From Burkholderiales bacterium (GTDB taxonomy: Bacteria; Pseudomonadota; Gammaproteobacteria; Burkholderiales; Burkholderiaceae_C): a DNA stretch of 64,000 nucleotides. The position numbers and the translations under genes were made by a program. The DNA lies in the NCBI GenBank assembly GCA_031414735.1, contig JANNWL010000227.1:1909-65908 (forward strand), read 5' to 3'. Under the pieces are notes generated by a model. That model saw nothing but the letters and a program-made list of their open reading frames with translations. It had not been told where the DNA came from and did no database searches. Shown here one piece after another: positions 1 through 64,000 of the stretch (position 1 is its first letter; every line of letters begins with the position of its first letter).

Positions 1-2
1 GG

Positions 3-602
3 CATGGTGCGTCGCAACTGGGCCTGATCACGCTCGATGCCTACCGCGTGGGCGCCCACGAACAGCTGCGCACCTACGGCCGCATCCTGGGCGTGCCGGT
101 GCACACGGCGCATGACCGTGCTTCTCTGGAAGATCTGCTGGACCTCCTGTCAGCCAAGAAGATGGTGCTCATCGACACCGCCGGCATGGCCCAGCGAGAC
201 AGCCGCACGCGCGAGCTGCTGGACATGCTCAGCCACAGGGCCATCCAGCGGCTGCTGGTGGTCAACGCGTCGGCGCAGGGCGAGACCATCGAGGACCAGC
301 TCGCGGCCTATGACGCCACGAGCTGCCGCGGTGTGATCCTGTCGAAGATGGACGAGGCCGTGAAACTCGGCCCGGCGCTGGATTCGATGATTCGCCACAA
401 GCTCACCGTGGTGGCCGTGGCCAACGGCCAGCGCGTGCCCGAGGACTGGCACCGCCTGTCGGCCAGCGCCTTGATGCAGCGTGCCCTGGCCAATCCCAGC
501 GCCCCGGCCTGGCGGCTGGACGACTGCGACGTGGGCTTGATCTTTGCCGGCCTGCCGCTGCCGACGGCCGCAGCGGCGGCGGCTTCTGCGCTGCATGCCT
601 GA
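3..602 (+). CDS. flhF: Flagellar biosynthesis SRP-family GTPase FlhF, 5'-truncated by the window edge
   Basis: Frame is open from position 3 (LITLDAYRVGAHEQL, VLIDTAG, ILSKMDE, VANGQRVPED); lies upstream of flhG-fliA. Confidence 0.95.
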   Translation, partial: HGASQLGLITLDAYRVGAHEQLRTYGRILGVPVHTAHDRASLEDLLDLLSAKKMVLIDTAGMAQRDSRTRELLDMLSHRAIQRLLVVNASAQGETIEDQLAAYDATSCRGVILSKMDEAVKLGPALDSMIRHKLTVVAVANGQRVPEDWHRLSASALMQRALANPSAPAWRLDDCDVGLIFAGLPLPTAAAAAASALHA

Positions 603-1413
603 CTCCATGCGCGACTTCTACGCCGCAGCCGCCACCGGAGCGCCCCAGGACCAGGCCGACGGCCTGCGCCGCATGTTCGCGGGCCGACAGCGCCACGTGC
701 TGCCGCTGGTGGCCAACCCGCATGTGCCGTTCTGCGGCGTGGTGCTGGACCGCCTGACTGCCGTGCTGGCCGATCAGGGCCGCCAGGTGCTGGTGGTGGA
801 CGCCGCCGCACATTCACCGCCCCCCCACGAACTGGCCATCCTGGACCTGGCGGCCTGCGTCGAACGCCTGTCCTCGCGCGTGTCCTACCTGGCCGCGCGC
901 GGCCTGCCCATGGCGCATGTCGACACCCGCGGCTGTGCCGGCGCCTTCATCGACGCCGTTCAAGCAGCGGCCCCGCAGGCCGAGGTGATCCTGCTGCACG
1001 CTGAAAGCCCCGACCTGGCACGCATGCTGATGCACCGCAGCGCCCGGCCCCTGCTGATTGCCGCGGACCACCCCGAGAGCGTCAAGCACGCTTACGCCAC
1101 CTGCAAGCTGCTGGCACGGCGCTGCGGGCTGATGACCTTCGACCTGCTGTTGGCCGCCGCCCCGGGGTCGCCGCGCGCGCCGGGCATTGCCGCGACGCTG
1201 GCGCACTGTGCCGACGGGTTTCTGGGCGCCTTGCTGCATGACTGGGCGCAGATCGACCCCGCTGGCGAGCCGGGTGACCCCCCGGACGACGCGCTCGCTC
1301 GGCTGCTGGCGGCGCAACTCAGTCTCGACGAAGTCCCGACCCGCCGCGCAAGCCCGGTCAGCCTTGCCGCCGGCTCATTTCAGCCGACATCGAACACCCA
1401 CGTTTTTCGCTAG
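595..1413 (+). CDS. flhG: FlhG/FleN-like MinD-family protein with a degenerate Walker A
   Basis: DQADGLRR N-terminal motif, VLVVDA strand, position between flhF and fliA; ATG at 595 overlaps the flhF stop; no KGGVGK motif. Confidence 0.75.
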   Translation: MPDSMRDFYAAAATGAPQDQADGLRRMFAGRQRHVLPLVANPHVPFCGVVLDRLTAVLADQGRQVLVVDAAAHSPPPHELAILDLAACVERLSSRVSYLAARGLPMAHVDTRGCAGAFIDAVQAAAPQAEVILLHAESPDLARMLMHRSARPLLIAADHPESVKHAYATCKLLARRCGLMTFDLLLAAAPGSPRAPGIAATLAHCADGFLGALLHDWAQIDPAGEPGDPPDDALARLLAAQLSLDEVPTRRASPVSLAAGSFQPTSNTHVFR

Positions 1414-1424
1414 AGGGCGCACCC

Positions 1425-2138
1425 ATGTACACCGCCAAGGGACAACTCGACGCCGGCCAACTGCTCAAGCAGTACAGCCCGCTGGTGCGCCGCCTGGCCC
1501 ACCAGATGATCGCCAAGCTGCCGGCCAACGTCGAGCTCGACGACCTGATCCAGGTCGGCATGATCGGCCTGAGCGATGCCTTGTCGCGCTTCGATGCCGC
1601 GCAGGGTGTGCAGTTCGAGACCTTCGCCACCCAGCGCATCCGCGGCGCCATGCTCGACGAGCTGCGCGGCAACGACTGGATGAGCCGCGGCGACCGCCGC
1701 CACCAGCGCAGCATCGAGACCGCGGTGCACAAGCTGGAACAGCGCTTCGGCCGCGCCCCCAGCGAAGGCGAGATCGCACGCGAGATGGGCTTGTCGCTGA
1801 CCGACTACCAGGAACTGCTGGGCAAGGTGCGCGGCACCCAGCTCATCTACCTGGAAGACATGAGCGGCGACGAGGGTGACGACGACTTCCTCGACCGCCA
1901 CGTTGCCGACAAGTCCCTCAACCCGATGTCGCGTTTGCAGGACCAGCGCATGCGCGAGGCCCTGGTCGAGGCCATCAAGAACCTGCCCGAGCGCGAGCAG
2001 TATGTGATGAGCATGTACTACGAACAGGACATGAACCTGAAGGAAATCGCCGCCGTGCTGGGCGTGACCGAAAGCCGCGTCTGCCAGCTGCACAGCCAGT
2101 CCATCGCCCGGTTGCGGGCGAGATTGCGGGAGTGGTAG
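1425..2138 (+). CDS. fliA: RNA polymerase sigma-28 factor FliA
   Basis: DDLIQVGMIGL, FETFATQRIRGAMLDELR, region 4 EIAAVLGVTESRVCQLH. Confidence 0.98.
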   Translation: MYTAKGQLDAGQLLKQYSPLVRRLAHQMIAKLPANVELDDLIQVGMIGLSDALSRFDAAQGVQFETFATQRIRGAMLDELRGNDWMSRGDRRHQRSIETAVHKLEQRFGRAPSEGEIAREMGLSLTDYQELLGKVRGTQLIYLEDMSGDEGDDDFLDRHVADKSLNPMSRLQDQRMREALVEAIKNLPEREQYVMSMYYEQDMNLKEIAAVLGVTESRVCQLHSQSIARLRARLREW

Positions 2139-2210
2139 AGATAGAACTCAGCGAGCGGTAGGTGAAGTGCCCTATCTGCGGACGCCCATGGTGCGATCAG
2201 CGTGTACGTT

Positions 2211-2229
2211 GATATCTATTTGTGATATC
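2211..2229. promoter_or_regulatory. Candidate hicAB operator, GATATC-N7-GATATC
   Basis: Two self-palindromic GATATC boxes (2211-2216, 2224-2229) in an AT-rich patch 8 bp before hicA; TTGATA at 2209-2214 overlaps the first box. Confidence 0.45.
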
Positions 2230-2237
2230 TTCTGCAC

Positions 2238-2492
2238 GTGAACACGAAGCAGCGAAAGGTCTTGGAGGCCATTTACTTCAAGCCGACATTGGCTTCGGTC
2301 GTGTTCGCAGACATCGAGTCGCTGATCAGGGCCTTGGGCGGTACGGTGCTGGAGCGCGCGGGCTCACGCGTCAGTGTCTTGCTGATGGGCGAGGAGTGGC
2401 GTTGCCACCGGCCACATCCCGGCAAGGAAGCCAAGCGATACCAAGTTGAACAGGCGCGCGATCTGCTGGACCGCGCAGGAGTTCGTCCATGA
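2238..2492 (+). CDS. hicA: Type II toxin HicA
   Basis: 84 aa, GSRV and HRPHPGKEAKRYQVE motifs; ATGA overlap with the next gene. Confidence 0.9.
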   Translation: MNTKQRKVLEAIYFKPTLASVVFADIESLIRALGGTVLERAGSRVSVLLMGEEWRCHRPHPGKEAKRYQVEQARDLLDRAGVRP

Positions 2493-2827
2493 ACACCATG
2501 AACCATCAGGGCTACACGGCCCGCGTCGAATTTGACGAGCGCGACAATATTTTCGTGGGTCGTATTCTCGGCGTCCGCGCGATCATCAGTTTCCACGGGC
2601 AGACCGTGAAAGAACTTCGCAAGCAGTTCGAGCATGCGGTTGAAGACTACTTGGCCGAATGTTCTGAAAGGGGTGTCACCGCCGAAAAGCCGGCCTCTGG
2701 CAGGCTGTTGCTGCGGCTTGCGCCAGAAGTGCACGGGCGGGCGATGGTGGTCGCGCAGGCATCAGGCAAGAGCCTGAACCAATGGGTGGCAGAGACACTG
2801 GAACGAGCGGTCGCAGCAGCGACGTGA
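2489..2827 (+). CDS. hicB: Type II antitoxin HicB with C-terminal RHH domain
   Basis: YTARVEFDERDNIFVGRI, SFHG, AVEDYL, KPASGRLLLRL, SLNQWV. Confidence 0.92.
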   Translation: MNTMNHQGYTARVEFDERDNIFVGRILGVRAIISFHGQTVKELRKQFEHAVEDYLAECSERGVTAEKPASGRLLLRLAPEVHGRAMVVAQASGKSLNQWVAETLERAVAAAT

Positions 2828-2920
2828 GCACCGGTGTCAGACTGGATCGATCGCCCTCCCCAGGGTGGGTGTTCGCACCATGAGACTTGAAGCGCAGGTG
2901 GCATGGCCCGCCGCAGTCCC

Positions 2921-2953
2921 AACAAAAAACCGGCCTCGGCCGGTTTTGTTGTT
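2921..2953. terminator. Bidirectional intrinsic terminator between hicB and the flgN-like gene
   Basis: AAAACCGGC-CTCG-GCCGGTTTT stem-loop with A/T tracts on both sides, between convergent genes. Confidence 0.85.
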
Positions 2954-2992
2954 TCTGTGGTCCGGGGCCGCGCCCCGGCCTGGCGTGGCGGG

Positions 2993-3400
2993 TCAGGCCA
3001 GGAGGCTGCCGCTCTGGCCGATCGACCGCGGCGTGTGGCCACCGGCCGAGTACAGGGCAGGTTGGGTGGGCAGGCGGGGCAGCAGCACGTCGATGGCGCG
3101 GTCCAGCGACGTGGTGGCACGGGCCAGGGCCTCGCGTTGGGCTGCGACCTGGCCGCCGGCCAGAGCCAAGCGGCGCCGCAGGCCCGGCGGCACGCCACCC
3201 GCCTTGGCCGCGCGGCCGAAGTGGTCCACAGCGTTTGCCAGCGCAGCGTGCAGTTCGGCGGCCAAGCGCTCGACGGCCGGGGCGTCCTGGCGGTGCAGGG
3301 CCACGCCCAAGGCATTCAGGCCGACTTCCACCGCGGCCAGGGGCGCTTCAAGCGCGGCGGCCTGCTGCAAGGCGCGGCGCTCTTCAGATGACGTGTTCAT
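2993..3400 (-). CDS. Helical protein downstream of flgM, probably a divergent FlgN-like export chaperone
   Basis: 135 aa, predicted all-helical, occupies the flgN position 17 bp after flgM; the assignment is positional. Confidence 0.55.
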   Translation of the reverse strand: MNTSSEERRALQQAAALEAPLAAVEVGLNALGVALHRQDAPAVERLAAELHAALANAVDHFGRAAKAGGVPPGLRRRLALAGGQVAAQREALARATTSLDRAIDVLLPRLPTQPALYSAGGHTPRSIGQSGSLLA

Positions 3401-3417
3401 CGGTCGGGGGCCTCGGT

Positions 3418-3714
3418 TCAGTTGGGCTTGGACTTCGGCCCAAGCAGCTCTTCGGCATTGATGATGAGCTTGTCGGCGATGACCTCGGCGTTCACCTTGA
3501 ACTTGCCGTCACGTATGGCCTGGGCGATGCGCTCGACCTTGGCCGTGTCGAACGTGGTGTCGCCCGTGGCCACCGACAGCGAGGACGCCGCAGGTGACAA
3601 GGCGACCTTGGCGCTGGCTTCGGCGGCTGGCGGAGCCGCGGCCTCGGGCGTGATCTTGCGCTCCGCCGGCAAAGGCGGGAGGGCGGGCTTTGAATCGAGG
3701 GGACCGATCTTCAT
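3418..3714 (-). CDS. flgM: Anti-sigma-28 factor FlgM
   Basis: FDTAKVERIAQAIRDGKFKVNAEVIADKLI C-terminal signature. Confidence 0.95.
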   Translation of the reverse strand: MKIGPLDSKPALPPLPAERKITPEAAAPPAAEASAKVALSPAASSLSVATGDTTFDTAKVERIAQAIRDGKFKVNAEVIADKLIINAEELLGPKSKPN

Positions 3715-3768
3715 GGTGGGCTCCTGTCTGGGACACGGTGACCGTGCTGACCCGTTGACATAGATGGG

Positions 3769-3796
3769 GTATCGGCCGGGGTACAGGCCAACTTTA
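3769..3796 (-). promoter_or_regulatory. Sigma-28 promoter of flgM
   Basis: Minus strand reads TAAAGTTG...GCCGATAC (TAAA-N16-GCCGATAC; consensus TAAA-N15-GCCGATAA). Confidence 0.75.
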
Positions 3797-3849
3797 GGGC
3801 CAGTTGATTATTTTTCACGATTTTGGTCCGCCCCTGGGGGTCGGTGGCC

Positions 3850-4551
3850 TCAAAGGATGACCTCGACGCGCTTTTCGCCTGACGGCAGACCGCTGAGCAC
3901 GCGGCCCTGGTCCGTGCGCACGCGCGCCGGCTGGCCCTCAACGCCGTTGGAAAGCGCCTGCCCATCGCCAGTGATGGCGAAGCCCGGTCCGCTGGCGCGG
4001 ATGCGCACGGTATCGCCCGCAGCAAACCACTGGCGGGCTTGCAGGTCGGCTGGGCGCAGGGCCTGGCCGGCCGACAACGGGCGGGCCAAAACGCGGCCGA
4101 TCAGGTCGGTGCCCGAGCCGAACGGCGGGCTGCCGGCAGCCCAGTCGACTTCGACGGTGCGCAAGTCTGTCAGTGTCAGCCGGGCGCCGGCGGGCAGGGC
4201 GCCCACCGTCGCCAGCGCCGGAGCGAGGACTTGAATGTGCACCGGCACGAAAATGTTCCACGCCACACGCCCTTGCGTGCAGCGCAGGCCGACGCGGGTG
4301 CGGCCCCACACGGGGGTGCCGCGGGGCAGGTGGGGTTCGGTCTGCGCGCACGCGGCGAGCTGCAGGCGCGGGTCCAGCGGCACGGCGCTGGCCAGCACGC
4401 GGGCACCGGCGGGCGCACGCGCCGCAGCTGTGCTGCGCGCCAGTTCTACCGCCTGGCTGACACCTTCTGCCGGGGGCTGCGCGCCTGCGGGCGCAGCCAG
4501 GGCCCACAAGGTGGCAGCCAGGGCAGGGCGGACGTGGTGGACTTTGGGCAC
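3850..4551 (-). CDS. flgA: Flagellar P-ring chaperone FlgA
   Basis: Signal peptide (ALAAPAGAQ), DPRLQLAAC, WGRTRVGLRC, SAF domain, GDTVRI; GTG start at 4551 is my choice (ORF is open to 4674). Confidence 0.9.
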   Translation of the reverse strand: MPKVHHVRPALAATLWALAAPAGAQPPAEGVSQAVELARSTAAARAPAGARVLASAVPLDPRLQLAACAQTEPHLPRGTPVWGRTRVGLRCTQGRVAWNIFVPVHIQVLAPALATVGALPAGARLTLTDLRTVEVDWAAGSPPFGSGTDLIGRVLARPLSAGQALRPADLQARQWFAAGDTVRIRASGPGFAITGDGQALSNGVEGQPARVRTDQGRVLSGLPSGEKRVEVIL

Positions 4552-4693
4552 GCCACCAATGTAGCCAGCCGCACGCGGGGCCGTAGGCGGGAATTGGCGA
4601 CCCAAGCGGTCCCTTATCCGGCTCATGTTCTGACGCGTGCTGACCAGAATGCGCTCTCGGGTCGGGGTGTCCACGGCCCGTCAGGAGCGTTCG

Positions 4694-5101
4694 ATGATCC
4701 CCAAGCTGACCGAGTCGCTGGACTTTCACAGCCAGGCCTTGATGTTGCGCGCTGTACGGCAACGGCTGATCGCCAGCAACATCGCCAACGCCGACACGCC
4801 CGGCTACCAGGCCCGTGACTTCGACTTCGCCCAGGCCCTGCGCCAGGCCACCGGCGGCGGCGCGGCCACCGGGCAGGGCATTGCGGCGGACATCATGGCC
4901 GCTGCCAGCAACGGGCGTGCCGCACCCAGCCTGCGCTACGCCACGCCGAGCCAGACCAGCCTGGACAACAACAGCGTCGACATGAACCGCGAGCGCGGTG
5001 CCTTTGCCGAGAACGCCATCCGCTACGAGTCGACGCTACGCTTCATCAACGGCAACGTGCGCACCATGCTCGACGCCATGAAGAGCCACAACCAGGGCTG
5101 A
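4694..5101 (+). CDS. flgB: Flagellar basal-body rod protein FlgB
   Basis: IASNIANADTPGYQARD, DNNSVDMNRE; GGAG RBS before ATG 4694. Confidence 0.96.
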   Translation: MIPKLTESLDFHSQALMLRAVRQRLIASNIANADTPGYQARDFDFAQALRQATGGGAATGQGIAADIMAAASNGRAAPSLRYATPSQTSLDNNSVDMNRERGAFAENAIRYESTLRFINGNVRTMLDAMKSHNQG

Positions 5102-5109
5102 ACTGAACC

Positions 5110-5529
5110 ATGAGCCTCTTCAACGTCTTCAACGTCTCGGGCAGCGCGGTCAGCGCACAAAGCCAGCGGCTGAACATCGTCGCTTCCAACCTCAGCAACG
5201 CCGACACCGTGGCCGGCCCCGACGGCAGGCCCTACAAGGCGCGCCAGGTCGTGTTCCAGACCCTGCTCATGGGCGGCCGCGGTCAGCCCGCCGCCGCTGC
5301 GGGTGTGAAGGTGGCCGAGATCACTGAAAGCCAGGCCGAGGGCCGCCGCGTCTTCGACCCCAAGCACAAGTCGGCAGACACCGAGGGTTACGTGACTTAC
5401 AGCAACGTCAACACGGTGGAGGAGATGGTCAACATGATGTCGGCCTCGCGCTCGTACCAGAACAACATCGAGGTCATGAACACGGCGCGCAGCCTGTTGC
5501 TCAAGACCTTGCAGATCGGTCAGAGCTGA
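5110..5529 (+). CDS. flgC: Flagellar basal-body rod protein FlgC
   Basis: RLNIVASNLSNAD, SNVNTVEEMVNMMSASRSYQNN. Confidence 0.97.
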   Translation: MSLFNVFNVSGSAVSAQSQRLNIVASNLSNADTVAGPDGRPYKARQVVFQTLLMGGRGQPAAAAGVKVAEITESQAEGRRVFDPKHKSADTEGYVTYSNVNTVEEMVNMMSASRSYQNNIEVMNTARSLLLKTLQIGQS

Positions 5530-5549
5530 ACGGCTGAAGGACACGCGCC

Positions 5550-6209
5550 ATGACGACCATCAACGCCACCGCCAGCCTGCTTGCAGGCAGCAGCACCAGC
5601 AACCCCGTGCAGACCGCCAACGAGGCGGGCAGCGCCGACCGCTTCCTGAAGCTGCTCGTCACCCAGCTGCAGAACCAGGACCCGCTGAATCCGCTGGACA
5701 ACGCGCAGATCACGAGCCAGATGGCGCAGATCAACACCGTCAGCGGCATCGAAAAGCTCAACACCACGGTGCAGGGCCTGAATGGCCAGTTCATGCAGAT
5801 GCAGGTGTTGCAGGGCACGGCCCTGGTCGGGCGTGACGTGACGCTGCCGGGCAACAAGCTGGCGCTGGAGGACGGGGTCGGCACGGCCGGCTTCGAGCTG
5901 GCCGGTCCCGCCGACCGCGTGGTCGTGGAGGTGCTGGCACCTTCGGGCCGCGTCATCGACACACTCAGCCTGGGGGCGCAGTCCGCCGGCCGCAGTTCCT
6001 TCAACTGGACCCCGGCTGCGGCGAGCGGTGCGGTGGACGGCGAGAAGTACAGCTTTCGCATCGCCGCCACGACGGGCACAACGCGGGTTGGCAGCGAGCC
6101 GCTGATGCTGGACCGCGTGCGCGCGGTCAGCCTCGACGGTGACCGCCTGATGCTGGAAACCCAGAACTCGGGCCGCGTCGCCTATGGCGACATCCGCGCC
6201 TTCAATTGA
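5550..6209 (+). CDS. flgD: Flagellar hook assembly protein FlgD
   Basis: FLKLLVTQLQNQDPLNPLDN signature. Confidence 0.97.
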   Translation: MTTINATASLLAGSSTSNPVQTANEAGSADRFLKLLVTQLQNQDPLNPLDNAQITSQMAQINTVSGIEKLNTTVQGLNGQFMQMQVLQGTALVGRDVTLPGNKLALEDGVGTAGFELAGPADRVVVEVLAPSGRVIDTLSLGAQSAGRSSFNWTPAAASGAVDGEKYSFRIAATTGTTRVGSEPLMLDRVRAVSLDGDRLMLETQNSGRVAYGDIRAFN

Positions 6210-6252
6210 CCGTCAAACGCAGCCACCGCAGCCAACGAAAGAAGGAACTTCC

Positions 6253-7473
6253 ATGAGCTTCCAGCAAGGCCTCTCCGGACTCAATGCCACCAGCAAAAGT
6301 CTGGACGTCATAGGCAACAACATCGCCAATGCCAACACCTACGGCTCCAAGGTGGCGCGCGCCGAGTTTTCTGATTTGTATGCCGCGTCGCTGGGCAACG
6401 AGGGCTCCAACCTCGTCGGCATCGGCACCAAGATGTCCGCGGTGGCGCAGCAGTTCAGCCAGGGCGGCATCACGACCACGTCCAATCCCATGGATCTGGC
6501 CATCAACGGCGCAGGCTTCTTTCAGCTCGCGGACCCGGCGGGCTCCAGCCGCAGCTTTTCACGCAATGGCCAGTTCAAGGTGGACGTCGAGGGCTACGTC
6601 GTGACCAACAGCGGCATGCGTCTGATGGGCATCCCGGCCGACACCGGTGCCGGTGCCGAGCCGACGGCGCTGAAGCTGCCGACCGGACGCATGTTGCCGC
6701 CGCAGCCCACGGCCAGTGTGACGGTCGAGTTCAATCTCGATTCGCGCAATGCCGCGCCCACCCAGCCCATCAACTTCAGCGACGAGAGCACGTACAACAG
6801 CGCGACTTCGGTCACGGTGCATGACGCGCAAGGCATCAGCTCCGCCGTGACGCTGTACTTCCGCAAGACTGCAGCACCCAACACCTGGGAGGTCTACGCC
6901 ACCCAGAACGGGCTGTCAGTGAATGACCCCCCCACGCCGCTGACCGAGTTGGTCTTTGCCGACGGCGGCACTGCGCCCACGGCGCCGTTGGCGCCGTTCG
7001 ACTTGCCGGTCCTCAGTGCCGGCGGTCTGGCGCGAACGCTGCAGATGGACATGACCAAGGCGACCCAGTTCGGAGCCAGCTTCGCCGTCTCGGACCTGCT
7101 CCAGGATGGCTTCAGCGCTGGCCAACTCACGTCGGTGGCGGTCGAAAAGAATGGCGAGATATCGGCCCGCTATTCCAACGGCGAAACGCGTCCGGCGGGC
7201 ACATTGATCCTGGCCAACTTCCGCAATCCCCAGGGCCTGGTGCCCGTGGGTGACAACGCGTGGCGACAGTCCTCGGCGTCGGGCGAGGTGGTGCCCGGTC
7301 AGCCCGGCGACGGCCTGGTGGGCGCGGTGCAGGCCGGCGCGCTGGAAGAGAGCAACGTCGACCTGACCGCCGAGCTGGTCAACATGATCACCACCCAACG
7401 CATGTACCAGGCGAATGCCCAGGCGGTGAAGACGCAGGACCAGATCCTGCAAACACTCGTCAACCTCCGCTAG
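6253..7473 (+). CDS. flgE: Flagellar hook protein FlgE
   Basis: MSFQQGLSGLNA, VIGNNIANANT, LEESNVDLTAELVNMI; AAGGA RBS before ATG 6253. Confidence 0.97.
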   Translation: MSFQQGLSGLNATSKSLDVIGNNIANANTYGSKVARAEFSDLYAASLGNEGSNLVGIGTKMSAVAQQFSQGGITTTSNPMDLAINGAGFFQLADPAGSSRSFSRNGQFKVDVEGYVVTNSGMRLMGIPADTGAGAEPTALKLPTGRMLPPQPTASVTVEFNLDSRNAAPTQPINFSDESTYNSATSVTVHDAQGISSAVTLYFRKTAAPNTWEVYATQNGLSVNDPPTPLTELVFADGGTAPTAPLAPFDLPVLSAGGLARTLQMDMTKATQFGASFAVSDLLQDGFSAGQLTSVAVEKNGEISARYSNGETRPAGTLILANFRNPQGLVPVGDNAWRQSSASGEVVPGQPGDGLVGAVQAGALEESNVDLTAELVNMITTQRMYQANAQAVKTQDQILQTLVNLR

Positions 7474-7492
7474 CCCGGGCCGACGCTGACCG

Positions 7493-8215
7493 ATGGACCG
7501 CCTCATCTACCTGTCCATGGCCGGCGCCAAGGCCACCATGCAGCGCCAGGACGTGCTGGCCAACAACCTGGCGAATGCGTCGACCACCGGCTTTCGCGCC
7601 GAGATGCAGGCCTTTCGCGCCGTGCCCGTGCGGGGCGACGGCGCCAGCACGCGCGTTTACGCGTTGGAATCGACGATCGGCAACGACACCCGGGCCGGCC
7701 CGTTGCAGCAGACCGGCCGCGGCCTGGACGTGGCCGCCCAAGGCAACGCCTGGTTTGCCGTGCAGGCGCTGGATGGCACCGAGGCCTACACGCGCAACGG
7801 CGCGTTCCAGGTCGACTCGCAGGGGCAGCTCGTCACCAGCACAGGTCTGCCCGTGCTGGGTGACGGCGGCCCCATCACCTTGCCTGCGGGCGCCGCGGTC
7901 GAGGTCGCCGCCGACGGCAGTATCAACGCCACGGTCGGCAACGGCCGACCGCAGCAGGCCGGGCGCTTGAAGCTCGTCAGCCCAGAGGCCCCCTTGCTGC
8001 GCGGTACCGACGGTCTGTTTCGCGCAGCCGACGGCGACCTCACCGCCGACCCCGCCGCGCGCGTGCAGGGCGGGGCGCTGGAGGGGTCCAACGTGAACCC
8101 CATCGAGACCATGGTGGCGATGATCGCCGCGGCGCGCCAGTTCGAGCACCAGATGAAGATGCTGCAAGGCGCCGAGCAGCGCGAGCAGGGTGCTGCCAAG
8201 CTGCTCGCACCCTGA
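7493..8215 (+). CDS. flgF: Flagellar basal-body rod protein FlgF
   Basis: MDRLIYLSMAGA, NNLANASTTGFR, LEGSNVN. Confidence 0.96.
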   Translation: MDRLIYLSMAGAKATMQRQDVLANNLANASTTGFRAEMQAFRAVPVRGDGASTRVYALESTIGNDTRAGPLQQTGRGLDVAAQGNAWFAVQALDGTEAYTRNGAFQVDSQGQLVTSTGLPVLGDGGPITLPAGAAVEVAADGSINATVGNGRPQQAGRLKLVSPEAPLLRGTDGLFRAADGDLTADPAARVQGGALEGSNVNPIETMVAMIAAARQFEHQMKMLQGAEQREQGAAKLLAP

Positions 8216-8358
8216 TCTCCAGGCCGCAGCGTCCCGCCCGCGGGGCGCCGGACGGGCCGGACGGACCGGAAAAAGGCGTCCCATGACCCCGCTTTTCCAA
8301 GCCTGGCCGGGCTCAAGTCCACGCCAACATCGGCGCTTACTCGCAAGGGGCACGCACC

Positions 8359-9141
8359 ATGATCCGATCGCTGTGGATTGCCAAGACCGGCATGGAAGGC
8401 CAGCAGACCAAGCTGGACGCCATCGCCAACAACCTGGCCAACACGGGCACCAACGGCTTCAAGCGTGGCGGTGTGGTGTTCGAGGACCTGATGTACCAGA
8501 ACCTGCGCCAGGCCGGCTCGGCCACCTCGGACCAGAGCACGCTGCCCACGGGTTTGCAGGTGGGCCTGGGCGTGCGCGCCGCGGGCACCACGCGCAACTT
8601 CGGCCAGGGCGCGCTGCAGCAGACGGGCAACAACCTGGACATGGCCGTCCAGGGCCAAGGCTTCTTTCAGGTGCAGTTGCCGGACGGCAGCACCGGCTAC
8701 ACGCGTGACGGCGCGTTCCAGGTCGACGCCAACGGCCAGCTCGTCACCAGCGCCGGTTACCCGGTGCAGCCCGGCATCACCATCCCCGCCAACGCGCAGA
8801 ACGTGAGTGTGGCCCGGGACGGCACGGTCAATGTCAGCCTGCCGGGCCAGGTCGCGCCACAGGGGCTGGGGCAGTTGCAGCTCGCGTCCTTCGTCAACCC
8901 GGCGGGCCTGGACCCACGGGGCGGCAATCTCTTTGGCGAGACTGCCGCGTCGGGCACGCCGAATGCCGGCGCGCCTGGCGCGAACGGGCTGGGCTCCTTG
9001 CAGCAAGGCTTTGTCGAGGGCAGCAACGTCAACGTGATCGAGGAGCTGGTGTCGATGATCGCCACCCAGCGCGCCTACGAACTCAATTCCAAGGCCGTGC
9101 AGACGTCAGACCAAATGCTGCAGCGCCTGGCGCAGCTCTGA
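8359..9141 (+). CDS. flgG: Flagellar distal rod protein FlgG
   Basis: [35 protein letters not shown]. Confidence 0.97.
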
Positions 9142-9144
9142 GCC

Positions 9145-9822
9145 ATGGGCATTTCCACACTCACAAGACTGGCCGCGCTGGGCCTGCCCGTGGCGCTGTC
9201 GGGCTGCTTCACGCTCTACCCGCGCGTCGACGTGGCCGAAACGCTGCCCGTGCCCGAACCCGTGGCGGCGGTGCCGGTCACGGGCAACGGCGCCATCTTC
9301 CAGTCGGGCAACTACCGGCCGCTGTTCGAAGACCACCGCGCGCGGCTGGTCGGCGACACGTTGGTGGTGCAGATCGTGGAGAAGGTCAGCGCCAGCCAGA
9401 AGTCCACCAGCTCCATCGACAAGGGCGGCACCATTGCCGGCTCGGTCACGGCGCTGCCGGGGGTCAAGCCAGCGGCCTTCGCGCGCGCCAACGCAGCGGG
9501 CAGCTCGGCCAACACCTTTGCCGGCAAGGGCGCCACCGAAAGCAGCAACGACTTCTCGGGGACCATCACCGTCATCGTGCGCGGGGTGTTGCCCAACGGC
9601 CATCTGCTCATCACCGGGGAGAAGCAGATCGGCGTCAACAGCAATGTCGACGTTCTGCGTTTCTCGGGCCAGGTCGACCCGCGCGCCATCCAGCCCGGCA
9701 ACAGCGTGCAGAGCGCGCAGGTCGCCAACGTGCGGCTTGAACACCGCGGCCGCGGTGCGCAGGCCGACGCCCAGGCGATCGGCTGGCTGTCGAGGGTGTT
9801 TCTTTCGGTCATGCCCATATGA
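9145..9822 (+). CDS. flgH: Flagellar L-ring lipoprotein FlgH
   Basis: Lipobox [23 protein letters not shown]. Confidence 0.96.
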
Positions 9823-10955
9823 AGACTTCCGTTCTGGACCGCATCGTCCGCGGCGCGGTCCTGCTCGCCGCGGTGGTCGCCAGCGCCGCCCTGTGGTGGC
9901 CGCACCCGGCCGCGGCGGCCGTGCGCATCAAGGAAGTCGCCGCCGTGCAGGGCGTGCGCAGCAACCCGCTGGTCGGCTACGGCCTGGTCGTGGGCCTGGA
10001 CGGCAGTGGCGACCAGACCACGCAGACGCCCTTCACCACGCAAAGCCTCAACGCCATGCTGCAGCAGCTCGGCGTGACGGTGCCGGCCGGCACCACCATG
10101 CAGCTGCGCAATGTGGCCGCGGTGATGATCACGGCGCAGCTGCCGCCGTTCGCGCAGCCGGGCCAGGCCATCGACGTCAACGTGTCGTCGGTGGGCAATG
10201 CCAAGAGCCTGCGCGGCGGCACGCTGATCGCGTCGCCGCTGAAGGGCGCCGACGGCCAGATCTACGCGCTGGCGCAGGGCAATCTCATCGTCGGCGGGGC
10301 AGGGGCCTCGGCGAACGGGTCCAAGGTGCAGATCAACCACCTGTCGGCCGGCCGCATCCCCGACGGCGCCACGGTAGAACGCTCAGTGCCGACGCCGCTG
10401 CTCGACGGCGACACGCTCACCCTGGGTCTGTCGGCCAGCGACTTCAACACCGCACGCGCCGTGGCCGCGGCCATCAACAACGCCAAGGGAGCGGGCACCG
10501 CCACGGCGCTGGACGGCCGCACCGTGCGCATGCGCCCACCCGTGGGCGGCGACCGCGTCGGCTTCCTGGCCGACATCGAAAACCTGTCCCTGGAACTGGC
10601 CCGGCCGGCGGCTCGCATCGTGCTCAACGCACGCACCGGCTCGGTGGTCTTCAACGAGGCCGTCACCCTGGGCGCCTGCGCGGTGGCGCATGGCAACCTC
10701 ACCGTCACCATCAGCACCACGCCCGTGGTCAGCCAGCCGAATTCCTTTGGCCAGGGGCAGACGGTGCAGGCCGAGAAGTCGGACATCGCCATTGCCCAGG
10801 AAGGCAATGCGCTGGTGCAGATGCCTGCCGGCACGCGCCTGAGCGACGTCGTCAAGGCGCTCAACGCGCTGGGTGCCACGCCGATGGACCTGCTGGCCAT
10901 CCTGCAGGCCATGAAGAGCGCTGGTGCGCTGCACGCCGAGATCGAAGTCATCTGA
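9819..10955 (+). CDS. flgI: Flagellar P-ring protein FlgI
   Basis: [42 protein letters not shown]. Confidence 0.97.
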
Positions 10956-10970
10956 GCGCCGGAGAGCCCC

Positions 10971-11861
10971 GTGAACAGCCCTTCCTCCATCAACGCCAGC
11001 CTGGGTGCATCGCGTGGTTTGGCCATCGACAGCCGCTCGCTCGACGCCCTGCGCGCACGCGCTGCCACCGACCCCAAGGCGGCGGTACGCGAGTCGGCGC
11101 GTCAGTTCGAAGCGCTGTTCATGAACGAGCTGATGAAGAGCATGCGCGCCACGGTGTCCGACTCGGGCATGCAGGGTGACGGCGGGTCCAAGCTGGGCGC
11201 CGACATGCTGGACCAGCAGTACGCCAACCAGCTCACGGGCATGAAGGGCGGGCTGTCTGAGGCCATCATGCGCCAGCTCGAGCGGCAGATGGGCTTGGCC
11301 CCTGGGCCCATCCCGGTCACGGGGTCGGCCAACAACACGCCCGAGCCGCTCGCCGCCCAGCCCGCGCCGACGCGCATGCCGCAGGCGGGTGCCGCCGGCT
11401 TCGTGCAGCAGCACGACGGCGCGGCGAGAAAAGCAGAGGTCGCCACCGGCATCCCGGCGGCCTTCATGGTGTCGCAGGCCGCGCTGGAGACGGGTTGGGG
11501 CCGCAAGGAAATTCGCCATGCCGATGGAGCGCCGTCGTTCAACCTCTTCGGCATCAAGGCCGGCGGGGCCTGGAAGGGGCCCGTGGCCGAGGTCATTACC
11601 ACCGAATACATCGACGGCCGGGCGCAAAAGGTGACCGCCAGGTTCCGCGCTTACGGCAGCTACGCCGAGTCGTTCGCCGACTACGCCCAGCTCATCAAGG
11701 GCAGCCCGCGCTACGCCGGCGTGGTGGCCGACGCCAAATCGGCCCAAGGCTTTGCCCAGGGCCTGCAGCGCGCCGGTTACGCCACCGACCCCGCCTACGC
11801 CGACAAGCTGTCGCGGGTCATCAACACCACGCTGCGCTTGCAGAGAACGGGCGTTGCATGA
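10971..11861 (+). CDS. flgJ: Rod-capping protein / peptidoglycan hydrolase FlgJ
   Basis: RQFEALFMNELMKSMR rod-binding domain; QAALETGWG, NLFGIKA, YATDPAY glucosaminidase motifs. Confidence 0.97.
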   Translation: MNSPSSINASLGASRGLAIDSRSLDALRARAATDPKAAVRESARQFEALFMNELMKSMRATVSDSGMQGDGGSKLGADMLDQQYANQLTGMKGGLSEAIMRQLERQMGLAPGPIPVTGSANNTPEPLAAQPAPTRMPQAGAAGFVQQHDGAARKAEVATGIPAAFMVSQAALETGWGRKEIRHADGAPSFNLFGIKAGGAWKGPVAEVITTEYIDGRAQKVTARFRAYGSYAESFADYAQLIKGSPRYAGVVADAKSAQGFAQGLQRAGYATDPAYADKLSRVINTTLRLQRTGVA

Positions 11862-11889
11862 GCGCGTGTGACGAACTCGGAGGCGCCCC

Positions 11890-13845
11890 ATGAGCGGCTC
11901 ACCGCTGATGTCCCTGGGCATCAAGGCCATGAACGCGAACTTCGCGGCCCTGCAGACCACCGGCAACAACATCGCGAATGCCAACGTGGCGGGCTACTCG
12001 CGCCAGCAGGCGGAACTGTCGACCACGCCGGGCCAGTTCACGGGCAGTGGCTACTTCGGGCGCGGCGTGAATGTCGACACGGTCAGCCGCTCGCACGACG
12101 CCTTGCTGATGCGCGAGGCAGCGGGCGCCAAGTCGTTGTCGGCGATGGACGCCGCCAGGTTGTCACAGTTGAACCGGCTGGAGCAGATCTTCAAGCCCGG
12201 CCAGGCCGGCATGGGCCACGCCATCAGCCAGTTTCTGAACTCCATGGTGGACGTGAGCAGCCGCCCCGCCGACGGCTCGGCCCGCCAGGTGGTGCTGGCA
12301 CGGGCGGGCGAGCTGACGGCGCGCTTCAACAGCGCGGGCGCGGCCCTCAACGACCTGCAGGCCGGGGTGACCGCCGACATCAAGGCCGCCATCGCCGAGA
12401 CCAACAGCCTGACCGAGTCCATCGCGCAGGCCAACCAGCGCATCGCCGCGGTGAAGGGCCTGGGCCAGCCGGCCAACGACCTGCTGGACGAGCGCGACCG
12501 GCTCATCAGCCGCTTGAGCGAAAAGTTCCAGATCAGCCAGATCCCCGCCAGCGACGGCACCGTGGGCATCTTCATCAGCGGCGGCCAGCGCCTGGTGCTG
12601 GGCGTGCAGGCCAGCAAAATGGTGGTGGCGGCTGACGAGTCCAACCCCGAACGGGTCGCCGTGGGTATCCAGGACGGCCCCAACGTGCGGCTGCTGAACG
12701 ACGGCTCGCTCGGCAGTGGCCAGGTGGTCGGCCTGCTGCGCTTCCAGAACCGCGACCTCGTCGACGGTGCCAACCTGCTCGGCCGCCTGGCCGCCACCGT
12801 GGGTGCCGCTGTCAACACCCAGCAGCAGCGTGGCCTGAGCTTGAAGCCCCAGGGCAACGCGGGCGCGCCGCTGATGTTCGGCCTGGGCGCGGGCTATGGT
12901 GCGGCCGGGCCGCAGCAGGCCATGCCCCATGCCAACAACGCGCGCGGCCCCGGTGGCCCGCTGGGCAGCGTGTCCTTCACCATCAGCGACCCGACACGGC
13001 TGCAGGCCAGCGACTACCAAATCGAAGTCACTGCAGGCGTGGCCACCCTGCGGCGCCTGCCCGATGGCGCCGCCAGCCCGGTGGCCGACGGCGACGTGGT
13101 CGACGGCGTGAAGATCAGCTTCGGCGCCACCGGCCCGCAAGAGGGCGACCGATTCCTGCTGCGGCCCGTCGGCCGAGCCGCGCTGGACATGACGCGGCTG
13201 ATCGACGACCCGCGCGACCTGGCCGCCGCATCGCCGCTGGTGGCCACCATGGCCGCGACCAACACCGGCAGCGGCCGCATCGGCGCGCTCACCGCCACGG
13301 CCGCGCCGTTGCCGTTTCCGGGGCAGAACGAAACCATCACCTTCAACCGGCTGGTGCCGGCGCAGGACGGCTTCAACTTCACCGTCACGTCCAGCCTGGG
13401 TGGCGGGCCGGTGCCCTGGAACGCCGGCACCCCCGTGCGTGGCGCGAACGGCTTCGAGATCCAGATAGACGGCGTGCCCGCCGAGGGCGATGTGCTCCAG
13501 GTCGAACCCACGCCGGCCTCGGCCATCAGCAGCAACAACGGCAACGCCAACGCCCTGCTGGCGCTGCGCGACGCGGCGCTGGTCGACGGCCACACGTCCA
13601 CAGACGCCTATGCACTGGCCATGTCCGAGGTGGCGGTGCGGGTGCAAGGCGGGCGCACGGCGGCCGACCTGTCGGGCGCCGTGGCCGACCAGGCGAATGC
13701 GGCGTTGGGAGCGGCCACTGGCGTCAACCTGGACGAAGAGGCCGCGCGGCTGATCCAGTTCCAGCAAAGCTACCAGGCGGCGGCCAAGATGCTGCAGGTG
13801 GCGCAGACCCTGTTCGACGTGCTGCTGCAGACGACAGGCCGCTGA
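11890..13845 (+). CDS. flgK: Hook-associated protein FlgK
   Basis: TTGNNIANANVAGYSRQ, NDLLDERD, GVNLDEEAARLIQFQQSYQA. Confidence 0.97.
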   Translation: MSGSPLMSLGIKAMNANFAALQTTGNNIANANVAGYSRQQAELSTTPGQFTGSGYFGRGVNVDTVSRSHDALLMREAAGAKSLSAMDAARLSQLNRLEQIFKPGQAGMGHAISQFLNSMVDVSSRPADGSARQVVLARAGELTARFNSAGAALNDLQAGVTADIKAAIAETNSLTESIAQANQRIAAVKGLGQPANDLLDERDRLISRLSEKFQISQIPASDGTVGIFISGGQRLVLGVQASKMVVAADESNPERVAVGIQDGPNVRLLNDGSLGSGQVVGLLRFQNRDLVDGANLLGRLAATVGAAVNTQQQRGLSLKPQGNAGAPLMFGLGAGYGAAGPQQAMPHANNARGPGGPLGSVSFTISDPTRLQASDYQIEVTAGVATLRRLPDGAASPVADGDVVDGVKISFGATGPQEGDRFLLRPVGRAALDMTRLIDDPRDLAAASPLVATMAATNTGSGRIGALTATAAPLPFPGQNETITFNRLVPAQDGFNFTVTSSLGGGPVPWNAGTPVRGANGFEIQIDGVPAEGDVLQVEPTPASAISSNNGNANALLALRDAALVDGHTSTDAYALAMSEVAVRVQGGRTAADLSGAVADQANAALGAATGVNLDEEAARLIQFQQSYQAAAKMLQVAQTLFDVLLQTTGR

Positions 13846-13918
13846 GGCCGGCCGCCAAGGCACGCCATCCACGTACGCCGCCGCAGCGGCGGCCTGACAC
13901 TTTCGGAGTTCCCGACCC

Positions 13919-14845
13919 ATGCGCATCAACACCGCCCAGTCCTTTGACGCTGCGATATCCCAGTTGCAGAAGCGCCAGATCGCGATGAGCGAAGCGCAGC
14001 AGCAACTGACCAGCGGCAAGCGCGTCCAGCGCGCCAGCGACGACCCGGCCTCGGCCGCGCGTGCCGAACGTGCGATGGCCGCCATGGCGCGCAGCGAGGC
14101 CAGCATGCGCGGGCTGGACACGAGCCGCAGCATGACCATGTTCACCGAGGCCGCCCTGGGCGACGCCGGCGAGTTGCTGCAACAGGCGCGCGAAGTCATG
14201 GTGGGCGCCGGCAACGGCAGCTACTCAGACAACGACCGCAAATCGCTGGCCGCCAAGCTCAGCGGCTTGCGCAATGACCTGCTGTCGGTGGCCAACCGCA
14301 GCGACGGCAACGGCCGCTACCTGTTCAGCGGCCAAGGCAGCGACGTGCCGCCGCTGGTCGACGGCCCGGGGGGCGTCATCTACGCGGGCACCATCGGCCA
14401 GTTGCAGGCCTCGGCCGGCGAGGCCGCCACGCTGTCGTTCGACGGCGACCAGACCTGGCTGCGCGCCCCCGACCCGGCCAACCCGGGCGCCACCTTGTCG
14501 GTGTTTGGGGTGATGGACCGCTTGGTCGCCGAGCTGAACACGCCGGGTCGGTCGGGCGCAGTGATATCGCAGTCGGTGACCACCGGCCTGCGCGACCTGG
14601 ACGCCGTGATGGGCAACCTGTCGAGCGGGCGCGCCCGCGCTGGTGAGGCCCTGGTGCGTGCCGACGGCATCGAGGACCGCCTGAGCCAGGCCAAGCTCGA
14701 CGCCCAGACCGAGCGCTCCAAGGCCGAGGACCTCGACATGGTGGCCGCGATATCGGACTTCCAGTCGAAACAGACCGGCTACGATGCCGCGCTGAGGACC
14801 TATTCCATCGTGCAGCGCATGTCGCTGGTCGACTACCTCAAGTAA
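13919..14845 (+). CDS. flgL: Hook-associated protein FlgL
   Basis: Flagellin-like N-terminus SGKRVQRASDDP, GRYLFSG, C-terminal YDAALRTYS. Confidence 0.95.
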   Translation: MRINTAQSFDAAISQLQKRQIAMSEAQQQLTSGKRVQRASDDPASAARAERAMAAMARSEASMRGLDTSRSMTMFTEAALGDAGELLQQAREVMVGAGNGSYSDNDRKSLAAKLSGLRNDLLSVANRSDGNGRYLFSGQGSDVPPLVDGPGGVIYAGTIGQLQASAGEAATLSFDGDQTWLRAPDPANPGATLSVFGVMDRLVAELNTPGRSGAVISQSVTTGLRDLDAVMGNLSSGRARAGEALVRADGIEDRLSQAKLDAQTERSKAEDLDMVAAISDFQSKQTGYDAALRTYSIVQRMSLVDYLK

Positions 14846-14868
14846 GCCCCTTCCCCTCTCCCTGCTGC

Positions 14869-16128
14869 ATGCAAGCACATCCCGTCCTCGGCCAGGTGAC
14901 GCTGGGTTACAGCCCGCTGGTGAACCGACAGCGCAACGTGGTCGCGACCCGGCTGACGGTGTTTCCGGCGCGCCCGGATGTGCTGCCCGACATGCCCGCG
15001 CTGATGCGCGTGGTCTGCGATGTCTGGCCCGCCAGCACGGGTGAGGCCCCGGCGGGCGCGTCACGCAGGCCAGATGGCGGGCCCGATGCAGTGCCCGGCG
15101 GCGCGCGCTGGCCGGTATCGCTCAACATCGCGGGCGAGACCCTGTTGCAGGCCGCCCTGGCCCATCCGCTGCCGCCTCAATTGATGATGGAAGTGCCAGC
15201 CTTCATGGCCGGAGACCCGGCGCACGAAGTGGCCATCAAGACCTTGCACGCTGCCGGCGCCGTGTTGTTGATCAAGGGGCGGCCGCGGGCGCCGCTGCAG
15301 CCAGACATGCTGGCCTGCTTTGCCCACAGCATCGTCGAGGCCGAGGAAGACCGCCGCACCGGCCCCGGCACGCTGCCTGGCGCGCGCCAGGTCACCACCC
15401 TCCAGGCCGGTGTCGTCACCCTGGCCGACATGGACGCCGCTTTCGCCCGCGGCGCCGTGGCCACCTTCGGCTGGCCCCTGGGTGACGAGCCGCCCTGCAG
15501 CGCCGGTCGCGACGCTGTGCCGTCCGACGTCGGGCTGGTGGTGGAGCTGATGAACGGCGTCGACCGCGACCTGCCGGTGGCCCGGTTGGAAGGCATCCTC
15601 AAGCGCGACCCGACGCTGGCATTCCGGCTGCTGCGCTACCTCAATTCACCGGGGTTCGGCCTGTCGGTCGAAGTCACGTCCTTCGGCCATGCGCTGATGC
15701 TGCTGGGCCCGCAGCGGCTCAAGCGCTGGCTGGCGCTGCTGCTGGCCTCGTCGAGCAAGGACCCCAACGCGCGACCGCTGCTCTTCGCTGCCATGCGCCG
15801 CGGTCTGCTGCTGGAAGCACTGACCGGCGACAGCGACGACGCCGGCATGCGCGGCGAGATTTTCATCTGCGGCATCTTCTCCTTGCTGGACCGGCTGCTG
15901 CGCCAACCGATGGCCAGCCTGCTGCAATGCGTGCCCATGCCCGAACGGGTCAACCTGGCACTGTGCGGGCAGGGCGGGCCTTACGCGCCCTACCTGGCCC
16001 TGGCCTGTGCGATCGAGCAGGAGTCGATGTTGGACATCCGCGAATGCACCGAACGCCTGTTCATGGGGCCGGCCGAAGTCAACCGTGCGTTGTTGACGTC
16101 GATGGCCGCAGCGCGCTTGCTCGATTGA
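14869..16128 (+). CDS. Degenerate EAL plus HDOD domain protein (YuxH/CdgJ-like architecture)
   Basis: HDOD motifs LKRDPTLAFRLLRYLNS, GIFSLLD; N-terminal EAL-like region lacks ExL and DDFG. Confidence 0.8.
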   Translation: MQAHPVLGQVTLGYSPLVNRQRNVVATRLTVFPARPDVLPDMPALMRVVCDVWPASTGEAPAGASRRPDGGPDAVPGGARWPVSLNIAGETLLQAALAHPLPPQLMMEVPAFMAGDPAHEVAIKTLHAAGAVLLIKGRPRAPLQPDMLACFAHSIVEAEEDRRTGPGTLPGARQVTTLQAGVVTLADMDAAFARGAVATFGWPLGDEPPCSAGRDAVPSDVGLVVELMNGVDRDLPVARLEGILKRDPTLAFRLLRYLNSPGFGLSVEVTSFGHALMLLGPQRLKRWLALLLASSSKDPNARPLLFAAMRRGLLLEALTGDSDDAGMRGEIFICGIFSLLDRLLRQPMASLLQCVPMPERVNLALCGQGGPYAPYLALACAIEQESMLDIRECTERLFMGPAEVNRALLTSMAAARLLD

Positions 16129-16146
16129 GCGTGCGCCGCCCGTCGC

Positions 16147-16173
16147 TCAAGTTGCCCGGGCCGGGGCCGAAAC
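16147..16173 (+). promoter_or_regulatory. Sigma-28 promoter upstream of the Hpt gene
   Basis: TCAAGTTG...GCCGAAAC, i.e. TCAA-N15-GCCGAAAC. Confidence 0.65.
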
Positions 16174-16266
16174 CAGTGGGAACACACCCGGCCCATGGGC
16201 GAATCGTCTCGCAGTGGCCTGCGGCGGCAGGCAGACCGGCCCGTCGTTGACTGACGAAAGACCTGC

Positions 16267-16683
16267 ATGAGCGACCCCGGCGGCCCCCGAATTGACCAGC
16301 CCAGAGACCCAGCCGGCACAGGCCCTGTCGTGCTGGACGCGATCGCGCTCGGCAAGCTGCGCGAACTCGACCCCGACGGCCGCCGCGGCGTGGTCAAGCG
16401 TGTCCTGACGGCCTTCGACTCGTCGCTGGATCGATGGATCAGCCAGCTCGAGGGCCAGCCCGATCCGCCCGACGCGGCAGCCCTGGCGGCCGTGGTGCAC
16501 ATCGCCCACACACTCAAGTCGTCCGCCAGCAGCGTGGGTGCCAAGGACCTGGCCAGGGCGTGTGCCGAGGTCGAGCTTTGGTTGCGCAACGGCGACCCCG
16601 TGGACCTGCCCCGAGAGATCCACCGAATGGTGTCTTTGGGTCGAGCCGCGCTGGCCGCCGTTCGGGCTATGCTGCAGCATTGA
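16267..16683 (+). CDS. Stand-alone Hpt phosphotransfer protein
   Basis: AHTLKSSASSVGA Hpt His motif, 138 aa. Confidence 0.92.
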   Translation: MSDPGGPRIDQPRDPAGTGPVVLDAIALGKLRELDPDGRRGVVKRVLTAFDSSLDRWISQLEGQPDPPDAAALAAVVHIAHTLKSSASSVGAKDLARACAEVELWLRNGDPVDLPREIHRMVSLGRAALAAVRAMLQH

Positions 16684-16696
16684 CCCACCGTTTCAG

Positions 16697-18946
16697 ATGC
16701 TGCCCCCAACCGCCTTCGTCGACACCAGCCAGTCCCGCCAACCCGAGGTCTTGCTGGTTGACGACGACGAGGTCAACCTGCTGCTGACGGCATTGGCCTT
16801 GCGCGAGCGCGGCTTCACCGTGGTGGAAGCCAGCAGTGGCGAACAAGCCCTGGCGCTGTTGCGCGACTGGACCCCGGACGTCATCGTGCTGGACGCCCTG
16901 ATGCCCGGGCTGGACGGCTTTGCCACCTGCACTTCGCTGCGCGAGTTGCCCGGCTTCGAAAACGTGCCGGTGTTGATGCTGACCGGTCTGGACGACGACG
17001 CATCCATCGCCCGCGCCTACGAGGCCGGGGCCTCGGACTTCTATGTCAAGGCCTCGCAGTGGAGCCTGCTGGCCGGACGGCTGCAGTACCTGCTGCGGGC
17101 CTCGCGCACCCGCATCGAACTGGAGCGCAGCAAGTCCAAGCTGGCCCGCGCGCAGGACCTGGCGCGCATGGGCAGCTTTGATTGGCATCGCCAGGGCAGC
17201 GGCATGTTGTTGTCGCCCGAGGCCTTGCGGGTGTTCGGTGTCGGCCCGCAGGACACCGTGACGCTGCGCGGCCTGCTGCGCATGGTGCCGCAGGACGAGC
17301 GGCGGGGCCTGCTGCGGCTGCTGCACGGCGCGCTGCGGCAGAACGCGGTGCTGGCCACCGACGTGCCGATCGTCTTGTTCGACGGCCGCCAACGCATCAT
17401 CCACGTCGAGGCCGAACCCGAGTTCAACGACCACGGCCAGTACGCCGGCTACACCGGCATCCTGCAGGACGTGACCGAACGCCGCCACGCCGAAGACAAG
17501 ATCCGCCAGCTCGCCAACTTCGACGCGCTCACCGGCTTGCCCAACCGCCGGCAACTGCTGTGGCGGGCCGAACGCGCGCTGGAACAGGCGCGCCGCATGC
17601 AGCACCAGTTTGCGCTGTTGCTGATCGACCTGGACCGCTTCAAGATCATCAACGACACCCTGGGCCACGGTGCAGGTGACGAACTGCTGGTCGAAGTCGG
17701 CCGGCGCCTGCGTGCTTGTGTCCGCCACAGCGACCAGGTCATGGAAAACGGCCTCGAAGCGGTCGGCGTCCGTTCACACCGCTCGCTCGAAGCGGTGGGC
17801 CGTCTGGGTGGCGACGAATTCGTGGCGCTGCTGCCCGAAGTCGTCGACGACCAGGACGCCGCCCGCGTCGCCCAGCGCGTGCTGGACACCTTGCGCGAAC
17901 CCATCTTCGTGAGCGGGCAGGAGTGTTTTGTCACTGCCAGCGTCGGCGTGGCGATCTACCCGCGTGACGGCGCCTCTGTGGTCGATCTGCTGCGCAATTC
18001 CGACGTGGCCATGTACTCGGTGAAGGCGCAGGGCAAGAACTCGGCTGCCATCTACAGCCCGCTGCTCGCCGGGCGTGGCCGCGAGAAGCTGGAGATCGAG
18101 ACCGCGCTGCACAAGGCCATCGAACGAGACGAACTGGTGCTGCACTACCAGCCCAAGGTGGACGTGCGCGGTGCCCGCATGGTCGGCGCCGAGGCGCTGA
18201 TGCGTTGGCAGCGCGGCGGCCGCCTGGTGCCCCCGGGCGACTTCATTCCGCTGGCCGAGGAAACCGGGCTCATCGTGCCGCTGTCCGAGTGGGCGCTGCG
18301 CGAGGCCGCCAAACAGGCGCGCGCCTGGCAACAGGCCTTTGGCTTCGCCGATTCCATCGCCGTGAACCTGCCCAGCCGGCTGTTCGAGCGCAGCGACCTG
18401 GTCGAGCACATCCACCAGTGCGTCACCTCGTGCGGCGTGCCGCACCGCGTGATCCAGCTCGAGATCACGGAAGACAACCTCATGAAAGAGTTGCAGAACG
18501 TCATCCCGTCGCTGCACCGGCTCAACGAGATCGGCGTCGAGATCTCCATCGACGACTTCGGCACCGGCTACTCGTCGCTGGCCTACCTGACGACGTTGCC
18601 GATCTCCGAACTCAAGATCGACCGCAGCTTCGTGCGCGACCTGGGCATCACGCCGCAAAGTTCGGCGGTGGTGACGGCCATCATTGCCCTGGCGCGCTCA
18701 CTCGGGCTGCGCGTGGTGGCCGAGGGCGTGGAAACGCTGCGCCAGATGGAAGTGTTGCACCGGCTGGGTTGCGGGCTGATGCAGGGTTTCTTGTTCAGCC
18801 GCGGCGTGCCTGCCGACGACCTGCAGCGCTGGCTGGAACAGACGGTGCTGCCGCGCAAGGCGCCGTGGATCGGCGCGGCCTCGGCGATCGAGCCCGACCC
18901 CGCCGACCTGGCCGCGCTGGCCGCCGGCGGCCGGCGCTTGCGCTGA
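16697..18946 (+). CDS. REC-PAS-GGDEF-EAL hybrid c-di-GMP enzyme
   Basis: VLLVDDD / VLDALMPGLDG receiver, PAS-like segment, RLGGDEF, GAEALMRW, DDFGTGYSSL, EGVE; ATG at 16697 is my choice. Confidence 0.93.
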   Translation: MLPPTAFVDTSQSRQPEVLLVDDDEVNLLLTALALRERGFTVVEASSGEQALALLRDWTPDVIVLDALMPGLDGFATCTSLRELPGFENVPVLMLTGLDDDASIARAYEAGASDFYVKASQWSLLAGRLQYLLRASRTRIELERSKSKLARAQDLARMGSFDWHRQGSGMLLSPEALRVFGVGPQDTVTLRGLLRMVPQDERRGLLRLLHGALRQNAVLATDVPIVLFDGRQRIIHVEAEPEFNDHGQYAGYTGILQDVTERRHAEDKIRQLANFDALTGLPNRRQLLWRAERALEQARRMQHQFALLLIDLDRFKIINDTLGHGAGDELLVEVGRRLRACVRHSDQVMENGLEAVGVRSHRSLEAVGRLGGDEFVALLPEVVDDQDAARVAQRVLDTLREPIFVSGQECFVTASVGVAIYPRDGASVVDLLRNSDVAMYSVKAQGKNSAAIYSPLLAGRGREKLEIETALHKAIERDELVLHYQPKVDVRGARMVGAEALMRWQRGGRLVPPGDFIPLAEETGLIVPLSEWALREAAKQARAWQQAFGFADSIAVNLPSRLFERSDLVEHIHQCVTSCGVPHRVIQLEITEDNLMKELQNVIPSLHRLNEIGVEISIDDFGTGYSSLAYLTTLPISELKIDRSFVRDLGITPQSSAVVTAIIALARSLGLRVVAEGVETLRQMEVLHRLGCGLMQGFLFSRGVPADDLQRWLEQTVLPRKAPWIGAASAIEPDPADLAALAAGGRRLR

Positions 18947-18953
18947 TCTGCCC

Positions 18954-20549
18954 ATGGACCGGCCTCTCGCAGGGCCAGCTTCTGCGGCCGAGCGTGCCAA
19001 GGGCGCCCTGCGCCGCCTGGCCCAGTCCCGGCTGGAGCCCACGCCCGAGAACTTCGCCCGCGCCTACGCCGAAGAGTCGGGCCAGCCAGCGGCCGAGCCC
19101 GACGCCGTGGCGCCCGGTGCCGCCTGGGCGCAGCAGATCGAACGCCTGGCCAAGGGCCTGAGCCATCCCGGCCGCCAGTGGACGCTGGCGCGCCGCCGTG
19201 ACAGCCTCAAGCGCGTGCTGGACGGCAGCCGCAGTGACGCCCAACGCATGCACAAGCGGCTGCAGTCCTTGCTCACGGCCTGGGAGGAAGACCGTGCCGA
19301 CGAGCCGGTGCAAGCCGATTCATCCGTCAGCGATGCGGCCGACGCGCCTTTGCCGTGGCCGCCCCTGGTGGCCGTGCTTGAAGGCACGGTGCGCGCCGGG
19401 CTGCCTGCCGACGACACGCGCGCCGCCGAACTCGCCGATCAGCTGGCCGCGCTGGCCGATGCGGTGGCGCGGGACGGTGCCACGCCCGCGCATGTGGCGC
19501 AGATTGAGCGCGTCTGCAACGCGGTGCGGCGGCTCTTCTCGCACCGCCACGACCTGGTCGAACAACTCGGCAGCCTGTGCCGCGAGCTGACGCTGGGCCT
19601 GACCGAACTGGCCGAAGACCCGAGCTGGGCGCGTGGCCAGTGCGAGGCGCTGCAGGTGCGCTTGCAAGCCGGCGTCAGCGTGTGCGGCGTGCGGTCTGCG
19701 GCCGAGCTGCTGGCCGACACGCGTCAGCGCCAGCAGGCCCTGCAGGCCGAGCGCCGCGCTGCCCGCGACGCGCTGAAGGGCCTGCTCAACCGCATGTTGG
19801 GCGAGGTCGACGAGCTCGGCGCGCAGACCGGCCGCTTCCACCAGGCCGTGGCCGGGCATGCCGACGCCATTGCCCGCGCCGACAGCCTGGAAAGCCTGGC
19901 CACCGTGGTCACGACCCTGCTGCAGGACAGCCGCGACGTGCAGTCCGCCGTCGGTCGGTCGCAGCAGCGCCTGCAGGAAGACCGAGACCGGGCCGCTGGG
20001 CTGGAGCAGCGCGTGCGCGATCTCGAGTCCGAGCTGCGCCGCCTGTCCGACGAGGTCTCCACCGACGCGCTGACGCAAGTCGCCAACCGGCGCGGTCTGG
20101 CCACGGCCTTTGCGGCCGAGCAGGCCCGCACTGAACGCGCGGGTCCGAACGCGGCGCCCCTGGCTGTGGCGCTGATGGACGTCGACAACTTCAAGAAGCT
20201 CAACGACAGCCTGGGTCATGCCGCAGGCGATGTGGCCCTGAAGTCCTTGGCGGCGGCCGTGCGCGACCGCCTGCGGCCGGTCGACCACCTGGCCCGCTTT
20301 GGCGGTGAAGAGTTCGTCGTGTTGCTGCCTGGGACGGCACTGGACGAGGCCCAGCAGGCCCTGTCGCGACTGCAGCGCGCGCTGACAGCCAGCCTCTTCA
20401 TGCACGACGGCGAAGATGTTTTCGTGACCTTCTCGGCCGGCGTCACTGTCTGGCGCGAAGGCGAGACGCTGGAGACCACGCTGGCGCGCGCCGACGAGGC
20501 CATGTACGAGGCCAAGCGCACGGGCAAGAACCGCACCTGCATCGCCTGA
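18954..20549 (+). CDS. Diguanylate cyclase with a long helical N-terminus
   Basis: DVDNFKKLND, RPVD I-site, RFGGEEF, ADEAMYEAK. Confidence 0.93.
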   Translation: MDRPLAGPASAAERAKGALRRLAQSRLEPTPENFARAYAEESGQPAAEPDAVAPGAAWAQQIERLAKGLSHPGRQWTLARRRDSLKRVLDGSRSDAQRMHKRLQSLLTAWEEDRADEPVQADSSVSDAADAPLPWPPLVAVLEGTVRAGLPADDTRAAELADQLAALADAVARDGATPAHVAQIERVCNAVRRLFSHRHDLVEQLGSLCRELTLGLTELAEDPSWARGQCEALQVRLQAGVSVCGVRSAAELLADTRQRQQALQAERRAARDALKGLLNRMLGEVDELGAQTGRFHQAVAGHADAIARADSLESLATVVTTLLQDSRDVQSAVGRSQQRLQEDRDRAAGLEQRVRDLESELRRLSDEVSTDALTQVANRRGLATAFAAEQARTERAGPNAAPLAVALMDVDNFKKLNDSLGHAAGDVALKSLAAAVRDRLRPVDHLARFGGEEFVVLLPGTALDEAQQALSRLQRALTASLFMHDGEDVFVTFSAGVTVWREGETLETTLARADEAMYEAKRTGKNRTCIA

Positions 20550-20586
20550 GGGCGGTTGCCCGGCGCCGGCGGGCGGGCGACTGCAC

Positions 20587-20613
20587 TCAAGCCGGGGCCC
20601 GGCTTGCCGAAAA
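20587..20613 (+). promoter_or_regulatory. Sigma-28 promoter upstream of the hypothetical gene at 20659
   Basis: TCAAGCCG...GCCGAAAA, i.e. TCAA-N15-GCCGAAAA, 45 bp before the ATG. Confidence 0.65.
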
Positions 20614-20658
20614 CAGGGGGCATGGGCCGCCCGTCGGCGGCCATCCCCGCCTGCCCCG

Positions 20659-21369
20659 ATGAGCGCCGTTCCGCGTTGGTTCAAACCGTTGAAGCAGATC
20701 GTCGATGCCATCTTTCGGCATGACCTGTCCCTGCGCCGCGACGCGCAAGGCGTGCGCGTGGTGCTCAGCGACCGCACCACGGTCGGCGTCAACGGGCGCA
20801 TGGGTCCGGCCGAGGAAGCGGCAGCCAAGGAAAAGCAGGAACTGGCCCTGATGCGGACGCAGCTTGCAGGCGTGCTCGACGAGCTGCCCGAGACGCGCAA
20901 TGCCATGCGGCACCTGGCTTTCGTCGACCAGGCCCTGGGCAAGAAGGGCCTGCGCGCGCTGGACAAGCTCCCGCTTGAGCTGATGCGCCACGCGCTGGAC
21001 CAGTTCGAAGGCCTGGTCACCAACTGGTCGCCCGTGGGCTTGGCTGGCCTGCGCGCCAAGATGGCAGTGGCCATCATCAGGCGCGAGTCGACGGATCCAG
21101 ACGAAGGGCCGGACTCCTACCGCACGTCGGCATTGCACGACACCGGACCGCCGCGTGACGCGGACGGTGTCGTCGTGCTGGAGCGCGTCGACGAGGAGGC
21201 ACTGGAGGCCGCCTACGCGGCCTATGCGGCGATGAGGAACACGGCCTTGCCGCCGACCGAAGTCGAAATGCACGGGGAGCTGGACTCACCCAGCGCCCGC
21301 GCCGCGCGAGCTGCTGCGGCCACCAAACCGCCGCCGCAGGAAGTCAAGCTTCGACAACTCGAAACCTGA
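20659..21369 (+). CDS. Hypothetical cytoplasmic protein, 236 aa
   Basis: Open frame filling the intergenic space with host-like codon usage; no family recognised. Confidence 0.75.
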   Translation: MSAVPRWFKPLKQIVDAIFRHDLSLRRDAQGVRVVLSDRTTVGVNGRMGPAEEAAAKEKQELALMRTQLAGVLDELPETRNAMRHLAFVDQALGKKGLRALDKLPLELMRHALDQFEGLVTNWSPVGLAGLRAKMAVAIIRRESTDPDEGPDSYRTSALHDTGPPRDADGVVVLERVDEEALEAAYAAYAAMRNTALPPTEVEMHGELDSPSARAARAAAATKPPPQEVKLRQLET

Positions 21370-21430
21370 AGCCTCCCGACCGGCTCGCAGCCAGTCAGCC
21401 GGGTTGGCGACTGACGGCAGCGACGTCAGC

Positions 21431-21724
21431 TCACTTGGTCTTTTCGCCGCGCGACAGGAAGCCCACGAGTGCGGCAAAGTCAGCCGGGGTCATCATGTCG
21501 CCCTTGACCTTCATCTCCTTGGCCTTCATGTCCCAGATCTTGGCCATCATGGCCAGGTACTCGGCCTTGGACACCATGCCGTCCTTGTTCTTGTCCATCA
21601 TGGCCATCTTCATCATGCCGTCGAAGGAGCTGTCTTCGGCCACAAGTTGAGCCCGGGCGGCGGTGCCGACGGTGGACAGGGCCAGGCCCAGGGCGACGAC
21701 AGACAGCAGGTTTTTGATCTTCAT
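21431..21724 (-). CDS. Small secreted Met-rich EF-hand protein
   Basis: Signal peptide MKIKNLL...AARA; EF-hand loop DKNKDGMVSKAEY. Confidence 0.85.
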   Translation of the reverse strand: MKIKNLLSVVALGLALSTVGTAARAQLVAEDSSFDGMMKMAMMDKNKDGMVSKAEYLAMMAKIWDMKAKEMKVKGDMMTPADFAALVGFLSRGEKTK

Positions 21725-21937
21725 GAGAGTTTCACTTTCAGCGTGGGGGTTTGGGGGACTTGCTGCAATCAAGCCGCCACCCTGTGTGGCCGTGGCTGCC
21801 TGTTGCCCTGTGTAGTCGGGGCAGGCGGGCAGTCATTACACCGACGTTGAGGCGGCTTGACGGAACCTCGCACCACCGCACGCCGCACGCCGCACGCGAC
21901 GGCGTTCGGCAGGCAACCGCTCACAATCCCGGCGGCG

Positions 21938-23140
21938 ATGACCCCGTACCCTGGATTCGATGGCCTGCGGCTGGCGGCCGCGCTGCTCGTGCTGGTGTCG
22001 CACGCGATGTTCACCCGCGCCGGTGTACCGCCAGGGGACCCGGTGTCGCAGGCACTGGCAGATGCCGGCGTGGGCGGCGTCTACGTGTTCTTCATCATCA
22101 GCGGCTTCTTGCTGTCGCGGTCGCTCGACCGCGAGGGCGACCCGCTCCGATTCGCGGTGAACCGTGTGTTGCGCATCTACCCGGGCTTCGTCGCGTGCGT
22201 GCTCGCCACGGCGCTGGTCTTCGGTGCGGTGGGCAGCAGCCTGTCGCTGTCAGCCTACTTCACGGACATCGAACTGCTGCGCCACCTGCGCCTGACGCTG
22301 GACTGCCTGTGCTCGAACGCCTGGCTGCCCGGGGTGTGGAACTACGCGGGCGACGAGGCCATGCGACGCATCGTCAACGGCTCGCTGTGGTCGCTGAGCG
22401 CCGAGGTGCTGAGCTATGTCCTGCTGCTCGCCCTGTGGCTGTTGCTGCGGCGCAGCGTGCCAGCCATTGTGCTGGTGCTGGTGGGGCTGACGCTGACCAC
22501 ACGGGTCTCCGCCCTGGCCTACGACAGGCTGGCTGCAGTGTCGTTCACGCTGCCCTACTTTGCGGGCGGCGCCGTGGCCTACCTGGTGGTGCGTCGCTGG
22601 GGCGTGCACGCCGGCTTGGCGGCGGCGTGCGGCGCCTTGGTGGTGCTGGCCACTTTCACCGGCCACATGGCGGCAGCTCTGGCCTCGGTGGGCGCCTACG
22701 CACTGGTCTGGCTGGGCACGCGCGACAACCCGTTGTCTCGCCTGAGCACGCGCACCGGCGACCTCTCCTATGGCGTGTACCTGTACGGCTGGCCGGTGCA
22801 ACAACTCGTGCGCATGGTCTCGCCCGACGACACACCCTGGGTCACGTTGGTACTTTGCCTGCCGCCCACGCTGGCTTGTGCGTGGTTGTCCCACCGATTC
22901 ATCGAGGCCCCGGCCCTGCGGCTGAAAGCGCCCGTCACCGAGCTGTTGCGCCACTTCGCCTGTCGAAGAAGCCCTGCCACGTCGACGGCCTCGCGCGCCG
23001 CCGCCACATTCTTCGCGGTGGGGGCTTTGGTCTTGCTCGTGTGGCCCAGCCCGGTCTGGTGGTGGGTCAGCTCGTGCCTTCTGGCGCTGGCCCTGGGTGC
23101 AACGGCTGCGCGCTGGATTGGGTTTTGGCGGAAGCGGTGA
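21938..23140 (+). CDS. Acyltransferase family 3 (OafA-like) membrane O-acyltransferase
   Basis: FDGLRLAAALLVLVSH, VFFIISGFL, RVLRIYPG, NGSLWSL, DLSYGVYLYGWP; start is approximate. Confidence 0.9.
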   Translation: MTPYPGFDGLRLAAALLVLVSHAMFTRAGVPPGDPVSQALADAGVGGVYVFFIISGFLLSRSLDREGDPLRFAVNRVLRIYPGFVACVLATALVFGAVGSSLSLSAYFTDIELLRHLRLTLDCLCSNAWLPGVWNYAGDEAMRRIVNGSLWSLSAEVLSYVLLLALWLLLRRSVPAIVLVLVGLTLTTRVSALAYDRLAAVSFTLPYFAGGAVAYLVVRRWGVHAGLAAACGALVVLATFTGHMAAALASVGAYALVWLGTRDNPLSRLSTRTGDLSYGVYLYGWPVQQLVRMVSPDDTPWVTLVLCLPPTLACAWLSHRFIEAPALRLKAPVTELLRHFACRRSPATSTASRAAATFFAVGALVLLVWPSPVWWWVSSCLLALALGATAARWIGFWRKR

Positions 23141-23213
23141 GATTCGAACTCACGGGCCCTTGCGAGCCGCCGGTTTTCAAGACCGGTGCAATCGACCACT
23201 CTGCCACGCTTCC
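23126..23213 (-). tRNA. tRNA-Ser(TGA)
   Basis: 88-nt cloverleaf, anticodon arm CCGGT-CTTGAAA-ACCGG, long variable arm, TTCGAAT T-loop, encoded CCA; TAGAAT -10 box at 23229-23234. Confidence 0.97.
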
Positions 23214-23231
23214 TTCGGGTCTGGCCTGATT

Positions 23232-24056
23232 CTAGAGGCCGGGCCGCCGTGCCTGCGGGCAGGGAATCTGCACGACCTCACGCCGGCCGCCGTCCACGCG
23301 CACGGCAGTGAGCGCGCCGCCCCAGACGCAACCGGTGTCGGTGGCCAGCAGGTCAGGGCGGTTGATGAGTCCCAGCGTGCTCCAGTGACCGAAGGCCATC
23401 GGCTGGCCGTGGGTCAGGCGGGTGGGGATGTCGAACCACGGTCGAAAGCCGGCGGGTGCGGCGCCAGCACCTTCCTTGGTCTTCAAATCCAAAGTGCCGT
23501 CGTCGCTGCAAAAGCGGATGCGGGTGAGGGTGTTGACGATGAACCGCAGCCGCTCGTGGCTCGTCAGCGTGGGCTCCCAACGCGTCGGGCGGCTGCCATA
23601 CATGGCCGTCGTGAAGTCCGCCAGCTCGGGTCCGCGCAGCAAGTCCTGCACTTCGGCAGCGTGTGCCAGGGTGTCGGCCGCGGACCACTGCGGCACCACG
23701 CCGGCGTGCACGCACAACCATCCGGCCTCCATGTGGGCCAGGGGTTGGGTCCGCAGCCAGTCGATCTGGGCTCGGGCGTCGGGTGCAGCCAGCACATCGC
23801 CGAAGGTGTCGCCGGCTTGCATGTCACGGGTGCCGCAGGTCACGGCCAGCAGGTGCAGGTCATGATTGCCGAGCAGGCAGGTAACCGCGTTGCCCAGGCC
23901 CTGAAGGCGCCGCAACACGGACAGCGAAGCCGGGCCGCGGTTGACGAGGTCGCCCAGCACCACGAGGCGGTCGCGCGATGGTGAAAAGCCGATTTCCGCG
24001 AGCATGCGCTCCAGCGCGTCAGCACAGCCTTGCAGGTCGCCCAGCAGATGAATCAT
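23232..24056 (-). CDS. apaH: Symmetrical bis(5'-nucleosyl)-tetraphosphatase ApaH
   Basis: GDLQGC, GDLVNRGP, GNHDLHLL, FGHWS, DTGCVWGG. Confidence 0.95.
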   Translation of the reverse strand: MIHLLGDLQGCADALERMLAEIGFSPSRDRLVVLGDLVNRGPASLSVLRRLQGLGNAVTCLLGNHDLHLLAVTCGTRDMQAGDTFGDVLAAPDARAQIDWLRTQPLAHMEAGWLCVHAGVVPQWSAADTLAHAAEVQDLLRGPELADFTTAMYGSRPTRWEPTLTSHERLRFIVNTLTRIRFCSDDGTLDLKTKEGAGAAPAGFRPWFDIPTRLTHGQPMAFGHWSTLGLINRPDLLATDTGCVWGGALTAVRVDGGRREVVQIPCPQARRPGL

Positions 24057-24117
24057 CGGGCGATTCTGCTACGCTCGCCAGCTTTTCAGCGGTACCCGCT
24101 CTCGCAGGGCGGCGCGC

Positions 24118-25419
24118 ATGGACGTCACGCTACTGGTCTTCCTGATTCTCCTCAACGGCATCTTCGCGATGTCGGAGATGGCCCTCACCGCCAGCCGCAA
24201 GGCGCGTTTGCAGGTGATGGTCGAAAGCCGCGAACCGGGCGCGCAGGCCGCCATGGACCTGCACGAGAACCCGACCAAGTTCCTCTCCACGGTGCAGATC
24301 GGCATCACCTCGATCGGCATCTTGAACGGCATCGTCGGCGAGGCGGCGTTCTCTGAACCGCTGTCGCATTGGCTGGTGAAGACCTTCGACGTCGCGGAGC
24401 GCGCCTCGGACATCGGAGCGACGGCGCTGGTGGTGGTGATCATCACCATCCTGACCATCATCTTTGGCGAACTGGTGCCCAAGCGGCTGGGCCAGATCTA
24501 CCCCGAGACCGTGGCCAGGCTGGTGTCGCGGCCGATGAACCTGCTCAGTTCGACCGTACGGCCATTGGTGGTGCTGTTGACCATGTGCACCAACGCCTTG
24601 CTGCGGTTGATGGGCATTCACGGCGGTGCGGCGCGGGCGGTGACCGAGGAGGAAATTGCCGCCAGCCTGGAAGAGGGCCTGGACGCCGGCGTCATCGAAG
24701 CGCAGGAGCACCAGATGGTGCGCAACGTGTTCCGCCTGGACGACCGGCAGATCGGTTCGATGATGATTCCGCGCGCCGAAATTGTCTGGCTCGACGTGGC
24801 CGACCCTTTGCCGCACTTGCTGGAGCAGATGGCCGGCAGCGGCCACACGCGCTTCCCGGTGTGCCGCGGCGGGTTGGACGACGTGCTGGGCGTGCTCAGC
24901 ACCCACAGCCTGCTGCAACCGCTGTCGCGCGGCGAGCAGCCGCAACTCGCCGACCACCTGAACCCGCCGGTGTTCGTGCCAGAGACACTGTCCGGCATGG
25001 AACTGCTAGAACACTTCCGCGTGACCACCGCCGACCTGGTGTTCGTGGTCGACGAGTACGGTGCCGTGCAGGGCGTGATCACCGAGCGCGATCTGCTCGA
25101 AGCCATCACCGGCGAGTTCGGCGCGCCGGCCAGCGAGGATTCGTGGGCGGTTCGGCGCGAGGACGGCAGCTGGCTGATGGACGGCTTGATTCCCGTGCCG
25201 GAATTCAAGGATCGGCTGAATTTGAAAGACCTGCCGGAAGAGGACCGGGGCCGTTACAACACCCTGGCTGGCATGATCATGCTGTTGCTGGGCCGACTGC
25301 CGCACACTGCGGACCACGTGGTGTGGGCGGGCTGGCGATTCGAAGTCGTCGACCTCGACGGCAAACGTGTAGACAAGGTGCTCGTAGAGCGCACCGAACC
25401 CCCTGGAGCAGACTTGTGA
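24118..25419 (+). CDS. CNNM/HlyC-CorC family transporter (DUF21-CBS-CorC)
   Basis: NGIFAMSEMAL, TVQIGIT, FGELVPKRL, CBS pair with VVDEYG, C-terminal GWRFEVVDLDGKRVDKV. Confidence 0.93.
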   Translation: MDVTLLVFLILLNGIFAMSEMALTASRKARLQVMVESREPGAQAAMDLHENPTKFLSTVQIGITSIGILNGIVGEAAFSEPLSHWLVKTFDVAERASDIGATALVVVIITILTIIFGELVPKRLGQIYPETVARLVSRPMNLLSSTVRPLVVLLTMCTNALLRLMGIHGGAARAVTEEEIAASLEEGLDAGVIEAQEHQMVRNVFRLDDRQIGSMMIPRAEIVWLDVADPLPHLLEQMAGSGHTRFPVCRGGLDDVLGVLSTHSLLQPLSRGEQPQLADHLNPPVFVPETLSGMELLEHFRVTTADLVFVVDEYGAVQGVITERDLLEAITGEFGAPASEDSWAVRREDGSWLMDGLIPVPEFKDRLNLKDLPEEDRGRYNTLAGMIMLLLGRLPHTADHVVWAGWRFEVVDLDGKRVDKVLVERTEPPGADL

Positions 25420-26180
25420 TCAATCAAAACCTTCATGTTCAACCCGTGGCGCTGGACAGCGTACCGCACCGTGAACTGAAACTGGCCCTGCCCGTCACCG
25501 ACTGGTCGGTGGGCAAGAAGCTGAATGCCTTGTTCGTGGCGGCTGCGGAGTTTGGCGATGTCTGCCGTGAATATCCCATCGTCTTTGTGCGTGCCGGCAA
25601 GGAACCCGACGGCACCGACTCGATTGCCCCGATCGCCGTCATGGGCCTGACCCAGGACCAGAACCTGTTCCTGCATGGCGGCACCTGGCGCGCCCAGTAC
25701 ATGCCGGCAGTGCTGCGCCTGTATCCCTTCTGCATCGGTCGCATCGATGCCGAGCGCTTCGCGATTTGCGTCGATATGTCGTGGCCGGGCGTGGGACAGC
25801 CCGAAGGCGAGCGCGTGTTCGACGCCGACGGCAAGCAGACCGAACTGCTGGCCTCGGTTCAAAAGCAGATGGAAACGTTGGAAGGCGAAATCCAGCGTAC
25901 CCGGCTGGTCTGCAAAAAGCTGCAAGAGCTGGACCTGCTGCGCGACATGCGCTTCGATGCCACGCTGCCTGACGGTCGCCAACACAGTGTGGACGGCTTC
26001 CTGACCGTTGACGAGACCAAGATGCAGACGCTGTCGGACGAGGTCATTGGCGACCTGCACCGCACGGGCGTGCTGGGCCTGATCCACCTGCACTGGGTGT
26101 CGATGGGCAATATGCGGCGCCTGCTGCAGTGGCACACCGAAGGCGTGTTGCCCATGCCCGCGCCTGCACTGAACAGCTGA
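25416..26180 (+). CDS. SapC family protein
   Basis: EYPIVF, GLTQDQNLF, YMPAVLRLYPF, GLIHLHWVS; GTG start overlaps the upstream stop (GTGA). Confidence 0.85.
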   Translation: MINQNLHVQPVALDSVPHRELKLALPVTDWSVGKKLNALFVAAAEFGDVCREYPIVFVRAGKEPDGTDSIAPIAVMGLTQDQNLFLHGGTWRAQYMPAVLRLYPFCIGRIDAERFAICVDMSWPGVGQPEGERVFDADGKQTELLASVQKQMETLEGEIQRTRLVCKKLQELDLLRDMRFDATLPDGRQHSVDGFLTVDETKMQTLSDEVIGDLHRTGVLGLIHLHWVSMGNMRRLLQWHTEGVLPMPAPALNS

Positions 26181-26199
26181 CGCGGGGCCCGCCGGCCGC

Positions 26200-26601
26200 T
26201 CAGTGTGGGCGGCCGCTGGCGCTGTTGCCGGTGCCGGCGTCGAAGTTGCCTTGCGCTGCATGCGCTGCGGTCCAGGCTTGCAGCATCTGCGCCGCACCGG
26301 GGCTGGTGCGTGCCACCCAGGCATCGAACTGGCTGCGCGCCGCCGGGCCGTAGCGCTTGTAGATCTTCACGCCCACCCAACCGGCCAAGGCCAGCACCAG
26401 CAGCGTGCGCAGGCCGCGTGCCAGGGCGACGACCGTGGCGACGCCCATGCCCAGCGCCACCCACTTGACCCACCACACGCCGCTGTAGGTCATGGCGTTG
26501 ATGGACCAGCACAGGCCGACGACGAAGACCGCCTTGACGGGCATCAGCACGGCATTGGTCAAGTCGCTGATCGGGCGGGTGATGAATGAGATTGGATTCA
26601 C
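26200..26601 (-). CDS. Small hypothetical membrane protein
   Basis: Three hydrophobic segments (VFVVGLCW, WVALGMGVATVVAL, LLVLALAGWVGV); GTG start after a GGAG RBS. Confidence 0.7.
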   Translation of the reverse strand: MNPISFITRPISDLTNAVLMPVKAVFVVGLCWSINAMTYSGVWWVKWVALGMGVATVVALARGLRTLLVLALAGWVGVKIYKRYGPAARSQFDAWVARTSPGAAQMLQAWTAAHAAQGNFDAGTGNSASGRPH

Positions 26602-26809
26602 GGGTTTCTCCTTGGGGCAGGGGGACGCGATGGCGTGACTGTGCCGCGTCAACCCGGTCTGGCACCAGGGGCTTGCGATGAAGCACCACTGTGCGGCGTG
26701 AGGCGACCTGCTGAGGCGCCAGATGCGGCTCGGTGCTCCCCGGGTGCAACAATTCCGGCCGGCGCAGGCCTTCGCCCTGCGCCGCACATCGAGACCCGAG
26801 CAGCCCACC

Positions 26810-28198
26810 ATGACCGTTCAACTGAAGACTCCTTCGCGCACCGCGGTGCCCATGTTCGCCGTCGACCGCGCGGGGTTCAGCGCCGCTGCGCAGACCCTGG
26901 AGCCGCAGACGCAACGCTGGCTGAAGACGGTGGGCTTCACCGGTGCGGCGCACACGCATGCCCTGCTGCCGGCCGCAGACGGCGCGCTGCAGGCGGTGTG
27001 GGCGGGCGTGCAAGACGCCGCGCACCCGTTCGCGCTGGCGGCGCTGCCCAAGCTGCTGCCTGCCGGGCGCTACCGCCTGGCCGAGGGCGGCACCGGCGGC
27101 ACCGGCGTGACGGCCGAGGCGGCCGCCATGTCATGGGAGCTGGGCAGCTACAGCTTCGATCTCTACAAGCCCGCGACGCGCGAACCGGCGGTGTTGATGC
27201 TGCCGCCCAGCGCCGGTGCCAGCCGCGGCCTGCTGCTGGCGGCGGCGATGGCGTCGACGCGCGACCTCGTCAACACCCCGGCCGAGCACATGGGCCCGGC
27301 CGAACTGGCCGAGGCGGTGCGGCTGGTGGCGCAACAGCATGGCGCGCGCTTCAAGCAAACCGTGGGTGATGCGCTGCTGAAGGCCGGCTTCCCCGCCATC
27401 CATGCCGTCGGCCGCGCAGCCACGCGGGCGCCGCGGCTGATCGAGCTGAACTGGGGTTCGCCCAAGCACCCGCTCGTCACGCTGGTGGGCAAGGGCGTGT
27501 GCTTTGACAGCGGCGGCCTGAACATCAAGGGCGCCGACGGCATGCGCAACATGAAGAAGGACATGGGCGGTGCGGCCAACGCGCTGGGCCTGGCGCAGAT
27601 GATCATGGCGCTGCAGTTGCCGATCCGTCTGCAGTTGCTGATTCCAGCGGTCGAAAACGCGATTGCCGGCAACGCCTTCCGGCCGGGCGATGTGTTCAAG
27701 ACGCGCAAGGGGCTGCACATCGAGATCGGCAACACCGACGCCGAGGGCCGCGTCATCCTGTGCGACACGCTGGCCTACGGTGCCGAGGGCAAGCCGGCGC
27801 TGATGATCGACATGGCCACGCTCACCGGTGCGGCGCGCGTGGCACTGGGTGCGCAGCTGCCGGCGCTGTTCTGCCGCGACACCACGCTGGCACGCCAGCT
27901 GGTGGACAGCGGCCTGGCACTGCACGACCCGGTGTGGCACATGCCGCTGTGGGACGCCTACCACGGCCAGATCCAGAGCGACATTGCCGACATCGTCAAC
28001 ACCGGCAAGGGCGGCCTGGCCGGCGCGGTGACGGCAGCACTTTTTCTGCAGGACTTTGTGCCGGCCGAGCAGCCCTGGCTGCACCTGGACCTGTTCGCCT
28101 GGAACAACGAAGCACGCCCCGGTCGCCCGGTGGGCGGCGAGGCGCAGACGCTGCGCACGCTGCTGGCGTACCTGGAGGCAAGCTACACCGCGGCCTGA
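26810..28198 (+). CDS. M17 leucyl aminopeptidase family protein (PepB-like)
   Basis: GKGVCFDSGG, MKKDMGGAA, NTDAEGR metal-binding motifs. Confidence 0.95.
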   Translation: MTVQLKTPSRTAVPMFAVDRAGFSAAAQTLEPQTQRWLKTVGFTGAAHTHALLPAADGALQAVWAGVQDAAHPFALAALPKLLPAGRYRLAEGGTGGTGVTAEAAAMSWELGSYSFDLYKPATREPAVLMLPPSAGASRGLLLAAAMASTRDLVNTPAEHMGPAELAEAVRLVAQQHGARFKQTVGDALLKAGFPAIHAVGRAATRAPRLIELNWGSPKHPLVTLVGKGVCFDSGGLNIKGADGMRNMKKDMGGAANALGLAQMIMALQLPIRLQLLIPAVENAIAGNAFRPGDVFKTRKGLHIEIGNTDAEGRVILCDTLAYGAEGKPALMIDMATLTGAARVALGAQLPALFCRDTTLARQLVDSGLALHDPVWHMPLWDAYHGQIQSDIADIVNTGKGGLAGAVTAALFLQDFVPAEQPWLHLDLFAWNNEARPGRPVGGEAQTLRTLLAYLEASYTAA

Positions 28199-29187
28199 AG
28201 CGCAGGGGCGCGGGCCGTGGTGCCCGCAGCGATGGGGCTGGCCGCCGGCCCGGGCCCAGGCAGGGCTGCAAACAGCCGGGCCTGCAGTTCCACCGGGTCA
28301 TTGATTTCGCGAATGCGGTCGAAGGCCAACTGGGCCGGCGGGAAGCGCCGCCGCAGCAGGTTCAACCACTGCTTGAGCCGACCGGCGCGGTGTTTGGGCG
28401 CCACGTGGCCGGCGATACGCTGCCAGTACTGCGCCACGACGGGCAGCAGCGTTGGCCAATCCGGCGCCGGCTGGCCACGCAGCGCCAGAGCCAGGCCGGG
28501 GTCGGCCACCATGCCACGGCCCAGCATCAAGGCGTCGCAGCCGCTCTCGGCCAGGCAGCGCCGGGCATCGCCGAGGTTCCAGACTTCACCATTCGCAACG
28601 ACCGGAACCGACACCGCCTCGCGGATGTGCGCGATGCGGTCCCAGTAGGCTGGCGGCCGGTAGCCGTGCGCCTTGGTGCGGGCGTGCACCACCAGTTCGC
28701 TGGCGCCGGCGCTGGCAATGGCGCGGGCGCAGTCCAGCATGCGCGACTCGTCCTGGTTGCCCAGGCGCATCTTGGCCGACACCGGCAGGCCGGCCGGCAC
28801 GGCGCCGCGCACCGCCGCCACGATGGCGTGCACCAGGTCCGGCTCGTCCAGCAGCACGGCGCCGCCGCGGTGGCGGTTGACGGTGGGGGCCGGACAGCCG
28901 GAGTTCAGGTCGATGCCTTCCGGCCCCAGGCTGGCCAGCAGCGCGGCGTTGTCGGCCAGGCAGGCCGGGTCGCTGCCCAGCAGCTGCGGCCGCACGGGTG
29001 TGCCGGCTGCGGTGCGGCCGGCGGTCAGCAGCTCGGGCACGATGCGCGTGAAGACGCGTGCGGGCAGCAGCTGGTCGGTGATGCGGATGAATTCGGAGAC
29101 GCAGCGGTCGACGCCGCCGACCCGCGTCAGCGCATCACGCAGGCTGTGGTCGAGGAGGCCCTCCATGGGGGCGAGCAGGATGCGCAT
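28183..29187 (-). CDS. dusC: tRNA-dihydrouridine synthase DusC
   Basis: MRILLAPMEG, IDLNSGCPA, VSAKMRLG, VHART, VVANGE; the 3' end overlaps the M17 gene. Confidence 0.9.
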   Translation of the reverse strand: MRILLAPMEGLLDHSLRDALTRVGGVDRCVSEFIRITDQLLPARVFTRIVPELLTAGRTAAGTPVRPQLLGSDPACLADNAALLASLGPEGIDLNSGCPAPTVNRHRGGAVLLDEPDLVHAIVAAVRGAVPAGLPVSAKMRLGNQDESRMLDCARAIASAGASELVVHARTKAHGYRPPAYWDRIAHIREAVSVPVVANGEVWNLGDARRCLAESGCDALMLGRGMVADPGLALALRGQPAPDWPTLLPVVAQYWQRIAGHVAPKHRAGRLKQWLNLLRRRFPPAQLAFDRIREINDPVELQARLFAALPGPGPAASPIAAGTTARAPALQAAV

Positions 29188-29195
29188 GAGCGGCT

Positions 29196-30305
29196 TCAAC
29201 AAGCGGCCGCGGCTGGCCTGGGCCCGCATTCTCGTGGCAAGCGCTGGGTTGGCCGTGCCGCCGGCTTGCCTGGCGCCCGGGCGCGCAGGGCGGCGGCCGG
29301 CAAGCCCCAGCCGTCGGTGGCCTGCTGCGGGGCGTGGTTGATCAAGCGCACGCCGGCCAGGCCCGCGGCGGCGGCGCGCTCCAGCAGCGTCTCGGTGCCG
29401 GTCTCGCCCAGGCTCAGCACGAAGTGCTGCCAGCGGCGCTGCACACGCTCGTTCAGCCAGGCGTCTTCGAGCGCACGACGGACAGCCGGGGCATCGTTGC
29501 CGGCCTCCAGCACCCGCGGCGCCAAGGCGGCCACGAAGAGGTTGAAGTCGTGGCGCAGGGTGTGCGCCGGCAGCATGGCACCCAGCGCGCGCGCCCGGGC
29601 GCTCCAGCCTGGCGTGGCGAATTGCAGGGTCACCAGCACCTGCAGGCCCTGGGCGGCGTTGAGCACGCGCACCCGGTTGGGCGGCAACAGCGCCAGCGGC
29701 AGCCGCGCTGCCTCGAAGAAGGGCAGCGGGGTGGCAAACGCCCGCAGGGTGGCCAGACGCCACCAGGCTGAGGCGTCCAGGCCATCGACCAGGGCGCCGT
29801 CCAACTCGGCGCGACGCGCGCGGCGCACAGCACCGATCACGTCCACCGCGGCCAGGGCCTGGGCGGCCTGGTGGCTCAGCGTGGCCAGGTTGCCTGCGGC
29901 AAAGCCGGCCTGGGGGTTCAGCCGCGCCACGTCGCCGGCGAGCTCCGAGTGGGCTGCACCACCCAGCGGCTGGCGCAGCACGGGGCAGCGCTCGGCGTGG
30001 ATCTGGCCCAGGTAGTGGGCTGTGACCTGCTGGCCCTCGAAGCCGACGCCCAGGCGCCAGGCTTGCAGGCGCAAGGCCAGCCACCGGCGCACCGACCGGC
30101 TGGCACTGAGCGTGCGGGCGCCAAAGACGGCCTTGCCGGCCATCCAGCCCTGGCAGATGGGCGTGTCGTGCAACAGCAGCCCGGGGGGAGGCACCAGCCC
30201 GTGGTGGGCGTGGTCCCAGCCGAGTTCGAAGCCGGTGCGCTCGCAGGCGTCGGCACGGGGGGCGGGGCTGGCGGGGGTGTCCAGGTTCAAGGCGGCTTGG
30301 TGCAT
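29196..30305 (-). CDS. Hypothetical protein with a degenerate HNH-like segment
   Basis: GFELGWDHAHHGL, RCPVLRQPL...RLNPQAGFAAGNLATLS; AAGGAAG RBS before ATG 30305. Confidence 0.7.
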   Translation of the reverse strand: MHQAALNLDTPASPAPRADACERTGFELGWDHAHHGLVPPPGLLLHDTPICQGWMAGKAVFGARTLSASRSVRRWLALRLQAWRLGVGFEGQQVTAHYLGQIHAERCPVLRQPLGGAAHSELAGDVARLNPQAGFAAGNLATLSHQAAQALAAVDVIGAVRRARRAELDGALVDGLDASAWWRLATLRAFATPLPFFEAARLPLALLPPNRVRVLNAAQGLQVLVTLQFATPGWSARARALGAMLPAHTLRHDFNLFVAALAPRVLEAGNDAPAVRRALEDAWLNERVQRRWQHFVLSLGETGTETLLERAAAAGLAGVRLINHAPQQATDGWGLPAAALRARAPGKPAARPTQRLPRECGPRPAAAAC

Positions 30306-30619
30306 GAGGCTTCCTTCGGGTTCGCTGCGGGCGCCATGCCGGCTGCGTGAAGGCAGTTTCATCCCGAGGTAGCTCACAGACTGAGCTACCAATCCGTCGC
30401 ACAGCGATTTCTTCGGCGGGCGCACGGTCGGTCGGCGCGCACGGGACTTGAAGCGCTCGATCGCCGGAAAAGCCAGCAGAAGTTCACGCTTTTCCGGCGC
30501 AATCGGCTGGACCGACCTCAAGCCGCTGCGCGGGCGGCCGAGAAGACTGGCGTGAAGGCCGAACCTGCGCTGCGCTGCGCTGTTCGCCTGCCCCCTTGTT
30601 TCTTTGCGACGGGATTCTC

Positions 30620-32911
30620 ATGACAACAAGACCGCAACTCCTCCGGCGCCTGGCCGTCCTCACCGGGATGGTGTGGGCTCTCGGCTCGACCGGTGCCGCG
30701 CAAGCCCAGTCGTCGAACACCAGCAAGCTGTCCAGCGATCTCAAGAGTGTGTCGACGTCGCCCACCAACCCGGCTGCATCCGTGCCGTGGGCCAGGAATC
30801 TGAATGGTCAGACCCATGTTCGGGTGCTCATCAACGCCCGAAGCACCGACCCTGATCTGAAGGCGCTGCGTGCGGAGATCGTCGTCCGGGGCGGTTCGGT
30901 GTACTACAACTATCTGTCCGTGCGCGCCTTGTCTGCGTTGTTGCCGGCCAGCGAGTTGGCGGCGCTGGCCGCGCGCGCCGACGTGCTCAGCATCTCGCCC
31001 AACCGGCCCGTGCAGCGCCACGCCAGCCTGTTGCAGACCGTCACCGGGTCCGCCACGCTCCTGCCGGGCAGCCTGGGCGGGGTGAATGCGGCCGGCACGG
31101 CCCTGACCGGTGCCGGCGTGGGCATCGCCGTCCTCGACTCGGGCATCGACTTCCGTCACCAGAGCACCTTCGACGCATGGGGCGTGACCCGCGTCCGCAA
31201 CGCGATCGACATCGTGGGCGACGCCAAGGCCCGTGGCAAGAGCGTGTGGAAGAAACACGCCGACGGGTCGGAAGCGGTGCGGAAGTGGATGCGGGAGGAC
31301 AAGCTCGCCAAGCTCAATTCCTCCGACCCCGATCCGTATGGCCACGGCACCCATGTCGCCACGGTGGCGGCGGGCAACGGCAGCTACCAGTTGCCCGAGT
31401 CTGGCGGCGTGGCGCCAGGCGCTGACCTGCACGACGTGCGGGTGCTTGACGAAAACGGCATCGGCGACATGGACGACGTGCTGGCCGGCATTGACTGGGT
31501 CATCCAGCGTGCGCGCGCGACCAACATCCGTGTCATGAACCTCAGCCTGGGGGCGTCCTCGGTGGACTCCTTCCTGCTCGACCCGCTGGCCCGCGCCGTG
31601 CGCAGTGCCACGGCCGCCGGCATCGTGGTGGTGACGTCCGCGGGCAACTACGGCAAGAACGCGGCGGGCGCCAAGGTTCATGGTGCGGTGTCCTCGCCGG
31701 GACACGAGCCCTCGGCCATCACAGTTGGCGCGTCCAACATGCTGGCCACCGCTGACCGCGGCGACGACCTGGTCGCCGGCTTCAGCTCGCGCGGCCCCAC
31801 GCGCGGCGGGTTCACGATGGCCAGCGGCCGGCGCTGGGTGGACAACCTGATCAAGCCGGACCTCGTCGCGCCGGGCAACCGGGTGGTCGCCGCGCTGGCC
31901 GCCGACAGCGGCAAAAGCACGTCGGGCTGGAACCTGCTGGCGCGCAGCTACCCGCAACTGTCCCAGGTGGTCGGCGCCGGCCAGACCAGCCGCCGCACGC
32001 TGATGGAGCTCAGCGGCACTTCCGTCGCCGCGCCCGTGGTCGCCGGCGCTGCGGCCTTGCTGCTGGAGGCCAACCCGGGCCTGACGCCACCGCTGGTGAA
32101 AGCCATCCTGCAGTACACCGCGCAGCCGCTGGCCAACGCCAGCCTCGTGGAGCAAGGCACGGGCATGTTGAACGTCGAGGCCGCAGTGCGCCTGGCGCAG
32201 GCTCTGCGGACCGATCTGGGCCCCGCATTGGCCGCGGGCACCCTGCGGACCGGCGACAACATGCTGGCCGCTGGCCGCGTGTTGCCTGTCCAGGCATCGA
32301 CCTACAGTGGTCGCGCCGTGCCTTGGAGCCGCATGGTCTACGCGGGCGGGACCCACCTGGCCGGCGGTGACGCCTTGTTCACGCAGTGGCAGCCCGTGTA
32401 CGACCCGGCACTGACCTGGGCGCGCCAGGCGGTGCTGCGCAGCGTGGTCACCAACGCGCCGGGGGGCGCGCAGGTGCAGTCCATCGTGGAAGTCACGGCG
32501 CCTGCGCAGCCGCTGCTGACGGCAGGCGTGCGCCTGTTCGACGTGCTGGGCGGCAGCGTCAAGACCGGTGGCAGCCTGCTGACCACGCCGGTGGCCACCT
32601 TGGCCGGCCAGGTCGCCCGGGGCGCGGGCATGACCTTGCGCCTGGGCTTCAGCGGCGGCGCCGGCAGCGTCATGGGTGAAGGGGTGCCGCTGAGCCAGGG
32701 CTTCATCCTCAGCGAGGGCTTCATCCTGAGCGAAGGCTTCATCCTCAGCGAGGGCTTCATCCTGAGCGAAGGCTTCATCCTCAGTGAAGGCTTCATCCTG
32801 AGCGAGGCCTTCATCCTCAGCGAAGGCTTCATCCTGAGCGAGGGTTTCATTCTCAGTGAAGGCTTCATCCTGAGCGAGTCGCTGCGCGAACGCACGCTGC
32901 TGGGCGACTGA
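30620..32911 (+). CDS. Secreted S8 (subtilase) serine peptidase with a C-terminal (GFILSE)x10 tail
   Basis: Signal peptide ending AAQA; catalytic triad motifs AVLDSGI, HGTHVA, SGTSVAAP; oxyanion SAGN; DLVAPG. Confidence 0.95.
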   Translation: MTTRPQLLRRLAVLTGMVWALGSTGAAQAQSSNTSKLSSDLKSVSTSPTNPAASVPWARNLNGQTHVRVLINARSTDPDLKALRAEIVVRGGSVYYNYLSVRALSALLPASELAALAARADVLSISPNRPVQRHASLLQTVTGSATLLPGSLGGVNAAGTALTGAGVGIAVLDSGIDFRHQSTFDAWGVTRVRNAIDIVGDAKARGKSVWKKHADGSEAVRKWMREDKLAKLNSSDPDPYGHGTHVATVAAGNGSYQLPESGGVAPGADLHDVRVLDENGIGDMDDVLAGIDWVIQRARATNIRVMNLSLGASSVDSFLLDPLARAVRSATAAGIVVVTSAGNYGKNAAGAKVHGAVSSPGHEPSAITVGASNMLATADRGDDLVAGFSSRGPTRGGFTMASGRRWVDNLIKPDLVAPGNRVVAALAADSGKSTSGWNLLARSYPQLSQVVGAGQTSRRTLMELSGTSVAAPVVAGAAALLLEANPGLTPPLVKAILQYTAQPLANASLVEQGTGMLNVEAAVRLAQALRTDLGPALAAGTLRTGDNMLAAGRVLPVQASTYSGRAVPWSRMVYAGGTHLAGGDALFTQWQPVYDPALTWARQAVLRSVVTNAPGGAQVQSIVEVTAPAQPLLTAGVRLFDVLGGSVKTGGSLLTTPVATLAGQVARGAGMTLRLGFSGGAGSVMGEGVPLSQGFILSEGFILSEGFILSEGFILSEGFILSEGFILSEAFILSEGFILSEGFILSEGFILSESLRERTLLGD
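32699..32878 (+). repeat. Coding tandem repeat, 10 x 18 bp (GGCTTCATCCTSAGYGAR), encoding GFILSE
   Basis: Ten contiguous units read directly; unit 7 encodes AFILSE; almost all variation is synonymous. Confidence 0.98.
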
Positions 32912-32934
32912 ACGCCCTCGCACCGCCCGCCAGG

Positions 32935-32966
32935 GGCCGGCTTCGCGCAACGCGAAGCCGGCCTTT
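32935..32966 (+). terminator. Intrinsic terminator after the S8 peptidase
   Basis: 13-bp perfect stem GGCCGGCTTCGCG-CAA-CGCGAAGCCGGCC followed by TTT. Confidence 0.8.
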
Positions 32967-33002
32967 GTCCTGGTCTGCAGCACCCGGGCGGCACGGGCGC
33001 TC

Positions 33003-33029
33003 TCAAGTCCCGACCCCGACTGTCGATCT
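33003..33029 (+). promoter_or_regulatory. Possible sigma-28 promoter of the membrane GGDEF-EAL gene
   Basis: TCAA-N15-GTCGATCT; -35 box and spacing match, -10 box matches 5 of 8 positions. Confidence 0.35.
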
Positions 33030-33090
33030 CATGGGGGTGGTGCGGTGCCGAACCCCTGGGCGCGCGCTCGATTGCAAGTCAACGTCCTCG

Positions 33091-35613
33091 ATGAAGATTC
33101 CCTCCACGCAAGCCCCGCCGGCTGCCGGGGCCGCCGCCGCCAGGCCCGGCTTCAGGCGGCGCCACCTGTTCGACTACACGCCGGGCGCCGCCCGCCTGTG
33201 GTCGGGCATTGCGCTGGCGGGTGCTGCTGCCCTGGCGTGGGCGCTGTGGCAGGTGGCTGCGCTGCCGGCGCAGGCTTTGGCGCCGGTGTTCCTGGGTGGG
33301 GCGCTCGCCGCAGCGGCCGCACTGTTTCCATTGCAGATTCCGCGCACCTCGCACACCGTGCTGGTGGCCGATGTCTTCGTCTTCAGCATTCTGGCGGCCC
33401 TGGGGCCGGCCGCGGCCATGCTGGCGGCCGGTGCAGAAGCGGCGGTCGGCACCTACAGGACGTCCAAGCGTCTGACCAGCCGTGTGCTGAACCCCTCACT
33501 GGCCATGGCGGCGATGGCAGCCACCGGCGCCGTGTTCGTGGGTGGGGGCGGGCTGCTGCGTGCCTGGGGCTGTGCGCCCGCGGTGGCCGACCTGCTGGCC
33601 TTGTGCCTGGCCGCACCTGTGCAAGGTGTCTTGACCACCGCGCCGGTGATGTGGGTGTTGGCCCTGAAGAGGCAGGTGCCGTTGCGCTACGCGGACTGGT
33701 TCGGCGCTGCCAGCTGGGTGCTTGCCATGGGCCTGGCGGCGGCCCTTGTGGCCGGCATCCTGCACATCACGACGCAACGCTCCGGCCCGGGCGTGCTGGT
33801 CGTGGCGGCGGCCGTGGCCCTTGCGCTGGTGCTGTTGCTGCGCCACACCCTGGCGCAGCATGAGCTCGAACGCAAGGAGCAGGAGCAACGCATCAGCGAG
33901 GCGCAACGCGAGGCGGAGTTGAACCTGCAACGGTTCAGCGCCGCTTTCACGCAGGCCGCCATCGGCATGGCCATCGTCACGCCGATGGGGCAGGTGCTGC
34001 AGGCCAACGAGGCCCTGTGCCGCCTGCTCAGGCGCAACGAGCACCAGATGCTCAGCCAGCCCTTCTACGGTGTCTGGGCCGACGGCGACGCCGCACTGCT
34101 GCGCCGCAGGGCCGACCAGGTGCTGGGCGAAGCCGAGCCGGGCTTCTCGATGGAGCTGGGCTGCCTGGCGCCCGACGGCCAGCCCTTGTGGACGTCGGTG
34201 CACTGCAGCCGCTACCTGGACCCCGGGGGCGCCGGGGGCTGCCTGATCTACCAGCTGCACGACATCACCTCCCGCCAGGCGGCCGAGTCGCGCTTGCACC
34301 ACATCGCCTACCACGATGGCCTGACCGACCTGGCCAACCGCAGCTGCTTCCACCAGCGCCTGGACCTGGCGGTGGAGGGCAGCCGCCTCGACGCGGGCAA
34401 GTGCTTCGCCGTGATGTTCCTGGACCTGGACCGTTTCAAGGTCGTGAACGACAGCCTGGGCCACATTGCCGGCAACGTGCTGCTTCGCGAGGTGGCGCAG
34501 CGTTTGCGCGCGTGCGTGCGCCCGGGCGATCTCGTGGCCCGCCTGGGCGGTGACGAGTTCGCCATTCTGTTGGAAAACGTGCAGGCCACCGAGCAGGCCC
34601 TGACGCTGGCCCAGCGCGTGCTGGACGCGCTGATACAGCCGATCTCGATCAACGGCACCGAGGTCGTGCCCGGCGCCAGTGTCGGTGTGACCTTCAGCGA
34701 CCTGGGTTACCGCACGGTGGACGAAGTCCTTCGCGATGCCGACCTGGCCATGTACGAGGCCAAGGCCGCAGGACGCGGCCGCGTGGTGGCGTTCGACATC
34801 AGCATGCATGAGCGCGTGGCCGAGAAGCTGGCCCTGGAGACCGACCTGCGGCACGCCATCGGCGAGGGGCAGTTGACGGTGATGTTCCAGCCGCTCTTCT
34901 ATCTGCAGCCTTACAGCCTGTACGGATTCGAGGCTCTGGCGCGCTGGGAACACCCGACACGCGGACCGGTCAGCCCGGCGGTGTTCATTGCCTTGGCCGA
35001 AGAGTCCGGTCACATCGAGGAGTTGACCTCCTGGGTGATCGACCATTCGGTGGCGCAGCTGGCGGCCTGGCGGCGGCAATCGCCCCACCTGGCCCACCTG
35101 GGGATGCACGTCAACATCTCCGGGCGCGACCTGGGCCGCGCCGGCCTGTCGGCAGAAGTGCAGCAGGTGCTCGCGCGCCACGCACTGCCGGGCGCCAACC
35201 TGACGCTGGAGATCACCGAGACCACCCTCATGGGCCGGCTGGACGTGGCGCTGAAGACGCTGGGCGAACTGCGCAACGCGGGCGTGCAATGCAGCATTGA
35301 CGACTTCGGCACGGGCTACTCGTCGCTGGCGTATCTGAGCACCTTGCCGATCGACAGCTTGAAGATCGACCGCTCCTTCGTCATGGGCATGGACCAGCAG
35401 CCGCAGAACGTGGAAATCGTGCGGGCCGTCAACAACCTGGGCAAGTCCCTGGGCCACCGGGTGATTGCCGAAGGCATTGAGACGCCGCAACAGTTGGCCC
35501 TGCTGCGCACCCTGGGCGTGGCGCTGGGGCAGGGCTACTTGTTGTCACGACCGCTGCGGGCGGACCAGCTGTTGCCGCTGCTGCTGACAGGCCAGGGCGT
35601 CTCGGCGGTCTGA
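33091..35613 (+). CDS. Membrane sensor (about 7-8 TM) - PAS - GGDEF - EAL protein
   Basis: Hydrophobic N-terminal ~250 aa; AFTQAAIGMAIV PAS start; RLGGDEF, GFEALARW, DDFGTGYSSL, EGIE all intact. Confidence 0.92.
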   Translation: MKIPSTQAPPAAGAAAARPGFRRRHLFDYTPGAARLWSGIALAGAAALAWALWQVAALPAQALAPVFLGGALAAAAALFPLQIPRTSHTVLVADVFVFSILAALGPAAAMLAAGAEAAVGTYRTSKRLTSRVLNPSLAMAAMAATGAVFVGGGGLLRAWGCAPAVADLLALCLAAPVQGVLTTAPVMWVLALKRQVPLRYADWFGAASWVLAMGLAAALVAGILHITTQRSGPGVLVVAAAVALALVLLLRHTLAQHELERKEQEQRISEAQREAELNLQRFSAAFTQAAIGMAIVTPMGQVLQANEALCRLLRRNEHQMLSQPFYGVWADGDAALLRRRADQVLGEAEPGFSMELGCLAPDGQPLWTSVHCSRYLDPGGAGGCLIYQLHDITSRQAAESRLHHIAYHDGLTDLANRSCFHQRLDLAVEGSRLDAGKCFAVMFLDLDRFKVVNDSLGHIAGNVLLREVAQRLRACVRPGDLVARLGGDEFAILLENVQATEQALTLAQRVLDALIQPISINGTEVVPGASVGVTFSDLGYRTVDEVLRDADLAMYEAKAAGRGRVVAFDISMHERVAEKLALETDLRHAIGEGQLTVMFQPLFYLQPYSLYGFEALARWEHPTRGPVSPAVFIALAEESGHIEELTSWVIDHSVAQLAAWRRQSPHLAHLGMHVNISGRDLGRAGLSAEVQQVLARHALPGANLTLEITETTLMGRLDVALKTLGELRNAGVQCSIDDFGTGYSSLAYLSTLPIDSLKIDRSFVMGMDQQPQNVEIVRAVNNLGKSLGHRVIAEGIETPQQLALLRTLGVALGQGYLLSRPLRADQLLPLLLTGQGVSAV

Positions 35614-35740
35614 AGTCGCCGCGGCAGCGCCGCTGCGCGCGGGCCTGGTGGACGGCGCGGCCGCGCTTTAGGCCAAAGAGCTGCTGCGCCCGTACGACCA
35701 CGACAAACCACGACAACCCAGCCAGCCTGAACAGGCGGCC

Positions 35741-37114
35741 TCAGCTGCTGCGACGTACCCGTGCCCCCAGGGCCAGCAGGCCCAGCGCAAACAGCGCATA
35801 GGTGCCAGGCTCAGGCACCACGCTGACCTTCGCGAAGTAGGTGTCGATGCGCGTGGTGCCGTTGGGGTTGTCGCCGGTGAAGTTGGATGTGTCGCCCCAG
35901 GCCGCGACGAGCTTGCCGGCGTGAAAGTCCAGTGCGATGTAGTCGCCGCACTCGTTGCCGTCGCCGCCGATCGTGGCCGCCACGCAGCTGGTCACGCCCT
36001 GGCTGATCTTGAAGTTGGGCTCCCAACTCACGCCGCCGTTGAAGCTGAGCGTGCCCCACACCTCGACCGTGTTGTTGAGCGCCGAATTGCGTGCGTCGTA
36101 CCACACGGCACCCAGCCAGCCGGTGGTCTGGTCGACGGCCAGCCGGCCGAAGAACTGCGAGTTGGTGCCGACGTCGTTGTTCAGCTTCAGCTCGCTGCTG
36201 AAGGTGGCACCGTTGTCGTTGGAGCGGCGAAAGACGATGTCGGTGTTGTTGGTGGTGGTGTTGGCGGCTTGCGTGTACAGCATGTACAGGGCGCCGTTGT
36301 TGACGCCGCCTGTGGAGTCGTATTCCAGGTCGACCTGGGCGTCCACCGTGCGGCTGGGCTGCGGCGTGATCGGGCGGAAGCCGCCGACCTGGGTGGTCAC
36401 CGCGCTTTGCGCGACGAATGACGAACCGCCGGCCGTGCCATCGGCGTCGTAGCGGATCGTCATGCTGGTGGGGCCGATGCCGCCGGCTGGGCTCATCGAC
36501 GTGAATGCCGCGCGCCCGCTCGGGCCGACCGCGATCGAGCCGAAGTTACCCCCCGGGCCGACGGGCAACTGCGTGGTGAAGGCCGAGGTCACGCCCAGGC
36601 CTGTCGATGTGGCACTGATGATGCGGTTGCTGCTGCCGGTGGTGTCGCGCAGGAAAATGCTGTCGGTGCCGGGCGTGGGACCGGGGCCGATGCCCATCTC
36701 GGGGTGGTCTGAAGAGCCCGCGATGTTGGCGATGACGGTGTAGTTGGCGCCACCGTCCGTACTGCGGGCAATGGTGGTGGTGATGGCAGAGGTCAGGTAC
36801 GACACGTACATGTTGCCAAAGCGGTCAGCGCCCATCCAGGGGTCGCAACACGAGGTCGGCCCGAAGGAGCTGGGCGTGAATGAGGCCCCGCCGTTGTTGC
36901 TGAAACCCACGAAGATGCCGCTGCCGCCACGGCCGTTCGACCCCACGGTGATCATGTCGGTGTTGGTGCGGCTGATGGCGATGGACTGTTCGGACTGGTT
37001 GCCCGTCAATTTGGTGACGTTCACGTTGGGTCCGACCACATAGGTCTGGGCTTGGGCGCAGGGCGCCAGAACAGCCAACATGGACGCGGCGAGCTTGAAG
37101 GGCAACTTGGTCAT
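35741..37114 (-). CDS. PEP-CTERM exosortase substrate with BNR/Asp-box (sialidase-like) repeats
   Basis: Signal peptide; Asp boxes SNNGGASF, STDGGANY, SNDNGATF, SFNGGVSW; C-terminal VPEPGTYALFALGLLALGARVRRS. Confidence 0.92.
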   Translation of the reverse strand: MTKLPFKLAASMLAVLAPCAQAQTYVVGPNVNVTKLTGNQSEQSIAISRTNTDMITVGSNGRGGSGIFVGFSNNGGASFTPSSFGPTSCCDPWMGADRFGNMYVSYLTSAITTTIARSTDGGANYTVIANIAGSSDHPEMGIGPGPTPGTDSIFLRDTTGSSNRIISATSTGLGVTSAFTTQLPVGPGGNFGSIAVGPSGRAAFTSMSPAGGIGPTSMTIRYDADGTAGGSSFVAQSAVTTQVGGFRPITPQPSRTVDAQVDLEYDSTGGVNNGALYMLYTQAANTTTNNTDIVFRRSNDNGATFSSELKLNNDVGTNSQFFGRLAVDQTTGWLGAVWYDARNSALNNTVEVWGTLSFNGGVSWEPNFKISQGVTSCVAATIGGDGNECGDYIALDFHAGKLVAAWGDTSNFTGDNPNGTTRIDTYFAKVSVVPEPGTYALFALGLLALGARVRRSS

Positions 37115-37256
37115 GACGTTCCTCCTTGAAAATGTTTTGAAACTGTTTTGGGTCGAACCCAATGGCCCGTAACCGTACACCGGCATCCCCCGGCGGCACA
37201 ACACGGGATTGCGCGCACGGACCCCCCTCACTCGCGGGGGTGACGTTGGCGCCGGT

Positions 37257-38759
37257 TCAGCCCGGCGAGCCGCTGCGCCCGTACAGCCGCGACAACTCGG
37301 CCAGCCGGTGCGCATGCCAGGGGTGGACCTGCGCCCACTGGAAGCGCCAGCCCCACCAGCCGGATTCCTGGCCGGGGTAGTTCATGCGGCAATCGGTGGG
37401 CAGGGCCAGAACGTCCTGCATGGGGTGCACCGCCGTGTCGGCCACGCTGGCCATGGCGGCGCGGATCAGCGTCCAGGGCATGTCGTGGCCGTCTGTTGCC
37501 AGGTAGCCGCGGGCGAAGTGGCGTTCGCGGTCGGTGGCCTTGGCCCACCAGCCGGCGGTGGTGTCGTTGTCGTGGGTGCCGCTGTAGACCACGGTGTCGG
37601 GCTCGTGGTTGTGGGGCAGGAAACGGTCTGATGCATCGCCCGCAAACGCGAACTGCAGGATGCGCATGCCGGGCAGGCCGAACTTCTTGCGCAGGGCTTC
37701 CACGTCGGGGGTGATGAGCCCCAGGTCCTCGGCAATGATGGGCATGGGGCCCAGGGCCTTGTTGATGGCCTTGAAAAGCGCCTCGCCCGGGCCGGGCACC
37801 CAGCGCCCCTTGATGGCGGTGGGTTCGCTGGCCGGTATCTCCCAGTAGCCCGCAAAGCCGCGGAAGTGGTCGATGCGCACGATGTCGACGAGTTCGAAGG
37901 TGCGTCGCACGCGCTCCACCCACCAGGCAAAGCCGTCCTTGGCGTGCTCGCTCCAGCGGTACAGCGGGTTGCCCCAGCGCTGGCCCGTGGCACTGAAGAA
38001 GTCCGGCGGCACGCCAGCCACCACGCTAGGGCGGCCGTTTGCGTCCAGCTCAAACAGGTGCTGGTTGGCCCACACCTCGGCGCTGAGGTAGGCGATGAAG
38101 ATAGGCGTGTCGCCGATGATCTCGATGCCGCGGCTGTTGGCGTAGGCCTTCAGCGCCAGCCACTGACGGTAGAAGCTCCATTGGCAGAACTTCCAGAAGG
38201 CGATGCGATCGGCATGCTGCGCTCGTGCGGCAGCCAGGGCGGCGGGCTCGCGCCGGGCCAGGGCCGGGTCCCAGTCGCACCAGTCCTTCCAGTCCAGCGA
38301 TTCGCACAGCGCCATGAACAGCGCGTAGTCCTCGAGCCAGCTCTGGTGTTCGGCGTCGAAGCGGGCTTGGTCAGCCTGCTGCGCCTGGCTGCCTTGCGCA
38401 GTGAAGGCCGCCGCGGCCTTGGCCAGCCGTTCCATGCGGAAGGGGTACATCGCTGCGAAGTTGACCTGCGCGTCGTCCAGGCCGGCCACGGGCGCGAGGT
38501 CGACAGCTTCCAGCCAGCCCTGGCTGTGCAGTTCGGCCAGGTCGATGAGCAAGGGGTTGCCGGCGAAGGCCGAGTTGCTCATGTACGGCGAATTGCCCGG
38601 GCCGATGCCGGCCAGCGGCAGCAACTGCCACAGCTTCTGCCCGGCGCTGGCGAGCCAGTCGACGCAGTGGTAAGCCTCGCGACCGAAGTCGCCGCTGCCG
38701 TGCGGGCCGGGCAGGGATGTGGGATGCAGCAACACGCCGCTGGCTCGGGGGAATCTCAT
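37257..38759 (-). CDS. malQ: 4-alpha-glucanotransferase (amylomaltase, GH77)
   Basis: GVLLHPTSLP, GVPPDFFSATGQRWGNP, RIDHFRG, AEDLG, YSGTHDNDT. Confidence 0.97.
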   Translation of the reverse strand: MRFPRASGVLLHPTSLPGPHGSGDFGREAYHCVDWLASAGQKLWQLLPLAGIGPGNSPYMSNSAFAGNPLLIDLAELHSQGWLEAVDLAPVAGLDDAQVNFAAMYPFRMERLAKAAAAFTAQGSQAQQADQARFDAEHQSWLEDYALFMALCESLDWKDWCDWDPALARREPAALAAARAQHADRIAFWKFCQWSFYRQWLALKAYANSRGIEIIGDTPIFIAYLSAEVWANQHLFELDANGRPSVVAGVPPDFFSATGQRWGNPLYRWSEHAKDGFAWWVERVRRTFELVDIVRIDHFRGFAGYWEIPASEPTAIKGRWVPGPGEALFKAINKALGPMPIIAEDLGLITPDVEALRKKFGLPGMRILQFAFAGDASDRFLPHNHEPDTVVYSGTHDNDTTAGWWAKATDRERHFARGYLATDGHDMPWTLIRAAMASVADTAVHPMQDVLALPTDCRMNYPGQESGWWGWRFQWAQVHPWHAHRLAELSRLYGRSGSPG

Positions 38760-40894
38760 GGTCGGGGTCCTTCAGGGGCGCTGGCGGGCGCTGTGTCGCG
38801 CAGCAGCACCACGCTGCGGGCGCGCAGGTCGAAGTGCAGGGCGTCACCACGCTGCCAGGTGCTGCGGCCGTCGGGCTGCGAGGTGTCGAGTTCGGCCTGC
38901 CACTGTCCAGGCGGCAGTTCGAAATCGCCGTCCAGGTCGCGGCCATTGAAGAGCAGCAGCAGCGGCTGCGTGCTGCGGCCCGGGGCGCCGATGAGCGCGC
39001 CCAGGATGCGCGACATGCGGTTGTTCCAGTGCTCTGCCGTCATGGGCTCGCCGGTGCGGCGCAGCCAGGCCAGGTCGGGCCGACCGCGCGCATCGGCGAC
39101 GCCGGTGTACCAGGCCGTGCCCAGCGGCAACAGCCGCTTGCGCACGGCGATGACATGGGCGGTGAAGTCCAGCAGCGATTGATCGGCCAGGCTCCAGTCG
39201 ATCCAGGTGATCGGGTTGTCCTGGCAGTAGGGGTTGTTGTTGCCGCCCTGGCTGTGGCCCAGCTCGTCGCCTGCGGCCAACATCGGCGTGCCCTGGGACA
39301 ACAGCACGGTGGCAAGCAAGGCGCGCTTCAGCCGATCGCGGCGGGCCAGCACATCGGGGTCGTCGGTGGCGCCTTCCCAGCCGCAGTTCCAGCTCAGGTT
39401 GTGGCCGTGGCCGTCGCGGTTGGACTCGAGGTTGGCCTCGTTGTGGCGCAGGTTGTAGCTGACCAGGTCGGCCAGGGTGAAGCCGTCATGCGAGACGACG
39501 TAGTTCACCGATTCGGCCGGCGGCCGCATGCGCGACTGGTAGATGTCGGACGAGCCCGCCACGCGCAGCGCGAGTTCGCCGCGCGTGCAGTCCCCGCCCA
39601 GCCAGAAGGCGCGCGCAGTGTCACGGAATCGGTCGTTCCATTCGAGCCAGCCGCGCGGGAAGCCGCCGGGCTGGTAGCCGCCCATCCCCAGGTCCCAGGG
39701 CTCGGCGATCATCTTTACTCCCTGCAGTGCCGGGTCTTGCTGCAGCGTCTTGAAGAAGGGCCCGTAGCGGTCGAAGCCGTGGCTGCCGCGGCCCAGCACG
39801 GGGGCCAGGTCGAAGCGGAAGCCGTCGACGTGCATCTCCTGCACCCAGTAGCGCAGGCTGTCCATCACCATCTGCAGCACACGCGGGTGGCGGATGTTGA
39901 CGGTGTTGCCGCAGCCGCTGAGGTTCTCGTAATGCTGTGGCGCCTCGGGCGGCAGCCGGTACCAGTGCTGGTTGTCCAGGCCGCGCCAGCTGATCGTGGG
40001 GCCGCGCTCGTCGCCCTCCACGGTGTGGTTGTAGACGACGTCCAGCACCACCTCCAGCCCGGCGGCGTGCAGCCGGCGCACCATCTCGCGGAACTCGTTG
40101 CGCGGGTGGTTGGTGGCGGCGTAGCGCGGCTCGGGGCAGAAAAAACCCAGTGTGTTGTAGCCCCAGTGGTTGCGCAGGCCGTGCTGCACCAGGCGCTGTT
40201 CGTCCAGGATCTGGTGCACCGGCAGCAGGCTGACGGCGGTGACGCCCAGCCGCTTGAGGTGCCCCAGCGCCGCGTCCGACCCCAGTGCAGCGAAGGTGCC
40301 CTGTTCGGCCTCGGGCACGCCGGGCATCAGGCGGGTGAAGCCGCGCACGTGGGTTTCGTACAGCACGGTGTCGGCCAGCGGCGTGGCGGGCGGCCGGTCG
40401 CCCTGCCAGTCGAACGCGTCCTGCACCACGCGCGCCTTGTGCGCGTGGTGGCCGTTGTCGCGCGTGTCCATGTGCTGCGGGAACTCCGCGTCGGCGCCGA
40501 AGTGCGGGCCACGCCAGTCGAAGCCGCCGGGCGGCGCCACGATCTCGCGCGCCCAGGGGTCGAGCAGCAGCTTGTGCGGGTTGAAGCGGTGGCCGCGGTC
40601 GGGCCGCCAGGGGCCGTGCGCGCGCAGACCGTAGACGAGACCCGGCGCCGCGCCGGGCAGGCGGCCGTGCCAGACATCGCCGCTGCGCCCGGGCAGCGGC
40701 CAGCGCGCGATTTCACGTTCGCCCTGGGCGTCGAACAGGCACAGGTCCAGCTGCGTGGCGTTGGCGGAGAAGACGGCGAAGTTGACGCCCTGCGCGTCGG
40801 CATGCGCACCCAGCGGCCAAGGTCTGCCGGCTTCGAGTGCCGAGGGCTGCATGCTGGTGGCCGCTGCCACGGGCTGCGCGGTCAACCAATCCAT
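38756..40894 (-). CDS. glgX: Glycogen debranching enzyme GlgX
   Basis: [51 protein letters not shown]; start is 40894 or 40852. Confidence 0.96.
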
Positions 40895-43044
40895 TCGAGG
40901 AACACGGTGGCCAGCGGCGGCAGGTTCAGCACCAGCGATTGCCCGCGGCCGTGGCTGTGCACCGGCTCGCTGGTGGCCACGCCCAGCGGCGTGCCCACGT
41001 TGCTGCCGCCGTAGTAGGCCGAATCGGTGTTCAGCCGCTCCTGCCAGCGCCCTGCAGCCGGCACGCCCAGGCGGAAGCCGTGGTGCACCACGGGCGCGAA
41101 GTTGCACACCACCAGCACCAGCCCGCCGGCGGCCGACCGGCGCACGAAGCTCAGCGTGCTGCGCCGCGCGTCATCGTGGTCTATCCACTCGAAGCCGGCA
41201 GGGGTGAAGTCCTGTTCGTGCAGCGCTGCGGTGCTGCGGTAGAGTTGGTTGAGGTCGCGCACCAGGCGCTGCACGCCGGCATGTTCGGCTTCAGCCAGCA
41301 GGTGCCAGTCCAGGCTGACGTCGTGGTTCCACTCAGCCGCTTGCGCAAACTCGCAGCCCATGAACATCAGTTTCTTGCCCGGGTGGCCGAACATGAAGCC
41401 GTAGTAGGCGCGCAGGTTGGCGAACTGTTGCCAGCGATCCCCGGGCATCTTGCCCAGCATCGAGCCCTTGCCGTGCACCACCTCGTCGTGCGAGAGCGGC
41501 AGCACGAAGTTCTCGGTGAAGGCGTAGACCAGGCCGAAGGTCATCTCGCCATGGTGGTAGGGGCGGTGGATGGGGTCGCGGGCGATGTAGGCCAGCGTGT
41601 CGTGCATCCAGCCCATGTTCCATTTGTAGTGGAAGCCCAGGCCGCCGGCGTAGGTGGGGCGGCTGACACCGGGGAAGGCGGTGGACTCTTCGGCCAGCGT
41701 CACCGCCTGCGGGCGTTCTGCGCCGATGACTTCGTTGGTGCGCTTGAGAAGGGCGATAGCCTCCAGGTTCTCGCGCCCGCCGTGCACGTTGGGGATCCAC
41801 TCGCCGGCCTTGCGGCTGTAGTCGCGGTAGAGCATCGAGGCCACGGCGTCGACGCGCAGGCCGTCGATGTCGAAACGCTCCAGCCAGTACAGCGCGCTGC
41901 CGACGAGAAAGTTCTGCACCTCGGTGCGTCCGAAGTTGTAGATGAGGGTGTTCCAGTCGGTGTGGAAACCCTCGCGCCGGTCGGCGTACTCGTACAGGTG
42001 GGTGCCGTCGAACTGCGCCAGGCCGTGGGCGTCGGACGGAAAGTGTGCTGGTACCCAGTCCAGCAGCACGCCCAACCCGGCGGCATGCGCGCGGTCGACC
42101 AGGCGGCGCAGGCCGGCGGCGTCGCCGAAGCGCGAGGTGGCGGCGTACAGGCCCAGTGTCTGGTAGCCCCATGAGCCGTCGAAGGGGTGCTCGCTGACGG
42201 GCATCAGCTCCAGGTGGGTGAAGCCCATGTCTTGCGCGTAGGGCACCAGCTCGTCGGCCAGTTCGTCCCAGGTCAGCCAGCGGTCGCGGTCCTCGGGCTT
42301 GCGGCGCCAGCTGCCCAGGTGCACCTCGTAGATGCTCATCGGCGCGGCCAGCCCGTTGGCGGCGGCGCGCGCAGGCGAGGGCGCGGCCACGGGCGGCATG
42401 ACGGCCACCACGCTGGCCGTGGCCGGGCGCAACTCTGACTGGCGGGCAAACGGGTCGGCCTTCTGCGGCAGCAGGTGGCCGTTCGCGTCGAGCAACTCGA
42501 ACTTGTAGGCCGCGCCCACGGAGACGCCGGGCAGGAAGATTTCCCACACGCCGCACTCGCGGCGCAGCCGCATCGGGTGGCGGCGGCCGTCCCACACATT
42601 GAACTCGCCGACGACGCTGACGCGCGACGCATTCGGGGCCCACACCGCAAACGAAATGCCCGCACAGCCGTTCGTCTGCCGGGGCGTGGCGCCGAGAATC
42701 TCGTAGGGCCGCAGGTGCGAGCCCTCGGCCAGCAGCCAGGCGTCCATGTCACCCAGCACGGGGCCGAATCGGTAGGGATCGTCCAGCACCGCCGGCAGGC
42801 CGTCGTGCCAGGTCACAGCCAGTTGGTAGGCGCCAGGAGGCACCTGCGCTTCGAACACACCGTCGACGTGGCGCAACAGCATGGGCGTGCGCTGGTCGCC
42901 ATGCAGCACCTGCACCGCCCGGGCACCGGGCAGGAAGGCGCGTACCCAGGTCTCCCCCAGCGCATCGACATGCGGACCCAGCACCGCAAACGGGTCGGCA
43001 AGCCGACCCGTTCGCACTTGTTCTACTTCCTGGAGGTTCAGCAT
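40882..43044 (-). CDS. glgB: 1,4-alpha-glucan branching enzyme GlgB
   Basis: [52 protein letters not shown]. Confidence 0.98.
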
Positions 43045-43089
43045 CGTGGACGGATTATCACGACCGCCGCGCCCATCAAGAAACCGGTA

Positions 43090-45519
<2,430 letters not shown>

Positions 45520-45593
45520 GAGGTGTTCGACGGATGCCGTTGTGGAGCCAGAATGTCCGATTCTGCCGTCGACCTGCACCGAAGGAATTTCAC

Positions 45594-46859
45594 ATGACGC
45601 CCCTTGAAGTCACCCAGGGCCTGGACCTGCCGCGCCGCGCCGTCGCGCTGGTGCTTGCCGGCGGCCGCGGCAGCCGCTTGAAGCAGCTCACGGCGACGCG
45701 TGCGCAGCCGGCCGTGCCCTTCGGCGGCAAGTTCCGCATCGTCGACTTCGCGCTGTCGAACTGCATGAACTCGGGCATTCGCCGCATCGGCGTCATCACC
45801 CAATACAAGAGCCACAGCTTGCTGCGCCACCTGCAGCGCGGCTGGGCCTTCCTGAAGAGCGAGATGAACGAGTTCGTCGACCTGCTGCCCGCGCAGCAGC
45901 GCGTCGACGAGGAGTCGTGGTACCGAGGCACGGCGGATGCCGTCTACCAGAACCAGGACATCCTGGCCGCCTACCGAGCCGACTACATCGTCGTCCTGGC
46001 CGGTGACCACGTCTACAAGATGGACTACGCGCTGATGCTGGCCGACCACGTGGCTCTGGGGCGCGAATGCACGGTGGGCTGCGTCGAGGTCTCGCGCGAC
46101 GAGGCGCGTTACTTCGGCGTGATGGCCATGGACGAGCAGCGTTGCATTACGCACTTCGTTGAAAAGCCGCCCGAGCCACCGACCCTGCCCGGCAAGCCCG
46201 ACCGCAGCCTGGCCAGCATGGGCGTCTACATCTTCAACGCCCGCTTCCTGTACCGCGAACTCGAACGCGACATGGCCGACCCCGGCTCCAGCCACGACTT
46301 CGGCAAGGACATCATTCCCGCCGTGGTGCGCGCCGGCCAGGCCTCGGCCCACCCCTTCGAGCTGAGCTCGGTGGGAGGCAAGCTCGGTCATGCGCCCTAC
46401 TGGCGCGATGTCGGCACGATCGACGCCTACTGGGACGCCAACATCGACCTCACCGCAACCGACCCGCTGCTCAACCTGTACGACACCAACTGGCCGATCT
46501 GGACCTACCAGCCGCAGTTGCCGCCAGCCAAGTTCGTGCACAACCAGGACGATCGCCGCGGCGCCGCGATCGAGTCGCTGGTCTCGGGCGGCTGCATCGT
46601 GTCGGGCTCGGTGCTGCGTTCGGTGCTGTTCTCGTCGGTGCGCGTGCACTCGTACGCCACCGTCAGCTGGAGCGTGCTGCTGCCGGGCGTGCAGGTGGGC
46701 CGCCACGCGCGCATCACGCGGGCGGTGATCGACCGCGACTGCAGCATCCCAGACGGCATGGTCATCGGCGAGGACCCCGCGGCAGACGCCGCACGCTTCG
46801 AGCGCACCGGGTCGGGCATCACCCTGGTCACGCGAGACATGCTGCGCCGCCTGCAGTAA
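45594..46859 (+). CDS. glgC: Glucose-1-phosphate adenylyltransferase GlgC
   Basis: [49 protein letters not shown]; AAGGAA RBS. Confidence 0.97.
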
Positions 46860-46889
46860 ACGTTTTTCAGAAGTAGAAGAGGTTTTCGC

Positions 46890-48425
46890 ATGAGAGTGCT
46901 GCACGTGGCGGCGGAGGTGTTCCCCCTGGTCAAGACCGGGGGCCTGGCCGATGTCCTGGCCGCCCTGCCGGTGGCGCAGGCCGACCTGGGTGCCGACGTG
47001 CGCCTGCTGCTGCCCGGGCTGCCCGCCGTGCTGGACGCGGTGAACAGCGCGCGCACGGTCATCAACATCGGCGCCGGCTTCGGTGCCTTGCGCGCCCGCC
47101 TGCTGCTGGCTCGCATGCCGGGCAGCAAGTTGCCCGTCTACGTGGTGGACGCGCCGCATCTGTACCGGCGTGGCGGCAGCCCTTACCAGAACAGCCGCGG
47201 TGACGAGTGGCCCGACAACCTCCAGCGCTTTGCCCTGCTCGGCTGGGTGGCGGCCCACCTGGCCTCGGGCGATGCCGACGAGCAATGGGTGCCCGATGTG
47301 GTGAACGCGCACGACTGGCATGCCGCCATGGCCTGCGCCTACATCGCCGAGCACGAACCGACCCAGGCCGCCACCATCTTCACCGTGCACAACCTGGCCT
47401 ACCAGGGCCTGTTCCCGATGCAGGACTGGGCGCTGCTGGGCATGCCATCGCGCCTGATGTCGCCGTCGGGTCTCGAATACCACGGCCAGCTCAGCTTCAT
47501 GAAGGCCGGGCTGAAGTTCTCGCACCAGGTCACCACCGTCAGCCCGACCTACGCGCGCGAGATCGCCACCCACGAGTTCGGCTGCGGGCTGGACGGCGTC
47601 ATCCGCGGCCGCCACACCCCCGTGGTCGGCATCCTGAACGGCATCGACGACGCCGTCTGGAACCCGGCCCTGGACCCGGCCATCGCCCAGCGCTACGACG
47701 CTGAGCGACCGCAGGGCAAGGTGGCCTGCCGTCGTGCCTTGCAGGCCGACATGCAGCTTGAGCCCGACGACGACGCCTTGATCGTCACCTTGATCACCCG
47801 CCTGACGGCACAAAAAGGGCTGGATCTGGTGCTGGCGGCCCTGCCGGAGCTGCTGCGCGCCGGCGTGCAGTTCGTGGTGCAGGGCACGGGCGACGCCGCG
47901 CTGCAATCGGCCTTCCAGGCCGCCCAACAGGCCCACCCAGGGCGCGTCCACATTCATGTCGGCTACGACGAAGCCCGCGCCCACCGCCTGGTGGCCGGGG
48001 CCGACGTGATTGCCGTGCCGTCACGCTTCGAGCCCTGCGGCCTGACCCAGATGTACGGTCTGCGCTATGGCACGCTGCCCGTGGTGCGCCGCGTTGGCGG
48101 CTTGGCTGACACCGTGGTTGACGCCACGCCAGAGAACCTGGCCAGCGGGCTGGCGACGGGCTTCGTGTTCGATGCGGCCACGCCAGCCGCCTTCGAGCGC
48201 AGCATTCGTGCGGCGCTGGCAGTGCGGAGCGACGCCGCAACCTGGCGACGAATGACCACCACGGCAATGGCCCAACGTTTCTCCTGGGCCGGTCCGGCGC
48301 GCGACTACCTCAGCCTGTACGCCAACGTTCAGGCCGCCTGCGGGCTGGGGCTGGCGGGCCTGCAACACGGGGCCAAGGAGACTTTCAACGAACTTCCGCC
48401 CAGTCCCGGGCCCAAGGTCAACTAG
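46890..48425 (+). CDS. glgA: Glycogen synthase GlgA
   Basis: [30 protein letters not shown]. Confidence 0.97.
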
Positions 48426-48525
48426 CGCCGCACGGAACCGCCCCGAATCGTCGGCCGCGGCCCTTGGCTTGAGCACCCGGCATTCCGCGCCCCATCTCGA
48501 AGACCGACCAACCCAGGAGACGTCA

Positions 48526-49434
48526 ATGGCCACCCAGCCCGCCAAGACCAGCCACCCGACCAAGCCCAGGGCCCGTTCCCTTCATATTGGCCTGAACCTC
48601 GTCAGCGCTGCGGCCTATGAAGGCTGGACTGGGCCACTGGCCGCCTGTGAATTTGATGCCAATGACATGGCCGCCATTGCCAAGTCCAGGGGCATGGCAT
48701 CGACGGTGCTGTTGACCAAGAAAGCCACACGCGCCGCTGTGCTGTCGAGCACGCGCGCAGCGGCTCGGGCCCTGAAATCGGGCGACTTTTTCTTCATGAG
48801 CTATTCGGGTCACGGCGGGCAGGTCGCCGACGCCAATGGCGACGAGCCGGACAAGAAGGACGAAACCTGGTGCCTGTACGACGGCCAGCTCATCGACGAC
48901 GAGCTGTACTTCGAACTCAGCCGCTTCGCCGCCGGCGTGCGCGTTCTGGTGTTGTCCGACAGTTGCCACAGCGGCAGCGTGACTCGCGAGGCGCCCCCGC
49001 CGCCGCCGCCGCCTGGCCAGCGCGTGAAGCTGATGCCTGACGCCGTCGCACGTCGGGTCTACACCAAGCACCAAGCGTTTTACGACAAGCTGCAAGCGGA
49101 CGTGGGCAAGGCAGCGGGAGCTGCCATCGTCGACCCCGACCATGCCCTGGCCCAGGTCGGCTCGGCCGCCCATGCGACGGCAGTGGTGGGCCGGTTCAGG
49201 CCCTCGGTGGTGTTGATCTCGGGCTGTCAGGACAACCAGACATCGATGGATGGCGATCACAACGGCGCCTTCACGGAGAGGCTTCTGAAGGTGTGGAACA
49301 ACGGCGGCTACATGGGCAGTTACCGCGCGTTCCACTCGCGCATCCGCGCCGCCATGCCGGCGACCCAGTCGCCAAACCTGTTCGTGCTGGGGCCGGCGGG
49401 CAGCTTCCTGGCGCAAACGCCGTTCACGGTCTGA
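48526..49434 (+). CDS. Caspase-family (peptidase C14, metacaspase-like) protein
   Basis: SLHIGLN, ACEFDA, YSGHGGQ (His), SDSCHSG (Cys), SGCQDNQTS; CAGGAG RBS. Confidence 0.92.
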
Positions 49435-49477
49435 CTCGCCACGTGCCGGCCCACTTCGGGCTGGCACACACGGACAA

Positions 49478-50191
49478 CTACGGGTCGCGGCCGGGGCGAC
49501 TTTGCACGACCTGCCAGCGTCCGTCGACCCAGCGCGAAACCATCAAGGTGTACACACCCGCCCGTTGGTAGTCGCGCGCTTCGCGGCGAAGGGGCACGAG
49601 TTGCCCGTTCTGGAATGCGTGGTGATCGGTGCCGTAACGGGTGGCGGTGTCGCGCCACTCGCTGGTCAGTTCCCGGGTCGCCGCAACGGGCTGGGGTGCC
49701 CCGAGGTCGTCCAACGCGGTGCTGGACACAAACTTGCCGCTCGCGGGGTCGTAGAGCCAGTGCAGGCAGGGCAGGGTGGCGCCGGCAGAGCGGGACTCGA
49801 CGAGTCGGATATCGGCATAGCCGTCGAAGTTCATGTCGACCACATCGAATCCGGGTGCCTGCGCCGACCAGGGTGTCTGCGTGTCCAGGCCGGTGATGAT
49901 CTGTGCGGGTGCGGCGTCCGTGCCGCGTCGAATCTCGATGGACTTGACGAACAGCGTCCCTGCGGAATTGGGCGCCGTGTCGGCCCGAACAGTGAATTTC
50001 AACTCGGGCAGGTCAGGATGAATTCGCGCCGTGATGACGGCGGCGTAACCGGACACCGAAGCGGCCGGGGCCGATGCCGGCACCACCACGCCAGTTGCGC
50101 CAGTTGCGGCCGGTGGCGCTGCTGCCCGGTCGCACCCGGGCAGCCACAAACACAGCGCCAACAGGCCCGGGGCTGCGGCTCGGCCCGTCAC
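49478..50191 (-). CDS. Lipoprotein with an XAC2610-like (peptidoglycan-hydrolase inhibitor) motif
   Basis: Lipobox LPGC; DMNFDGYADIRL...WLYDPASGKF motif recalled from the XAC2610-related family. Confidence 0.7.
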   Translation of the reverse strand: MTGRAAAPGLLALCLWLPGCDRAAAPPAATGATGVVVPASAPAASVSGYAAVITARIHPDLPELKFTVRADTAPNSAGTLFVKSIEIRRGTDAAPAQIITGLDTQTPWSAQAPGFDVVDMNFDGYADIRLVESRSAGATLPCLHWLYDPASGKFVSSTALDDLGAPQPVAATRELTSEWRDTATRYGTDHHAFQNGQLVPLRREARDYQRAGVYTLMVSRWVDGRWQVVQSRPGRDP

Positions 50192-50196
50192 CGTGC

Positions 50197-50991
50197 TTAC
50201 AGGCCGAGGCCAAGCACGGCTTTGGCCCGACGCAAGTTCTGCATGCGGTCGTCCAGCCCATTGAAGCCGCCGTTGATGCGGCGGGTGACAGCCTTCACGT
50301 CGTCTTGCTCGGCCAGCTTGTCAACGCCACGGTCCTTCCAGAACCAGCAAGAAACATCCACCGCCACCAGCGGGTCGGTGGACAGCCGCTCCGGCTGCGC
50401 CAGATAGTCGACTCCGGTGTACTTGCTGTAGGCCGCGTAGTTGGCCCGGCCGGTGAGCTGGATCAGTCCGCGGCCCTTGAAACGCTTGCCGTCGCCGGGC
50501 TGGGTGTTGCCCAGGTCGGTGCGCCCTTCATAGGCTGCGCCGCTGGCGATCTCCTCGGAATACAGAAAGGACATCGACTCGTGCCCAAGCTGCGCGACGA
50601 AGTGCGCCGCCTGCAGCGCCGTCGTGATGCCGTACTTCGTCATGCCGGCCTTCAGCGGTTCGAAGTACATCTCGATGCGGTTGTTGGAGGCCAAGGGCAG
50701 CACGATGGCCAGCTTTTCCTTGGTGGCCCCTGGCCGCAAGCCGGCCAGCAAGGCTTGGATCGTCGCGTCCCCGGGGACGATCAGCTGATCGGACTCGGGC
50801 AGTTTCATCACGCGCGTCTCGAACAGCTGGATGCCCCGCAAGGTGTTCGGTCCAATGCGGCCGTCCGGGTTGAGTCGGGGCATCGTCGAGTCATCGATGC
50901 GGCCGAGATTCTCGTTCAACAAAATCTGTACGGCGGCCACGTCGGCCAAGTCGTTGCGGGCGCCACGCCCGACGCTGCTTGCAATGCACAT
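50197..50991 (-). CDS. GH19 family peptidoglycan hydrolase/chitinase with an N-terminal PG-binding-like domain
   Basis: HFVAQLGHES (catalytic Glu), FKGRGLIQLTGRANY, RRINGGFNGLDDR; N-terminal SVG..ARN..ADV..VQILLN. Confidence 0.9.
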   Translation of the reverse strand: MCIASSVGRGARNDLADVAAVQILLNENLGRIDDSTMPRLNPDGRIGPNTLRGIQLFETRVMKLPESDQLIVPGDATIQALLAGLRPGATKEKLAIVLPLASNNRIEMYFEPLKAGMTKYGITTALQAAHFVAQLGHESMSFLYSEEIASGAAYEGRTDLGNTQPGDGKRFKGRGLIQLTGRANYAAYSKYTGVDYLAQPERLSTDPLVAVDVSCWFWKDRGVDKLAEQDDVKAVTRRINGGFNGLDDRMQNLRRAKAVLGLGL

Positions 50992-51029
50992 GTTCAGGCT
51001 CCTTTGACGCGCGAGGCTGCGCTGGCGGG

Positions 51030-51058
51030 AAGTTAAGCGTTGCCTCCCGGTGTGTCAA
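51030..51058 (-). promoter_or_regulatory. Sigma-70 promoter of the GH19-lipoprotein operon
   Basis: Minus strand TTGACA-N17-TAACTT, followed by an AAAGGAG RBS. Confidence 0.7.
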
Positions 51059-51072
51059 CGCCAGCCTCACCC

Positions 51073-51369
51073 CTAGCTTATGGAGTCGTCAGTCGCGTTT
51101 GTTGCTGGCGTCGCGCCGTGACGGATGTCAAGCCTGCCAGCGCGCTGGATGACCGTGTGTTTTGCGACGCGACCGCGCACGCGCTTGCGCCACATCCTGA
51201 ACGAGCTGCCCTTCAGCTGCCGGCGCATCAATGCGATGACGGCGGGCTCGTTCAACCCGAACTGCGCCTTGATGACGTCGAAAGGCGTGCGATCGTCCCA
51301 CGCCATCTCGATGACCCGCGACAGGTCTGCGGTGGACAGCTTGTGGGGCTCTGCGCGAGGTGCTGTCAC
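51073..51369 (-). CDS. TIGR03643/DUF2805 family protein
   Basis: RVIEMAWDDRTPFDVI, LMRRQLKGSSFRMWRKRVRGRVAKH. Confidence 0.9.
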   Translation of the reverse strand: MTAPRAEPHKLSTADLSRVIEMAWDDRTPFDVIKAQFGLNEPAVIALMRRQLKGSSFRMWRKRVRGRVAKHTVIQRAGRLDIRHGATPATNATDDSIS

Positions 51370-51406
51370 GGCACTGAGATTGGGAAGCGGCTTGGCCGGA
51401 TCAGGT

Positions 51407-51497
51407 TGGCGGAAGGGGCGGGATTCGAACCCGCGGAGGGCTGTTAACCCTCACATGCTTTCCAGGCATGCGACTTAAACCGCTCATCCACCCTTCC
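51407..51497 (-). tRNA. tRNA-Ser(GGA)
   Basis: 91-nt cloverleaf, anticodon arm CATGC-CTGGAAA-GCATG, long variable arm, GTTCGAATC, encoded CCA; TAGAAT -10 box at 51511-51516. Confidence 0.97.
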
Positions 51498-51523
51498 GAG
51501 CAAGCACGGGATTCTAGCCTTGC

Positions 51524-51904
51524 TCAGCCTTGCGGCGCGGGCGCCAAAGCGTGCTTGCGCAGCCAGTCCAGCAGCACGTACTCCAGGGCCTTGGCGTGTG
51601 TGCACTCCAGCACCACGGAAGGCGCGCAGCCGGCCTCGTAGGCCTCGCGCCAGCGCAAGGCACACACGCACCAGCGGTCGCCGGGCGCCAGGCCCTTGAA
51701 GCGGTGCTCGGGCCGAGGGGTGATGAGGTCGTTGCCACGCTCCATCTGAAAGTTCAGGAATTCCACCGTCATGCGGGCGCAGACGACGTGGCTGCCGTGG
51801 TCCTGCTCGTCGGTTTCGCAGCAACCGTCGCGGTACCAGCCCGTCAGCGGGTCGTAGGAGCAGGGCACCAAGGGCGTGCCCAGAACGTTCATGGACTGGC
51901 TCAT
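51524..51904 (-). CDS. DUF2237 family protein
   Basis: NVLGTPL, TGWYRDGCC, GNDLITP, GDRWCVCALRW. Confidence 0.92.
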   Translation of the reverse strand: MSQSMNVLGTPLVPCSYDPLTGWYRDGCCETDEQDHGSHVVCARMTVEFLNFQMERGNDLITPRPEHRFKGLAPGDRWCVCALRWREAYEAGCAPSVVLECTHAKALEYVLLDWLRKHALAPAPQG

Positions 51905-52815
51905 GGTCCGACCTTGCCGCCCTTGATCAGGCTCATGGCCGTGCCAATCAACGCCGAGACCTCGCTCATGTTGCCCGGCACGATCATCGTGTTGTTGGTC
52001 TTGGCCAGGTGGCCATAGGCCTCGACCGCCTTTTCTGCCACCTTCAATTGCACCGCCTGTTCGCCTCCGGGTTGCTGGATGGCTGCGGCGATCTTGCGGA
52101 TGGCATCGGCCGTGGCGTCGGCGACCGCGGTGATGGCGGCGGCCTCACCGGCGGCGTTGTTGATCTCGGCCTGTTTCTCGCCCTCGGAGCGCGCGATGAA
52201 GGCCTCGCGCTCGCCAGTGGCGATGTTGATCTGTTCCTGGCGCCGGCCCTCTGAGGCGGCGATCAGCGCACGCTTTTCACGCTCGGCGGTGATTTGCGCC
52301 TGCATGGCGTGCAGGATGGCCGCCGGCGGCGTCAGGTCCTTGATTTCGTAGCGCAGCACCTTCACGCCCCAGTTCATGGCGGCTTCGTCCAGGGCGTTGA
52401 CGACGCCGGCGTTGATCAGGTCGCGCTCTTCAAAGGTCTTGTCGAGCTCCATCTTGCCGACCACGCTGCGCAGCGTGGTCTGCGCCAGCTGGGTGATGGC
52501 CACGATGTAGTCGCTGCTGCCGTAGCTGGCGCGCATGGGGTCGGTGACCTGGAAGTACAGGATGCCGTCGACCGTGAGCTGCGTGTTGTCACGCGTGATG
52601 CAGACCTGGCTGGGCACGTCCAGCGGCACCTCTTTCAGCGAATGCTTGTAGGCCACGCGGTCGACAAAGGGCACCACGATACTCAGGCCCGGGCTCAGCG
52701 TGCGGTCATACCTGCCCAGGCGCTCGACGACCCAGGCGTTCTGCTGCGGCACGATCTTCAGCGCGCGGACGATGAAGATGACCGCAACGACGACGATGAC
52801 GAGGGCGATTTCCAT
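51901..52815 (-). CDS. SPFH/stomatin-like (QmcA/paraslipin) membrane protein
   Basis: WVVERLG, ITRDN, QTTLRSVVG, WGVKVLRYEIKD, QITAEREKRA. Confidence 0.95.
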   Translation of the reverse strand: MEIALVIVVVAVIFIVRALKIVPQQNAWVVERLGRYDRTLSPGLSIVVPFVDRVAYKHSLKEVPLDVPSQVCITRDNTQLTVDGILYFQVTDPMRASYGSSDYIVAITQLAQTTLRSVVGKMELDKTFEERDLINAGVVNALDEAAMNWGVKVLRYEIKDLTPPAAILHAMQAQITAEREKRALIAASEGRRQEQINIATGEREAFIARSEGEKQAEINNAAGEAAAITAVADATADAIRKIAAAIQQPGGEQAVQLKVAEKAVEAYGHLAKTNNTMIVPGNMSEVSALIGTAMSLIKGGKVGP

Positions 52816-52832
52816 GTTCACTTTCGCTGCTT

Positions 52833-53273
52833 TCAGTGTCTAGGGGCCGGGGCCACGCGAAGTTCGTTGCCGCTCAGCGCCACGATCACGTGTTCGCCTG
52901 GGTGCGGTTGGCCCGGGCCCGCGAAGCGCACCGACCAGGCGGCGCCGCGGTAGTTGACTCGGGCCGAGCCGTCGTCGGCCCAGGCGGGCACCTGCACCGG
53001 GCTGCCGATGTCCAGGATGACGTTGCGGTTGCTCTCTACAGGGTCTGGTGCCGGCTGGCGCATGCGTTTGATGTGCCAGCCAGCGGTGGCACCGGCGCCC
53101 ACCAAGGCGGCAGCCACCATCTGCGGTGTGCTGGCCAGACCGACCTGCGCCGCCAGTGCGCCGGCAGCACAGCCCAGGGCCAGCATCAACAGATAGAAGG
53201 TGCCCGTGGCCAGTTCAGCCGCCACCAGAACGCCGGCCACCACCCACCACCAAGTCGACGCGTTCCAGTCCAT
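52833..53273 (-). CDS. NfeD family membrane protein
   Basis: AELATGTFYLL, RVNYRGAAW; canonical partner directly upstream of SPFH. Confidence 0.93.
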   Translation of the reverse strand: MDWNASTWWWVVAGVLVAAELATGTFYLLMLALGCAAGALAAQVGLASTPQMVAAALVGAGATAGWHIKRMRQPAPDPVESNRNVILDIGSPVQVPAWADDGSARVNYRGAAWSVRFAGPGQPHPGEHVIVALSGNELRVAPAPRH

Positions 53274-53383
53274 CGTTGTCTCCTGGGGACACCCCTGCGA
53301 TTTCCGAGTTTAGCGACACGATGGCAAGCGGTTCACGCGCCTACACTCCGCGCTCATTTGAAACCCGCCCCGAGGCTGCCGCC

Positions 53384-55783
53384 ATGATCCGTTTTCGCTT
53401 CCCCATCGTCATCATCGACGAGGACTTTCGTTCAGAAAACACGTCCGGACTGGGCATCCGCGCCCTGGCCGACGCCATCGAGAAAGAGGGCCTGGAGGTG
53501 CTGGGGGCCACCAGCTACGGTGACCTGAGTCAGTTTGCGCAACAGCAAAGCCGCGCCAGTGCCTTCATCCTGAGCATCGACGACGAGGAGTTCACGCCCG
53601 GCCCCGAGCTCGACCCGGCAGTGCTGAACCTGCGCAAGTTCATCGAAGAGATCCGCTTCAAGAACGCCGACATCCCGATCTACATCTACGGCGAGACGCG
53701 CACCAGCCAGCACATCCCCAACGACATCCTGCGCGAGCTGCACGGCTTCATCCACATGTTCGAGGACACGCCGGAGTTCGTGGCCCGGCACATCATTCGC
53801 GAAGCCCGCAGCTACCTCGACGGGCTGGCGCCGCCGTTCTTCAAGGCGCTGATGGACTACGCGCAGGACGGCTCCTACTCATGGCACTGCCCGGGGCACT
53901 CGGGCGGTGTGGCCTTTCTGAAGAGCCCCGTCGGACAAATGTTCCACCAGTTTTTCGGCGAGAACATGCTGCGCGCCGACGTCTGCAACTCGGTGGAAGA
54001 ACTGGGCCAGTTGCTCGACCACACCGGCCCGATCGCCCACAGCGAGAAGAACGCCGCGCGCATCTTCAATGCCGATCACTGTTTCTTCGTCACCAACGGC
54101 ACCAGCACCAGCAACAAGATGGTCTGGCACCACACGGTGGCGCCGGGCGACGTGGTGGTGGTCGATCGCAACTGCCACAAAAGCATCCTGCACAGCATCA
54201 TCATGACCGGCGCGGTGCCGGTGTTCCTGACGCCCACGCGCAACCACCACGGCATCATCGGGCCGATCCCGCAGAGCGAGTTTTCGCCCGAGGCCATCCG
54301 CAAGAAGATCGCAGCCAACCCGCTGTTGGCTGGCGTGGACCCGGCCACTGTGCAGCCGCGCATCCTGACATTGACGCAAAGCACCTACGACGGCGTTCTG
54401 TACAACACCGAGACCATCAAGCACGCGCTGGACGGCTACATCGACACGTTGCACTTCGACGAAGCCTGGCTGCCGCACGCCGCCTTCCACAAGTTCTACG
54501 GCGAGTTCCATTCCATGGGCAAGAACCGCGCGCGGCCGAAGAACCAGCTCGTGTTTGCCACGCAGAGCACGCACAAGCTGCTGGCCGGGATCAGCCAGGC
54601 CAGTCAGGTGCTTGTGCAGGACGCGGTGGACCGCAAGCTGGACCGCCACCTCTTCAACGAGGCCTATCTGATGCACACCAGCACCAGTCCGCAGTACGCC
54701 ATCATTGCGAGCTGCGACGTGGCTGCGGCCATGATGGAGGCGCCGGGTGGCCCGGCGCTGGTCGAGGAGAGCATTGCCGAATCGCTGGACTTTCGCCGCG
54801 CCATGCGCAAGGTGGACAAGGAGTACGGCCGCGACTGGTGGTTCAAGGTGTGGGGGCCGGACAAGCTGAACAGCGAAGGCATCGGCAAGAGCCGCGACTG
54901 GATCCTGAAGGCCGGCGACAAGTGGCACGGCTTCGGCAATCTGGCCGACGGCTTCAACCTGCTGGACCCCATCAAGTGCACCATCGTCACGCCAGGGCTC
55001 GACCTGTCGGGCAGGTTCGCGAAGGAGGGCATCCCGGCCAGCATCGTCACCAAGTTCCTGGCCGAGCATGGCGTGGTGGTCGAGAAGACGGGGCTGTACT
55101 CGTTCTTCATCATGTTCACCATCGGCATCACCAAGGGCCGCTGGAACACCCTGTTGACGGCGCTGCAGCAGTTCAAGGACGACTACGACCGCAACGCGCC
55201 CATGTGGCGCATCCTTCCGGAGTTCTGCGCCGCGCATCCACGCTATGAACGCATGGGGCTGAAAGACCTGAGCCAGTCCATCCACCAAACCTATGCCAAG
55301 GGTGACATCGCGCGCCTGGTGACGGAGATGTACTTGTCCGACCTGCAGCCGGCCATGAAGCCCAGCGATGCCTTCGCCCACATTGCGCACCGCAAAACAG
55401 AGCGCGTGGGCATCGACGAGCTCGAAGGGCGCATCACGACATCGCTGCTCACGCCGTACCCGCCGGGGATCCCCCTGTTGATCCCGGGTGAGCGATTCAA
55501 CAAAAAAATCGTTGACTACCTGCGCTTCACGCGCGAGTTCAATGCCGCGTTCCCGGGCTTCGACACGGACGTGCACGGTCTGGTGGAAGACGACGCGCCC
55601 GGGGCGGCTCGTCGCTACTACGTGGATTGCGTACGGGCGACGGAGCCGGCGACTGCCGCGGTGGTCAAGGCACCAGCCAAGGCGCGAGTGAAAGCAACTG
55701 CCAAGGTGGCGCCGGCCATTCCGGCCGCTTCGGCGGCTGCGGCTGACAAGCCGCGACAGCGGCGGCGGGCATCAAGCGTCTGA
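53384..55783 (+). CDS. Arginine/lysine/ornithine decarboxylase (wing-domain, PLP-dependent)
   Basis: [12 protein letters not shown] wing domain, [38 protein letters not shown]. Confidence 0.96.
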
Positions 55784-56563
55784 ACCCAGGTCGCCGCCCA
55801 TCACGTGGCTGAAGCCGCCGTCGACGAACACGATCTCGGCAGTGACGCCGGCGGCCAAGTCGGACATCAGGAAGGCCGCCACATTGCCTACATCATGGAT
55901 CGTGACATTGCGGCCCAACGGTGAGTTGCTGCCGACGACTTCCAGCATTTTTCCGAAGCCCTTGATGCCCGAGGCCGCCAGCGTTTTGATCGGCCCGGCC
56001 GACACCCCGTTGACACGCACTCCCTTGGGGCCGAGGCTGACGGCCAGGTAACGCACGCTGGCTTCCAGCGCAGCCTTGGCCATGCCCATGGTGTTGTAGT
56101 TCGGCACGGCGCGCTCCGACCCGAGATAGGTCAGCGTCAGCAACGCAGCGCCTGGCCTGAGCATGGGTGCCGCCGCCTTGGCCAGGGCCGGGAAGCTGTA
56201 GGCCGAGATGTCGTGGGCGAGGCGGAAGCCCTCGCGCGACAGGCCTTCCAGGAAGTCGCCGGCAATGGCCTCGCGCGGGGCGAAGCCTATTGAGTGCACG
56301 AAGCCATCGAACTGCGGCCAGGTCTGGCCCAGGTCGGCAAACAAGGCGGTGATCTGGGCGTCAACACCAACGTCGCAGTCGAAGATCATGGTGGAGCCGA
56401 ACTCGGCTGCAAAGTCGGCCGTGCGCTGGCGAAAACGCTCGCCGACGTAGCTGAAAGCCAGTTCGGCGCCCTGGTCGTGACAGGCCTTGGCGATGCCGTA
56501 AGCGATGGACCGGCTGGAAAGCACGCCAGTCACGAGAAATCGTTTGCCCTTCAGAAAACCCAT
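55772..56563 (-). CDS. fabI: Enoyl-ACP reductase FabI
   Basis: [41 protein letters not shown]. Confidence 0.96.
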
Positions 56564-56630
56564 GTCGCTTGTCCCTTGCATTGGAGCCGGCCGGATTCTG
56601 GCACGCAGTGGCGGCGGGACTGTGCCGCCA

Positions 56631-56659
56631 TTGCCCGGTAGAAATTGGCAGGCTATACT
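56631..56659 (+). promoter_or_regulatory. Sigma-70 promoter of the rimP-nusA-infB operon
   Basis: TTGCCC-N17-TATACT. Confidence 0.75.
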
Positions 56660-56684
56660 CCGGGCTTTCCCGGGTTGAGCTGCG

Positions 56685-56715
56685 TGGGCGGATAAGTTTC
56701 CAGCCCATTTTTTTT
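56685..56715 (+). promoter_or_regulatory. rimP leader hairpin / attenuator
   Basis: TGGGC...GCCCA stem followed by T8 just downstream of the promoter, matching the described rimP-leader pattern. Confidence 0.7.
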
Positions 56716-56838
56716 GCGCGACCGTCTTACAGTCTTGTCGGGGCCTGCCCCGCATGAGCGTCGTCAATGACGTCGTTCATGGGCTGCTCAGGCGGCCGTG
56801 GCAGCTCGGTCCGGCTGAACCAGACGGGCGGAGACGGT

Positions 56839-57561
56839 TTGAGCGAAAGCGGCATTCACGGCAAGAGCAAGGCCACGGGCAAGGGCGCAAAGCCTGGCTC
56901 GGGTGCGCCAGCGAGCCGGGTTCCGGGCCGCGCCTTGCGCCGCGGCGCGCCTGCTGCCGCGGTCCCTTTCGTCGAGCCTGTGGTGCGCCCCGGATGGCGC
57001 GAAGCCATCGAGCGCACAGTGCTTGGTCTGAACTACGAATTGGTGGATGTCGAACGCGCGCCGCGCGGCCTGCTGCGCATCTACATCGACCGGGTTGACG
57101 GGCACGTGTATGCCACGGGCGAGAGCGAGTTCATCCTGGTCGAGGACTGCGAACTGGTCACGCGCCATCTGCAGTACTCCCTGGAAGTCGACGGTGTCGA
57201 CTACGCCCGGTTGGAAGTGTCTTCGCCGGGTCTGGACCGGCCGCTGCGCCGCGAGGCCGATTACGAACGCTTCGCCGGACAGGCCGTCAACCTGACGCTG
57301 AAGCTGCCTTTCCAGGGCAGAAAAGTCTACAAAGGTGAGTTGCAGCGGGCCGAGGCCGGCTGGAGCCTGGAGTTCAGCGACGGAAAGACCGGGCAGGCTC
57401 AAGCCCTGGCCTTCACACTGGACGAAGTTCGTGAGGCACGTTTGGTGCCCGTGCTTGATTTCAAGGGGCGCGGCAGGGACAAAGGCCCTGAAGCCGCGCA
57501 AGTGCTGGCGCCCGGGGCGCAGCCGGATACCGATGACAAGAGTGGAGACCTGAATCGATGA
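56839..57561 (+). CDS. rimP: Ribosome maturation factor RimP
   Basis: [37 protein letters not shown]; start uncertain (TTG 56839 with GGAG RBS, or GTG 56980). Confidence 0.92.
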
Positions 57562-59036
57562 ATCGCGAAATGCTGATGTTGGTGGATGCCATCTCGCGCG
57601 AGAAGACCGTGGACCTCGAGGTGGTCTTCGGCGCTGTCGAGGCCGCATTGGCCTCGGCCTCGAAAAAGCTGCATGGCGGCGAGGTTGACATGCGCGTTGC
57701 AGTCGACCGCGACACTGGCGAGTACGAGACCTTCCGCCGCTGGTTGGTGGTGCCCGACAGCGCCGGCCTGCAGAACCCGGACGCCGAAGAACTGCTGTCC
57801 GAGGCGCTGGACCGCATCCCTGACATCGAGGAAGGCGACTACATCGAAGAAGCCGTCGAATCCGTCACCATCGGTCGTATCGGCGCGCAAGCGGCCAAAC
57901 AGGTCATCCTGCAGAAGATTCGGGACGCCGAGCGGGAACAGTTGCTCAACGATTTCCTGTCGCGCGGCGACAAGGTTTTCGTCGGCACGGTCAAGCGGCT
58001 GGACAAGGGCGACACCATCGTCGAGTCGGGCCGGGTCGAGGGTCGCTTGAAGCGCACCGAGATGATCCCCAAGGAAAACCTGCGCACCGGCGACCGCGTG
58101 CGGGCCTTCATCCTGGGCGTGGACCCGACGCAGCGTGGCGCGCAGATCATGTTGTCGCGCAGCGCACCGGGCTTCATGATGGAGCTCTTCGCCCAGGAAG
58201 TGCCCGAGATCGAACAAGGCCTGCTGGAGATCAAGAGCTGCGCCCGCGACCCGGGCTCGCGTGCCAAGATCGCCGTGGTCTCGCACGACCGCCGGGTCGA
58301 CCCCATCGGCACCTGCGTGGGTGTTCGCGGCTCGCGCGTGAACGGCGTGACGACCGAACTGGCCGGTGAGCGTGTCGACATCGTGCTGTGGTCCGACGAC
58401 CCGGCGCAGTTCGTCATCGGCGCACTGGCCCCGGCGAACGTGCAGTCCATCGTCGTCGACGAAGAGCGCCACGCCATGGATGTGGTGGTTGACGAAGAAA
58501 ACCTCGCCATTGCCATCGGTCGCGGCGGTCAGAACGTGCGCCTGGCGTCCGAGCTCACGGGTTGGCGCATCAACATCATGTCGGCCGAAGAGTCGCAGGC
58601 CAAGCAGGCCACCGAAACGCACTCGGCACGTCAACTGTTCGTCGACAAGCTGGACGTCGACGAGGAAGTCGCCGACATCCTGATCGCAGAAGGCTTCACC
58701 AGCCTGGAAGAAGTGGCGTATGTGCCGCTGCAGGAGATGTTGGAGATCGAGAGCTTCGACGAAGACACGGTGCAGGAACTGCGCACCCGCGCCAAGGATG
58801 CCCTGTTGACCATGGAAATCGAACGCGAAGAGCAGGTTGAAGAAGTCTCGCAGGACCTGCGAGACCTGGACGATCTTGAGCCCGAGTTGATGGCCAAGCT
58901 GGCTGCTGGCGGCGTGCACAAGCGCGACGACCTGGCCGACCTGGCCGTCGACGAGCTGACCGAAATGACAGGCATGGACGATGAGCGTGCCCGCACGCTG
59001 ATCATGAAGGCACGCGAGCACTGGTTCACTGCCTGA
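57558..59036 (+). CDS. nusA: Transcription factor NusA
   Basis: [41 protein letters not shown], two C-terminal HhH repeats. Confidence 0.98.
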
Positions 59037-59087
59037 CCTGAACCTGCCGCCACGCCCCCCCAGAAAACCTCCGAGGACACACGACAC

Positions 59088-61952
59088 ATGGCCGTGACTA
59101 CCGTCGCCCAGTTCGCCACGCAGCTGAACCGCCCCACCACGGCGCTGCTTGAGCAGCTGCAATCGGCCGGCGTGACCAAGCAGTCCGCCGACGACGCGCT
59201 GACCGAGAACGACAAAGAGCGTTTGCTCGACTTCCTGCGCACGTCGCACGGCACCGTACCGAGCGCCGAGCGCAAGAAAATCACGTTGGTGAAGAAGTCC
59301 ACCACCGAGATCAAGCAGGCCGACAGCAGCGGCCGTGCACGCACCATCCAGGTGGAAGTGCGGAAGAAGCGCGTCTTCGTCAAACGCGACGATCTGGCCC
59401 CGGGTGTTGAAGAGGACAGCGGTCCCAGCGCCGAAGATCTGGACCTGAAGCGACGCGAAGAAGAAGCCAGCGCCCAGGCCCAGGCCATGCGCGAACAGGA
59501 GGCCGAGTTGGCCGCCGCGGCAGAAGCACGCCGCCTGCGCGAAGAGCAGGAGCAACAGGCGCGCGAAGCCGCTGCCGCTGCGGCGGCTCAGGCCGCGGCA
59601 AAGCTTGCTGCAGACGCCGCAGCCGAGGCGGCCGCTGCGGCGCTCGCCAAACCGGCTGAAGGCGGCAAGGGCGCCAAGGCCGCCGAACCGGCTGAGCCGG
59701 TCAAGGTTGTCGAGCCCGTCAAAGCGGCAGAGCCCCCGGCCAAGCCCGCGCTGCGCATCGTCAAGGCCGCCGACAAGGCCGCCGAGGACACCGCGCGGCT
59801 GGACGACCTGACGCGGCGCCGCAAAGCTGCCGAGACCGAGGCCGCGGCAATCCGGGCCATGATGTCGGCGCCCAAGAAGGTGCTGATTGCCAAGAAGCCC
59901 GAAGAAGTCAAGCCGGATGCCGCCAAAGAGGCCATCAAGGGCACCATCCACAAGCCCAAGGCGGCACCCGGTGCCACGCCCGGCACAACGGTGGCCAAGG
60001 CCGGTGACAAGAAACAGGTCAAGTCAGAAAAGCTGTCATCCAGCTGGGCCGACGATGCCGCCAAGAAGCGCGCCGCGCTCAAGGGCCGCACCGATTCCAG
60101 AGGCGGCGGCGCAGGTTGGCGTGCCCCGCGCGGTGGCGCGCGCCGCGGCGATCGGGCCGACGGCAGTTCCGGCTTCACGCCTGCCGCCGAGGCCACGGTG
60201 CAGGAAGTGCACATCCCCGAGACGATCTCGGTGGCCGATTTGGCCCACAAGATGAGCGTCAAGGCCAGCGAGGTCATCAAGCAGCTCATGAAGCTGGGCC
60301 AGATGGTCAGCATCAACCAGCAGCTCGACCAGGAGACGGCAATGATCGTCGTCGAGGAAATGGGCCACAAGGCGCTGGCCGCCATGTTGGACGACCCGGA
60401 GGCCTTTACCGAGGAGGAAACGGCGGCGCAATCGGCCGAAGAAGTCTCGCGCGCGCCGGTGGTCACCGTGATGGGTCACGTCGACCACGGCAAGACCTCG
60501 TTGCTCGACTACATTCGCCGCGCCCGTGTGGCGGCAGGCGAAGCCGGTGGCATCACGCAGCATATTGGCGCCTACCACGTCGAAACGCCGCGCGGCATGA
60601 TCACCTTCCTGGACACCCCCGGACACGCCGCCTTCACGGCGATGCGGGCTCGCGGCGCCAAAGCCACCGACATCGTCATCCTGGTCGTGGCTGCTGATGA
60701 CGGCGTTATGCCGCAGACCAAGGAGGCCATTGCCCACGCCAAGGCGGCGGGCGTGCCCATCGTCGTGGCGATGAACAAGATCGACAAGCCCGACGCCAAC
60801 GTCGAGCGCGTCAAGGCCGAGTTGGTCGCCGAGGGTGTGATTCCTGAAGACTTCGGCGGTGAATCACCCTTCGTGGGTGTCTCGGCCAAGATGGGCACCG
60901 GCATCGACACGCTGCTCGAGCAAGTGCTTCTGCAGGCCGAAGTGCTGGAACTCAAGGCGCCCACCGCTGCCGCAGCCAAGGGCCTGGTCATCGAAGCCCG
61001 TCTGGACAAGGGCCGCGGCCCGGTGGCCACCGTGCTGGTGCAGTCAGGCACCTTGAAGAAGGGCGACATCATCCTGGCCGGCAGCAGCTACGGCCGCGTG
61101 CGTGCCATGCTGGACGAAGACGGCAAGGCGACTGAATCGGCCGGGCCATCGATGCCCGTGGAGATCCAGGGTCTGACCGAGGTGCCGCGAGCCGGTGACG
61201 AGTTCATGGTGCTGTCCGACGAACGCCGTGCGCGCGAGATCGCCACCTTCCGCCAGGGCAAGTACCGCGAGGTCAACCTCAACCGCCGTCAGGCCGCCAA
61301 GCTCGAAGGCATGTTCGAGAACATGGGCGAAACCGCAGCGCAGACGCTGTCGCTCATCGTCAAGGCCGACGTGCAGGGTTCGCAGGAAGCGCTGGCGCAG
61401 TCGCTGCTCAAACTCAGCACGCCCGAAGTGCGGGTGCAGATCGTGCACGCGGCCGTGGGCGGCATCAGCGAGAGCGACATCAATCTGGCCATCGCGTCCA
61501 AGGCCGTCATCATCGGCTTCAACACGCGGGCCGATGCCGGTGCGCGCAAGCTGGCCGAAAACAACGGCGTGGACCTGCGCTACTACAACATCATCTACGA
61601 CGCCGTCGACGAGGTGAAGGCCGCCATGACCGGCATGCTGGCGCCGGAGCAGAAGGAAGAAGTCATCGGCACCGCCGAGATCCGCACCGTGTTCGTGGCC
61701 AGCAAGATCGGTACCGTGGCTGGCAGCATGATCACCGCCGGCCGCGTGTTGCGCGGTGCCCGCTTCCGCTTGCTGCGCGAGAACATCGTCGTCTACACCG
61801 GCGAGATCGAATCCGTGAAGCGCATGAAGGACGACGTGCGCGAGGTGTCCGAAGGCTTCGAATGCGGTATCAAGCTGAAGAACTACAACGACATCAAGGA
61901 AGGCGATCAGTTGGAGTTCTTCGAAGTCAAGGAAGTGGCCCGGAGCCTCTAG
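59088..61952 (+). CDS. infB: Translation initiation factor IF-2
   Basis: [33 protein letters not shown]. Confidence 0.99.
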
Positions 61953-61972
61953 GCGGACTTTGCCCTTCACGC

Positions 61973-62007
61973 AAACCCCGCCGACCGCAAGGAAGGCGGG
62001 GTTTGTT
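61973..62007 (+). terminator. Terminator-like hairpin between infB and rbfA
   Basis: AAACCCCGCC-(12 nt)-GGCGGGGTTT followed by GTT. Confidence 0.6.
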
Positions 62008-62037
62008 CTTGGGGCCCCCGACCTGACTTAAACACCC

Positions 62038-62403
62038 ATGCGACACAAGAAATCCACCGTCAACCGCAGCTTCCGCGTGGCCGACCAGATCCAGCGCGAT
62101 GTGGCTGTGCTCATCCGCGACCTGAAGGACCCGCGCGTGGGCATGGTCACCATCAACAGCGTCGAGGTCACGCCCGACTACGCGCATGCCCAGGTCTACT
62201 TCTCGGTGCTCATGGGCAGTGCCGACGAGAGCGGGCAGGCGCTGAACGAAGCCGCAGGCTTCCTGCGCAATGGCTTGTTCAAGAAGCTGGCCATCCACAC
62301 TGTGCCGACGCTGCACTTCCACTTCGACAAGACGACCGAACGCGCTGCCGACCTGTCGGCGTTGATCGCCCGCGCGAACTCGACGCGGGCCAAGGAAGAC
62401 TGA
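62038..62403 (+). CDS. rbfA: 30S ribosome-binding factor RbfA
   Basis: [36 protein letters not shown]. Confidence 0.97.
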
Positions 62404-63334
62404 TGCAGCCGCGCCATCCGCTGTCTGCAAGGACGCCCCGGCGCCCGCTGCATGGCGTGCTGCTGCTGGACAAGCCCCTAGGCTGGACCAGCAACGACGC
62501 CTTGCAGAAGGCCAAGGGCATCCTGCGCGCCGAGAAGGGCGGGCACACAGGCACGCTGGATCCGCTGGCCACGGGCCTCTTGCCGCTGTGCTTCGGTGCG
62601 GCCACCAAGTTCAGCCAGGTCAGCCTGGACGCCGACAAGGGCTACCGCGCCACCCTGCGCCTGGGGCAGCGCACGACCACCGGCGACGCCGAGGGTGAAG
62701 TCACCGAAACGATGCCGGTGCAGACCGACGCCGAATCCATTGCCGCCGCCTGCGCCCGCTTCACCGGCCCGCAGGCCCAGATGCCGCCCATGCATTCGGC
62801 GCTCAAGCACCAGGGCCGGGCGCTGTACGAATACGCGCGGCAGGGCATCGAAGTCGAGCGTGCGGCCAGAAACGTGGTGATTCATCGAATCGACATCGTG
62901 TCCTGGCAAGCTGAACATCTCGTGCTCGACGTGAGCTGCAGCAAAGGCACCTACATCCGCACGCTGGCTGAAGACATCGGCACGGCGCTGGGTTGCGGCG
63001 CGCACCTGTCGGGCCTGCGCCGCACCTTCTGCGGCGGCCTCAGCCTGGACCGCGCCGTCAGCATCGACAGTCTCGCCGCCCTGCCAGAGGCCGAGCGCGA
63101 CGCGCTGCTGCTCCCCGCCGACAGCCTGCTGGCGGACTGGCCCGAGGTGCACCTGCCCGACGACGAAGCCGGCCGTTTCCTGACTGGCCTGCGCCGGCGC
63201 GTGCTTCTGGCCGATGCGCCGGCGGTTCGCGTGTATGCCGCCCACCCGCGTGCCTTCCTCGGCAGCGCCCACATCACCGCCGGCGAGCTCATCGCCGACC
63301 GCCTTTTGAGTCCCCTTGAAGTGACACTGCAGCC

Positions 63335-63338
<4 letters not shown>
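62403..63338 (+). CDS. truB: tRNA pseudouridine-55 synthase TruB
   Basis: [38 protein letters not shown]. Confidence 0.98.

Positions 63339-64000
<662 letters not shown>

What the first reader, a model, noticed from the sequence alone, without database searches (positions are those of the whole stretch)
30620..32911. Secreted subtilase carrying ten identical hexapeptides at its C-terminus: possible self-processing peptide-signal precursor
Seen: signal peptide, prodomain, an intact D/H/S triad, a ~150-aa linker domain, then (GFILSE)x10 and a short SLRERTLLGD end. The DNA units differ at synonymous sites while the peptide stays nearly invariant, so selection acts on the peptide. Established: multi-copy core peptides are typical of peptide-signal and RiPP precursors, and enzyme-substrate fusions exist (omphalotin OphMA, BURP-domain precursors). 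Inference: the protease cuts its own tail (e.g. after Glu) to release ~10 copies of a GFILSE peptide per molecule. Alternatively the tail is a beta-solenoid or amyloid-like surface anchor. I know of no functional description of such tails.
Basis: partly seen in the sequence, partly recalled or inferred. Interest (0 to 1): 0.85.

Follow-up and report, generated by a model that had tools for sequence, protein, structure and literature searches.

The report
Repeat-tailed subtilase paired with membrane sensor
A secreted protease ends in ten copies of one six-residue peptide kept identical by strong selection, and across two phyla its gene sits beside a membrane sensor that controls c-di-GMP, so the two probably form an undescribed protease-to-signalling module.

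Summary
Gene 30620-32911 (+) encodes a Sec-type pre-pro-subtilase with an intact D/H/N/S site and a folded beta domain. It ends in nine GFILSE units plus one AFILSE, then SLRERTLLGD.

The tail is a family trait. Every complete homologue examined, from Burkholderiales and Acidobacteriota, carries an array of G-hydrophobic(x3)-[SA]-[ED] units. The unit differs between genes. Selection keeps units alike: 599 distinct DNA units encode only 197 peptide units. In a 71%-identical orthologue the tail is 59/60 identical at the same synonymous divergence as the body.

AlphaFold gives the array no confident fold. The array lies where the closest structural relative, Tk-SP, has a removable C-propeptide. 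Tail-only database hits that I tested were all other S8 subtilases.

The new point is the partner gene. A membrane sensor with almost no periplasmic loops, joined to PAS-GGDEF-EAL or HD-GYP-GAF-GGDEF, follows the protease. It co-occurs with it in 16 of 17 positive genomes out of 201.

My best reading (about 0.35) is that the protease sheds its tail and the peptides, or the tail itself, feed this sensor. Cleavage, its register and binding are untested. I found no support for cutting after Glu or for a RiPP analogy, and no paper on this module.

The parts
30620..32911 (+). Pre-pro-subtilase gene (763 aa from ATG 30620; an upstream in-frame TTG lies at 30596)
   Evidence: ORF listing; Pfam Peptidase_S8 E 1e-46; more than 5000 homologues
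30620..30706 (+). Sec-type signal peptide MTTRPQLLRRLAVLTGMVWALGSTGAAQA, with a likely cut before QSS
   Evidence: Read from the translation; inference, since no predictor was run
30791..31018 (+). N-terminal prodomain (I9-like beta-alpha-beta fold)
   Evidence: AF2 secondary structure 66-141 with pLDDT 78-96; Pfam Inhibitor_I9 17.7 bits, below the 21.2 cut-off; pro-subtilisin structures among the fold hits
31109..32149 (+). S8 catalytic domain; D181 (31136-31138), H250 (31343-31345), oxyanion N351 (31646-31648), S476 (32021-32023)
   Evidence: Pfam; invariant columns in 80 sequences; coordinates verified
32213..32698 (+). Its last about 25 residues are degenerate hexapeptides (GMTLRL GFSGGA GSVMGE GVPLSQ) modelled as short strands 6 residues apart
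   Evidence: AF2 pLDDT above 90 for 540-650 and 660-680, falling to 72 at 691-700; best fold match 3afg ProN-Tk-SP, which has a beta-jelly-roll domain in this position
32699..32878 (+). Array of ten hexapeptide units (9 x GFILSE, 1 x AFILSE); hydrophobic core, one Glu per unit, mean Kyte-Doolittle hydropathy +1.10
   Evidence: TRF; unit table; AF2 pLDDT 27-41; 59/60 residues identical in the 71%-identical orthologue L092 at 34% synonymous codon divergence
32879..32908 (+). C-terminal cap SLRERTLLGD. The family consensus ends ...LLGE(P) or ...LGD. One relative, L095, lacks the cap
32931..32967 (+). 17-bp GC-rich hairpin (-33.6 kcal/mol) followed by TTTG, between protease and sensor genes; a possible terminator or attenuator
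   Evidence: ViennaRNA fold; the consensus terminator scan did not call it because the T-run is short
33091..33960 (+). N-terminal membrane domain of the partner sensor: six full TM helices plus a short re-entrant helix pair; periplasmic loops of 2-4 residues; MASE9-like, ECF-S-component-like fold
   Evidence: AF2 pLDDT 92.4; Foldseek top 16 hits are all ECF S components, with weak E of 5e-3 to 0.1; transitive link to Pfam MASE9 through Blastocatellia homologues
33961..35613 (+). Cytoplasmic PAS-GGDEF-EAL output of the sensor. GGDEF with an RxxD I-site, and EAL motifs DDFGTGYSS and EGIE, are intact
   Evidence: Pfam; motif check

Best explanation
The subtilase and the downstream membrane protein form a two-gene signalling module.

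The protease is exported by Sec and matures by removing its N-prodomain. It then removes its own C-terminal array, at the place where its closest structural relative removes a C-propeptide (this step is inferred). That would release identical hydrophobic, singly acidic hexapeptides or short oligomers of them. The cut is more likely after the third hydrophobic residue than after Glu.

These peptides would partition into the outer leaflet of the inner membrane. There they would bind the pocket of the MASE9-like, S-component-like sensor domain, which has essentially no periplasmic loops. Binding would shift the balance of c-di-GMP synthesis and hydrolysis by its PAS-GGDEF-EAL output (HD-GYP-GAF-GGDEF in Blastocatellia).

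Shown:
- the architecture of the protease and the sensor;
- the family-wide tail;
- selection for identical units;
- the conserved pairing and co-occurrence of protease and sensor.

Inferred:
- cleavage of the tail and its register;
- that the tail or its peptides are the sensor's ligand;
- the direction of the c-di-GMP change.
For: 1. Every complete family member examined carries a homogeneous array G-phi-phi-phi-[SATG]-[ED] of 4-17 units. The unit differs between genes (GFILSE, GFIVSE, GFLLTE, GIVLSE, GLVLSE, GVLVSD and others).
2. Units are kept alike by selection, not by recent copying. In 87 arrays, 741 units comprise 599 distinct DNA sequences but only 197 distinct peptides. Segregating variants are 526 synonymous to 343 non-synonymous, against 26% synonymous expected (p 1e-102).
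3. Per possible single-base change, synonymous variants are seen at 39%. Changes to residues that are the consensus in other arrays are seen at only 6.9%.
4. Orthologue L092 is 71% identical overall, yet its tail is 59/60 identical with ten units. Synonymous codon divergence is 34% in the tail and 33% in the catalytic block, where amino-acid identity is 80%. Relative L095 has GILLSE x10, so all units changed together.
5. AF2 gives no confident fold for residues 701-771 (pLDDT 27-41), while the rest of the protein is confident.
6. The best fold match is Tk-SP, whose C-propeptide follows a beta-jelly-roll domain and is removed on maturation (PMC12474785).
7. Hits that matched only the tail were other S8 subtilases with other hexapeptide tails; 8 of 8 long ones tested were S8.
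8. A homologue of the sensor N-domain starts 6-374 nt downstream, on the same strand, of 47 of 86 family genes that have enough flank. This includes Blastocatellia, where the output domains differ.
9. No other flanking gene is conserved.
10. In 201 genomes (about one per genus) of the family, the protease occurs in 17, the sensor in 17 and both in 16 (Fisher p 1.6e-21).
11. The window's own genome has four proteases, four intact sensors and one sensor remnant.
12. The sensor domain has loops of only 2-4 residues on the periplasmic side and resembles small-ligand-binding ECF S components. Galperin and Chou predicted ligand binding within the membrane for MASE9.
Against: - No cleavage, free peptide or binding has been observed.
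- No S1 feature explains a Glu-specific cut, and the prodomain junction does not co-vary with the tail's E or D.
- Phe-type tails form a single clade in the protease tree, so tail-sensor co-variation amounts to one event. One protease with a GLVLSE tail (L034_4763) precedes a sensor of the clade otherwise paired with Phe-type tails.
- Many Pyrinomonadaceae members carry tails but have no adjacent sensor detectable with this query.
- One sensor in this genome (C40) has no adjacent protease.
- The degenerate units just before the array are modelled as regular short strands, which hints that the array could be structural.
- A strong hairpin separates the two genes, so they may not be co-transcribed.
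- The Pfam MASE9 model hits only 1 of 33 sensor domains.
Confidence: 0.35

Rival explanations
1. Ordinary C-terminal propeptide. The array is a removable or retained extension that delays activation (pseudo-substrate), helps folding or helps export, as in other secreted subtilases. It has no signalling role of its own. The sensor is linked to the protease in another way, for example by sensing hydrophobic products of protein digestion, or by being a substrate or regulator of the protease.
For: The array occupies the same position as the Tk-SP C-propeptide. Tails were found only on S8 domains. The array has no confident fold. Tails also occur in Pyrinomonadaceae members without a detectable adjacent sensor. 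C-terminal pro-sequences of secreted subtilases are established knowledge.
Against: A latency or folding element would not need 7-12 identical units. It would also not be the most conserved part of the protein (59/60 identical, against 80% in the catalytic block). Nor would it show a deficit of otherwise acceptable I/L/V exchanges within an array. This reading does not explain the tight co-occurrence with one particular sensor domain.
Confidence: 0.25
2. Tethered ligand or docking tail. The array is not released. Its hydrophobic-acidic units lie on or in the periplasmic face of the inner membrane and dock the protease onto the sensor. The sensor then either reports the presence of the protease or, in an inside-out manner, holds and releases it according to c-di-GMP. 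This would work like LapD-LapG but with unrelated parts.
For: The pairing and co-occurrence are conserved. The sensor has no periplasmic domain, so any contact must be at the membrane. The array is hydrophobic (GRAVY +1.10) with regular charges. Identical units would suit multivalent binding. The sensor has an intact I-site.
Against: One Glu per six residues makes stable membrane insertion unlikely. The nearest structural relative removes its C-terminal extension. A protease active site tethered next to a flexible hydrophobic tail would be expected to cut it.
Confidence: 0.15
3. Structural repeat. The array folds, alone or by oligomerising, into a beta-solenoid (left-handed beta-helix-like) or a cross-beta stack that serves as a stalk, polymerisation element or matrix anchor. 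The sensor is only a neighbour involved in biofilm control.
For: Weak Pfam LbH_EIF2B hits occur on the tails of relatives (18-24 bits, against a cut-off of 54). AF2 places short strands 6 residues apart in the degenerate units at 685-700 and at 715-723. In-register stacks can favour identical residues. Another subtilase, Vpr, forms extracellular fibrils (PMC10657474).
Against: AF2 pLDDT is 27-41 over the array despite 80 aligned sequences. The unit does not fit the LbH motif [LIV]-[GAED]-x2-[STAV]-x in any register, and the window protein has no Hexapep hit. In distant members the motif copies are separated by irregular spacers (P0115-P0120). Solenoid repeats do not normally stay identical unit for unit. 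The Vpr paper's text does not mention C-terminal, donor or propeptide.
Confidence: 0.1

Closest known systems
Tk-SP (TKSP) of Thermococcus kodakarensis, PDB 3AFG
   Same: Best structural match (Foldseek E 3e-27). The order of parts is the same: N-propeptide, S8 domain, beta domain, C-terminal extension. Its C-propeptide (540-640) is absent from the mature enzyme (PMC12474785).
   Different: The Tk-SP C-propeptide is not a tandem hexapeptide array. It is archaeal and has no reported sensor partner. Sequence identity is only 29%.
MASE9 membrane sensor domain (Pfam PF20972; Galperin and Chou, bioRxiv 10.1101/2021.11.05.467447)
   Same: For the partner gene, the topology matches the published description: six full TM helices plus two short ones forming a hairpin, with tiny periplasmic loops. 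The same architectures occur (MASE9-HD-GYP-GAF-GGDEF and MASE9-GGDEF-EAL). The ligand is unknown and was predicted to bind within the membrane.
   Different: The Pfam model hits only 1 of 33 of these domains (best E 1.4e-5), and none of the betaproteobacterial homologues carries a precomputed PF20972. The paper does not mention a protease neighbour.
Multi-copy peptide-signal precursors cut by subtilisin-like proteases (yeast alpha-factor/Kex2, Ustilago Rep1/Kex2) and exported hydrophobic or short peptide signals (Enterococcus pheromones, Bacillus Phr); from my own knowledge
   Same: There are tandem identical short peptides under purifying selection, a subtilase, and a dedicated membrane receptor candidate. 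The peptides are hydrophobic like enterococcal pheromones.
   Different: Here precursor and protease are one polypeptide, with no spacer or dibasic site. The host is Gram-negative. The receptor is a c-di-GMP enzyme rather than a GPCR, kinase or RRNPP regulator. Release of peptide has not been shown.
LapD-LapG (Pseudomonas fluorescens); from my own knowledge
   Same: A periplasmic protease is functionally coupled to an inner-membrane GGDEF-EAL protein.
   Different: LapG is a cysteine protease. LapD has a periplasmic domain and degenerate GGDEF and EAL domains. Here the protease is a subtilase, the sensor has no periplasmic domain, and its GGDEF and EAL motifs are intact.
Left-handed beta-helix hexapeptide repeats (Pfam Hexapep PF00132, LbH_EIF2B PF25084)
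   Same: The period is six residues, with sub-threshold LbH_EIF2B hits on relatives.
   Different: The motif does not fit in any register, the window protein has no hit, and AF2 gives no confident solenoid.
   Same: A catalytic domain is fused to repeated core-like peptides.
   Different: No methyltransferase, BURP or other modifying domain or neighbouring gene is present. Only the protease-sensor pair is conserved.

Membership tests
Peptidase S8 (subtilase) | Asp-His-Ser triad in that order, plus an oxyanion Asn | tested here: met
   D181, H250, N351 and S476 are invariant in 80 sequences. Pfam PF00082 scores 159.9 bits against a cut-off of 21.8.
Peptidase S8 (subtilase) | Subtilisin fold | tested here: met
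   AF2 core pLDDT is mostly above 90. Foldseek hits to subtilisins have E down to 3e-27.
Subtilases with an I9 N-propeptide | Inhibitor_I9 prodomain before the catalytic domain | tested here: inconclusive
   Pfam gives 17.7 bits, below the 21.2 cut-off. AF2 shows a beta-alpha-beta-beta-alpha-beta unit at 66-141, and pro-subtilisins are among the fold hits.
Tk-SP-like subtilases with a removable C-propeptide | Beta-jelly-roll domain after S8, followed by a C-terminal extension | tested here: met
   The top Foldseek hit is 3afg, aligned over 504 columns. The beta domain at about 560-700 is followed by the tail.
Tk-SP-like subtilases with a removable C-propeptide | Autocatalytic removal of the C-terminal extension | not testable with these tools
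   This needs protein chemistry. It is known only for Tk-SP.
Left-handed beta-helix hexapeptide repeat | Motif [LIV]-[GAED]-x2-[STAV]-x and a match to Hexapep models | tested here: not met
   The window protein has no Hexapep or LbH hit at E 0.01. No register of GFILSE fits the motif. Relatives give only 18-24 bits against a cut-off of 54.
Left-handed beta-helix hexapeptide repeat | Confidently predicted solenoid | tested here: not met
   pLDDT is 27-41 over residues 701-771. An oligomer-dependent fold is not excluded.
MASE9 sensor domain (partner gene) | Match to PF20972 above its threshold | tested here: not met
   The window copy has no hit. Only 1 of 33 relatives hits, with best E 1.4e-5. 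Betaproteobacterial homologues carry no precomputed PF20972.
MASE9 sensor domain (partner gene) | Eight hydrophobic segments, two of them short and forming an intramembrane hairpin; minimal periplasmic loops; fused to HD-GYP(-GAF-GGDEF) or GGDEF-EAL | tested here: met
   AF2 topology. Architectures. Published description.
Multi-copy peptide-signal precursor | Tandem identical peptide units maintained by selection | tested here: met
Multi-copy peptide-signal precursor | Proteolytic release of the units and a receptor that responds to them | not testable with these tools
   The only evidence is circumstantial: S8-only association and a conserved sensor neighbour.
RiPP enzyme-substrate fusion (OphMA or BURP type) | A modifying catalytic domain or neighbouring maturase acting on the core peptide | tested here: not met
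   The only domains are S8 and the prodomain. No neighbour other than the sensor is conserved.
LapD-LapG inside-out system | LapG-type cysteine protease; a receptor with a periplasmic domain and degenerate GGDEF-EAL | tested here: not met
   The protease is a serine S8 enzyme. The sensor has 2-4-residue periplasmic loops. GGDEF, the I-site and the EAL motifs are intact.

The most novel reading that the evidence does not exclude
This would be a peptide-based signalling system in Gram-negative bacteria in which the signal precursor is fused to its own processing protease. Each exported molecule would release about ten identical hydrophobic hexapeptides that differ between lineages (GFILSE, GLVLSE, GILLSE and others). 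An intramembrane MASE9-like, S-component-like receptor would read them and convert them directly into c-di-GMP turnover. Paralogous protease-sensor pairs in one genome (here two Phe-type and two Leu-type) would act as separate channels. This would also give the orphan MASE9-type domain its first ligand.
Probability: 0.25. Interest if true: 0.9.

Novelty: new variant of a known kind. Interest (0 to 1): 0.68.

Why it matters
Membrane-embedded MASE-type sensor domains are common inputs of c-di-GMP enzymes, yet the MASE9 paper names no ligand for that domain. From my own knowledge, most MASE-type domains also lack a known signal. A conserved and specific genetic partner offers a concrete ligand to test, namely the tail units.

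If the tail is shed as peptides, this would be an autocrine or quorum-type peptide signal in Proteobacteria and Acidobacteriota, wired straight into biofilm and motility control. It would also be a new way of encoding a signal, as a polyprotein fused to its own protease.

Even if the signalling reading is wrong, the tail is notable in its own right. It is a widespread subtilase module that Pfam and NCBIfam do not catalogue. Its units are kept identical by selection, unit for unit, and that needs an explanation. Carriers include cultured strains (Rubrivivax albus ICH-3, Piscinibacter caeni MQ-18), so the tests are feasible.

Tried and rejected
1. Prodomain-junction test. If the enzyme cuts after the acidic residue, the likely autoprocessing site (consensus TAS-x-L-E|xxTG) should track the tail's E or D. 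It does not: the window clade has Q, and D-tailed acidobacteria have E or T. The result is inconclusive because the true junction is unknown.

2. Tail type against sensor clade. Phe-type tails form one clade in the protease tree, so any match with the sensor clade is a single event. One discordant pair exists (L034_4763). I drew no inference from this.

3. Mini-proteins carrying the unit, as earlier notes of this scan reported in other phyla. There are none in this genome.

4. Flank conservation by tblastx. A permissive run gave noise everywhere in this GC-rich DNA. A strict run showed that only the protease and the sensor are conserved.

5. The consensus promoter and terminator scan found nothing. 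A strong hairpin was found by direct folding.

6. Metagenome contigs of four runs break inside the array, so they give no information on copy-number variation.

7. Literature searches: 'GFILSE' gave 0 papers; subtilisin + hexapeptide repeat gave 1 paper, judged off-topic from title and abstract; subtilisin + c-di-GMP + repeats gave 0; the MASE9 paper has no protease mention; the Vpr fibril paper's text does not mention C-terminal, donor or propeptide.

8. Pfam and NCBIfam have no model for the tail.

9. Readings considered and rejected from the sequence: an autotransporter, because the tail is far too short for a barrel; and PEP-CTERM, GlyGly-CTERM or LPXTG sorting signals, because there is no TM helix or basic end.
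Full report
**1. The observation**

Residue numbers below use the 771-aa ORF from the upstream TTG at 30596. Pfam Peptidase_S8 covers residues 172-518 (E 1e-46). NCBIfam gives only sub-threshold hits to other S8 families.

In an alignment with 79 full-length homologues, D181, H250, N351 and S476 are invariant. I verified their coordinates. Tandem Repeats Finder reports an 18-bp and 36-bp array at 32690-32878.

Read in frame, the array is nine GFILSE units and one AFILSE unit at nt 32699-32878. It is followed by SLRERTLLGD and the stop codon.

The units differ from their consensus by 14 synonymous substitutions and 1 non-synonymous substitution. The Leu codon alternates strictly CTC/CTG.

In the whole 4.4-Mb genome, read in six frames, arrays of two or more such units occur only in four paralogous subtilase genes.

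**2. Fold of the protease**

The AF2 model, built from the 80-sequence alignment, has mean pLDDT 79.9. It is confident for a beta-alpha-beta prodomain (66-141), the catalytic core and a beta domain (about 560-700).

Confidence decays through four degenerate hexapeptides just before the array: 86 at 681-690, then 72, then 41. Across the array and cap it is 27-36.

The best PDB match is ProN-Tk-SP (3afg, E 3e-27). That enzyme matures by losing an N-propeptide (1-113) and a C-propeptide (540-640) that follows its beta-jelly-roll domain (PMC12474785). The hexapeptide array occupies the same position.

**3. The tail is a family trait**

A homologue search returned more than 5000 proteins, mostly from Burkholderiales metagenome bins. 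Of the best 120, the 79 that are complete at the C-terminus all end in hexapeptide arrays and a terminal G-[ED]-x0-1. The rest are fragments or frameshifted gene calls.

A scan of one genome per species gave 79 loci. They come from these groups:
- Rubrivivax, Piscinibacter, Ideonella, Aquabacterium and Usitatibacter;
- the cultured strains P. caeni MQ-18 and R. albus ICH-3;
- Acidobacteriota (Blastocatellia, Pyrinomonadaceae, Chloracidobacterium).

All but one of the complete family genes carry a homogeneous array (L063 has only degenerate units). The unit differs between genes:
- with Phe at position 2: GFILSE, GFIVSE, GFLLTE, GFILTE;
- with an aliphatic residue at position 2: GIVLSE, GLVLSE, GVVLSE, GLILSE, GLVMAE, GVLFSE, GITLSE, GMTLAE;
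- with Asp, in acidobacteria: GVLVSD, GVLISD, GVLVGD, GIMIAD.

A search of 1.84 billion representative proteins with the C-terminal 242 residues also found proteins that match through the tail alone. The eight long ones I tested are all S8 subtilases of other architectures, with other hexapeptide tails such as GFVWSD, GFLWNE and GIMLSD/GMVLGD. Tails of this kind therefore go with S8 catalytic domains.

**4. Selection on the units**

Over 87 arrays and 741 units, 599 units are distinct as DNA but only 197 are distinct as peptide. Variants segregating within an array are 526 synonymous and 343 non-synonymous, where random mutation would give 26% synonymous (p 1e-102).

I also counted variants per possible single-base change:

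| Type of change | Share seen within an array |
|---|---|
| Synonymous | 39% |
| To a residue that is the consensus at that position in at least two other arrays | 6.9% |
| Other non-synonymous | 1.3% |

Uniformity within an array is therefore selected beyond the motif class. Third-position changes are not a perfect neutral yardstick in GC-rich DNA, which limits this comparison.

The clearest case is an orthologue from a metagenome (L092, 71% identical overall). Its tail has ten units and is 59/60 identical to the window's tail. Yet 34% of identical codons in the tail differ synonymously, the same as in the best-conserved catalytic block (33%), where amino-acid identity is only 80%. The tail is the most conserved part of the protein, and unit-by-unit orthology and copy number have been kept. 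A more distant relative (L095, 54% identical) has GILLSE x10 and no cap, so all units changed together.

**5. The partner gene**

The gene that begins 180 nt downstream (33091-35613) encodes a membrane domain followed by PAS-GGDEF-EAL. Its GGDEF motif, RxxD I-site and EAL motifs are intact.

Arrangement in the window's own genome:
- Contig C480 carries two protease paralogues followed by two sensor paralogues.
- Contig C396 carries a protease followed by a deletion remnant of a sensor, in which the first TM segment is fused to a piece of EAL.
- Contig C40 carries a fourth intact sensor between leuS and exbBD. In relatives, that is the site where the protease-sensor pair lies.

Across the 79 related loci, 47 of 86 family genes with more than 1.2 kb of downstream sequence are followed by a homologue of the membrane domain. 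It starts 6-374 nt downstream on the same strand. Tandem proteases often precede one or two sensors.

In Blastocatellia the same membrane domain is fused to HD-GYP-GAF-GGDEF instead. In Pyrinomonadaceae and Betaproteobacteria it is fused to PAS-GGDEF-EAL. Nothing else in the flanks is conserved.

In 201 genomes (about one per genus) of the window's family, the protease C-terminal part occurs in 17, the sensor domain in 17 and both in 16 (Fisher p 1.6e-21). At order level the protease C-terminal part is rare, with 4 of 201 genomes positive.

**6. The nature of the sensor domain**

Pfam has no hit for the window copy. A Blastocatellia homologue hits MASE9 weakly, and only 1 of 33 aligned domains does so (best E 1.4e-5).

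AF2 models the domain at pLDDT 92.4. It has six full TM helices, a short re-entrant helix pair, and loops of 2-4 residues on the periplasmic side. This matches the published description of MASE9, whose ligand is unknown and was predicted to bind within the membrane.

The top 16 PDB fold matches are all substrate-binding S components of ECF transporters, including NikM/CbiM, RibU, ThiT, BioY and FolT. The scores are weak but consistent: E 5e-3 to 0.1 and target TM-scores of 0.5-0.7. Four of the 33 domains also give weak Pfam ECF-ribofla_trS hits. I call the domain MASE9-like. I do not call it a member by the Pfam criterion.

**7. Interpretation**

Four facts point to a function that reads the peptide sequence of the units:
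- The units are kept identical.
- The tail is the best-conserved part of the protein.
- The unit differs between lineages.
- AF2 finds no confident fold for the array.

Two more facts make self-processing the natural expectation: such tails were found only on S8 domains, and the array sits at the position of a C-propeptide. The conserved pairing with a sensor that can only sense within or at the membrane suggests that the hydrophobic units, or the tail as a whole, are its input.

I give about 0.35 to released peptides acting as ligand. I give 0.15 to a tethered-tail version, 0.25 to an ordinary C-propeptide whose link to the sensor is indirect, and 0.10 to a structural solenoid or amyloid. The remainder is unknown.

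The register of any cut is open. By motif alignment to subtilisin BPN' (from my own knowledge), the residue at the bottom of S1 (position 166) is a conserved Ser in ...ISSPG..., and I saw no conserved basic residue there. A cut after the third hydrophobic residue (mostly Leu) is therefore more in line with ordinary subtilisin preference than a cut after Glu.

**8. Tests that failed or were inconclusive**

- The putative prodomain junction does not co-vary with the tail's acidic residue.
- Phe-type tails are one clade in the protease tree, and one discordant pair exists.
- No mini-proteins carry the unit in this genome.
- Metagenome contigs break inside the array.
- A 17-bp hairpin (-33.6 kcal/mol) lies between the two genes, so co-transcription is uncertain.

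**9. Prior knowledge**

I found no paper on these tails or on a subtilase partner of MASE9.

Earlier AI notes of this scan describe Trp-containing penta- and hexapeptide-tailed subtilases beside MASE9 sensors in Acidobacteriota and Actinomycetota. I reached the pairing independently before reading those notes, so they are leads and not evidence.

The present case adds four things:
- a betaproteobacterial branch without Trp in its units;
- quantitative evidence for unit-by-unit purifying selection;
- a one-per-genus co-occurrence test;
- the S-component-like fold of the sensor domain.

Noticed in passing
L006 (G000:C396) 5520-5850: Right after the paralogous GFILSE x11 subtilase lies a remnant of a sensor gene. 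The N-terminus and first TM segment are fused directly to a piece of the EAL domain (MHVNVSSRDL...LEITE), which indicates a large internal deletion.
   Followed up: partly
L091 (G000:C40) 6760-9285; compare L092, L093, L095: An intact sensor paralogue (42% identical in the N-domain) sits alone between leuS and exbD-exbB. In close relatives the same leuS...exbD site holds subtilase plus sensor. In this genome the protease was therefore lost from that site, or the pairs were rearranged.
   Followed up: partly
window 32931-32967: A 17-bp perfect GC-rich hairpin (-33.6 kcal/mol) followed only by TTTG lies between the subtilase and sensor genes. The consensus terminator scan missed it.
   Followed up: partly
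window 33091-33960: The sensor's membrane domain is modelled at pLDDT 92 and its best PDB fold matches are all ECF-transporter S components. This suggests that MASE9-type sensors and S components share a ligand-binding fold.
   Followed up: partly
L095 3409-5799: A relative's subtilase ends exactly after its last GILLSE unit, with no C-terminal cap. The otherwise conserved ...LLGE(P) or ...LGD end is therefore not strictly required.
   Followed up: no
P0184, P0212, P0227, P0137: Other S8 subtilase subfamilies carry different acidic hexapeptide tails (GFVWSD, GFLWNE, GIMLSD/GMVLGD). The Trp-type tails are followed by conserved ends such as ...NVWVEDQ and ...NTWVEQE.
   Followed up: partly
window 35741-37315 (-): A PEP-CTERM protein with BNR/Asp-box repeats lies just downstream of the sensor. 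It is not conserved next to the module in other genomes.
   Followed up: partly
P0011, P0082, P0089; window 32338-33006 (-): Several database 'proteins' are frameshifted readings of the repeat region (for example ...GLHPQRRFHPERG...). The window's antisense ORF with (KPSLRM)n is likewise an artefact of the array.
   Followed up: no
L082 and L084, about 11950-13070: In two Pyrinomonadaceae loci the sensor homologue lies about 1.1-1.2 kb downstream of the subtilase. I did not examine what lies in the gap.
   Followed up: no

What the first reader, a model, noticed from the sequence alone, without database searches (positions are those of the whole stretch)
33003..35613. Multi-TM sensor DGC/PDE next to the repeat-tail peptidase: candidate receptor linking a peptide signal to c-di-GMP
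Seen: immediately downstream and co-oriented is a protein with ~7-8 TM helices and no large periplasmic domain, followed by PAS, GGDEF and EAL with all catalytic motifs intact. A strong terminator separates it from the peptidase, and a weak sigma28-like promoter (TCAA-N15-GTCGAT) precedes it. Inference: a MASE-type intramembrane sensor suited to a hydrophobic peptide (GFIL), forming a peptidase-peptide-receptor quorum-like circuit that controls the motile/sessile switch. Adjacency alone is weak evidence because the genes are not obviously co-transcribed.
Basis: inference. Interest (0 to 1): 0.65.

Follow-up and report, generated by a model that had tools for sequence, protein, structure and literature searches.

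The report
Membrane sensor paired with repeat-tailed protease
A membrane enzyme that makes and breaks the bacterial messenger c-di-GMP lies next to a secreted protease ending in ten copies of a six-residue peptide. The pairing recurs in dozens of diverged copies and with other signalling outputs, so the two very probably form an undescribed signalling unit.

Summary
Window 33091-35613 (+) encodes an 840-aa protein with a multi-helix membrane domain lacking any sizeable periplasmic part, then PAS, GGDEF and EAL with all catalytic motifs intact. It lies 180 nt downstream of an S8 protease with a (GFILSE)x10 tail.

In 37 genomes of the genus, both gene families are present in 20, absent in 15, and split in 2. 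Of 52 tailed S8 genes with enough downstream sequence, 36 are followed by this sensor domain. Flanking genes are not conserved. The linkage also holds in other Burkholderiales families and in a second, unnamed lineage. It holds when the same membrane domain is fused to HD-GYP-GAF-GGDEF or a hybrid histidine kinase (3 of 5 such cases).

The membrane domain matches no Pfam model. Its predicted fold, and weak profile hits in relatives, tie it to ECF-transporter S components and to MASE9. The terminator and the sigma-28-type promoter between the genes are both conserved in orthologues, and the motif is strongly enriched before sensors and S8 genes.

Functional coupling is very likely. That freed hexapeptides are the ligand remains inference. 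No paper describing such a module was found in the searched library.

The parts
30518..30542 (+). Sigma-28-like motif TCAAG-N14-GCCGAG, 77 nt before the S8 start. It has one mismatch to the strict motif.
   Evidence: Read. The strict motif lies within 300 nt upstream of 10 of 62 S8 paralogues, against a background of 0.008 per 310 nt.
30620..32911 (+). Secreted S8 subtilase: signal peptide, catalytic domain, C-terminal domain and hexapeptide-repeat tail. It is the partner gene of the module.
   Evidence: Pfam Peptidase_S8, E 1e-46. D173, H242 and S468 are invariant in alignment A2.
32699..32878 (+). Ten tandem 18-nt units encoding GFILSE (one unit reads AFILSE). This is the candidate signal or docking element.
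   Evidence: Among unit pairs there are 83 synonymous and 9 non-synonymous codon differences. These repeats occur in the genome only in the four S8 tails.
32935..32963 (+). Intrinsic-terminator-like hairpin (13-bp stem, 3-nt loop) followed by TTTGT.
   Evidence: Folding energy -36.7 kcal/mol, z = -5.9. It is conserved in orthologues L103 and L106. L107 has a different but again self-complementary stem at the same place.
33003..33027 (+). Sigma-28 (FliA)-type promoter motif TCAAGTCC-N11-GTCGAT, 64 nt before the ATG.
   Evidence: CTCAAGT-N13-GTCGA[TA] is conserved in orthologues L103, L107, L108 and L109, while the rest of the spacer has diverged. It is enriched before sensor paralogues: 20 of 72 against about 0.6 expected. 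It fits the consensus TAAAGWWY-N11/12-RYCGAWRN quoted in PMC8762339.
33091..33867 (+). N-terminal integral-membrane sensor domain (residues 1-259). It belongs to an unmodelled family that resembles ECF S components and MASE9.
   Evidence: No Pfam hit. AlphaFold2 pLDDT 85. Top Foldseek hits are RibU, NikM, ThiT, BioY, FolT and other S components. The family has 917 representatives at E <= 1e-3. Relatives give sub-threshold hits to PF07155, PF12822 and PF20972.
33931..34266 (+). PAS domain.
   Evidence: Pfam PAS / PAS_4 / PAS_9.
34306..34779 (+). GGDEF domain with intact GGDEF active site and RxxD I-site.
   Evidence: Pfam E 1e-45; motifs.
34843..35553 (+). EAL domain with all catalytic motifs intact.
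   Evidence: Pfam E 1e-70; motifs.
1461..2126 (+). fliA (sigma-28) gene of this genome, the presumed factor for the promoters above.
   Evidence: TIGR02479 scores 281.8 bits against a cut-off of 189.6 at G000:C227:3369-4034.

Best explanation
The gene encodes an inner-membrane c-di-GMP enzyme (PAS-GGDEF-EAL, both active sites intact).

The input module. Its N-terminal helix bundle is a new branch of the ECF S-component / MASE9-like group of membrane-embedded ligand-binding domains.

The partner. The input module is functionally coupled to the adjacent secreted S8 protease. Most probably the protease tail is a string of about ten identical hexapeptides. Once the enzyme is exported and active, the tail is cut off, by the enzyme itself or by sister molecules. 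The hydrophobic, acidic peptides (GFILSE or a frame-shifted equivalent such as SEGFIL) partition into the outer leaflet of the inner membrane. There they occupy the sensor's intramembrane pocket. Binding is relayed through PAS to shift the balance between cyclase and phosphodiesterase activity.

Regulation. Here the two genes are separate transcription units, each behind a sigma-28-type promoter and separated by a terminator. They are therefore co-regulated with late flagellar and chemotaxis genes rather than co-transcribed.

Shown versus inferred.
- Shown: domain anatomy, intact motifs, conserved linkage independent of output domain, fold similarity, conserved promoter and terminator, purifying selection on the repeats, and tail-sensor co-variation.
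- Inferred: tail cleavage, peptide binding, direction of the c-di-GMP change, and any cell-to-cell (quorum) role.

My odds: about 0.85 that the two proteins are functionally coupled, and about 0.4-0.45 that freed peptide is the ligand.
For: Phyletic co-occurrence. In the 37 genus genomes, both families are present in 20 and absent in 15. One genome has the sensor only and one has the S8 only. Fisher p = 2.6e-8.

Adjacency within the genus.
- Of 54 sensor-domain genes, 32 lie directly downstream of and co-oriented with a tailed S8. Five more are the second sensor in an S8-sensor-sensor array.
- Of 52 S8 genes with enough downstream sequence, 36 are followed by a sensor.
- Spacers run from a 4-nt overlap to about 260 nt.

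The pair is the conserved unit. Flanks differ between orthologues: leuS/lptE and exbBD in L103 and L106-L109, against the M17 peptidase/dus and PEP-CTERM genes here.

Linkage outside the genus.
- All 3 other positive genomes in a 401-genome sample of the order have a tailed S8 upstream.
- So does G764.
- So do all 14 named MAG loci: Rubrivivax, Ideonella, Methylibium, Rhizobacter.
- In a second lineage, the best-scoring sensor paralogue of G812, G822, G829 and G833 has a tailed S8 upstream. In G812, G822 and G833 that is the only tailed gene the pattern scan found.

Linkage independent of output. The same membrane domain is fused to HD-GYP-GAF-GGDEF (L112, L114) or to a hybrid histidine kinase (L113), and each is again preceded by a tailed S8 (GLTLSE, GITISE, GLVLSE).

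Every S8 paralogue has a tail of consensus G-phi-phi-phi-[S/T/A]-E repeated 4-12 times, with about 20 peptide variants. Within our tail, codon differences are 83 synonymous against 9 non-synonymous.

Co-variation of tail and sensor.
- Tail-peptide distance correlates with sensor N-domain distance after controlling for the S8 core: partial r 0.41-0.43, 0 of 2000 permutations reach it.
- The reverse partial correlation is only 0.08-0.12.
- An 18-member sensor clade (support 100/100) pairs only with G[LIV]-type tails.
- Sensor residue 90 is F when peptide residue 2 is not F, and the reverse, in 42 of 49 pairs. This includes the separate switch in L103.

Sensor fold. AlphaFold2 pLDDT 85. The top Foldseek hits are almost all ECF S components (TM-score 0.60-0.69 normalised to the target, probability 1.0). 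Six of 58 relatives give sub-threshold ECF-ribofla_trS hits and 3 give MASE9 hits.

Matching counts. This genome holds exactly two GFILSE and two GLVLSE S8 genes. It holds two sensors at 42-100% identity to the query (the identity range seen for GF-tail-paired sensors) and two at 34-35% (the range seen for aliphatic-tail-paired sensors).
Against: - No direct evidence exists that the tail is cleaved or that peptides exist free.
- No RNA or proteome data cover this organism. Only DNA metagenomes hold the sequence.
- The S8 model was too poor to say anything about the tail (pLDDT 43).
- About 30% of S8 genes and about 30% of sensors in the genus are orphans.
- In the second lineage, most of the more distant sensor-domain paralogues have no S8 neighbour.
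- By the positive-inside rule, the most conserved motifs of the sensor (DY, FPxxIPRxK, the broken helix pair, RxSxRxxxR) lie on the cytoplasmic side. The periplasmic loops are only 3-6 residues. A periplasmic binding site is therefore not obvious.
- The co-variation statistics are not corrected for shared ancestry, and the residue-90 rule has 7 exceptions in 49.
- The closest orthologue pair (67% identical sensor domain) has GILLSE rather than GFILSE. Specificity, if any, changes fast or is loose.
Confidence: 0.5

Rival explanations
1. Tethered tail. The repeat tail is not released. It works as a multivalent hydrophobic docking element that holds the exported protease on the sensor's membrane domain. 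The sensor then reports whether the protease is present, folded or has departed. A variant is that the sensor serves as the protease's membrane anchor.
For: All the linkage and co-variation evidence fits this equally well. A short C-terminal end (...LLGEP / GE / GD) follows the repeats in most paralogues, which suggests the tail has a defined terminus.
Against: - Ten identical units under strong purifying selection, with copy number varying from 4 to 12, look more like a multi-copy product than a single interface.
- The sensor offers almost no periplasmic surface.
- One close orthologue lacks the C-terminal end altogether (L103).
Confidence: 0.2
2. The sensor senses something else that the protease produces or reports. 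Candidates are peptides released from environmental or matrix proteins, or envelope or membrane state. The tail would then have a separate role, such as a C-terminal pro-sequence for export or folding, as in other subtilases.
For: C-terminal pro-sequences are common in secreted subtilases (general knowledge). Orphan sensors and orphan S8 genes exist. More distant members of the sensor family have no S8 neighbour.
Against: This does not explain why the tail peptide tracks the sensor domain better than its own catalytic core. It also does not explain why tail types and sensor clades match within genomes.
Confidence: 0.15
3. Inside-out control. The c-di-GMP state of the sensor is relayed outward through the membrane domain to hold, release or activate the protease, as LapD does with LapG.
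Against: - LapD needs a sizeable periplasmic domain and has degenerate GGDEF/EAL sites. Here there is no periplasmic domain and both sites are intact.
- The same membrane domain is linked to the S8 when fused to a histidine kinase or to HD-GYP. That argues the membrane domain is an input, not an output.
Confidence: 0.07
4. There is no direct interaction. The two genes are merely co-regulated members of the flagellar late regulon and have been duplicated and transferred together as neighbours.
For: Both carry sigma-28-type promoters. Much of the adjacency within the genus could stem from duplication of the pair as a unit.
Against: Adjacency and orientation survive divergence to about 30% identity, changes of flanking genes, transfer to another lineage and replacement of the output domain. 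Of 41 motif occurrences in the fetched loci, 30 lie within 300 nt upstream of a sensor or S8 gene. No third gene was seen to recur beside the pair.
Confidence: 0.08

Closest known systems
MASE9 membrane sensor domain (Pfam PF20972; Galperin and Chou, bioRxiv 10.1101/2021.11.05.467447)
   Same: - It is an integral-membrane input domain with about 8 hydrophobic segments, two of them short and adjacent.
- It has no periplasmic domain.
- It is promiscuous, fused to HD-GYP, HD-GYP-GAF-GGDEF or GGDEF-EAL.
- Its ligand is unknown and was proposed to bind within the membrane.
- Three of 58 relatives of our domain give sub-threshold MASE9 hits over most of the profile.
   Different: Our protein and genome give no MASE9 hit even at E <= 10. 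The best relative reaches 19.2 bits against a cut-off of 24.3. The text read mentions no protease partner for MASE9.
S components of ECF transporters (RibU, ThiT, BioY, FolT, PanT, CbiM/NikM; Pfam PF07155, PF12822)
   Same: The predicted fold matches. Almost all top Foldseek hits are S components, with TM-score 0.60-0.69 on the target. Six of 58 relatives give weak PF07155 hits, best E 4.5e-5. S components are small membrane proteins that bind small ligands inside the bilayer.
   Different: Our domain is fused to cytoplasmic signalling domains and has extra helices. No EcfT/EcfA partner is implied. No hit passes a curated threshold. How its helices map onto the six S-component helices is unresolved.
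LapD-LapG of Pseudomonas fluorescens (general knowledge)
   Same: A GGDEF-EAL inner-membrane protein is genetically and functionally paired with an exported protease.
   Different: LapD is a c-di-GMP receptor with degenerate sites and a periplasmic LapG-binding domain, and LapG is a cysteine protease. Here the sites are intact, there is no periplasmic domain, and the protease is an S8 with a repeat tail.
Phr/Rap and other RRNPP peptide signals of Firmicutes, matured by subtilisin-type proteases (general knowledge)
   Same: Short (5-7 residue) peptides are cut from exported precursors by S8-type proteases and act as signals. Paralogous peptide-receptor pairs diversify.
   Different: There the precursor is a separate small protein with one peptide. 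The peptide is re-imported by Opp and binds a cytoplasmic TPR receptor. Here the putative precursor is the protease's own tail in about 10 copies, and the candidate receptor is a membrane domain in a Gram-negative cell.
Trp-repeat-tailed S8 plus MASE9-type sensor modules reported by earlier agents of this scan (e1-5136068, e1-1360236, e1-760047)
   Same: The architecture is the same as described there: a secreted S8 with a short-unit C-terminal repeat directly upstream of a multi-helix membrane sensor with varying outputs.
   Different: The repeat chemistry differs (Trp-Gly pentapeptides against G-phi-phi-phi-S-E hexapeptides), as do the phyla. I did not examine those loci. Homology of the two sensor groups rests only on the weak MASE9 hits of our family.

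Membership tests
GGDEF-EAL c-di-GMP turnover proteins | Pfam GGDEF and EAL domains above the gathering score | tested here: met
   GGDEF 155.9 bits (cut-off 23.8); EAL 237.8 bits (cut-off 31.3).
GGDEF-EAL c-di-GMP turnover proteins | Catalytic motifs: GG[DE]EF, the RxxD I-site, EAL, DDFGTGYSS, the E..TE, K.D and EG.E motifs, and QGY | tested here: met
   All are present at residues 477-814. Which activity dominates cannot be told from sequence.
MASE9 (PF20972) | Match to the Pfam model at or above 24.3 bits | tested here: not met
   No hit in the protein at E <= 10 and none in the whole genome. Relatives reach at most 19.2 bits.
MASE9 (PF20972) | About 8 hydrophobic segments, two short ones forming an intramembrane hairpin, and no periplasmic domain | tested here: inconclusive
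   Helices 93-104 and 106-124 are short, adjacent and broken at G105-P106. The positive-inside count favours a re-entrant hairpin with the N-terminus inside. Model coordinates could not be inspected.
MASE9 (PF20972) | Promiscuous fusion to several output domains | tested here: met
   Among 58 relatives: GGDEF 50, EAL 34, HATPase_c 6, HisKA 5, REC 5, HD_5 5, GAF 4.
ECF transporter S component (PF07155 / PF12822) | Match to a Pfam model above the gathering score | tested here: not met
   Our protein gives no hit. The best relative scores 24.0 bits against 26.7.
ECF transporter S component (PF07155 / PF12822) | Six-helix S-component fold | tested here: inconclusive
   Top Foldseek hits are RibU, NikM, ThiT, BioY, FolT and PanT, with TM-score 0.60-0.69 on the target and E about 1e-3. 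The mapping of helices is unresolved.
ECF transporter S component (PF07155 / PF12822) | Works with an EcfT/EcfA energising module | not tested
   No search for ECF modules was made. Fusion to signalling domains argues for a receptor role.
LapD-type inside-out receptor | Periplasmic protease-binding domain, and degenerate GGDEF/EAL with c-di-GMP binding only | tested here: not met
   No periplasmic domain; motifs intact.
Sigma-28 (FliA) regulon member | Promoter fitting TAAAGWWY-N11/12-RYCGAWRN, conserved in orthologues, with FliA present in the genome | tested here: met
   TCAAGTCC-N11-GTCGAT at 33003-33027. It is conserved in 4 orthologous spacers and enriched before paralogues. fliA is at window 1461-2126. 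The consensus comes from PMC8762339. Transcription itself was not observed.
Repeat-tailed S8 / membrane-sensor module (undescribed; named here) | A tailed S8 directly upstream of and co-oriented with a gene carrying this sensor domain | tested here: met
   The S8 stop at 32911 and the sensor start at 33091 are on the same strand. The same layout occurs in 47 further loci.

The most novel reading that the evidence does not exclude
The S8 tail is a polyprotein of about ten identical hexapeptide pheromones that the exported protease frees from itself. The S-component/MASE9-like membrane domain is their receptor.

Paralogous modules with different hexapeptides would then be orthogonal channels. 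GFILSE and GLVLSE coexist in this genome.

This would be a peptide-based cell-density or confinement signal in Gram-negative bacteria. It would be produced and read by motile (sigma-28-expressing) cells and wired to c-di-GMP, HD-GYP or histidine-kinase outputs. It would also give the first ligand class for a MASE9-like orphan sensor domain.
Probability: 0.35. Interest if true: 0.9.

Novelty: new variant of a known kind. Interest (0 to 1): 0.75.

Why it matters
Most membrane-embedded (MASE-type) input domains of c-di-GMP enzymes and histidine kinases have no known signal.

This work offers four things:
- A concrete candidate ligand, encoded next door in about ten copies and varying between paralogues. 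It can be synthesised and tested directly.
- A structural frame for such sensors, since the fold resembles the ligand-binding subunits of ECF vitamin transporters.
- If the peptide idea holds, a peptide signalling system in Gram-negative bacteria, where such systems are rare. The precursor would be fused to its own processing protease.
- A link between the module and the flagellar late regulon, and so to the decision between swimming and settling in floc- and biofilm-forming freshwater Burkholderiales.

Tried and rejected
Searches and computations that led nowhere:
- Pfam and NCBIfam scans of the N-domain gave nothing beyond a chance DUF4131 hit at E 0.09.
- The MASE9 model found nothing in the genome.
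- The word-based homologue search returned only 23 close relatives.
- The search for related loci used one narrow peptide pattern and gave only 14 loci.
- A search for RNA runs to test co-transcription found only DNA metagenomes.
- AlphaFold2 of the S8 with an 11-row alignment gave pLDDT 43, so nothing can be said about the tail's conformation.
- The terminator scanner missed the hairpin because its T run is short.
- Literature searches for the peptide strings, for subtilase with GGDEF/EAL, for S-component sensors, and for the assembly accession of the second lineage gave nothing relevant.
- The second lineage could not be named. The tool withholds kinship for it.

Orphan S8 genes:
- I checked whether they are followed by another kind of sensor. 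They are followed by unrelated housekeeping genes: isocitrate dehydrogenase-like, PEP carboxykinase-like, urease-like and an ABC ATPase.

Ideas considered and rejected:
- A LapD/LapG-type system: there is no periplasmic domain and the motifs are intact.
- The membrane domain as a sorting protease (exosortase- or rhombosortase-like): alignment A1 has no invariant Cys, His or Ser-His pair in the membrane. The tail also lacks a hydrophobic-basic sorting signal.
- The tail as a left-handed beta-helix 'hexapeptide repeat': there is no Hexapep hit, and the unit does not fit [LIV]-[GAED]-x2-[STAV]-x.
- The tail as an outer-membrane beta-barrel anchor: it is too short, has no alternating pattern and has no aromatic C-terminus.
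- ATG 33032 as the start: it lies 4 nt after the -10 element, and the database protein starts at 33091.


Full report
**1. What is there**

- The window has about 68% G+C. The real gene runs from ATG 33091 to the stop at 35613 on the + strand and encodes 840 aa. The public protein collection holds exactly this product (P0004).
- The finding's start coordinate, 33003, is the first base of the promoter-like motif, not of the gene.
- Pfam finds PAS, GGDEF (E 1e-45) and EAL (E 1e-70).
- Every catalytic motif is intact: I-site RPGD 477, GGDEF 486, EAL 614, N675, EITE 707, DDFGTGYSS 737, KID 758, EGIE 794, QGY 814.
- The first 259 residues are a helix bundle with 7-8 hydrophobic segments and no loop longer than about 15 residues.
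- An AlphaFold2 model built on 11 relatives is confident (pLDDT 85, pTM 0.81). Its helices are 31-56, 60-77, 93-104/106-124 (broken at G105-P106), 128-158, 163-194, 200-231 and 234-259.
- The upstream gene (30620-32911) is a pre-pro S8 subtilase in which D173, H242 and S468 (by sequence context the catalytic triad) are invariant. It ends in ten GFILSE units.

**2. The spacer between the two genes**

- It holds a 13-bp perfect hairpin (32935-32963) followed by TTTGT. Folding energy is -36.7 kcal/mol, z = -5.9.
- It also holds TCAAGTCC-N11-GTCGAT at 33003-33027.
- I fetched five orthologous loci whose sensor domains are 64-74% identical.
  - The hairpin recurs in L103 and L106. L107 has a different but again self-complementary stem at the same place.
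  - CTCAAGT-N13-GTCGA[TA] recurs in L103, L107, L108 and L109, while the rest of the spacer has diverged.
- Genome-wide, TCAAG-N14-G[CT]CGA[TA] occurs 30 times against about 4 expected. Many copies lie before genes whose N-termini look like chemoreceptors or CheW. One lies before a second sensor paralogue on contig C480.
- Across all fetched loci, 20 of 72 sensor genes and 10 of 62 S8 genes carry the strict motif within 300 nt upstream. The background is 0.008 per 310 nt.
- Our own S8 has TCAAG-N14-GCCGAG, one mismatch, 77 nt before its ATG.
- The motif fits the sigma-28 consensus TAAAGWWY-N11/12-RYCGAWRN quoted in PMC8762339. fliA lies in this same window at 1461-2126.
The two genes look like separate but co-regulated late-flagellar-class units. 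Transcription itself could not be checked, because only DNA metagenomes hold this sequence.

**3.

*Within the genus (37 genomes, including this one)*
- The sensor domain and the S8 family co-occur: both in 20 genomes, neither in 15, one only in 2. Fisher p = 2.6e-8.
- Of 54 sensor-domain genes, 32 lie directly downstream of and co-oriented with an S8 paralogue. Five more are the second sensor of an S8-sensor-sensor array.
- Of 52 S8 genes with enough downstream sequence, 36 are followed by a sensor.
- Spacers run from a 4-nt overlap to about 260 nt.
- The paralogous pairs have diverged to about 30-50% identity in the sensor domain and 45-65% in the S8.

*Flanking genes*
- Neighbours differ between orthologues, so the pair is the conserved unit.

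*Outside the genus*
- In an even sample of 401 genomes (168 genera) of the order, only three other genomes have the domain. All three have a tailed S8 directly upstream.
- A phylum sample of 401 adds one further genome, again with the S8.
- All 14 named loci from the species-level collection have a tailed S8 upstream. They are MAGs labelled Rubrivivax, Ideonella, Methylibium, Rhizobacter and Betaproteobacteria.

**4. Independence from the output domain**

- A profile of the N-domain finds 917 representatives (E <= 1e-3) among 1.84 billion proteins.
- Among 58 longer representatives the outputs are GGDEF (50), EAL (34), histidine-kinase parts (HATPase_c 6, HisKA 5, REC 5, Hpt 1), HD-GYP (5) and GAF (4). 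This is the behaviour of a true input domain.
- I looked up the context of five members with other outputs:

| Locus | Output | Upstream neighbour |
|---|---|---|
| L112 | HD-GYP-GAF-GGDEF | S8 with (GLTLSE)n tail |
| L114 | HD-GYP-GAF-GGDEF | S8 with (GITISE)n tail |
| L113 | hybrid histidine kinase | S8 with (GLVLSE)n tail |
| L115 | PAS-kinase | no S8; sits in a fliEFG / cheZY / motB cluster |
| L116 | HD-GYP-GAF-GGDEF | no S8 within the 477 nt available |

- L114 belongs to a genome (G812) of about 56% G+C. Among it and its 25 relatives, 18 of 26 genomes have 1-9 copies of the domain.
- In G812, G822, G829 and G833 the best-scoring copy has a tailed S8 upstream. In G812, G822 and G833 that is the only tailed gene the pattern scan found. 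The more distant copies have none.
- The phylum-level sample around G812 shares no listed genome with the sample around our genome. It is therefore apparently another phylum, which I could not name.
- The S8-linked sensors are thus one subfamily of a wider sensor family.

**5. What the membrane domain is**

- No Pfam or NCBIfam model hits it. The MASE9 model finds nothing in the whole genome even at E <= 10.
- Foldseek of the model against the PDB returns almost only S components of ECF transporters: RibU, NikM2, ThiT, CbiM, BioY, FolT and PanT. Probability is 1.0 and TM-score 0.60-0.69 on the target, at modest E-values of about 1e-3.
- Independently, six of 58 relatives give sub-threshold hits to ECF-ribofla_trS (best E 4.5e-5). 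Four hit ECF_trnsprt and three hit MASE9 (best E 1.2e-3, covering profile positions 41-176 of 203).
- MASE9 was described as having 8 hydrophobic segments, two too short to span the membrane. Its outputs are HD-GYP, HD-GYP-GAF-GGDEF or GGDEF-EAL, and its ligand is unknown. That matches this family in kind.
- I therefore file the domain as a new, unmodelled relative of MASE9 and the S components. It works like a MASE domain but is not a member by any curated threshold.
- The topology is unresolved.
  - Charges favour the N-terminus inside, with 93-124 as a re-entrant hairpin. N-terminal Arg/Lys, PRxK in loop 78-92, and RTSKRLTSR all point this way.
  - That arrangement puts the most conserved motifs on the cytoplasmic face and leaves periplasmic loops of 3-6 residues.

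**6. The tail and its relation to the sensor**

- Every S8 paralogue carries 4-12 units of G-phi-phi-phi-[S/T/A]-E. There are about 20 variants, including GFILSE, GLVLSE, GFIVSE, GFFLTE, GIILSE and GLALAE. Most end in ...GEP or GE.
- In our tail the units differ by 83 synonymous and 9 non-synonymous codon differences. The peptide, not the DNA, is being kept.
- Such repeats occur nowhere else in this genome. The genome has two GFILSE and two GLVLSE S8 genes. It has two sensors at 42-100% identity to the query and two at 34-35%, the identity ranges seen for GF-tail-paired and aliphatic-tail-paired sensors respectively.
- S8-core and sensor-domain distances are correlated (Mantel r 0.62).
- Tail-peptide distance stays correlated with sensor-domain distance after removing the S8 core (partial r 0.41-0.43; 0 of 2000 permutations reach it). 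The reverse partial correlation is only 0.08-0.12.
- In the sensor tree an 18-member clade (support 100/100) pairs only with G[LIV] tails.
- Sensor residue 90 is F when peptide residue 2 is not F, and the reverse, in 42 of 49 pairs. This includes the separate switch in L103 (GILLSE) inside the GF clade.
- These statistics are not corrected for shared descent and have exceptions. They are leads, not proof.

**7. Mechanism and odds**

- Coupling between the S8 and the membrane domain is, in my judgement, very likely (about 0.85).
- Rivals and my odds:
  - A tethered, uncut tail docking on the sensor (0.2).
  - The sensor reading something else while the tail serves export (0.15).
  - LapD-like inside-out control (0.07).
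  - Mere co-regulation without interaction (0.08).
- The sigma-28 promoters place the module with late flagellar genes, which fits a role in the swim-or-settle decision. The direction of the effect is unknown.

**8. Novelty**

- Text searches of the held library found no description of a subtilase-sensor pair of this kind, of these peptides, or of S-component-like sensor domains.
- Earlier agents of this scan reported the same S8 (e1-5180624) and Trp-repeat-tailed S8 genes beside MASE9-type sensors in other phyla.
- I re-derived the linkage here independently. I added the output-independence test, the S-component/MASE9 connection, the conserved promoter and terminator, and the tail-sensor co-variation. 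I did not examine the Trp-tailed loci.

Noticed in passing
window 1461-2126 (+): fliA (sigma-28) lies in this window, about 29 kb upstream of the S8-sensor pair. TIGR02479 scores 281.8 bits, above the cut-off.
   Followed up: partly
G000 contig C480:273-10240 (outside the window): There is a tandem array of S8, S8, sensor, sensor. Both S8 genes have (GLVLSE)n tails, and a sigma-28-type motif lies 38 nt before the first sensor. Similar 2+2 arrays occur in G005 and G017.
   Followed up: partly
G000 contig C396:2698-6410 (outside the window): A second GFILSE-tailed S8 is followed by a 298-aa open frame. Only its first ~60 residues match the sensor domain (E 8e-6). This is a decayed sensor or an assembly break. 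An orphan sensor sharing 42% identity with the query sensor sits on contig C40.
   Followed up: partly
window 33457-33483 (sensor residues 123-131): The near-invariant cytoplasmic loop R-x-S-x-R-x-x-x-R (RTSKRLTSR; RTSKRWTSR in the aliphatic clade) contains two overlapping RxxxR spacings. That spacing resembles the PilZ c-di-GMP-binding motif. It could be a feedback site or the contact with PAS.
   Followed up: no
whole genome G000: TCAAG-N14-G[CT]CGA[TA] occurs 30 times against about 4 expected. Many copies precede genes whose N-termini look like chemoreceptors, CheW, or HD-GYP-associated domains. Two copies lie before the Hpt-like gene and the 236-aa unknown gene at window ~16146 and ~20586. 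This is a usable sigma-28 regulon list for this organism.
   Followed up: partly
L115 (JGI metagenome contig), 3501-5945: A member of the same sensor family fused to PAS-HisKA-HATPase-REC sits inside a fliG-fliF-fliE / cheZ-cheY-motB cluster without any S8.
   Followed up: no
window 35741-37315 (-): The convergent downstream gene is a PEP-CTERM protein with BNR/Asp-box repeats. A PEP-CTERM protein also follows the pair in L114. It is not conserved in the close orthologues.
   Followed up: no
L103 (ENA metagenome scaffold), 3409-5799: The closest orthologous pair found has a (GILLSE)x10 tail ending exactly at the last unit, with no C-terminal extension. Four other close orthologues have GFILSE plus an ...LLGD-type end. 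The tail peptide can therefore change between near relatives.
   Followed up: partly
L036 (G015:C81), 3-4079 (-): Downstream of an orphan S8 lies a >1359-aa open frame made of ~90-residue Ala/Thr/Ser-rich repeats (…LTSAQVAAITSAQADTMTTEDLAA…). It runs off the contig and has no assigned family.
   Followed up: no

Follow-up and report, generated by a model that had tools for sequence, protein, structure and literature searches.

A putative GH19 muramidase and XAC2610-family inhibitor cassette in a Burkholderiales genome with no detected type IV or type VI secretion genes

The DNA analysed here (the window, 64,000 nucleotides from a Burkholderiales bacterium) carries two adjacent genes on its minus strand. 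Gene 1 (50197..50991, ATG start) encodes a 264-residue, signal-less protein with a peptidoglycan-binding-like domain and a GH19 hydrolase domain of muramidase type, and gene 2 (49478..50191, GTG start) encodes a 237-residue lipoprotein of the XAC2610 family, a putative GH19 inhibitor. Between the TAA stop of gene 1 and the GTG start of gene 2 lie only five bases (GCACG), in agreement with the two-gene operon described in an earlier note on this sequence, and translation of gene 2 may be coupled to that of gene 1. The assembly is a metagenome-assembled genome (MAG), 94.7% complete and in 587 contigs. The habitat of the source bacterium is freshwater sediment; the sequencing runs that came up when RNA-seq data on co-transcription were sought were all DNA metagenomes from this habitat.

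A promoter-like site, read from the sequence, precedes the pair (51030..51058, minus strand): a -35 hexamer TTGACA (51058-51053), a 17-nt spacer and a -10 hexamer TAACTT (51035-51030). The description of this site as near-consensus was overstated, since the -10 hexamer agrees with TATAAT at only three of six positions, which is why a consensus scanner did not call it. The site is nevertheless conserved: the homologous genes of L034, L030, L035 and G122 are preceded by the two hexamers at the same 17-nt spacing, with spacer sequences that differ among them, and this holds for G122 even though the cassette there occupies another chromosomal locus. A Shine-Dalgarno sequence, AAAGGAG (50999..51005, minus strand; also read by eye), lies 7 nt ahead of the GH19 ATG, and its GGAG is invariant in an alignment of upstream regions. 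Farther upstream, a tRNA-Ser(GGA) gene (51407..51497, minus strand; ARAGORN) serves as a landmark of the insertion site; L034 and L030 have the same tRNA gene directly upstream of GH19. On the other side, a gene for a caspase-like C14 protease (48469..49434, plus strand; PF00656, E 3.2e-21) converges on the pair, to which it has a putative link at most. The remaining neighbours are glgC/glgA and genes for DUF2805, DUF2237, Band_7 and decarboxylase proteins. There are no holin or phage genes within about 5 kb, as the note had said. A prophage origin was rejected on this ground and because no phage copy exceeds about 51% identity and the lipoprotein is essentially missing from phage records; full-length matches of the GH19 protein in sequenced phages reach only about 34% identity.

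The GH19 domain of gene 1 (residues 90-262; 50206..50724, minus strand) is intact. It matches PF00182 over residues 134-223 (E 3.6e-10; 40.5 bits, cut-off 25.5), and its catalytic pair, Glu138 (50578-50580, minus strand) and Glu147 (50551-50553, minus strand), is invariant in 73 homologues, irrespective of the presence of the partner gene. Pfam finds the GH19 domain alone in this protein, with no second domain and no XVIPCD. The chain stops right behind the GH19 domain, within 2-4 residues of the end of every homologue, and thus has no C-terminal extension. There is likewise no signal peptide: no earlier start is possible, and a folded domain begins at residue 1. This three-helix, PG_binding_1-like domain (residues 1-88; 50728..50991, minus strand) scores below the Pfam thresholds (PG_binding_3, E 0.026; PG_binding_1, E 0.15, 12.7 bits against 23). 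Its label as peptidoglycan-binding-like is fair despite these scores, because the AlphaFold2 (AF2) model (pLDDT 86.7, pTM 0.85 for the whole product) superposes on PG_binding_1 domains: in Foldseek, the domain matches SleB-N (6tci; TMt 0.76, probability 0.95) and 1lbu (probability 0.97), both at E above 1, and the probabilities for 6tci, 1lbu and 9h68 range from 0.87 to 0.97. Eight residues of the domain (D17, V18, Q22, L24, D43, G44, G47, and T50) are invariant in the homologue alignment.

The closest relatives of the enzyme are endolysins. The phrog_181 endolysin profile covers residues 15-261 (E 3.9e-59), the closest PDB sequence is the PWe2 endolysin (9ms7, E 5.7e-40), and the Foldseek neighbours of the model are endolysins, among them the chromosomal GH19 endolysin of Pseudomonas aeruginosa (9eoi), together with TseP (8xcl), an effector of a type VI secretion system (T6SS). 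With the phage GH19 endolysins (PWe2 9ms7, SPN1S 4ok7, KTN6 gp46 8p8e; phrog_181) and 9eoi the enzyme shares the catalytic domain, the Glu pair, the fold, the modular layout of a peptidoglycan-binding (here peptidoglycan-binding-like) and a GH19 domain, and the lack of a signal peptide. It differs from the phage enzymes in having no holin, spanin or phage genes around it and in being paired with a putative periplasmic inhibitor, which lysis cassettes do not have. The GH19 effector of Xanthomonas citri, XAC2609, is built as GH19(1-194)-PG-binding-XVIPCD (PMC10933484), whereas the window enzyme has the order PG-binding-GH19, no XVIPCD and a GH19 domain nearer to those of phage endolysins. Because of its endolysin-type GH19 domain and opposite domain order, the product of gene 1 is not an orthologue of XAC2609.

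The PF00182 family bears the Pfam name 'Chitinase class I', and JGI labels homologues of gene 1 as putative chitinases, which raises the alternative of a genuine chitinase that happens to lie beside an unrelated lipoprotein gene. We consider this extremely unlikely. The top PDB and PHROG matches are endolysins, on which ground a chitinase identity was rejected, and matches to chitinases are weaker by about 30 orders of magnitude; moreover, the protein carries a peptidoglycan-binding-like domain, has no secretion signal for work on an extracellular polymer, and has a conserved partner of the XAC2610 family. The enzyme presumably cuts peptidoglycan rather than chitin.

Three lines of evidence firmly establish that the lipoprotein is homologous to XAC2610, the X. 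citri inhibitor. First, the family search proposed in the note was run, and gene 2 matched the NCBIfam model NF047539 (XAC2610_fam) over residues 116-202 with a score of 65 bits, where 35 would have sufficed (67.5 bits in a genome-wide search). Second, a profile of the gene 2 family reaches the XAC2610 structure, PDB 4QTQ, with an E of 2e-8 across some 120 residues, although a phmmer search of PDB with the single sequence returned nothing, even at E 10. Third, 4qtq is the sole significant Foldseek match in PDB to the AF2 model (pLDDT 84.4), with E 1.2e-8, probability 1.00 and TMt 0.66 over 211 columns. The lipoprotein has no match in Pfam, PHROGs or PADLOC. The lipoprotein signal was read by inspection and consists of an n-region, a hydrophobic region and a lipobox, LWLPG-C20, with Asp at +2 (50132..50191, minus strand); in an alignment, homologues keep the Cys of the lipobox (L[AGST][GA]C). 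An Ala/Pro-rich tether follows (residues 21-47; 50051..50131, minus strand), predicted to be disordered (pLDDT below 50 for residues 18-45) and variable among homologues in both length and sequence. A u-spanin or o-spanin identity was rejected: the protein has no C-terminal transmembrane segment and, at 237 residues, has a large beta domain of the XAC2610 fold.

Both motifs that had been pointed out in the lipoprotein, a DMNFDGYAD Ca-loop-like stretch and WLYDP, were found. The first (D119-D127; 49811..49837, minus strand) aligns to DINGDGHED of XAC2610, the Ca loop at residues 151-159 with the pattern DxNxDGxxD (PMC10933484), and no family member departs from D119, N121, D123, G124, D127, or W145. 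The lipoprotein thus has fold, family and Ca loop in common with XAC2610. The likeness is weaker in the loop behind the Ca site, E132-C142 (49766..49798, minus strand), which by alignment to 4QTQ is the positional equivalent of the XAC2610 inhibitory loop at residues 165-173. Tyr170 of that loop, a functionally tested inhibitory residue that contacts the catalytic Glu, is not conserved and aligns to Gly137 of a conserved 'AG', in a loop whose register is uncertain and which is the least confident block of the globular domain (pLDDT 79). The subfamily consensus of the loop is PAG-PN(V/I)P(Y/F), with an aromatic residue five positions past the Tyr170 equivalent; the window protein reads SAG-ATLPC and has Cys142 there. 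Given the uncertain register, it is possible that the contact is made by a residue other than the Tyr170 equivalent.

How closely the two genes are tied to each other can be judged from related loci. Of 77 informative loci, 39 have an XAC2610-like gene as the next gene downstream of GH19; such pairs are found in both halves of the GH19 tree and at GH19 identities as low as 48%. On that tree the pairing is reconstructed as ancestral, and the lipoprotein was lost independently at least ten times. Roughly one in two members of the GH19 family is without it, including the close relative L030 (84% identity, same locus), and the GH19 genes left behind keep their catalytic residues; two complete genomes, G044 and G230, have the GH19 gene and no XAC2610-family gene anywhere. 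The repeated losses beside an intact enzyme mean that the inhibitor is dispensable in many backgrounds, and enzyme-only members are not predicted by a strict toxin/antidote reading. Where both are present, the two proteins co-diverge (r 0.958; Mantel 0/2000), the lipoprotein evolving faster; this could stem from shared inheritance rather than physical contact. The pair is rare and patchy (three of 301 genomes of the family), and a class-level sample of 400 genomes, in which X. citri was not included, had XAC2610-family loci in five. The cassette is found at more than one chromosomal position, and TIR, caspase, CHAT, patatin or EndoU genes are frequent neighbours.

The claim that this is the same toxin/inhibitor pairing as in X. 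citri therefore stands in part: a relative of XAC2610 does lie next to a GH19 enzyme without XVIPCD, but the enzyme is of another build, with phage endolysins as its nearest relatives, and the inhibitory residue tested in XAC2610 aligns with a Gly. The evidence that the lipoprotein would bind and inhibit the GH19 consists of adjacency and co-divergence.

The pairing is of a known kind, and its setting is unusual because the genome shows neither a type IV nor a type VI system for secretion. In the survey suggested by the note, VirB4 (PF03135) and TssC were absent from the 94.7% complete MAG, and tblastn with a T6SS cluster and VgrG as queries found no Hcp, TssB, TssF, TssG, TssK or VgrG homologues, generic Clp ATPases being the sole matches. 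X. citri has the X-T4SS, whereas VirB4 is missing from this genome and from all nine further carrier genomes; TssC is present in four of the nine. One of the carriers, G122, is 99.3% complete and has the pair with neither VirB4 nor TssC.

An orphaned or stranded effector-immunity pair of a T6SS or another contact-dependent system, whose apparatus has been lost or is encoded in the 5% of the MAG that was not assembled, has some precedent among the homologues. In L067 a homologous pair (52% GH19 identity) is found 36 nt behind a full-length vgrG, another adjoins a Tle1-like T6SS phospholipase gene in a TssC-positive genome, TseP is a structural neighbour of the enzyme, and GH19 T6SS effectors have been predicted in Vibrio fischeri (PMC13694042). 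Tse1/Tsi1, Tse3/Tsi3 and TseP also follow the logic proposed for the window pair, a cytoplasmic wall hydrolase combined with a periplasmic, beta-rich, loop-inserting inhibitor. The window enzyme, however, has no MIX, PAAR or adaptor features, and the lipoprotein belongs to another family than the T6SS immunity proteins. Adjacency to vgrG is limited to one of about 60 loci with upstream sequence, the nearly complete G122 has the pair and no TssC, the T6SS-positive complete genomes G044 and G230 have the GH19 gene without an immunity gene, and the core genes searched for are missing here. We regard an orphaned T6SS pair as unlikely.

We give a slightly better than even chance to a mobile muramidase/inhibitor conflict cassette whose lipoprotein shields the periplasm of the producer itself. 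The precedent is direct. XAC2609 and XAC2610 are likewise a signal-less GH19 enzyme with a peptidoglycan-binding domain beside a lipoprotein; an XAC2609 fragment without XVIPCD (residues 1-306) enters the periplasm independently of the T4SS, and XAC2610 guards against this cis-intoxication (PMC10933484). The lack of XVIPCD had been taken to imply another delivery route; in view of the published T4SS-independent toxicity, such a route is not strictly needed to explain the pair. The cassette would be a self-contained, horizontally mobile unit of two genes with its own promoter. Gene 1 would supply a cytoplasmic, endolysin-type peptidoglycan glycosidase with an N-terminal peptidoglycan-binding-like domain, which presumably gains access to the periplasm. 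Gene 2 would place a Ca-stabilised beta domain of the XAC2610 fold in the periplasm on its tether of about 27 residues, most likely binding the active-site cleft of the GH19 through the loop behind the Ca site and so neutralising enzyme that reaches the producer's periplasm. At the level of the family, the enzyme may act as a weapon in inter-bacterial or other conflicts that is not tied to the X-T4SS and is linked to a T6SS in only a minority of lineages, that of the window apparently not among them. Evidence that speaks against this reading comes from the Gly aligned with Tyr170, the Cys in place of the aromatic residue of the subfamily, the repeated losses of the lipoprotein and the XAC2610-like orphan genes.

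A wall-active enzyme without a signal, a membrane-anchored periplasmic partner, the lack of a dedicated secretion system and a mobile, patchily distributed cassette would also fit a bacteriocin-like muramidase that is released by lysis and taken up by neighbours, with periplasmic immunity as in pesticin/Pim and colicin M/Cmi. This is very improbable, given that the enzyme lacks a TonB box as well as any domain for receptor binding or translocation, that its peptidoglycan-binding-like module is folded from residue 1, that there is no lysis gene, and that enzyme-only loci are common.

The endolysin character of the enzyme in sequence and fold, its lack of an export signal and its structural nearness to the chromosomal endolysin of P. 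aeruginosa suggest a further alternative: a domesticated endolysin for regulated self-lysis or abortive infection. The enzyme would stay in the cytoplasm until set to work by a breach of the inner membrane or by a trigger, possibly the caspase-like protease, and the inhibitor would be a safety catch against leakage. Genes for C14 or CHAT proteases, TIR and patatin are repeatedly found next to the cassette, at two different loci, and related C14 genes border it in L030, L034, L040, and G122. The C14 gene of the window, however, is convergent with the pair and not co-transcribed, and caspase genes adjoin the cassette in a single GH19 clade, where the arrangement may reflect inherited synteny. 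Neither protein matches any PADLOC model, and holin, spanin and phage genes are absent nearby. Regulated self-lysis is unlikely as the role of the pair. A more speculative form of the idea, to which we give little credence, is that the 262-residue PG-binding-GH19 family reaches the periplasm without signal, holin or machine and is held by the tethered lipoprotein as a brake, the two forming a stand-alone 'latent lysin' module within conflict islands; in some lineages the C14 or CHAT protease would free the lysin, for example by cutting the tether or the inhibitor, and bring about altruistic lysis. If true, the module would be a wall-directed counterpart of the protease-activated bacterial gasdermins.

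Proteins of the XAC2610 type are familiar as the immunity partners of the bacteria-killing T4SS in Xanthomonadales. Here the same fold accompanies a GH19 lysin of another build. The cassette formed by the two is widespread, mobile and equipped with a promoter, and the genomes that carry it have no T4SS and, for the most part, no T6SS. These observations lend support to the idea that X-Tfi-like proteins inhibit GH19 enzymes in general and either predate the T4SS or do not depend on it. The result is useful yet incremental, since this kind of system and its logic have been described before. With regard to a conflict cassette with cis-protection, the pair offers a natural system without XVIPCD for the question posed by Oka et al. 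(2024; PMC10933484), namely by which route a signal-less muramidase enters the periplasm, and the enzyme loci without inhibitor and the orphan inhibitors are built-in comparative controls.

The lysozyme inhibitors PliI, PliC/MliC, PliG, and Ivy are likewise glycosidase inhibitors that stand alone in the periplasm or are lipid-anchored, and PliI and XAC2610 have a common loop-insertion topology (PMC10933484). The putative window inhibitor differs in being presumably co-transcribed with its likely target, which is a GH19 enzyme and not a lysozyme of the c, g or i type. The mode of the lysozyme inhibitors fits orphan XAC2610-like genes that have no enzyme beside them; such orphan members of the family, sharing the loop motif and without a GH19 neighbour, occur in several phyla.

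The GH19 gene (gene 1, 264 aa, 50197-50991, minus strand) and the lipoprotein gene (gene 2, 237 aa, GTG start, 49478-50191, minus strand) form the two-gene operon described in an earlier note, with 5 bases between the TAA stop of the first and the GTG start of the second in the window sequence. Upstream of gene 1 and its AAAGGAG ribosome-binding site, TTGACA (51058-51053, minus strand) and TAACTT (51035-51030, minus strand) can be read with a 17-nt spacer. To call this promoter near-consensus, as had been done, overstates it: the -10 hexamer TAACTT agrees with TATAAT only at the three most conserved positions, and a consensus scanner did not call the promoter. Both hexamers and their spacing are kept 5' of the homologous genes in three related loci (L034, L030, L035) and in genome G122, while the spacer sequence varies. 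Since the G122 cassette occupies a different chromosomal locus, the promoter moves with the cassette. Eleven bases upstream of the -35 hexamer lies TAGGGG (about 51064-51069, minus strand), kept in L034, L030 and L035 and present as AGGGG in G122.

GH19 is the sole Pfam domain found in the gene 1 product, and its Glu pair (E138/E147) and surrounding motifs are invariant in homologues. Residues 15-261, the whole protein, match endolysin family phrog_181 (E 3.9e-59). Among solved structures, GH19 endolysins of phage or chromosomal origin (PWe2 9ms7, SPN1S 4ok7, P. aeruginosa 9eoi, KTN6 gp46) come closest in both sequence and fold; the GH19-like T6SS effector TseP (8xcl) is also among the matches, and chitinases from plants and bacteria score far below the endolysins. 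Residues 1-88 form a three-helix domain in which PG_binding_1/3 falls below the Pfam threshold, and for which structure comparison gives a superposition with PG_binding_1 domains in SleB, SleC and a Streptomyces DD-peptidase; the proposed name PG-binding-like is fair, and the GH19 is intact as proposed. Because the protein opens with a folded domain at residue 1, the ORF cannot be extended upstream and all homologues share the start Met, it carries no Sec, Tat or lipoprotein signal; as also proposed, it has no C-terminal extension.

The gene 2 product has a signal peptide with lipobox LPG-C20 and Asp at +2 (C20-D21, 50129-50134, minus strand), an inner-membrane retention signal in E. coli; in relatives, this position is Arg, Lys, Gly or Gln. 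About 27 disordered, Ala/Pro-rich residues then serve as a tether to a confidently modelled all-beta domain. Homology to the Xanthomonas citri inhibitor XAC2610 is firm, and the earlier assignment of the lipoprotein is sustained: the HMM search passed NCBIfam XAC2610_fam with 65 bits (cut-off 35), a profile of 31 homologues matched XAC2610 (PDB 4QTQ) with E 2e-8, and 4QTQ is the sole significant Foldseek PDB match (E 1.2e-8, TMt 0.66). DMNFDGYAD is the conserved Ca-binding loop, equivalent to XAC2610 residues 151-159. In the alignment, the loop that follows corresponds to the inhibitory loop 165-173, where the subfamily conserves a motif of its own, PAG-PN(V/I)P(Y/F), and the window protein deviates further, with SAG-ATLPC. 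Tyr170 of XAC2610, predicted to contact the catalytic Glu and weakening inhibition when changed to Ala (PMC10933484), aligns to Gly137 of the window protein.

The enzymes are less alike. The effector XAC2609 consists of GH19 (residues 1-194), a PG-binding domain and the export domain XVIPCD, in that order (PMC10933484), whereas the window enzyme has the PG-binding-like domain before GH19 and lacks XVIPCD; the two share homology only as members of the GH19 family. The observation behind the earlier note is thus confirmed and its interpretation, the same pairing as XAC2609/XAC2610, is supported in part, for the inhibitor and the missing XVIPCD and not for close enzyme kinship. The source organism has high GC and belongs to a betaproteobacterial-type family; its genome is an incomplete MAG from freshwater-sediment metagenomes (4.4 Mb, 587 contigs). 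A survey of this 94.7% complete assembly found neither TssC nor VirB4, and tblastn with a relative's complete T6SS cluster and a VgrG returned generic Clp ATPases only. Across nine GH19-carrying genomes besides that of the window, VirB4 occurs in none and TssC in four; both markers are missing from G122 (99.3% complete), which has the pair at 80% identity. In sum, the lipoprotein is a putative inhibitor of XAC2610 type, the GH19 coupled to it is of endolysin type and built differently from XAC2609, and the mobile cassette that carries both is T4SS-independent and mostly T6SS-independent.

The missing export tag had been taken to imply another delivery route, which is not strictly required. An X. 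citri GH19 plus PG-binding fragment without XVIPCD or signal needs no T4SS to reach the periplasm and lyses cells that lack XAC2610, which works chiefly against this cis-intoxication (PMC10933484). By analogy, the window pair would be the natural equivalent of this situation, in which case the missing tag needs no special explanation: the enzyme would be synthesised in the cytoplasm, and the tethered lipoprotein would patrol the periplasm and block the GH19 cleft.

The PG-binding-GH19 family (262 aa, one common length) has more than 7,800 matches; the lipoprotein family, with 42, covers only a narrow range of sequences. Among 301 sampled genomes of the same taxonomic family, six have the full-length enzyme and three the pair. 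An XAC2610-like gene lies immediately downstream in 39 of 77 informative genomic and metagenomic loci and is lacking in 38, counts that overstate independence because several loci are near-duplicates; the at least 10 changes needed on a maximum-likelihood enzyme tree are the safer figure. As paired enzymes are found on either side of the root of this tree, pairing is ancestral, with repeated loss of the lipoprotein. In loci that have both genes, the two proteins co-diverge tightly (r 0.958; Mantel 0/2000), the lipoprotein evolving faster. Enzyme-only copies keep all catalytic residues. One of them, L030 (84% identity, same tRNA-Ser locus), has four unrelated genes where the lipoprotein gene would be (methyltransferase, SBP_bac_3 protein, 206-aa ORF and NMT1_3; 5790-10162) before a conserved C14 gene, and the complete genomes G044 and G230 encode the enzyme but lack any XAC2610-family gene. 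Such repeated survival argues that self-toxicity is conditional. In the window genome the enzyme could be a stranded effector, a latent lysin, or a weapon with some delivery route of its own. At L067 (1830-5532), 36 nt separate a full-length vgrG (Phage_GPD E 1.8e-103) from a downstream PG-binding-GH19 gene (52% identity) followed by an XAC2610-like gene, the canonical T6SS vgrG-effector-immunity layout at one locus among about sixty, so the family is able to serve as T6SS cargo. This relative and the patchy, island-like distribution speak for a role in conflict rather than in housekeeping remodelling of the wall.

Across related loci the lipoprotein gene is the only consistently linked gene. 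The cassette flanks carry an unusual wealth of defence- or conflict-type genes, with neighbours in metagenome loci called by a simple ORF and GC3 filter: caspase C14 (five loci), CHAT (two, including L038) and, in metagenome loci unrelated to one another, TIR (L009, L037, L049, L097), patatin (L009, L050), EndoU (L091, L113) and a Tle1-like phospholipase (L028); an 881-aa TIR-NB-ARC-TPR protein is among them. The window cassette is flanked by a caspase-like C14 gene in convergent orientation (48469-49434, plus strand), a DUF2805/TIGR03643 gene (51073-51369, minus strand) and tRNA-Ser(GGA) (51407-51497), with DUF2237, a Band_7/NfeD pair and a decarboxylase further along one flank and glgC/glgA on the other; phage or holin genes are absent from these neighbours, as the note had it. 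C14 genes also adjoin the cassette in L123 (1909-2787, minus), L040 (4887-5798, plus), L034 (4548-5453, minus) and L030 (10187-10789, minus). The signal-less C14 recurs at two chromosomal loci, convergent at tRNA-Ser (window, L034, L030) and co-directional at G122/L040; L040 has it beside GH19 with the lipoprotein absent. The G122 and L040 proteins are 85% identical, and over the p20 region the window C14 shares 46% identity with both.

The window alone has the DUF2805/TIGR03643 gene between tRNA-Ser(GGA) and GH19; GH19 comes directly after the tRNA, at about 100-125 bp, in L034 and L030. One enzyme-only clade (L033 5001-9782; L042; L046) has a fixed place next to ThiF, followed in L033 (Pfam gene calls) by a tolB-pal-cpoB cluster, which hints at a domesticated, inhibitor-free GH19 role in that lineage. 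L116 (2-1869; G531, same class) has an XAC2610-like gene after a protein of at least 439 aa whose C-terminal half contains a GH19-like region, which gives this pairing a third enzyme architecture. Orphan XAC2610-like secreted or lipoproteins (L010-L027, L029) with the same Ca-loop and a PAGPN-type loop, all lacking a neighbouring GH19, come from MAGs of Saprospiraceae, cyanobacteria, Vulcanimicrobiota and Firmicutes, including Lachnospiraceae, Selenomonadaceae and Sporomusa, and are possibly stand-alone lysozyme inhibitors.
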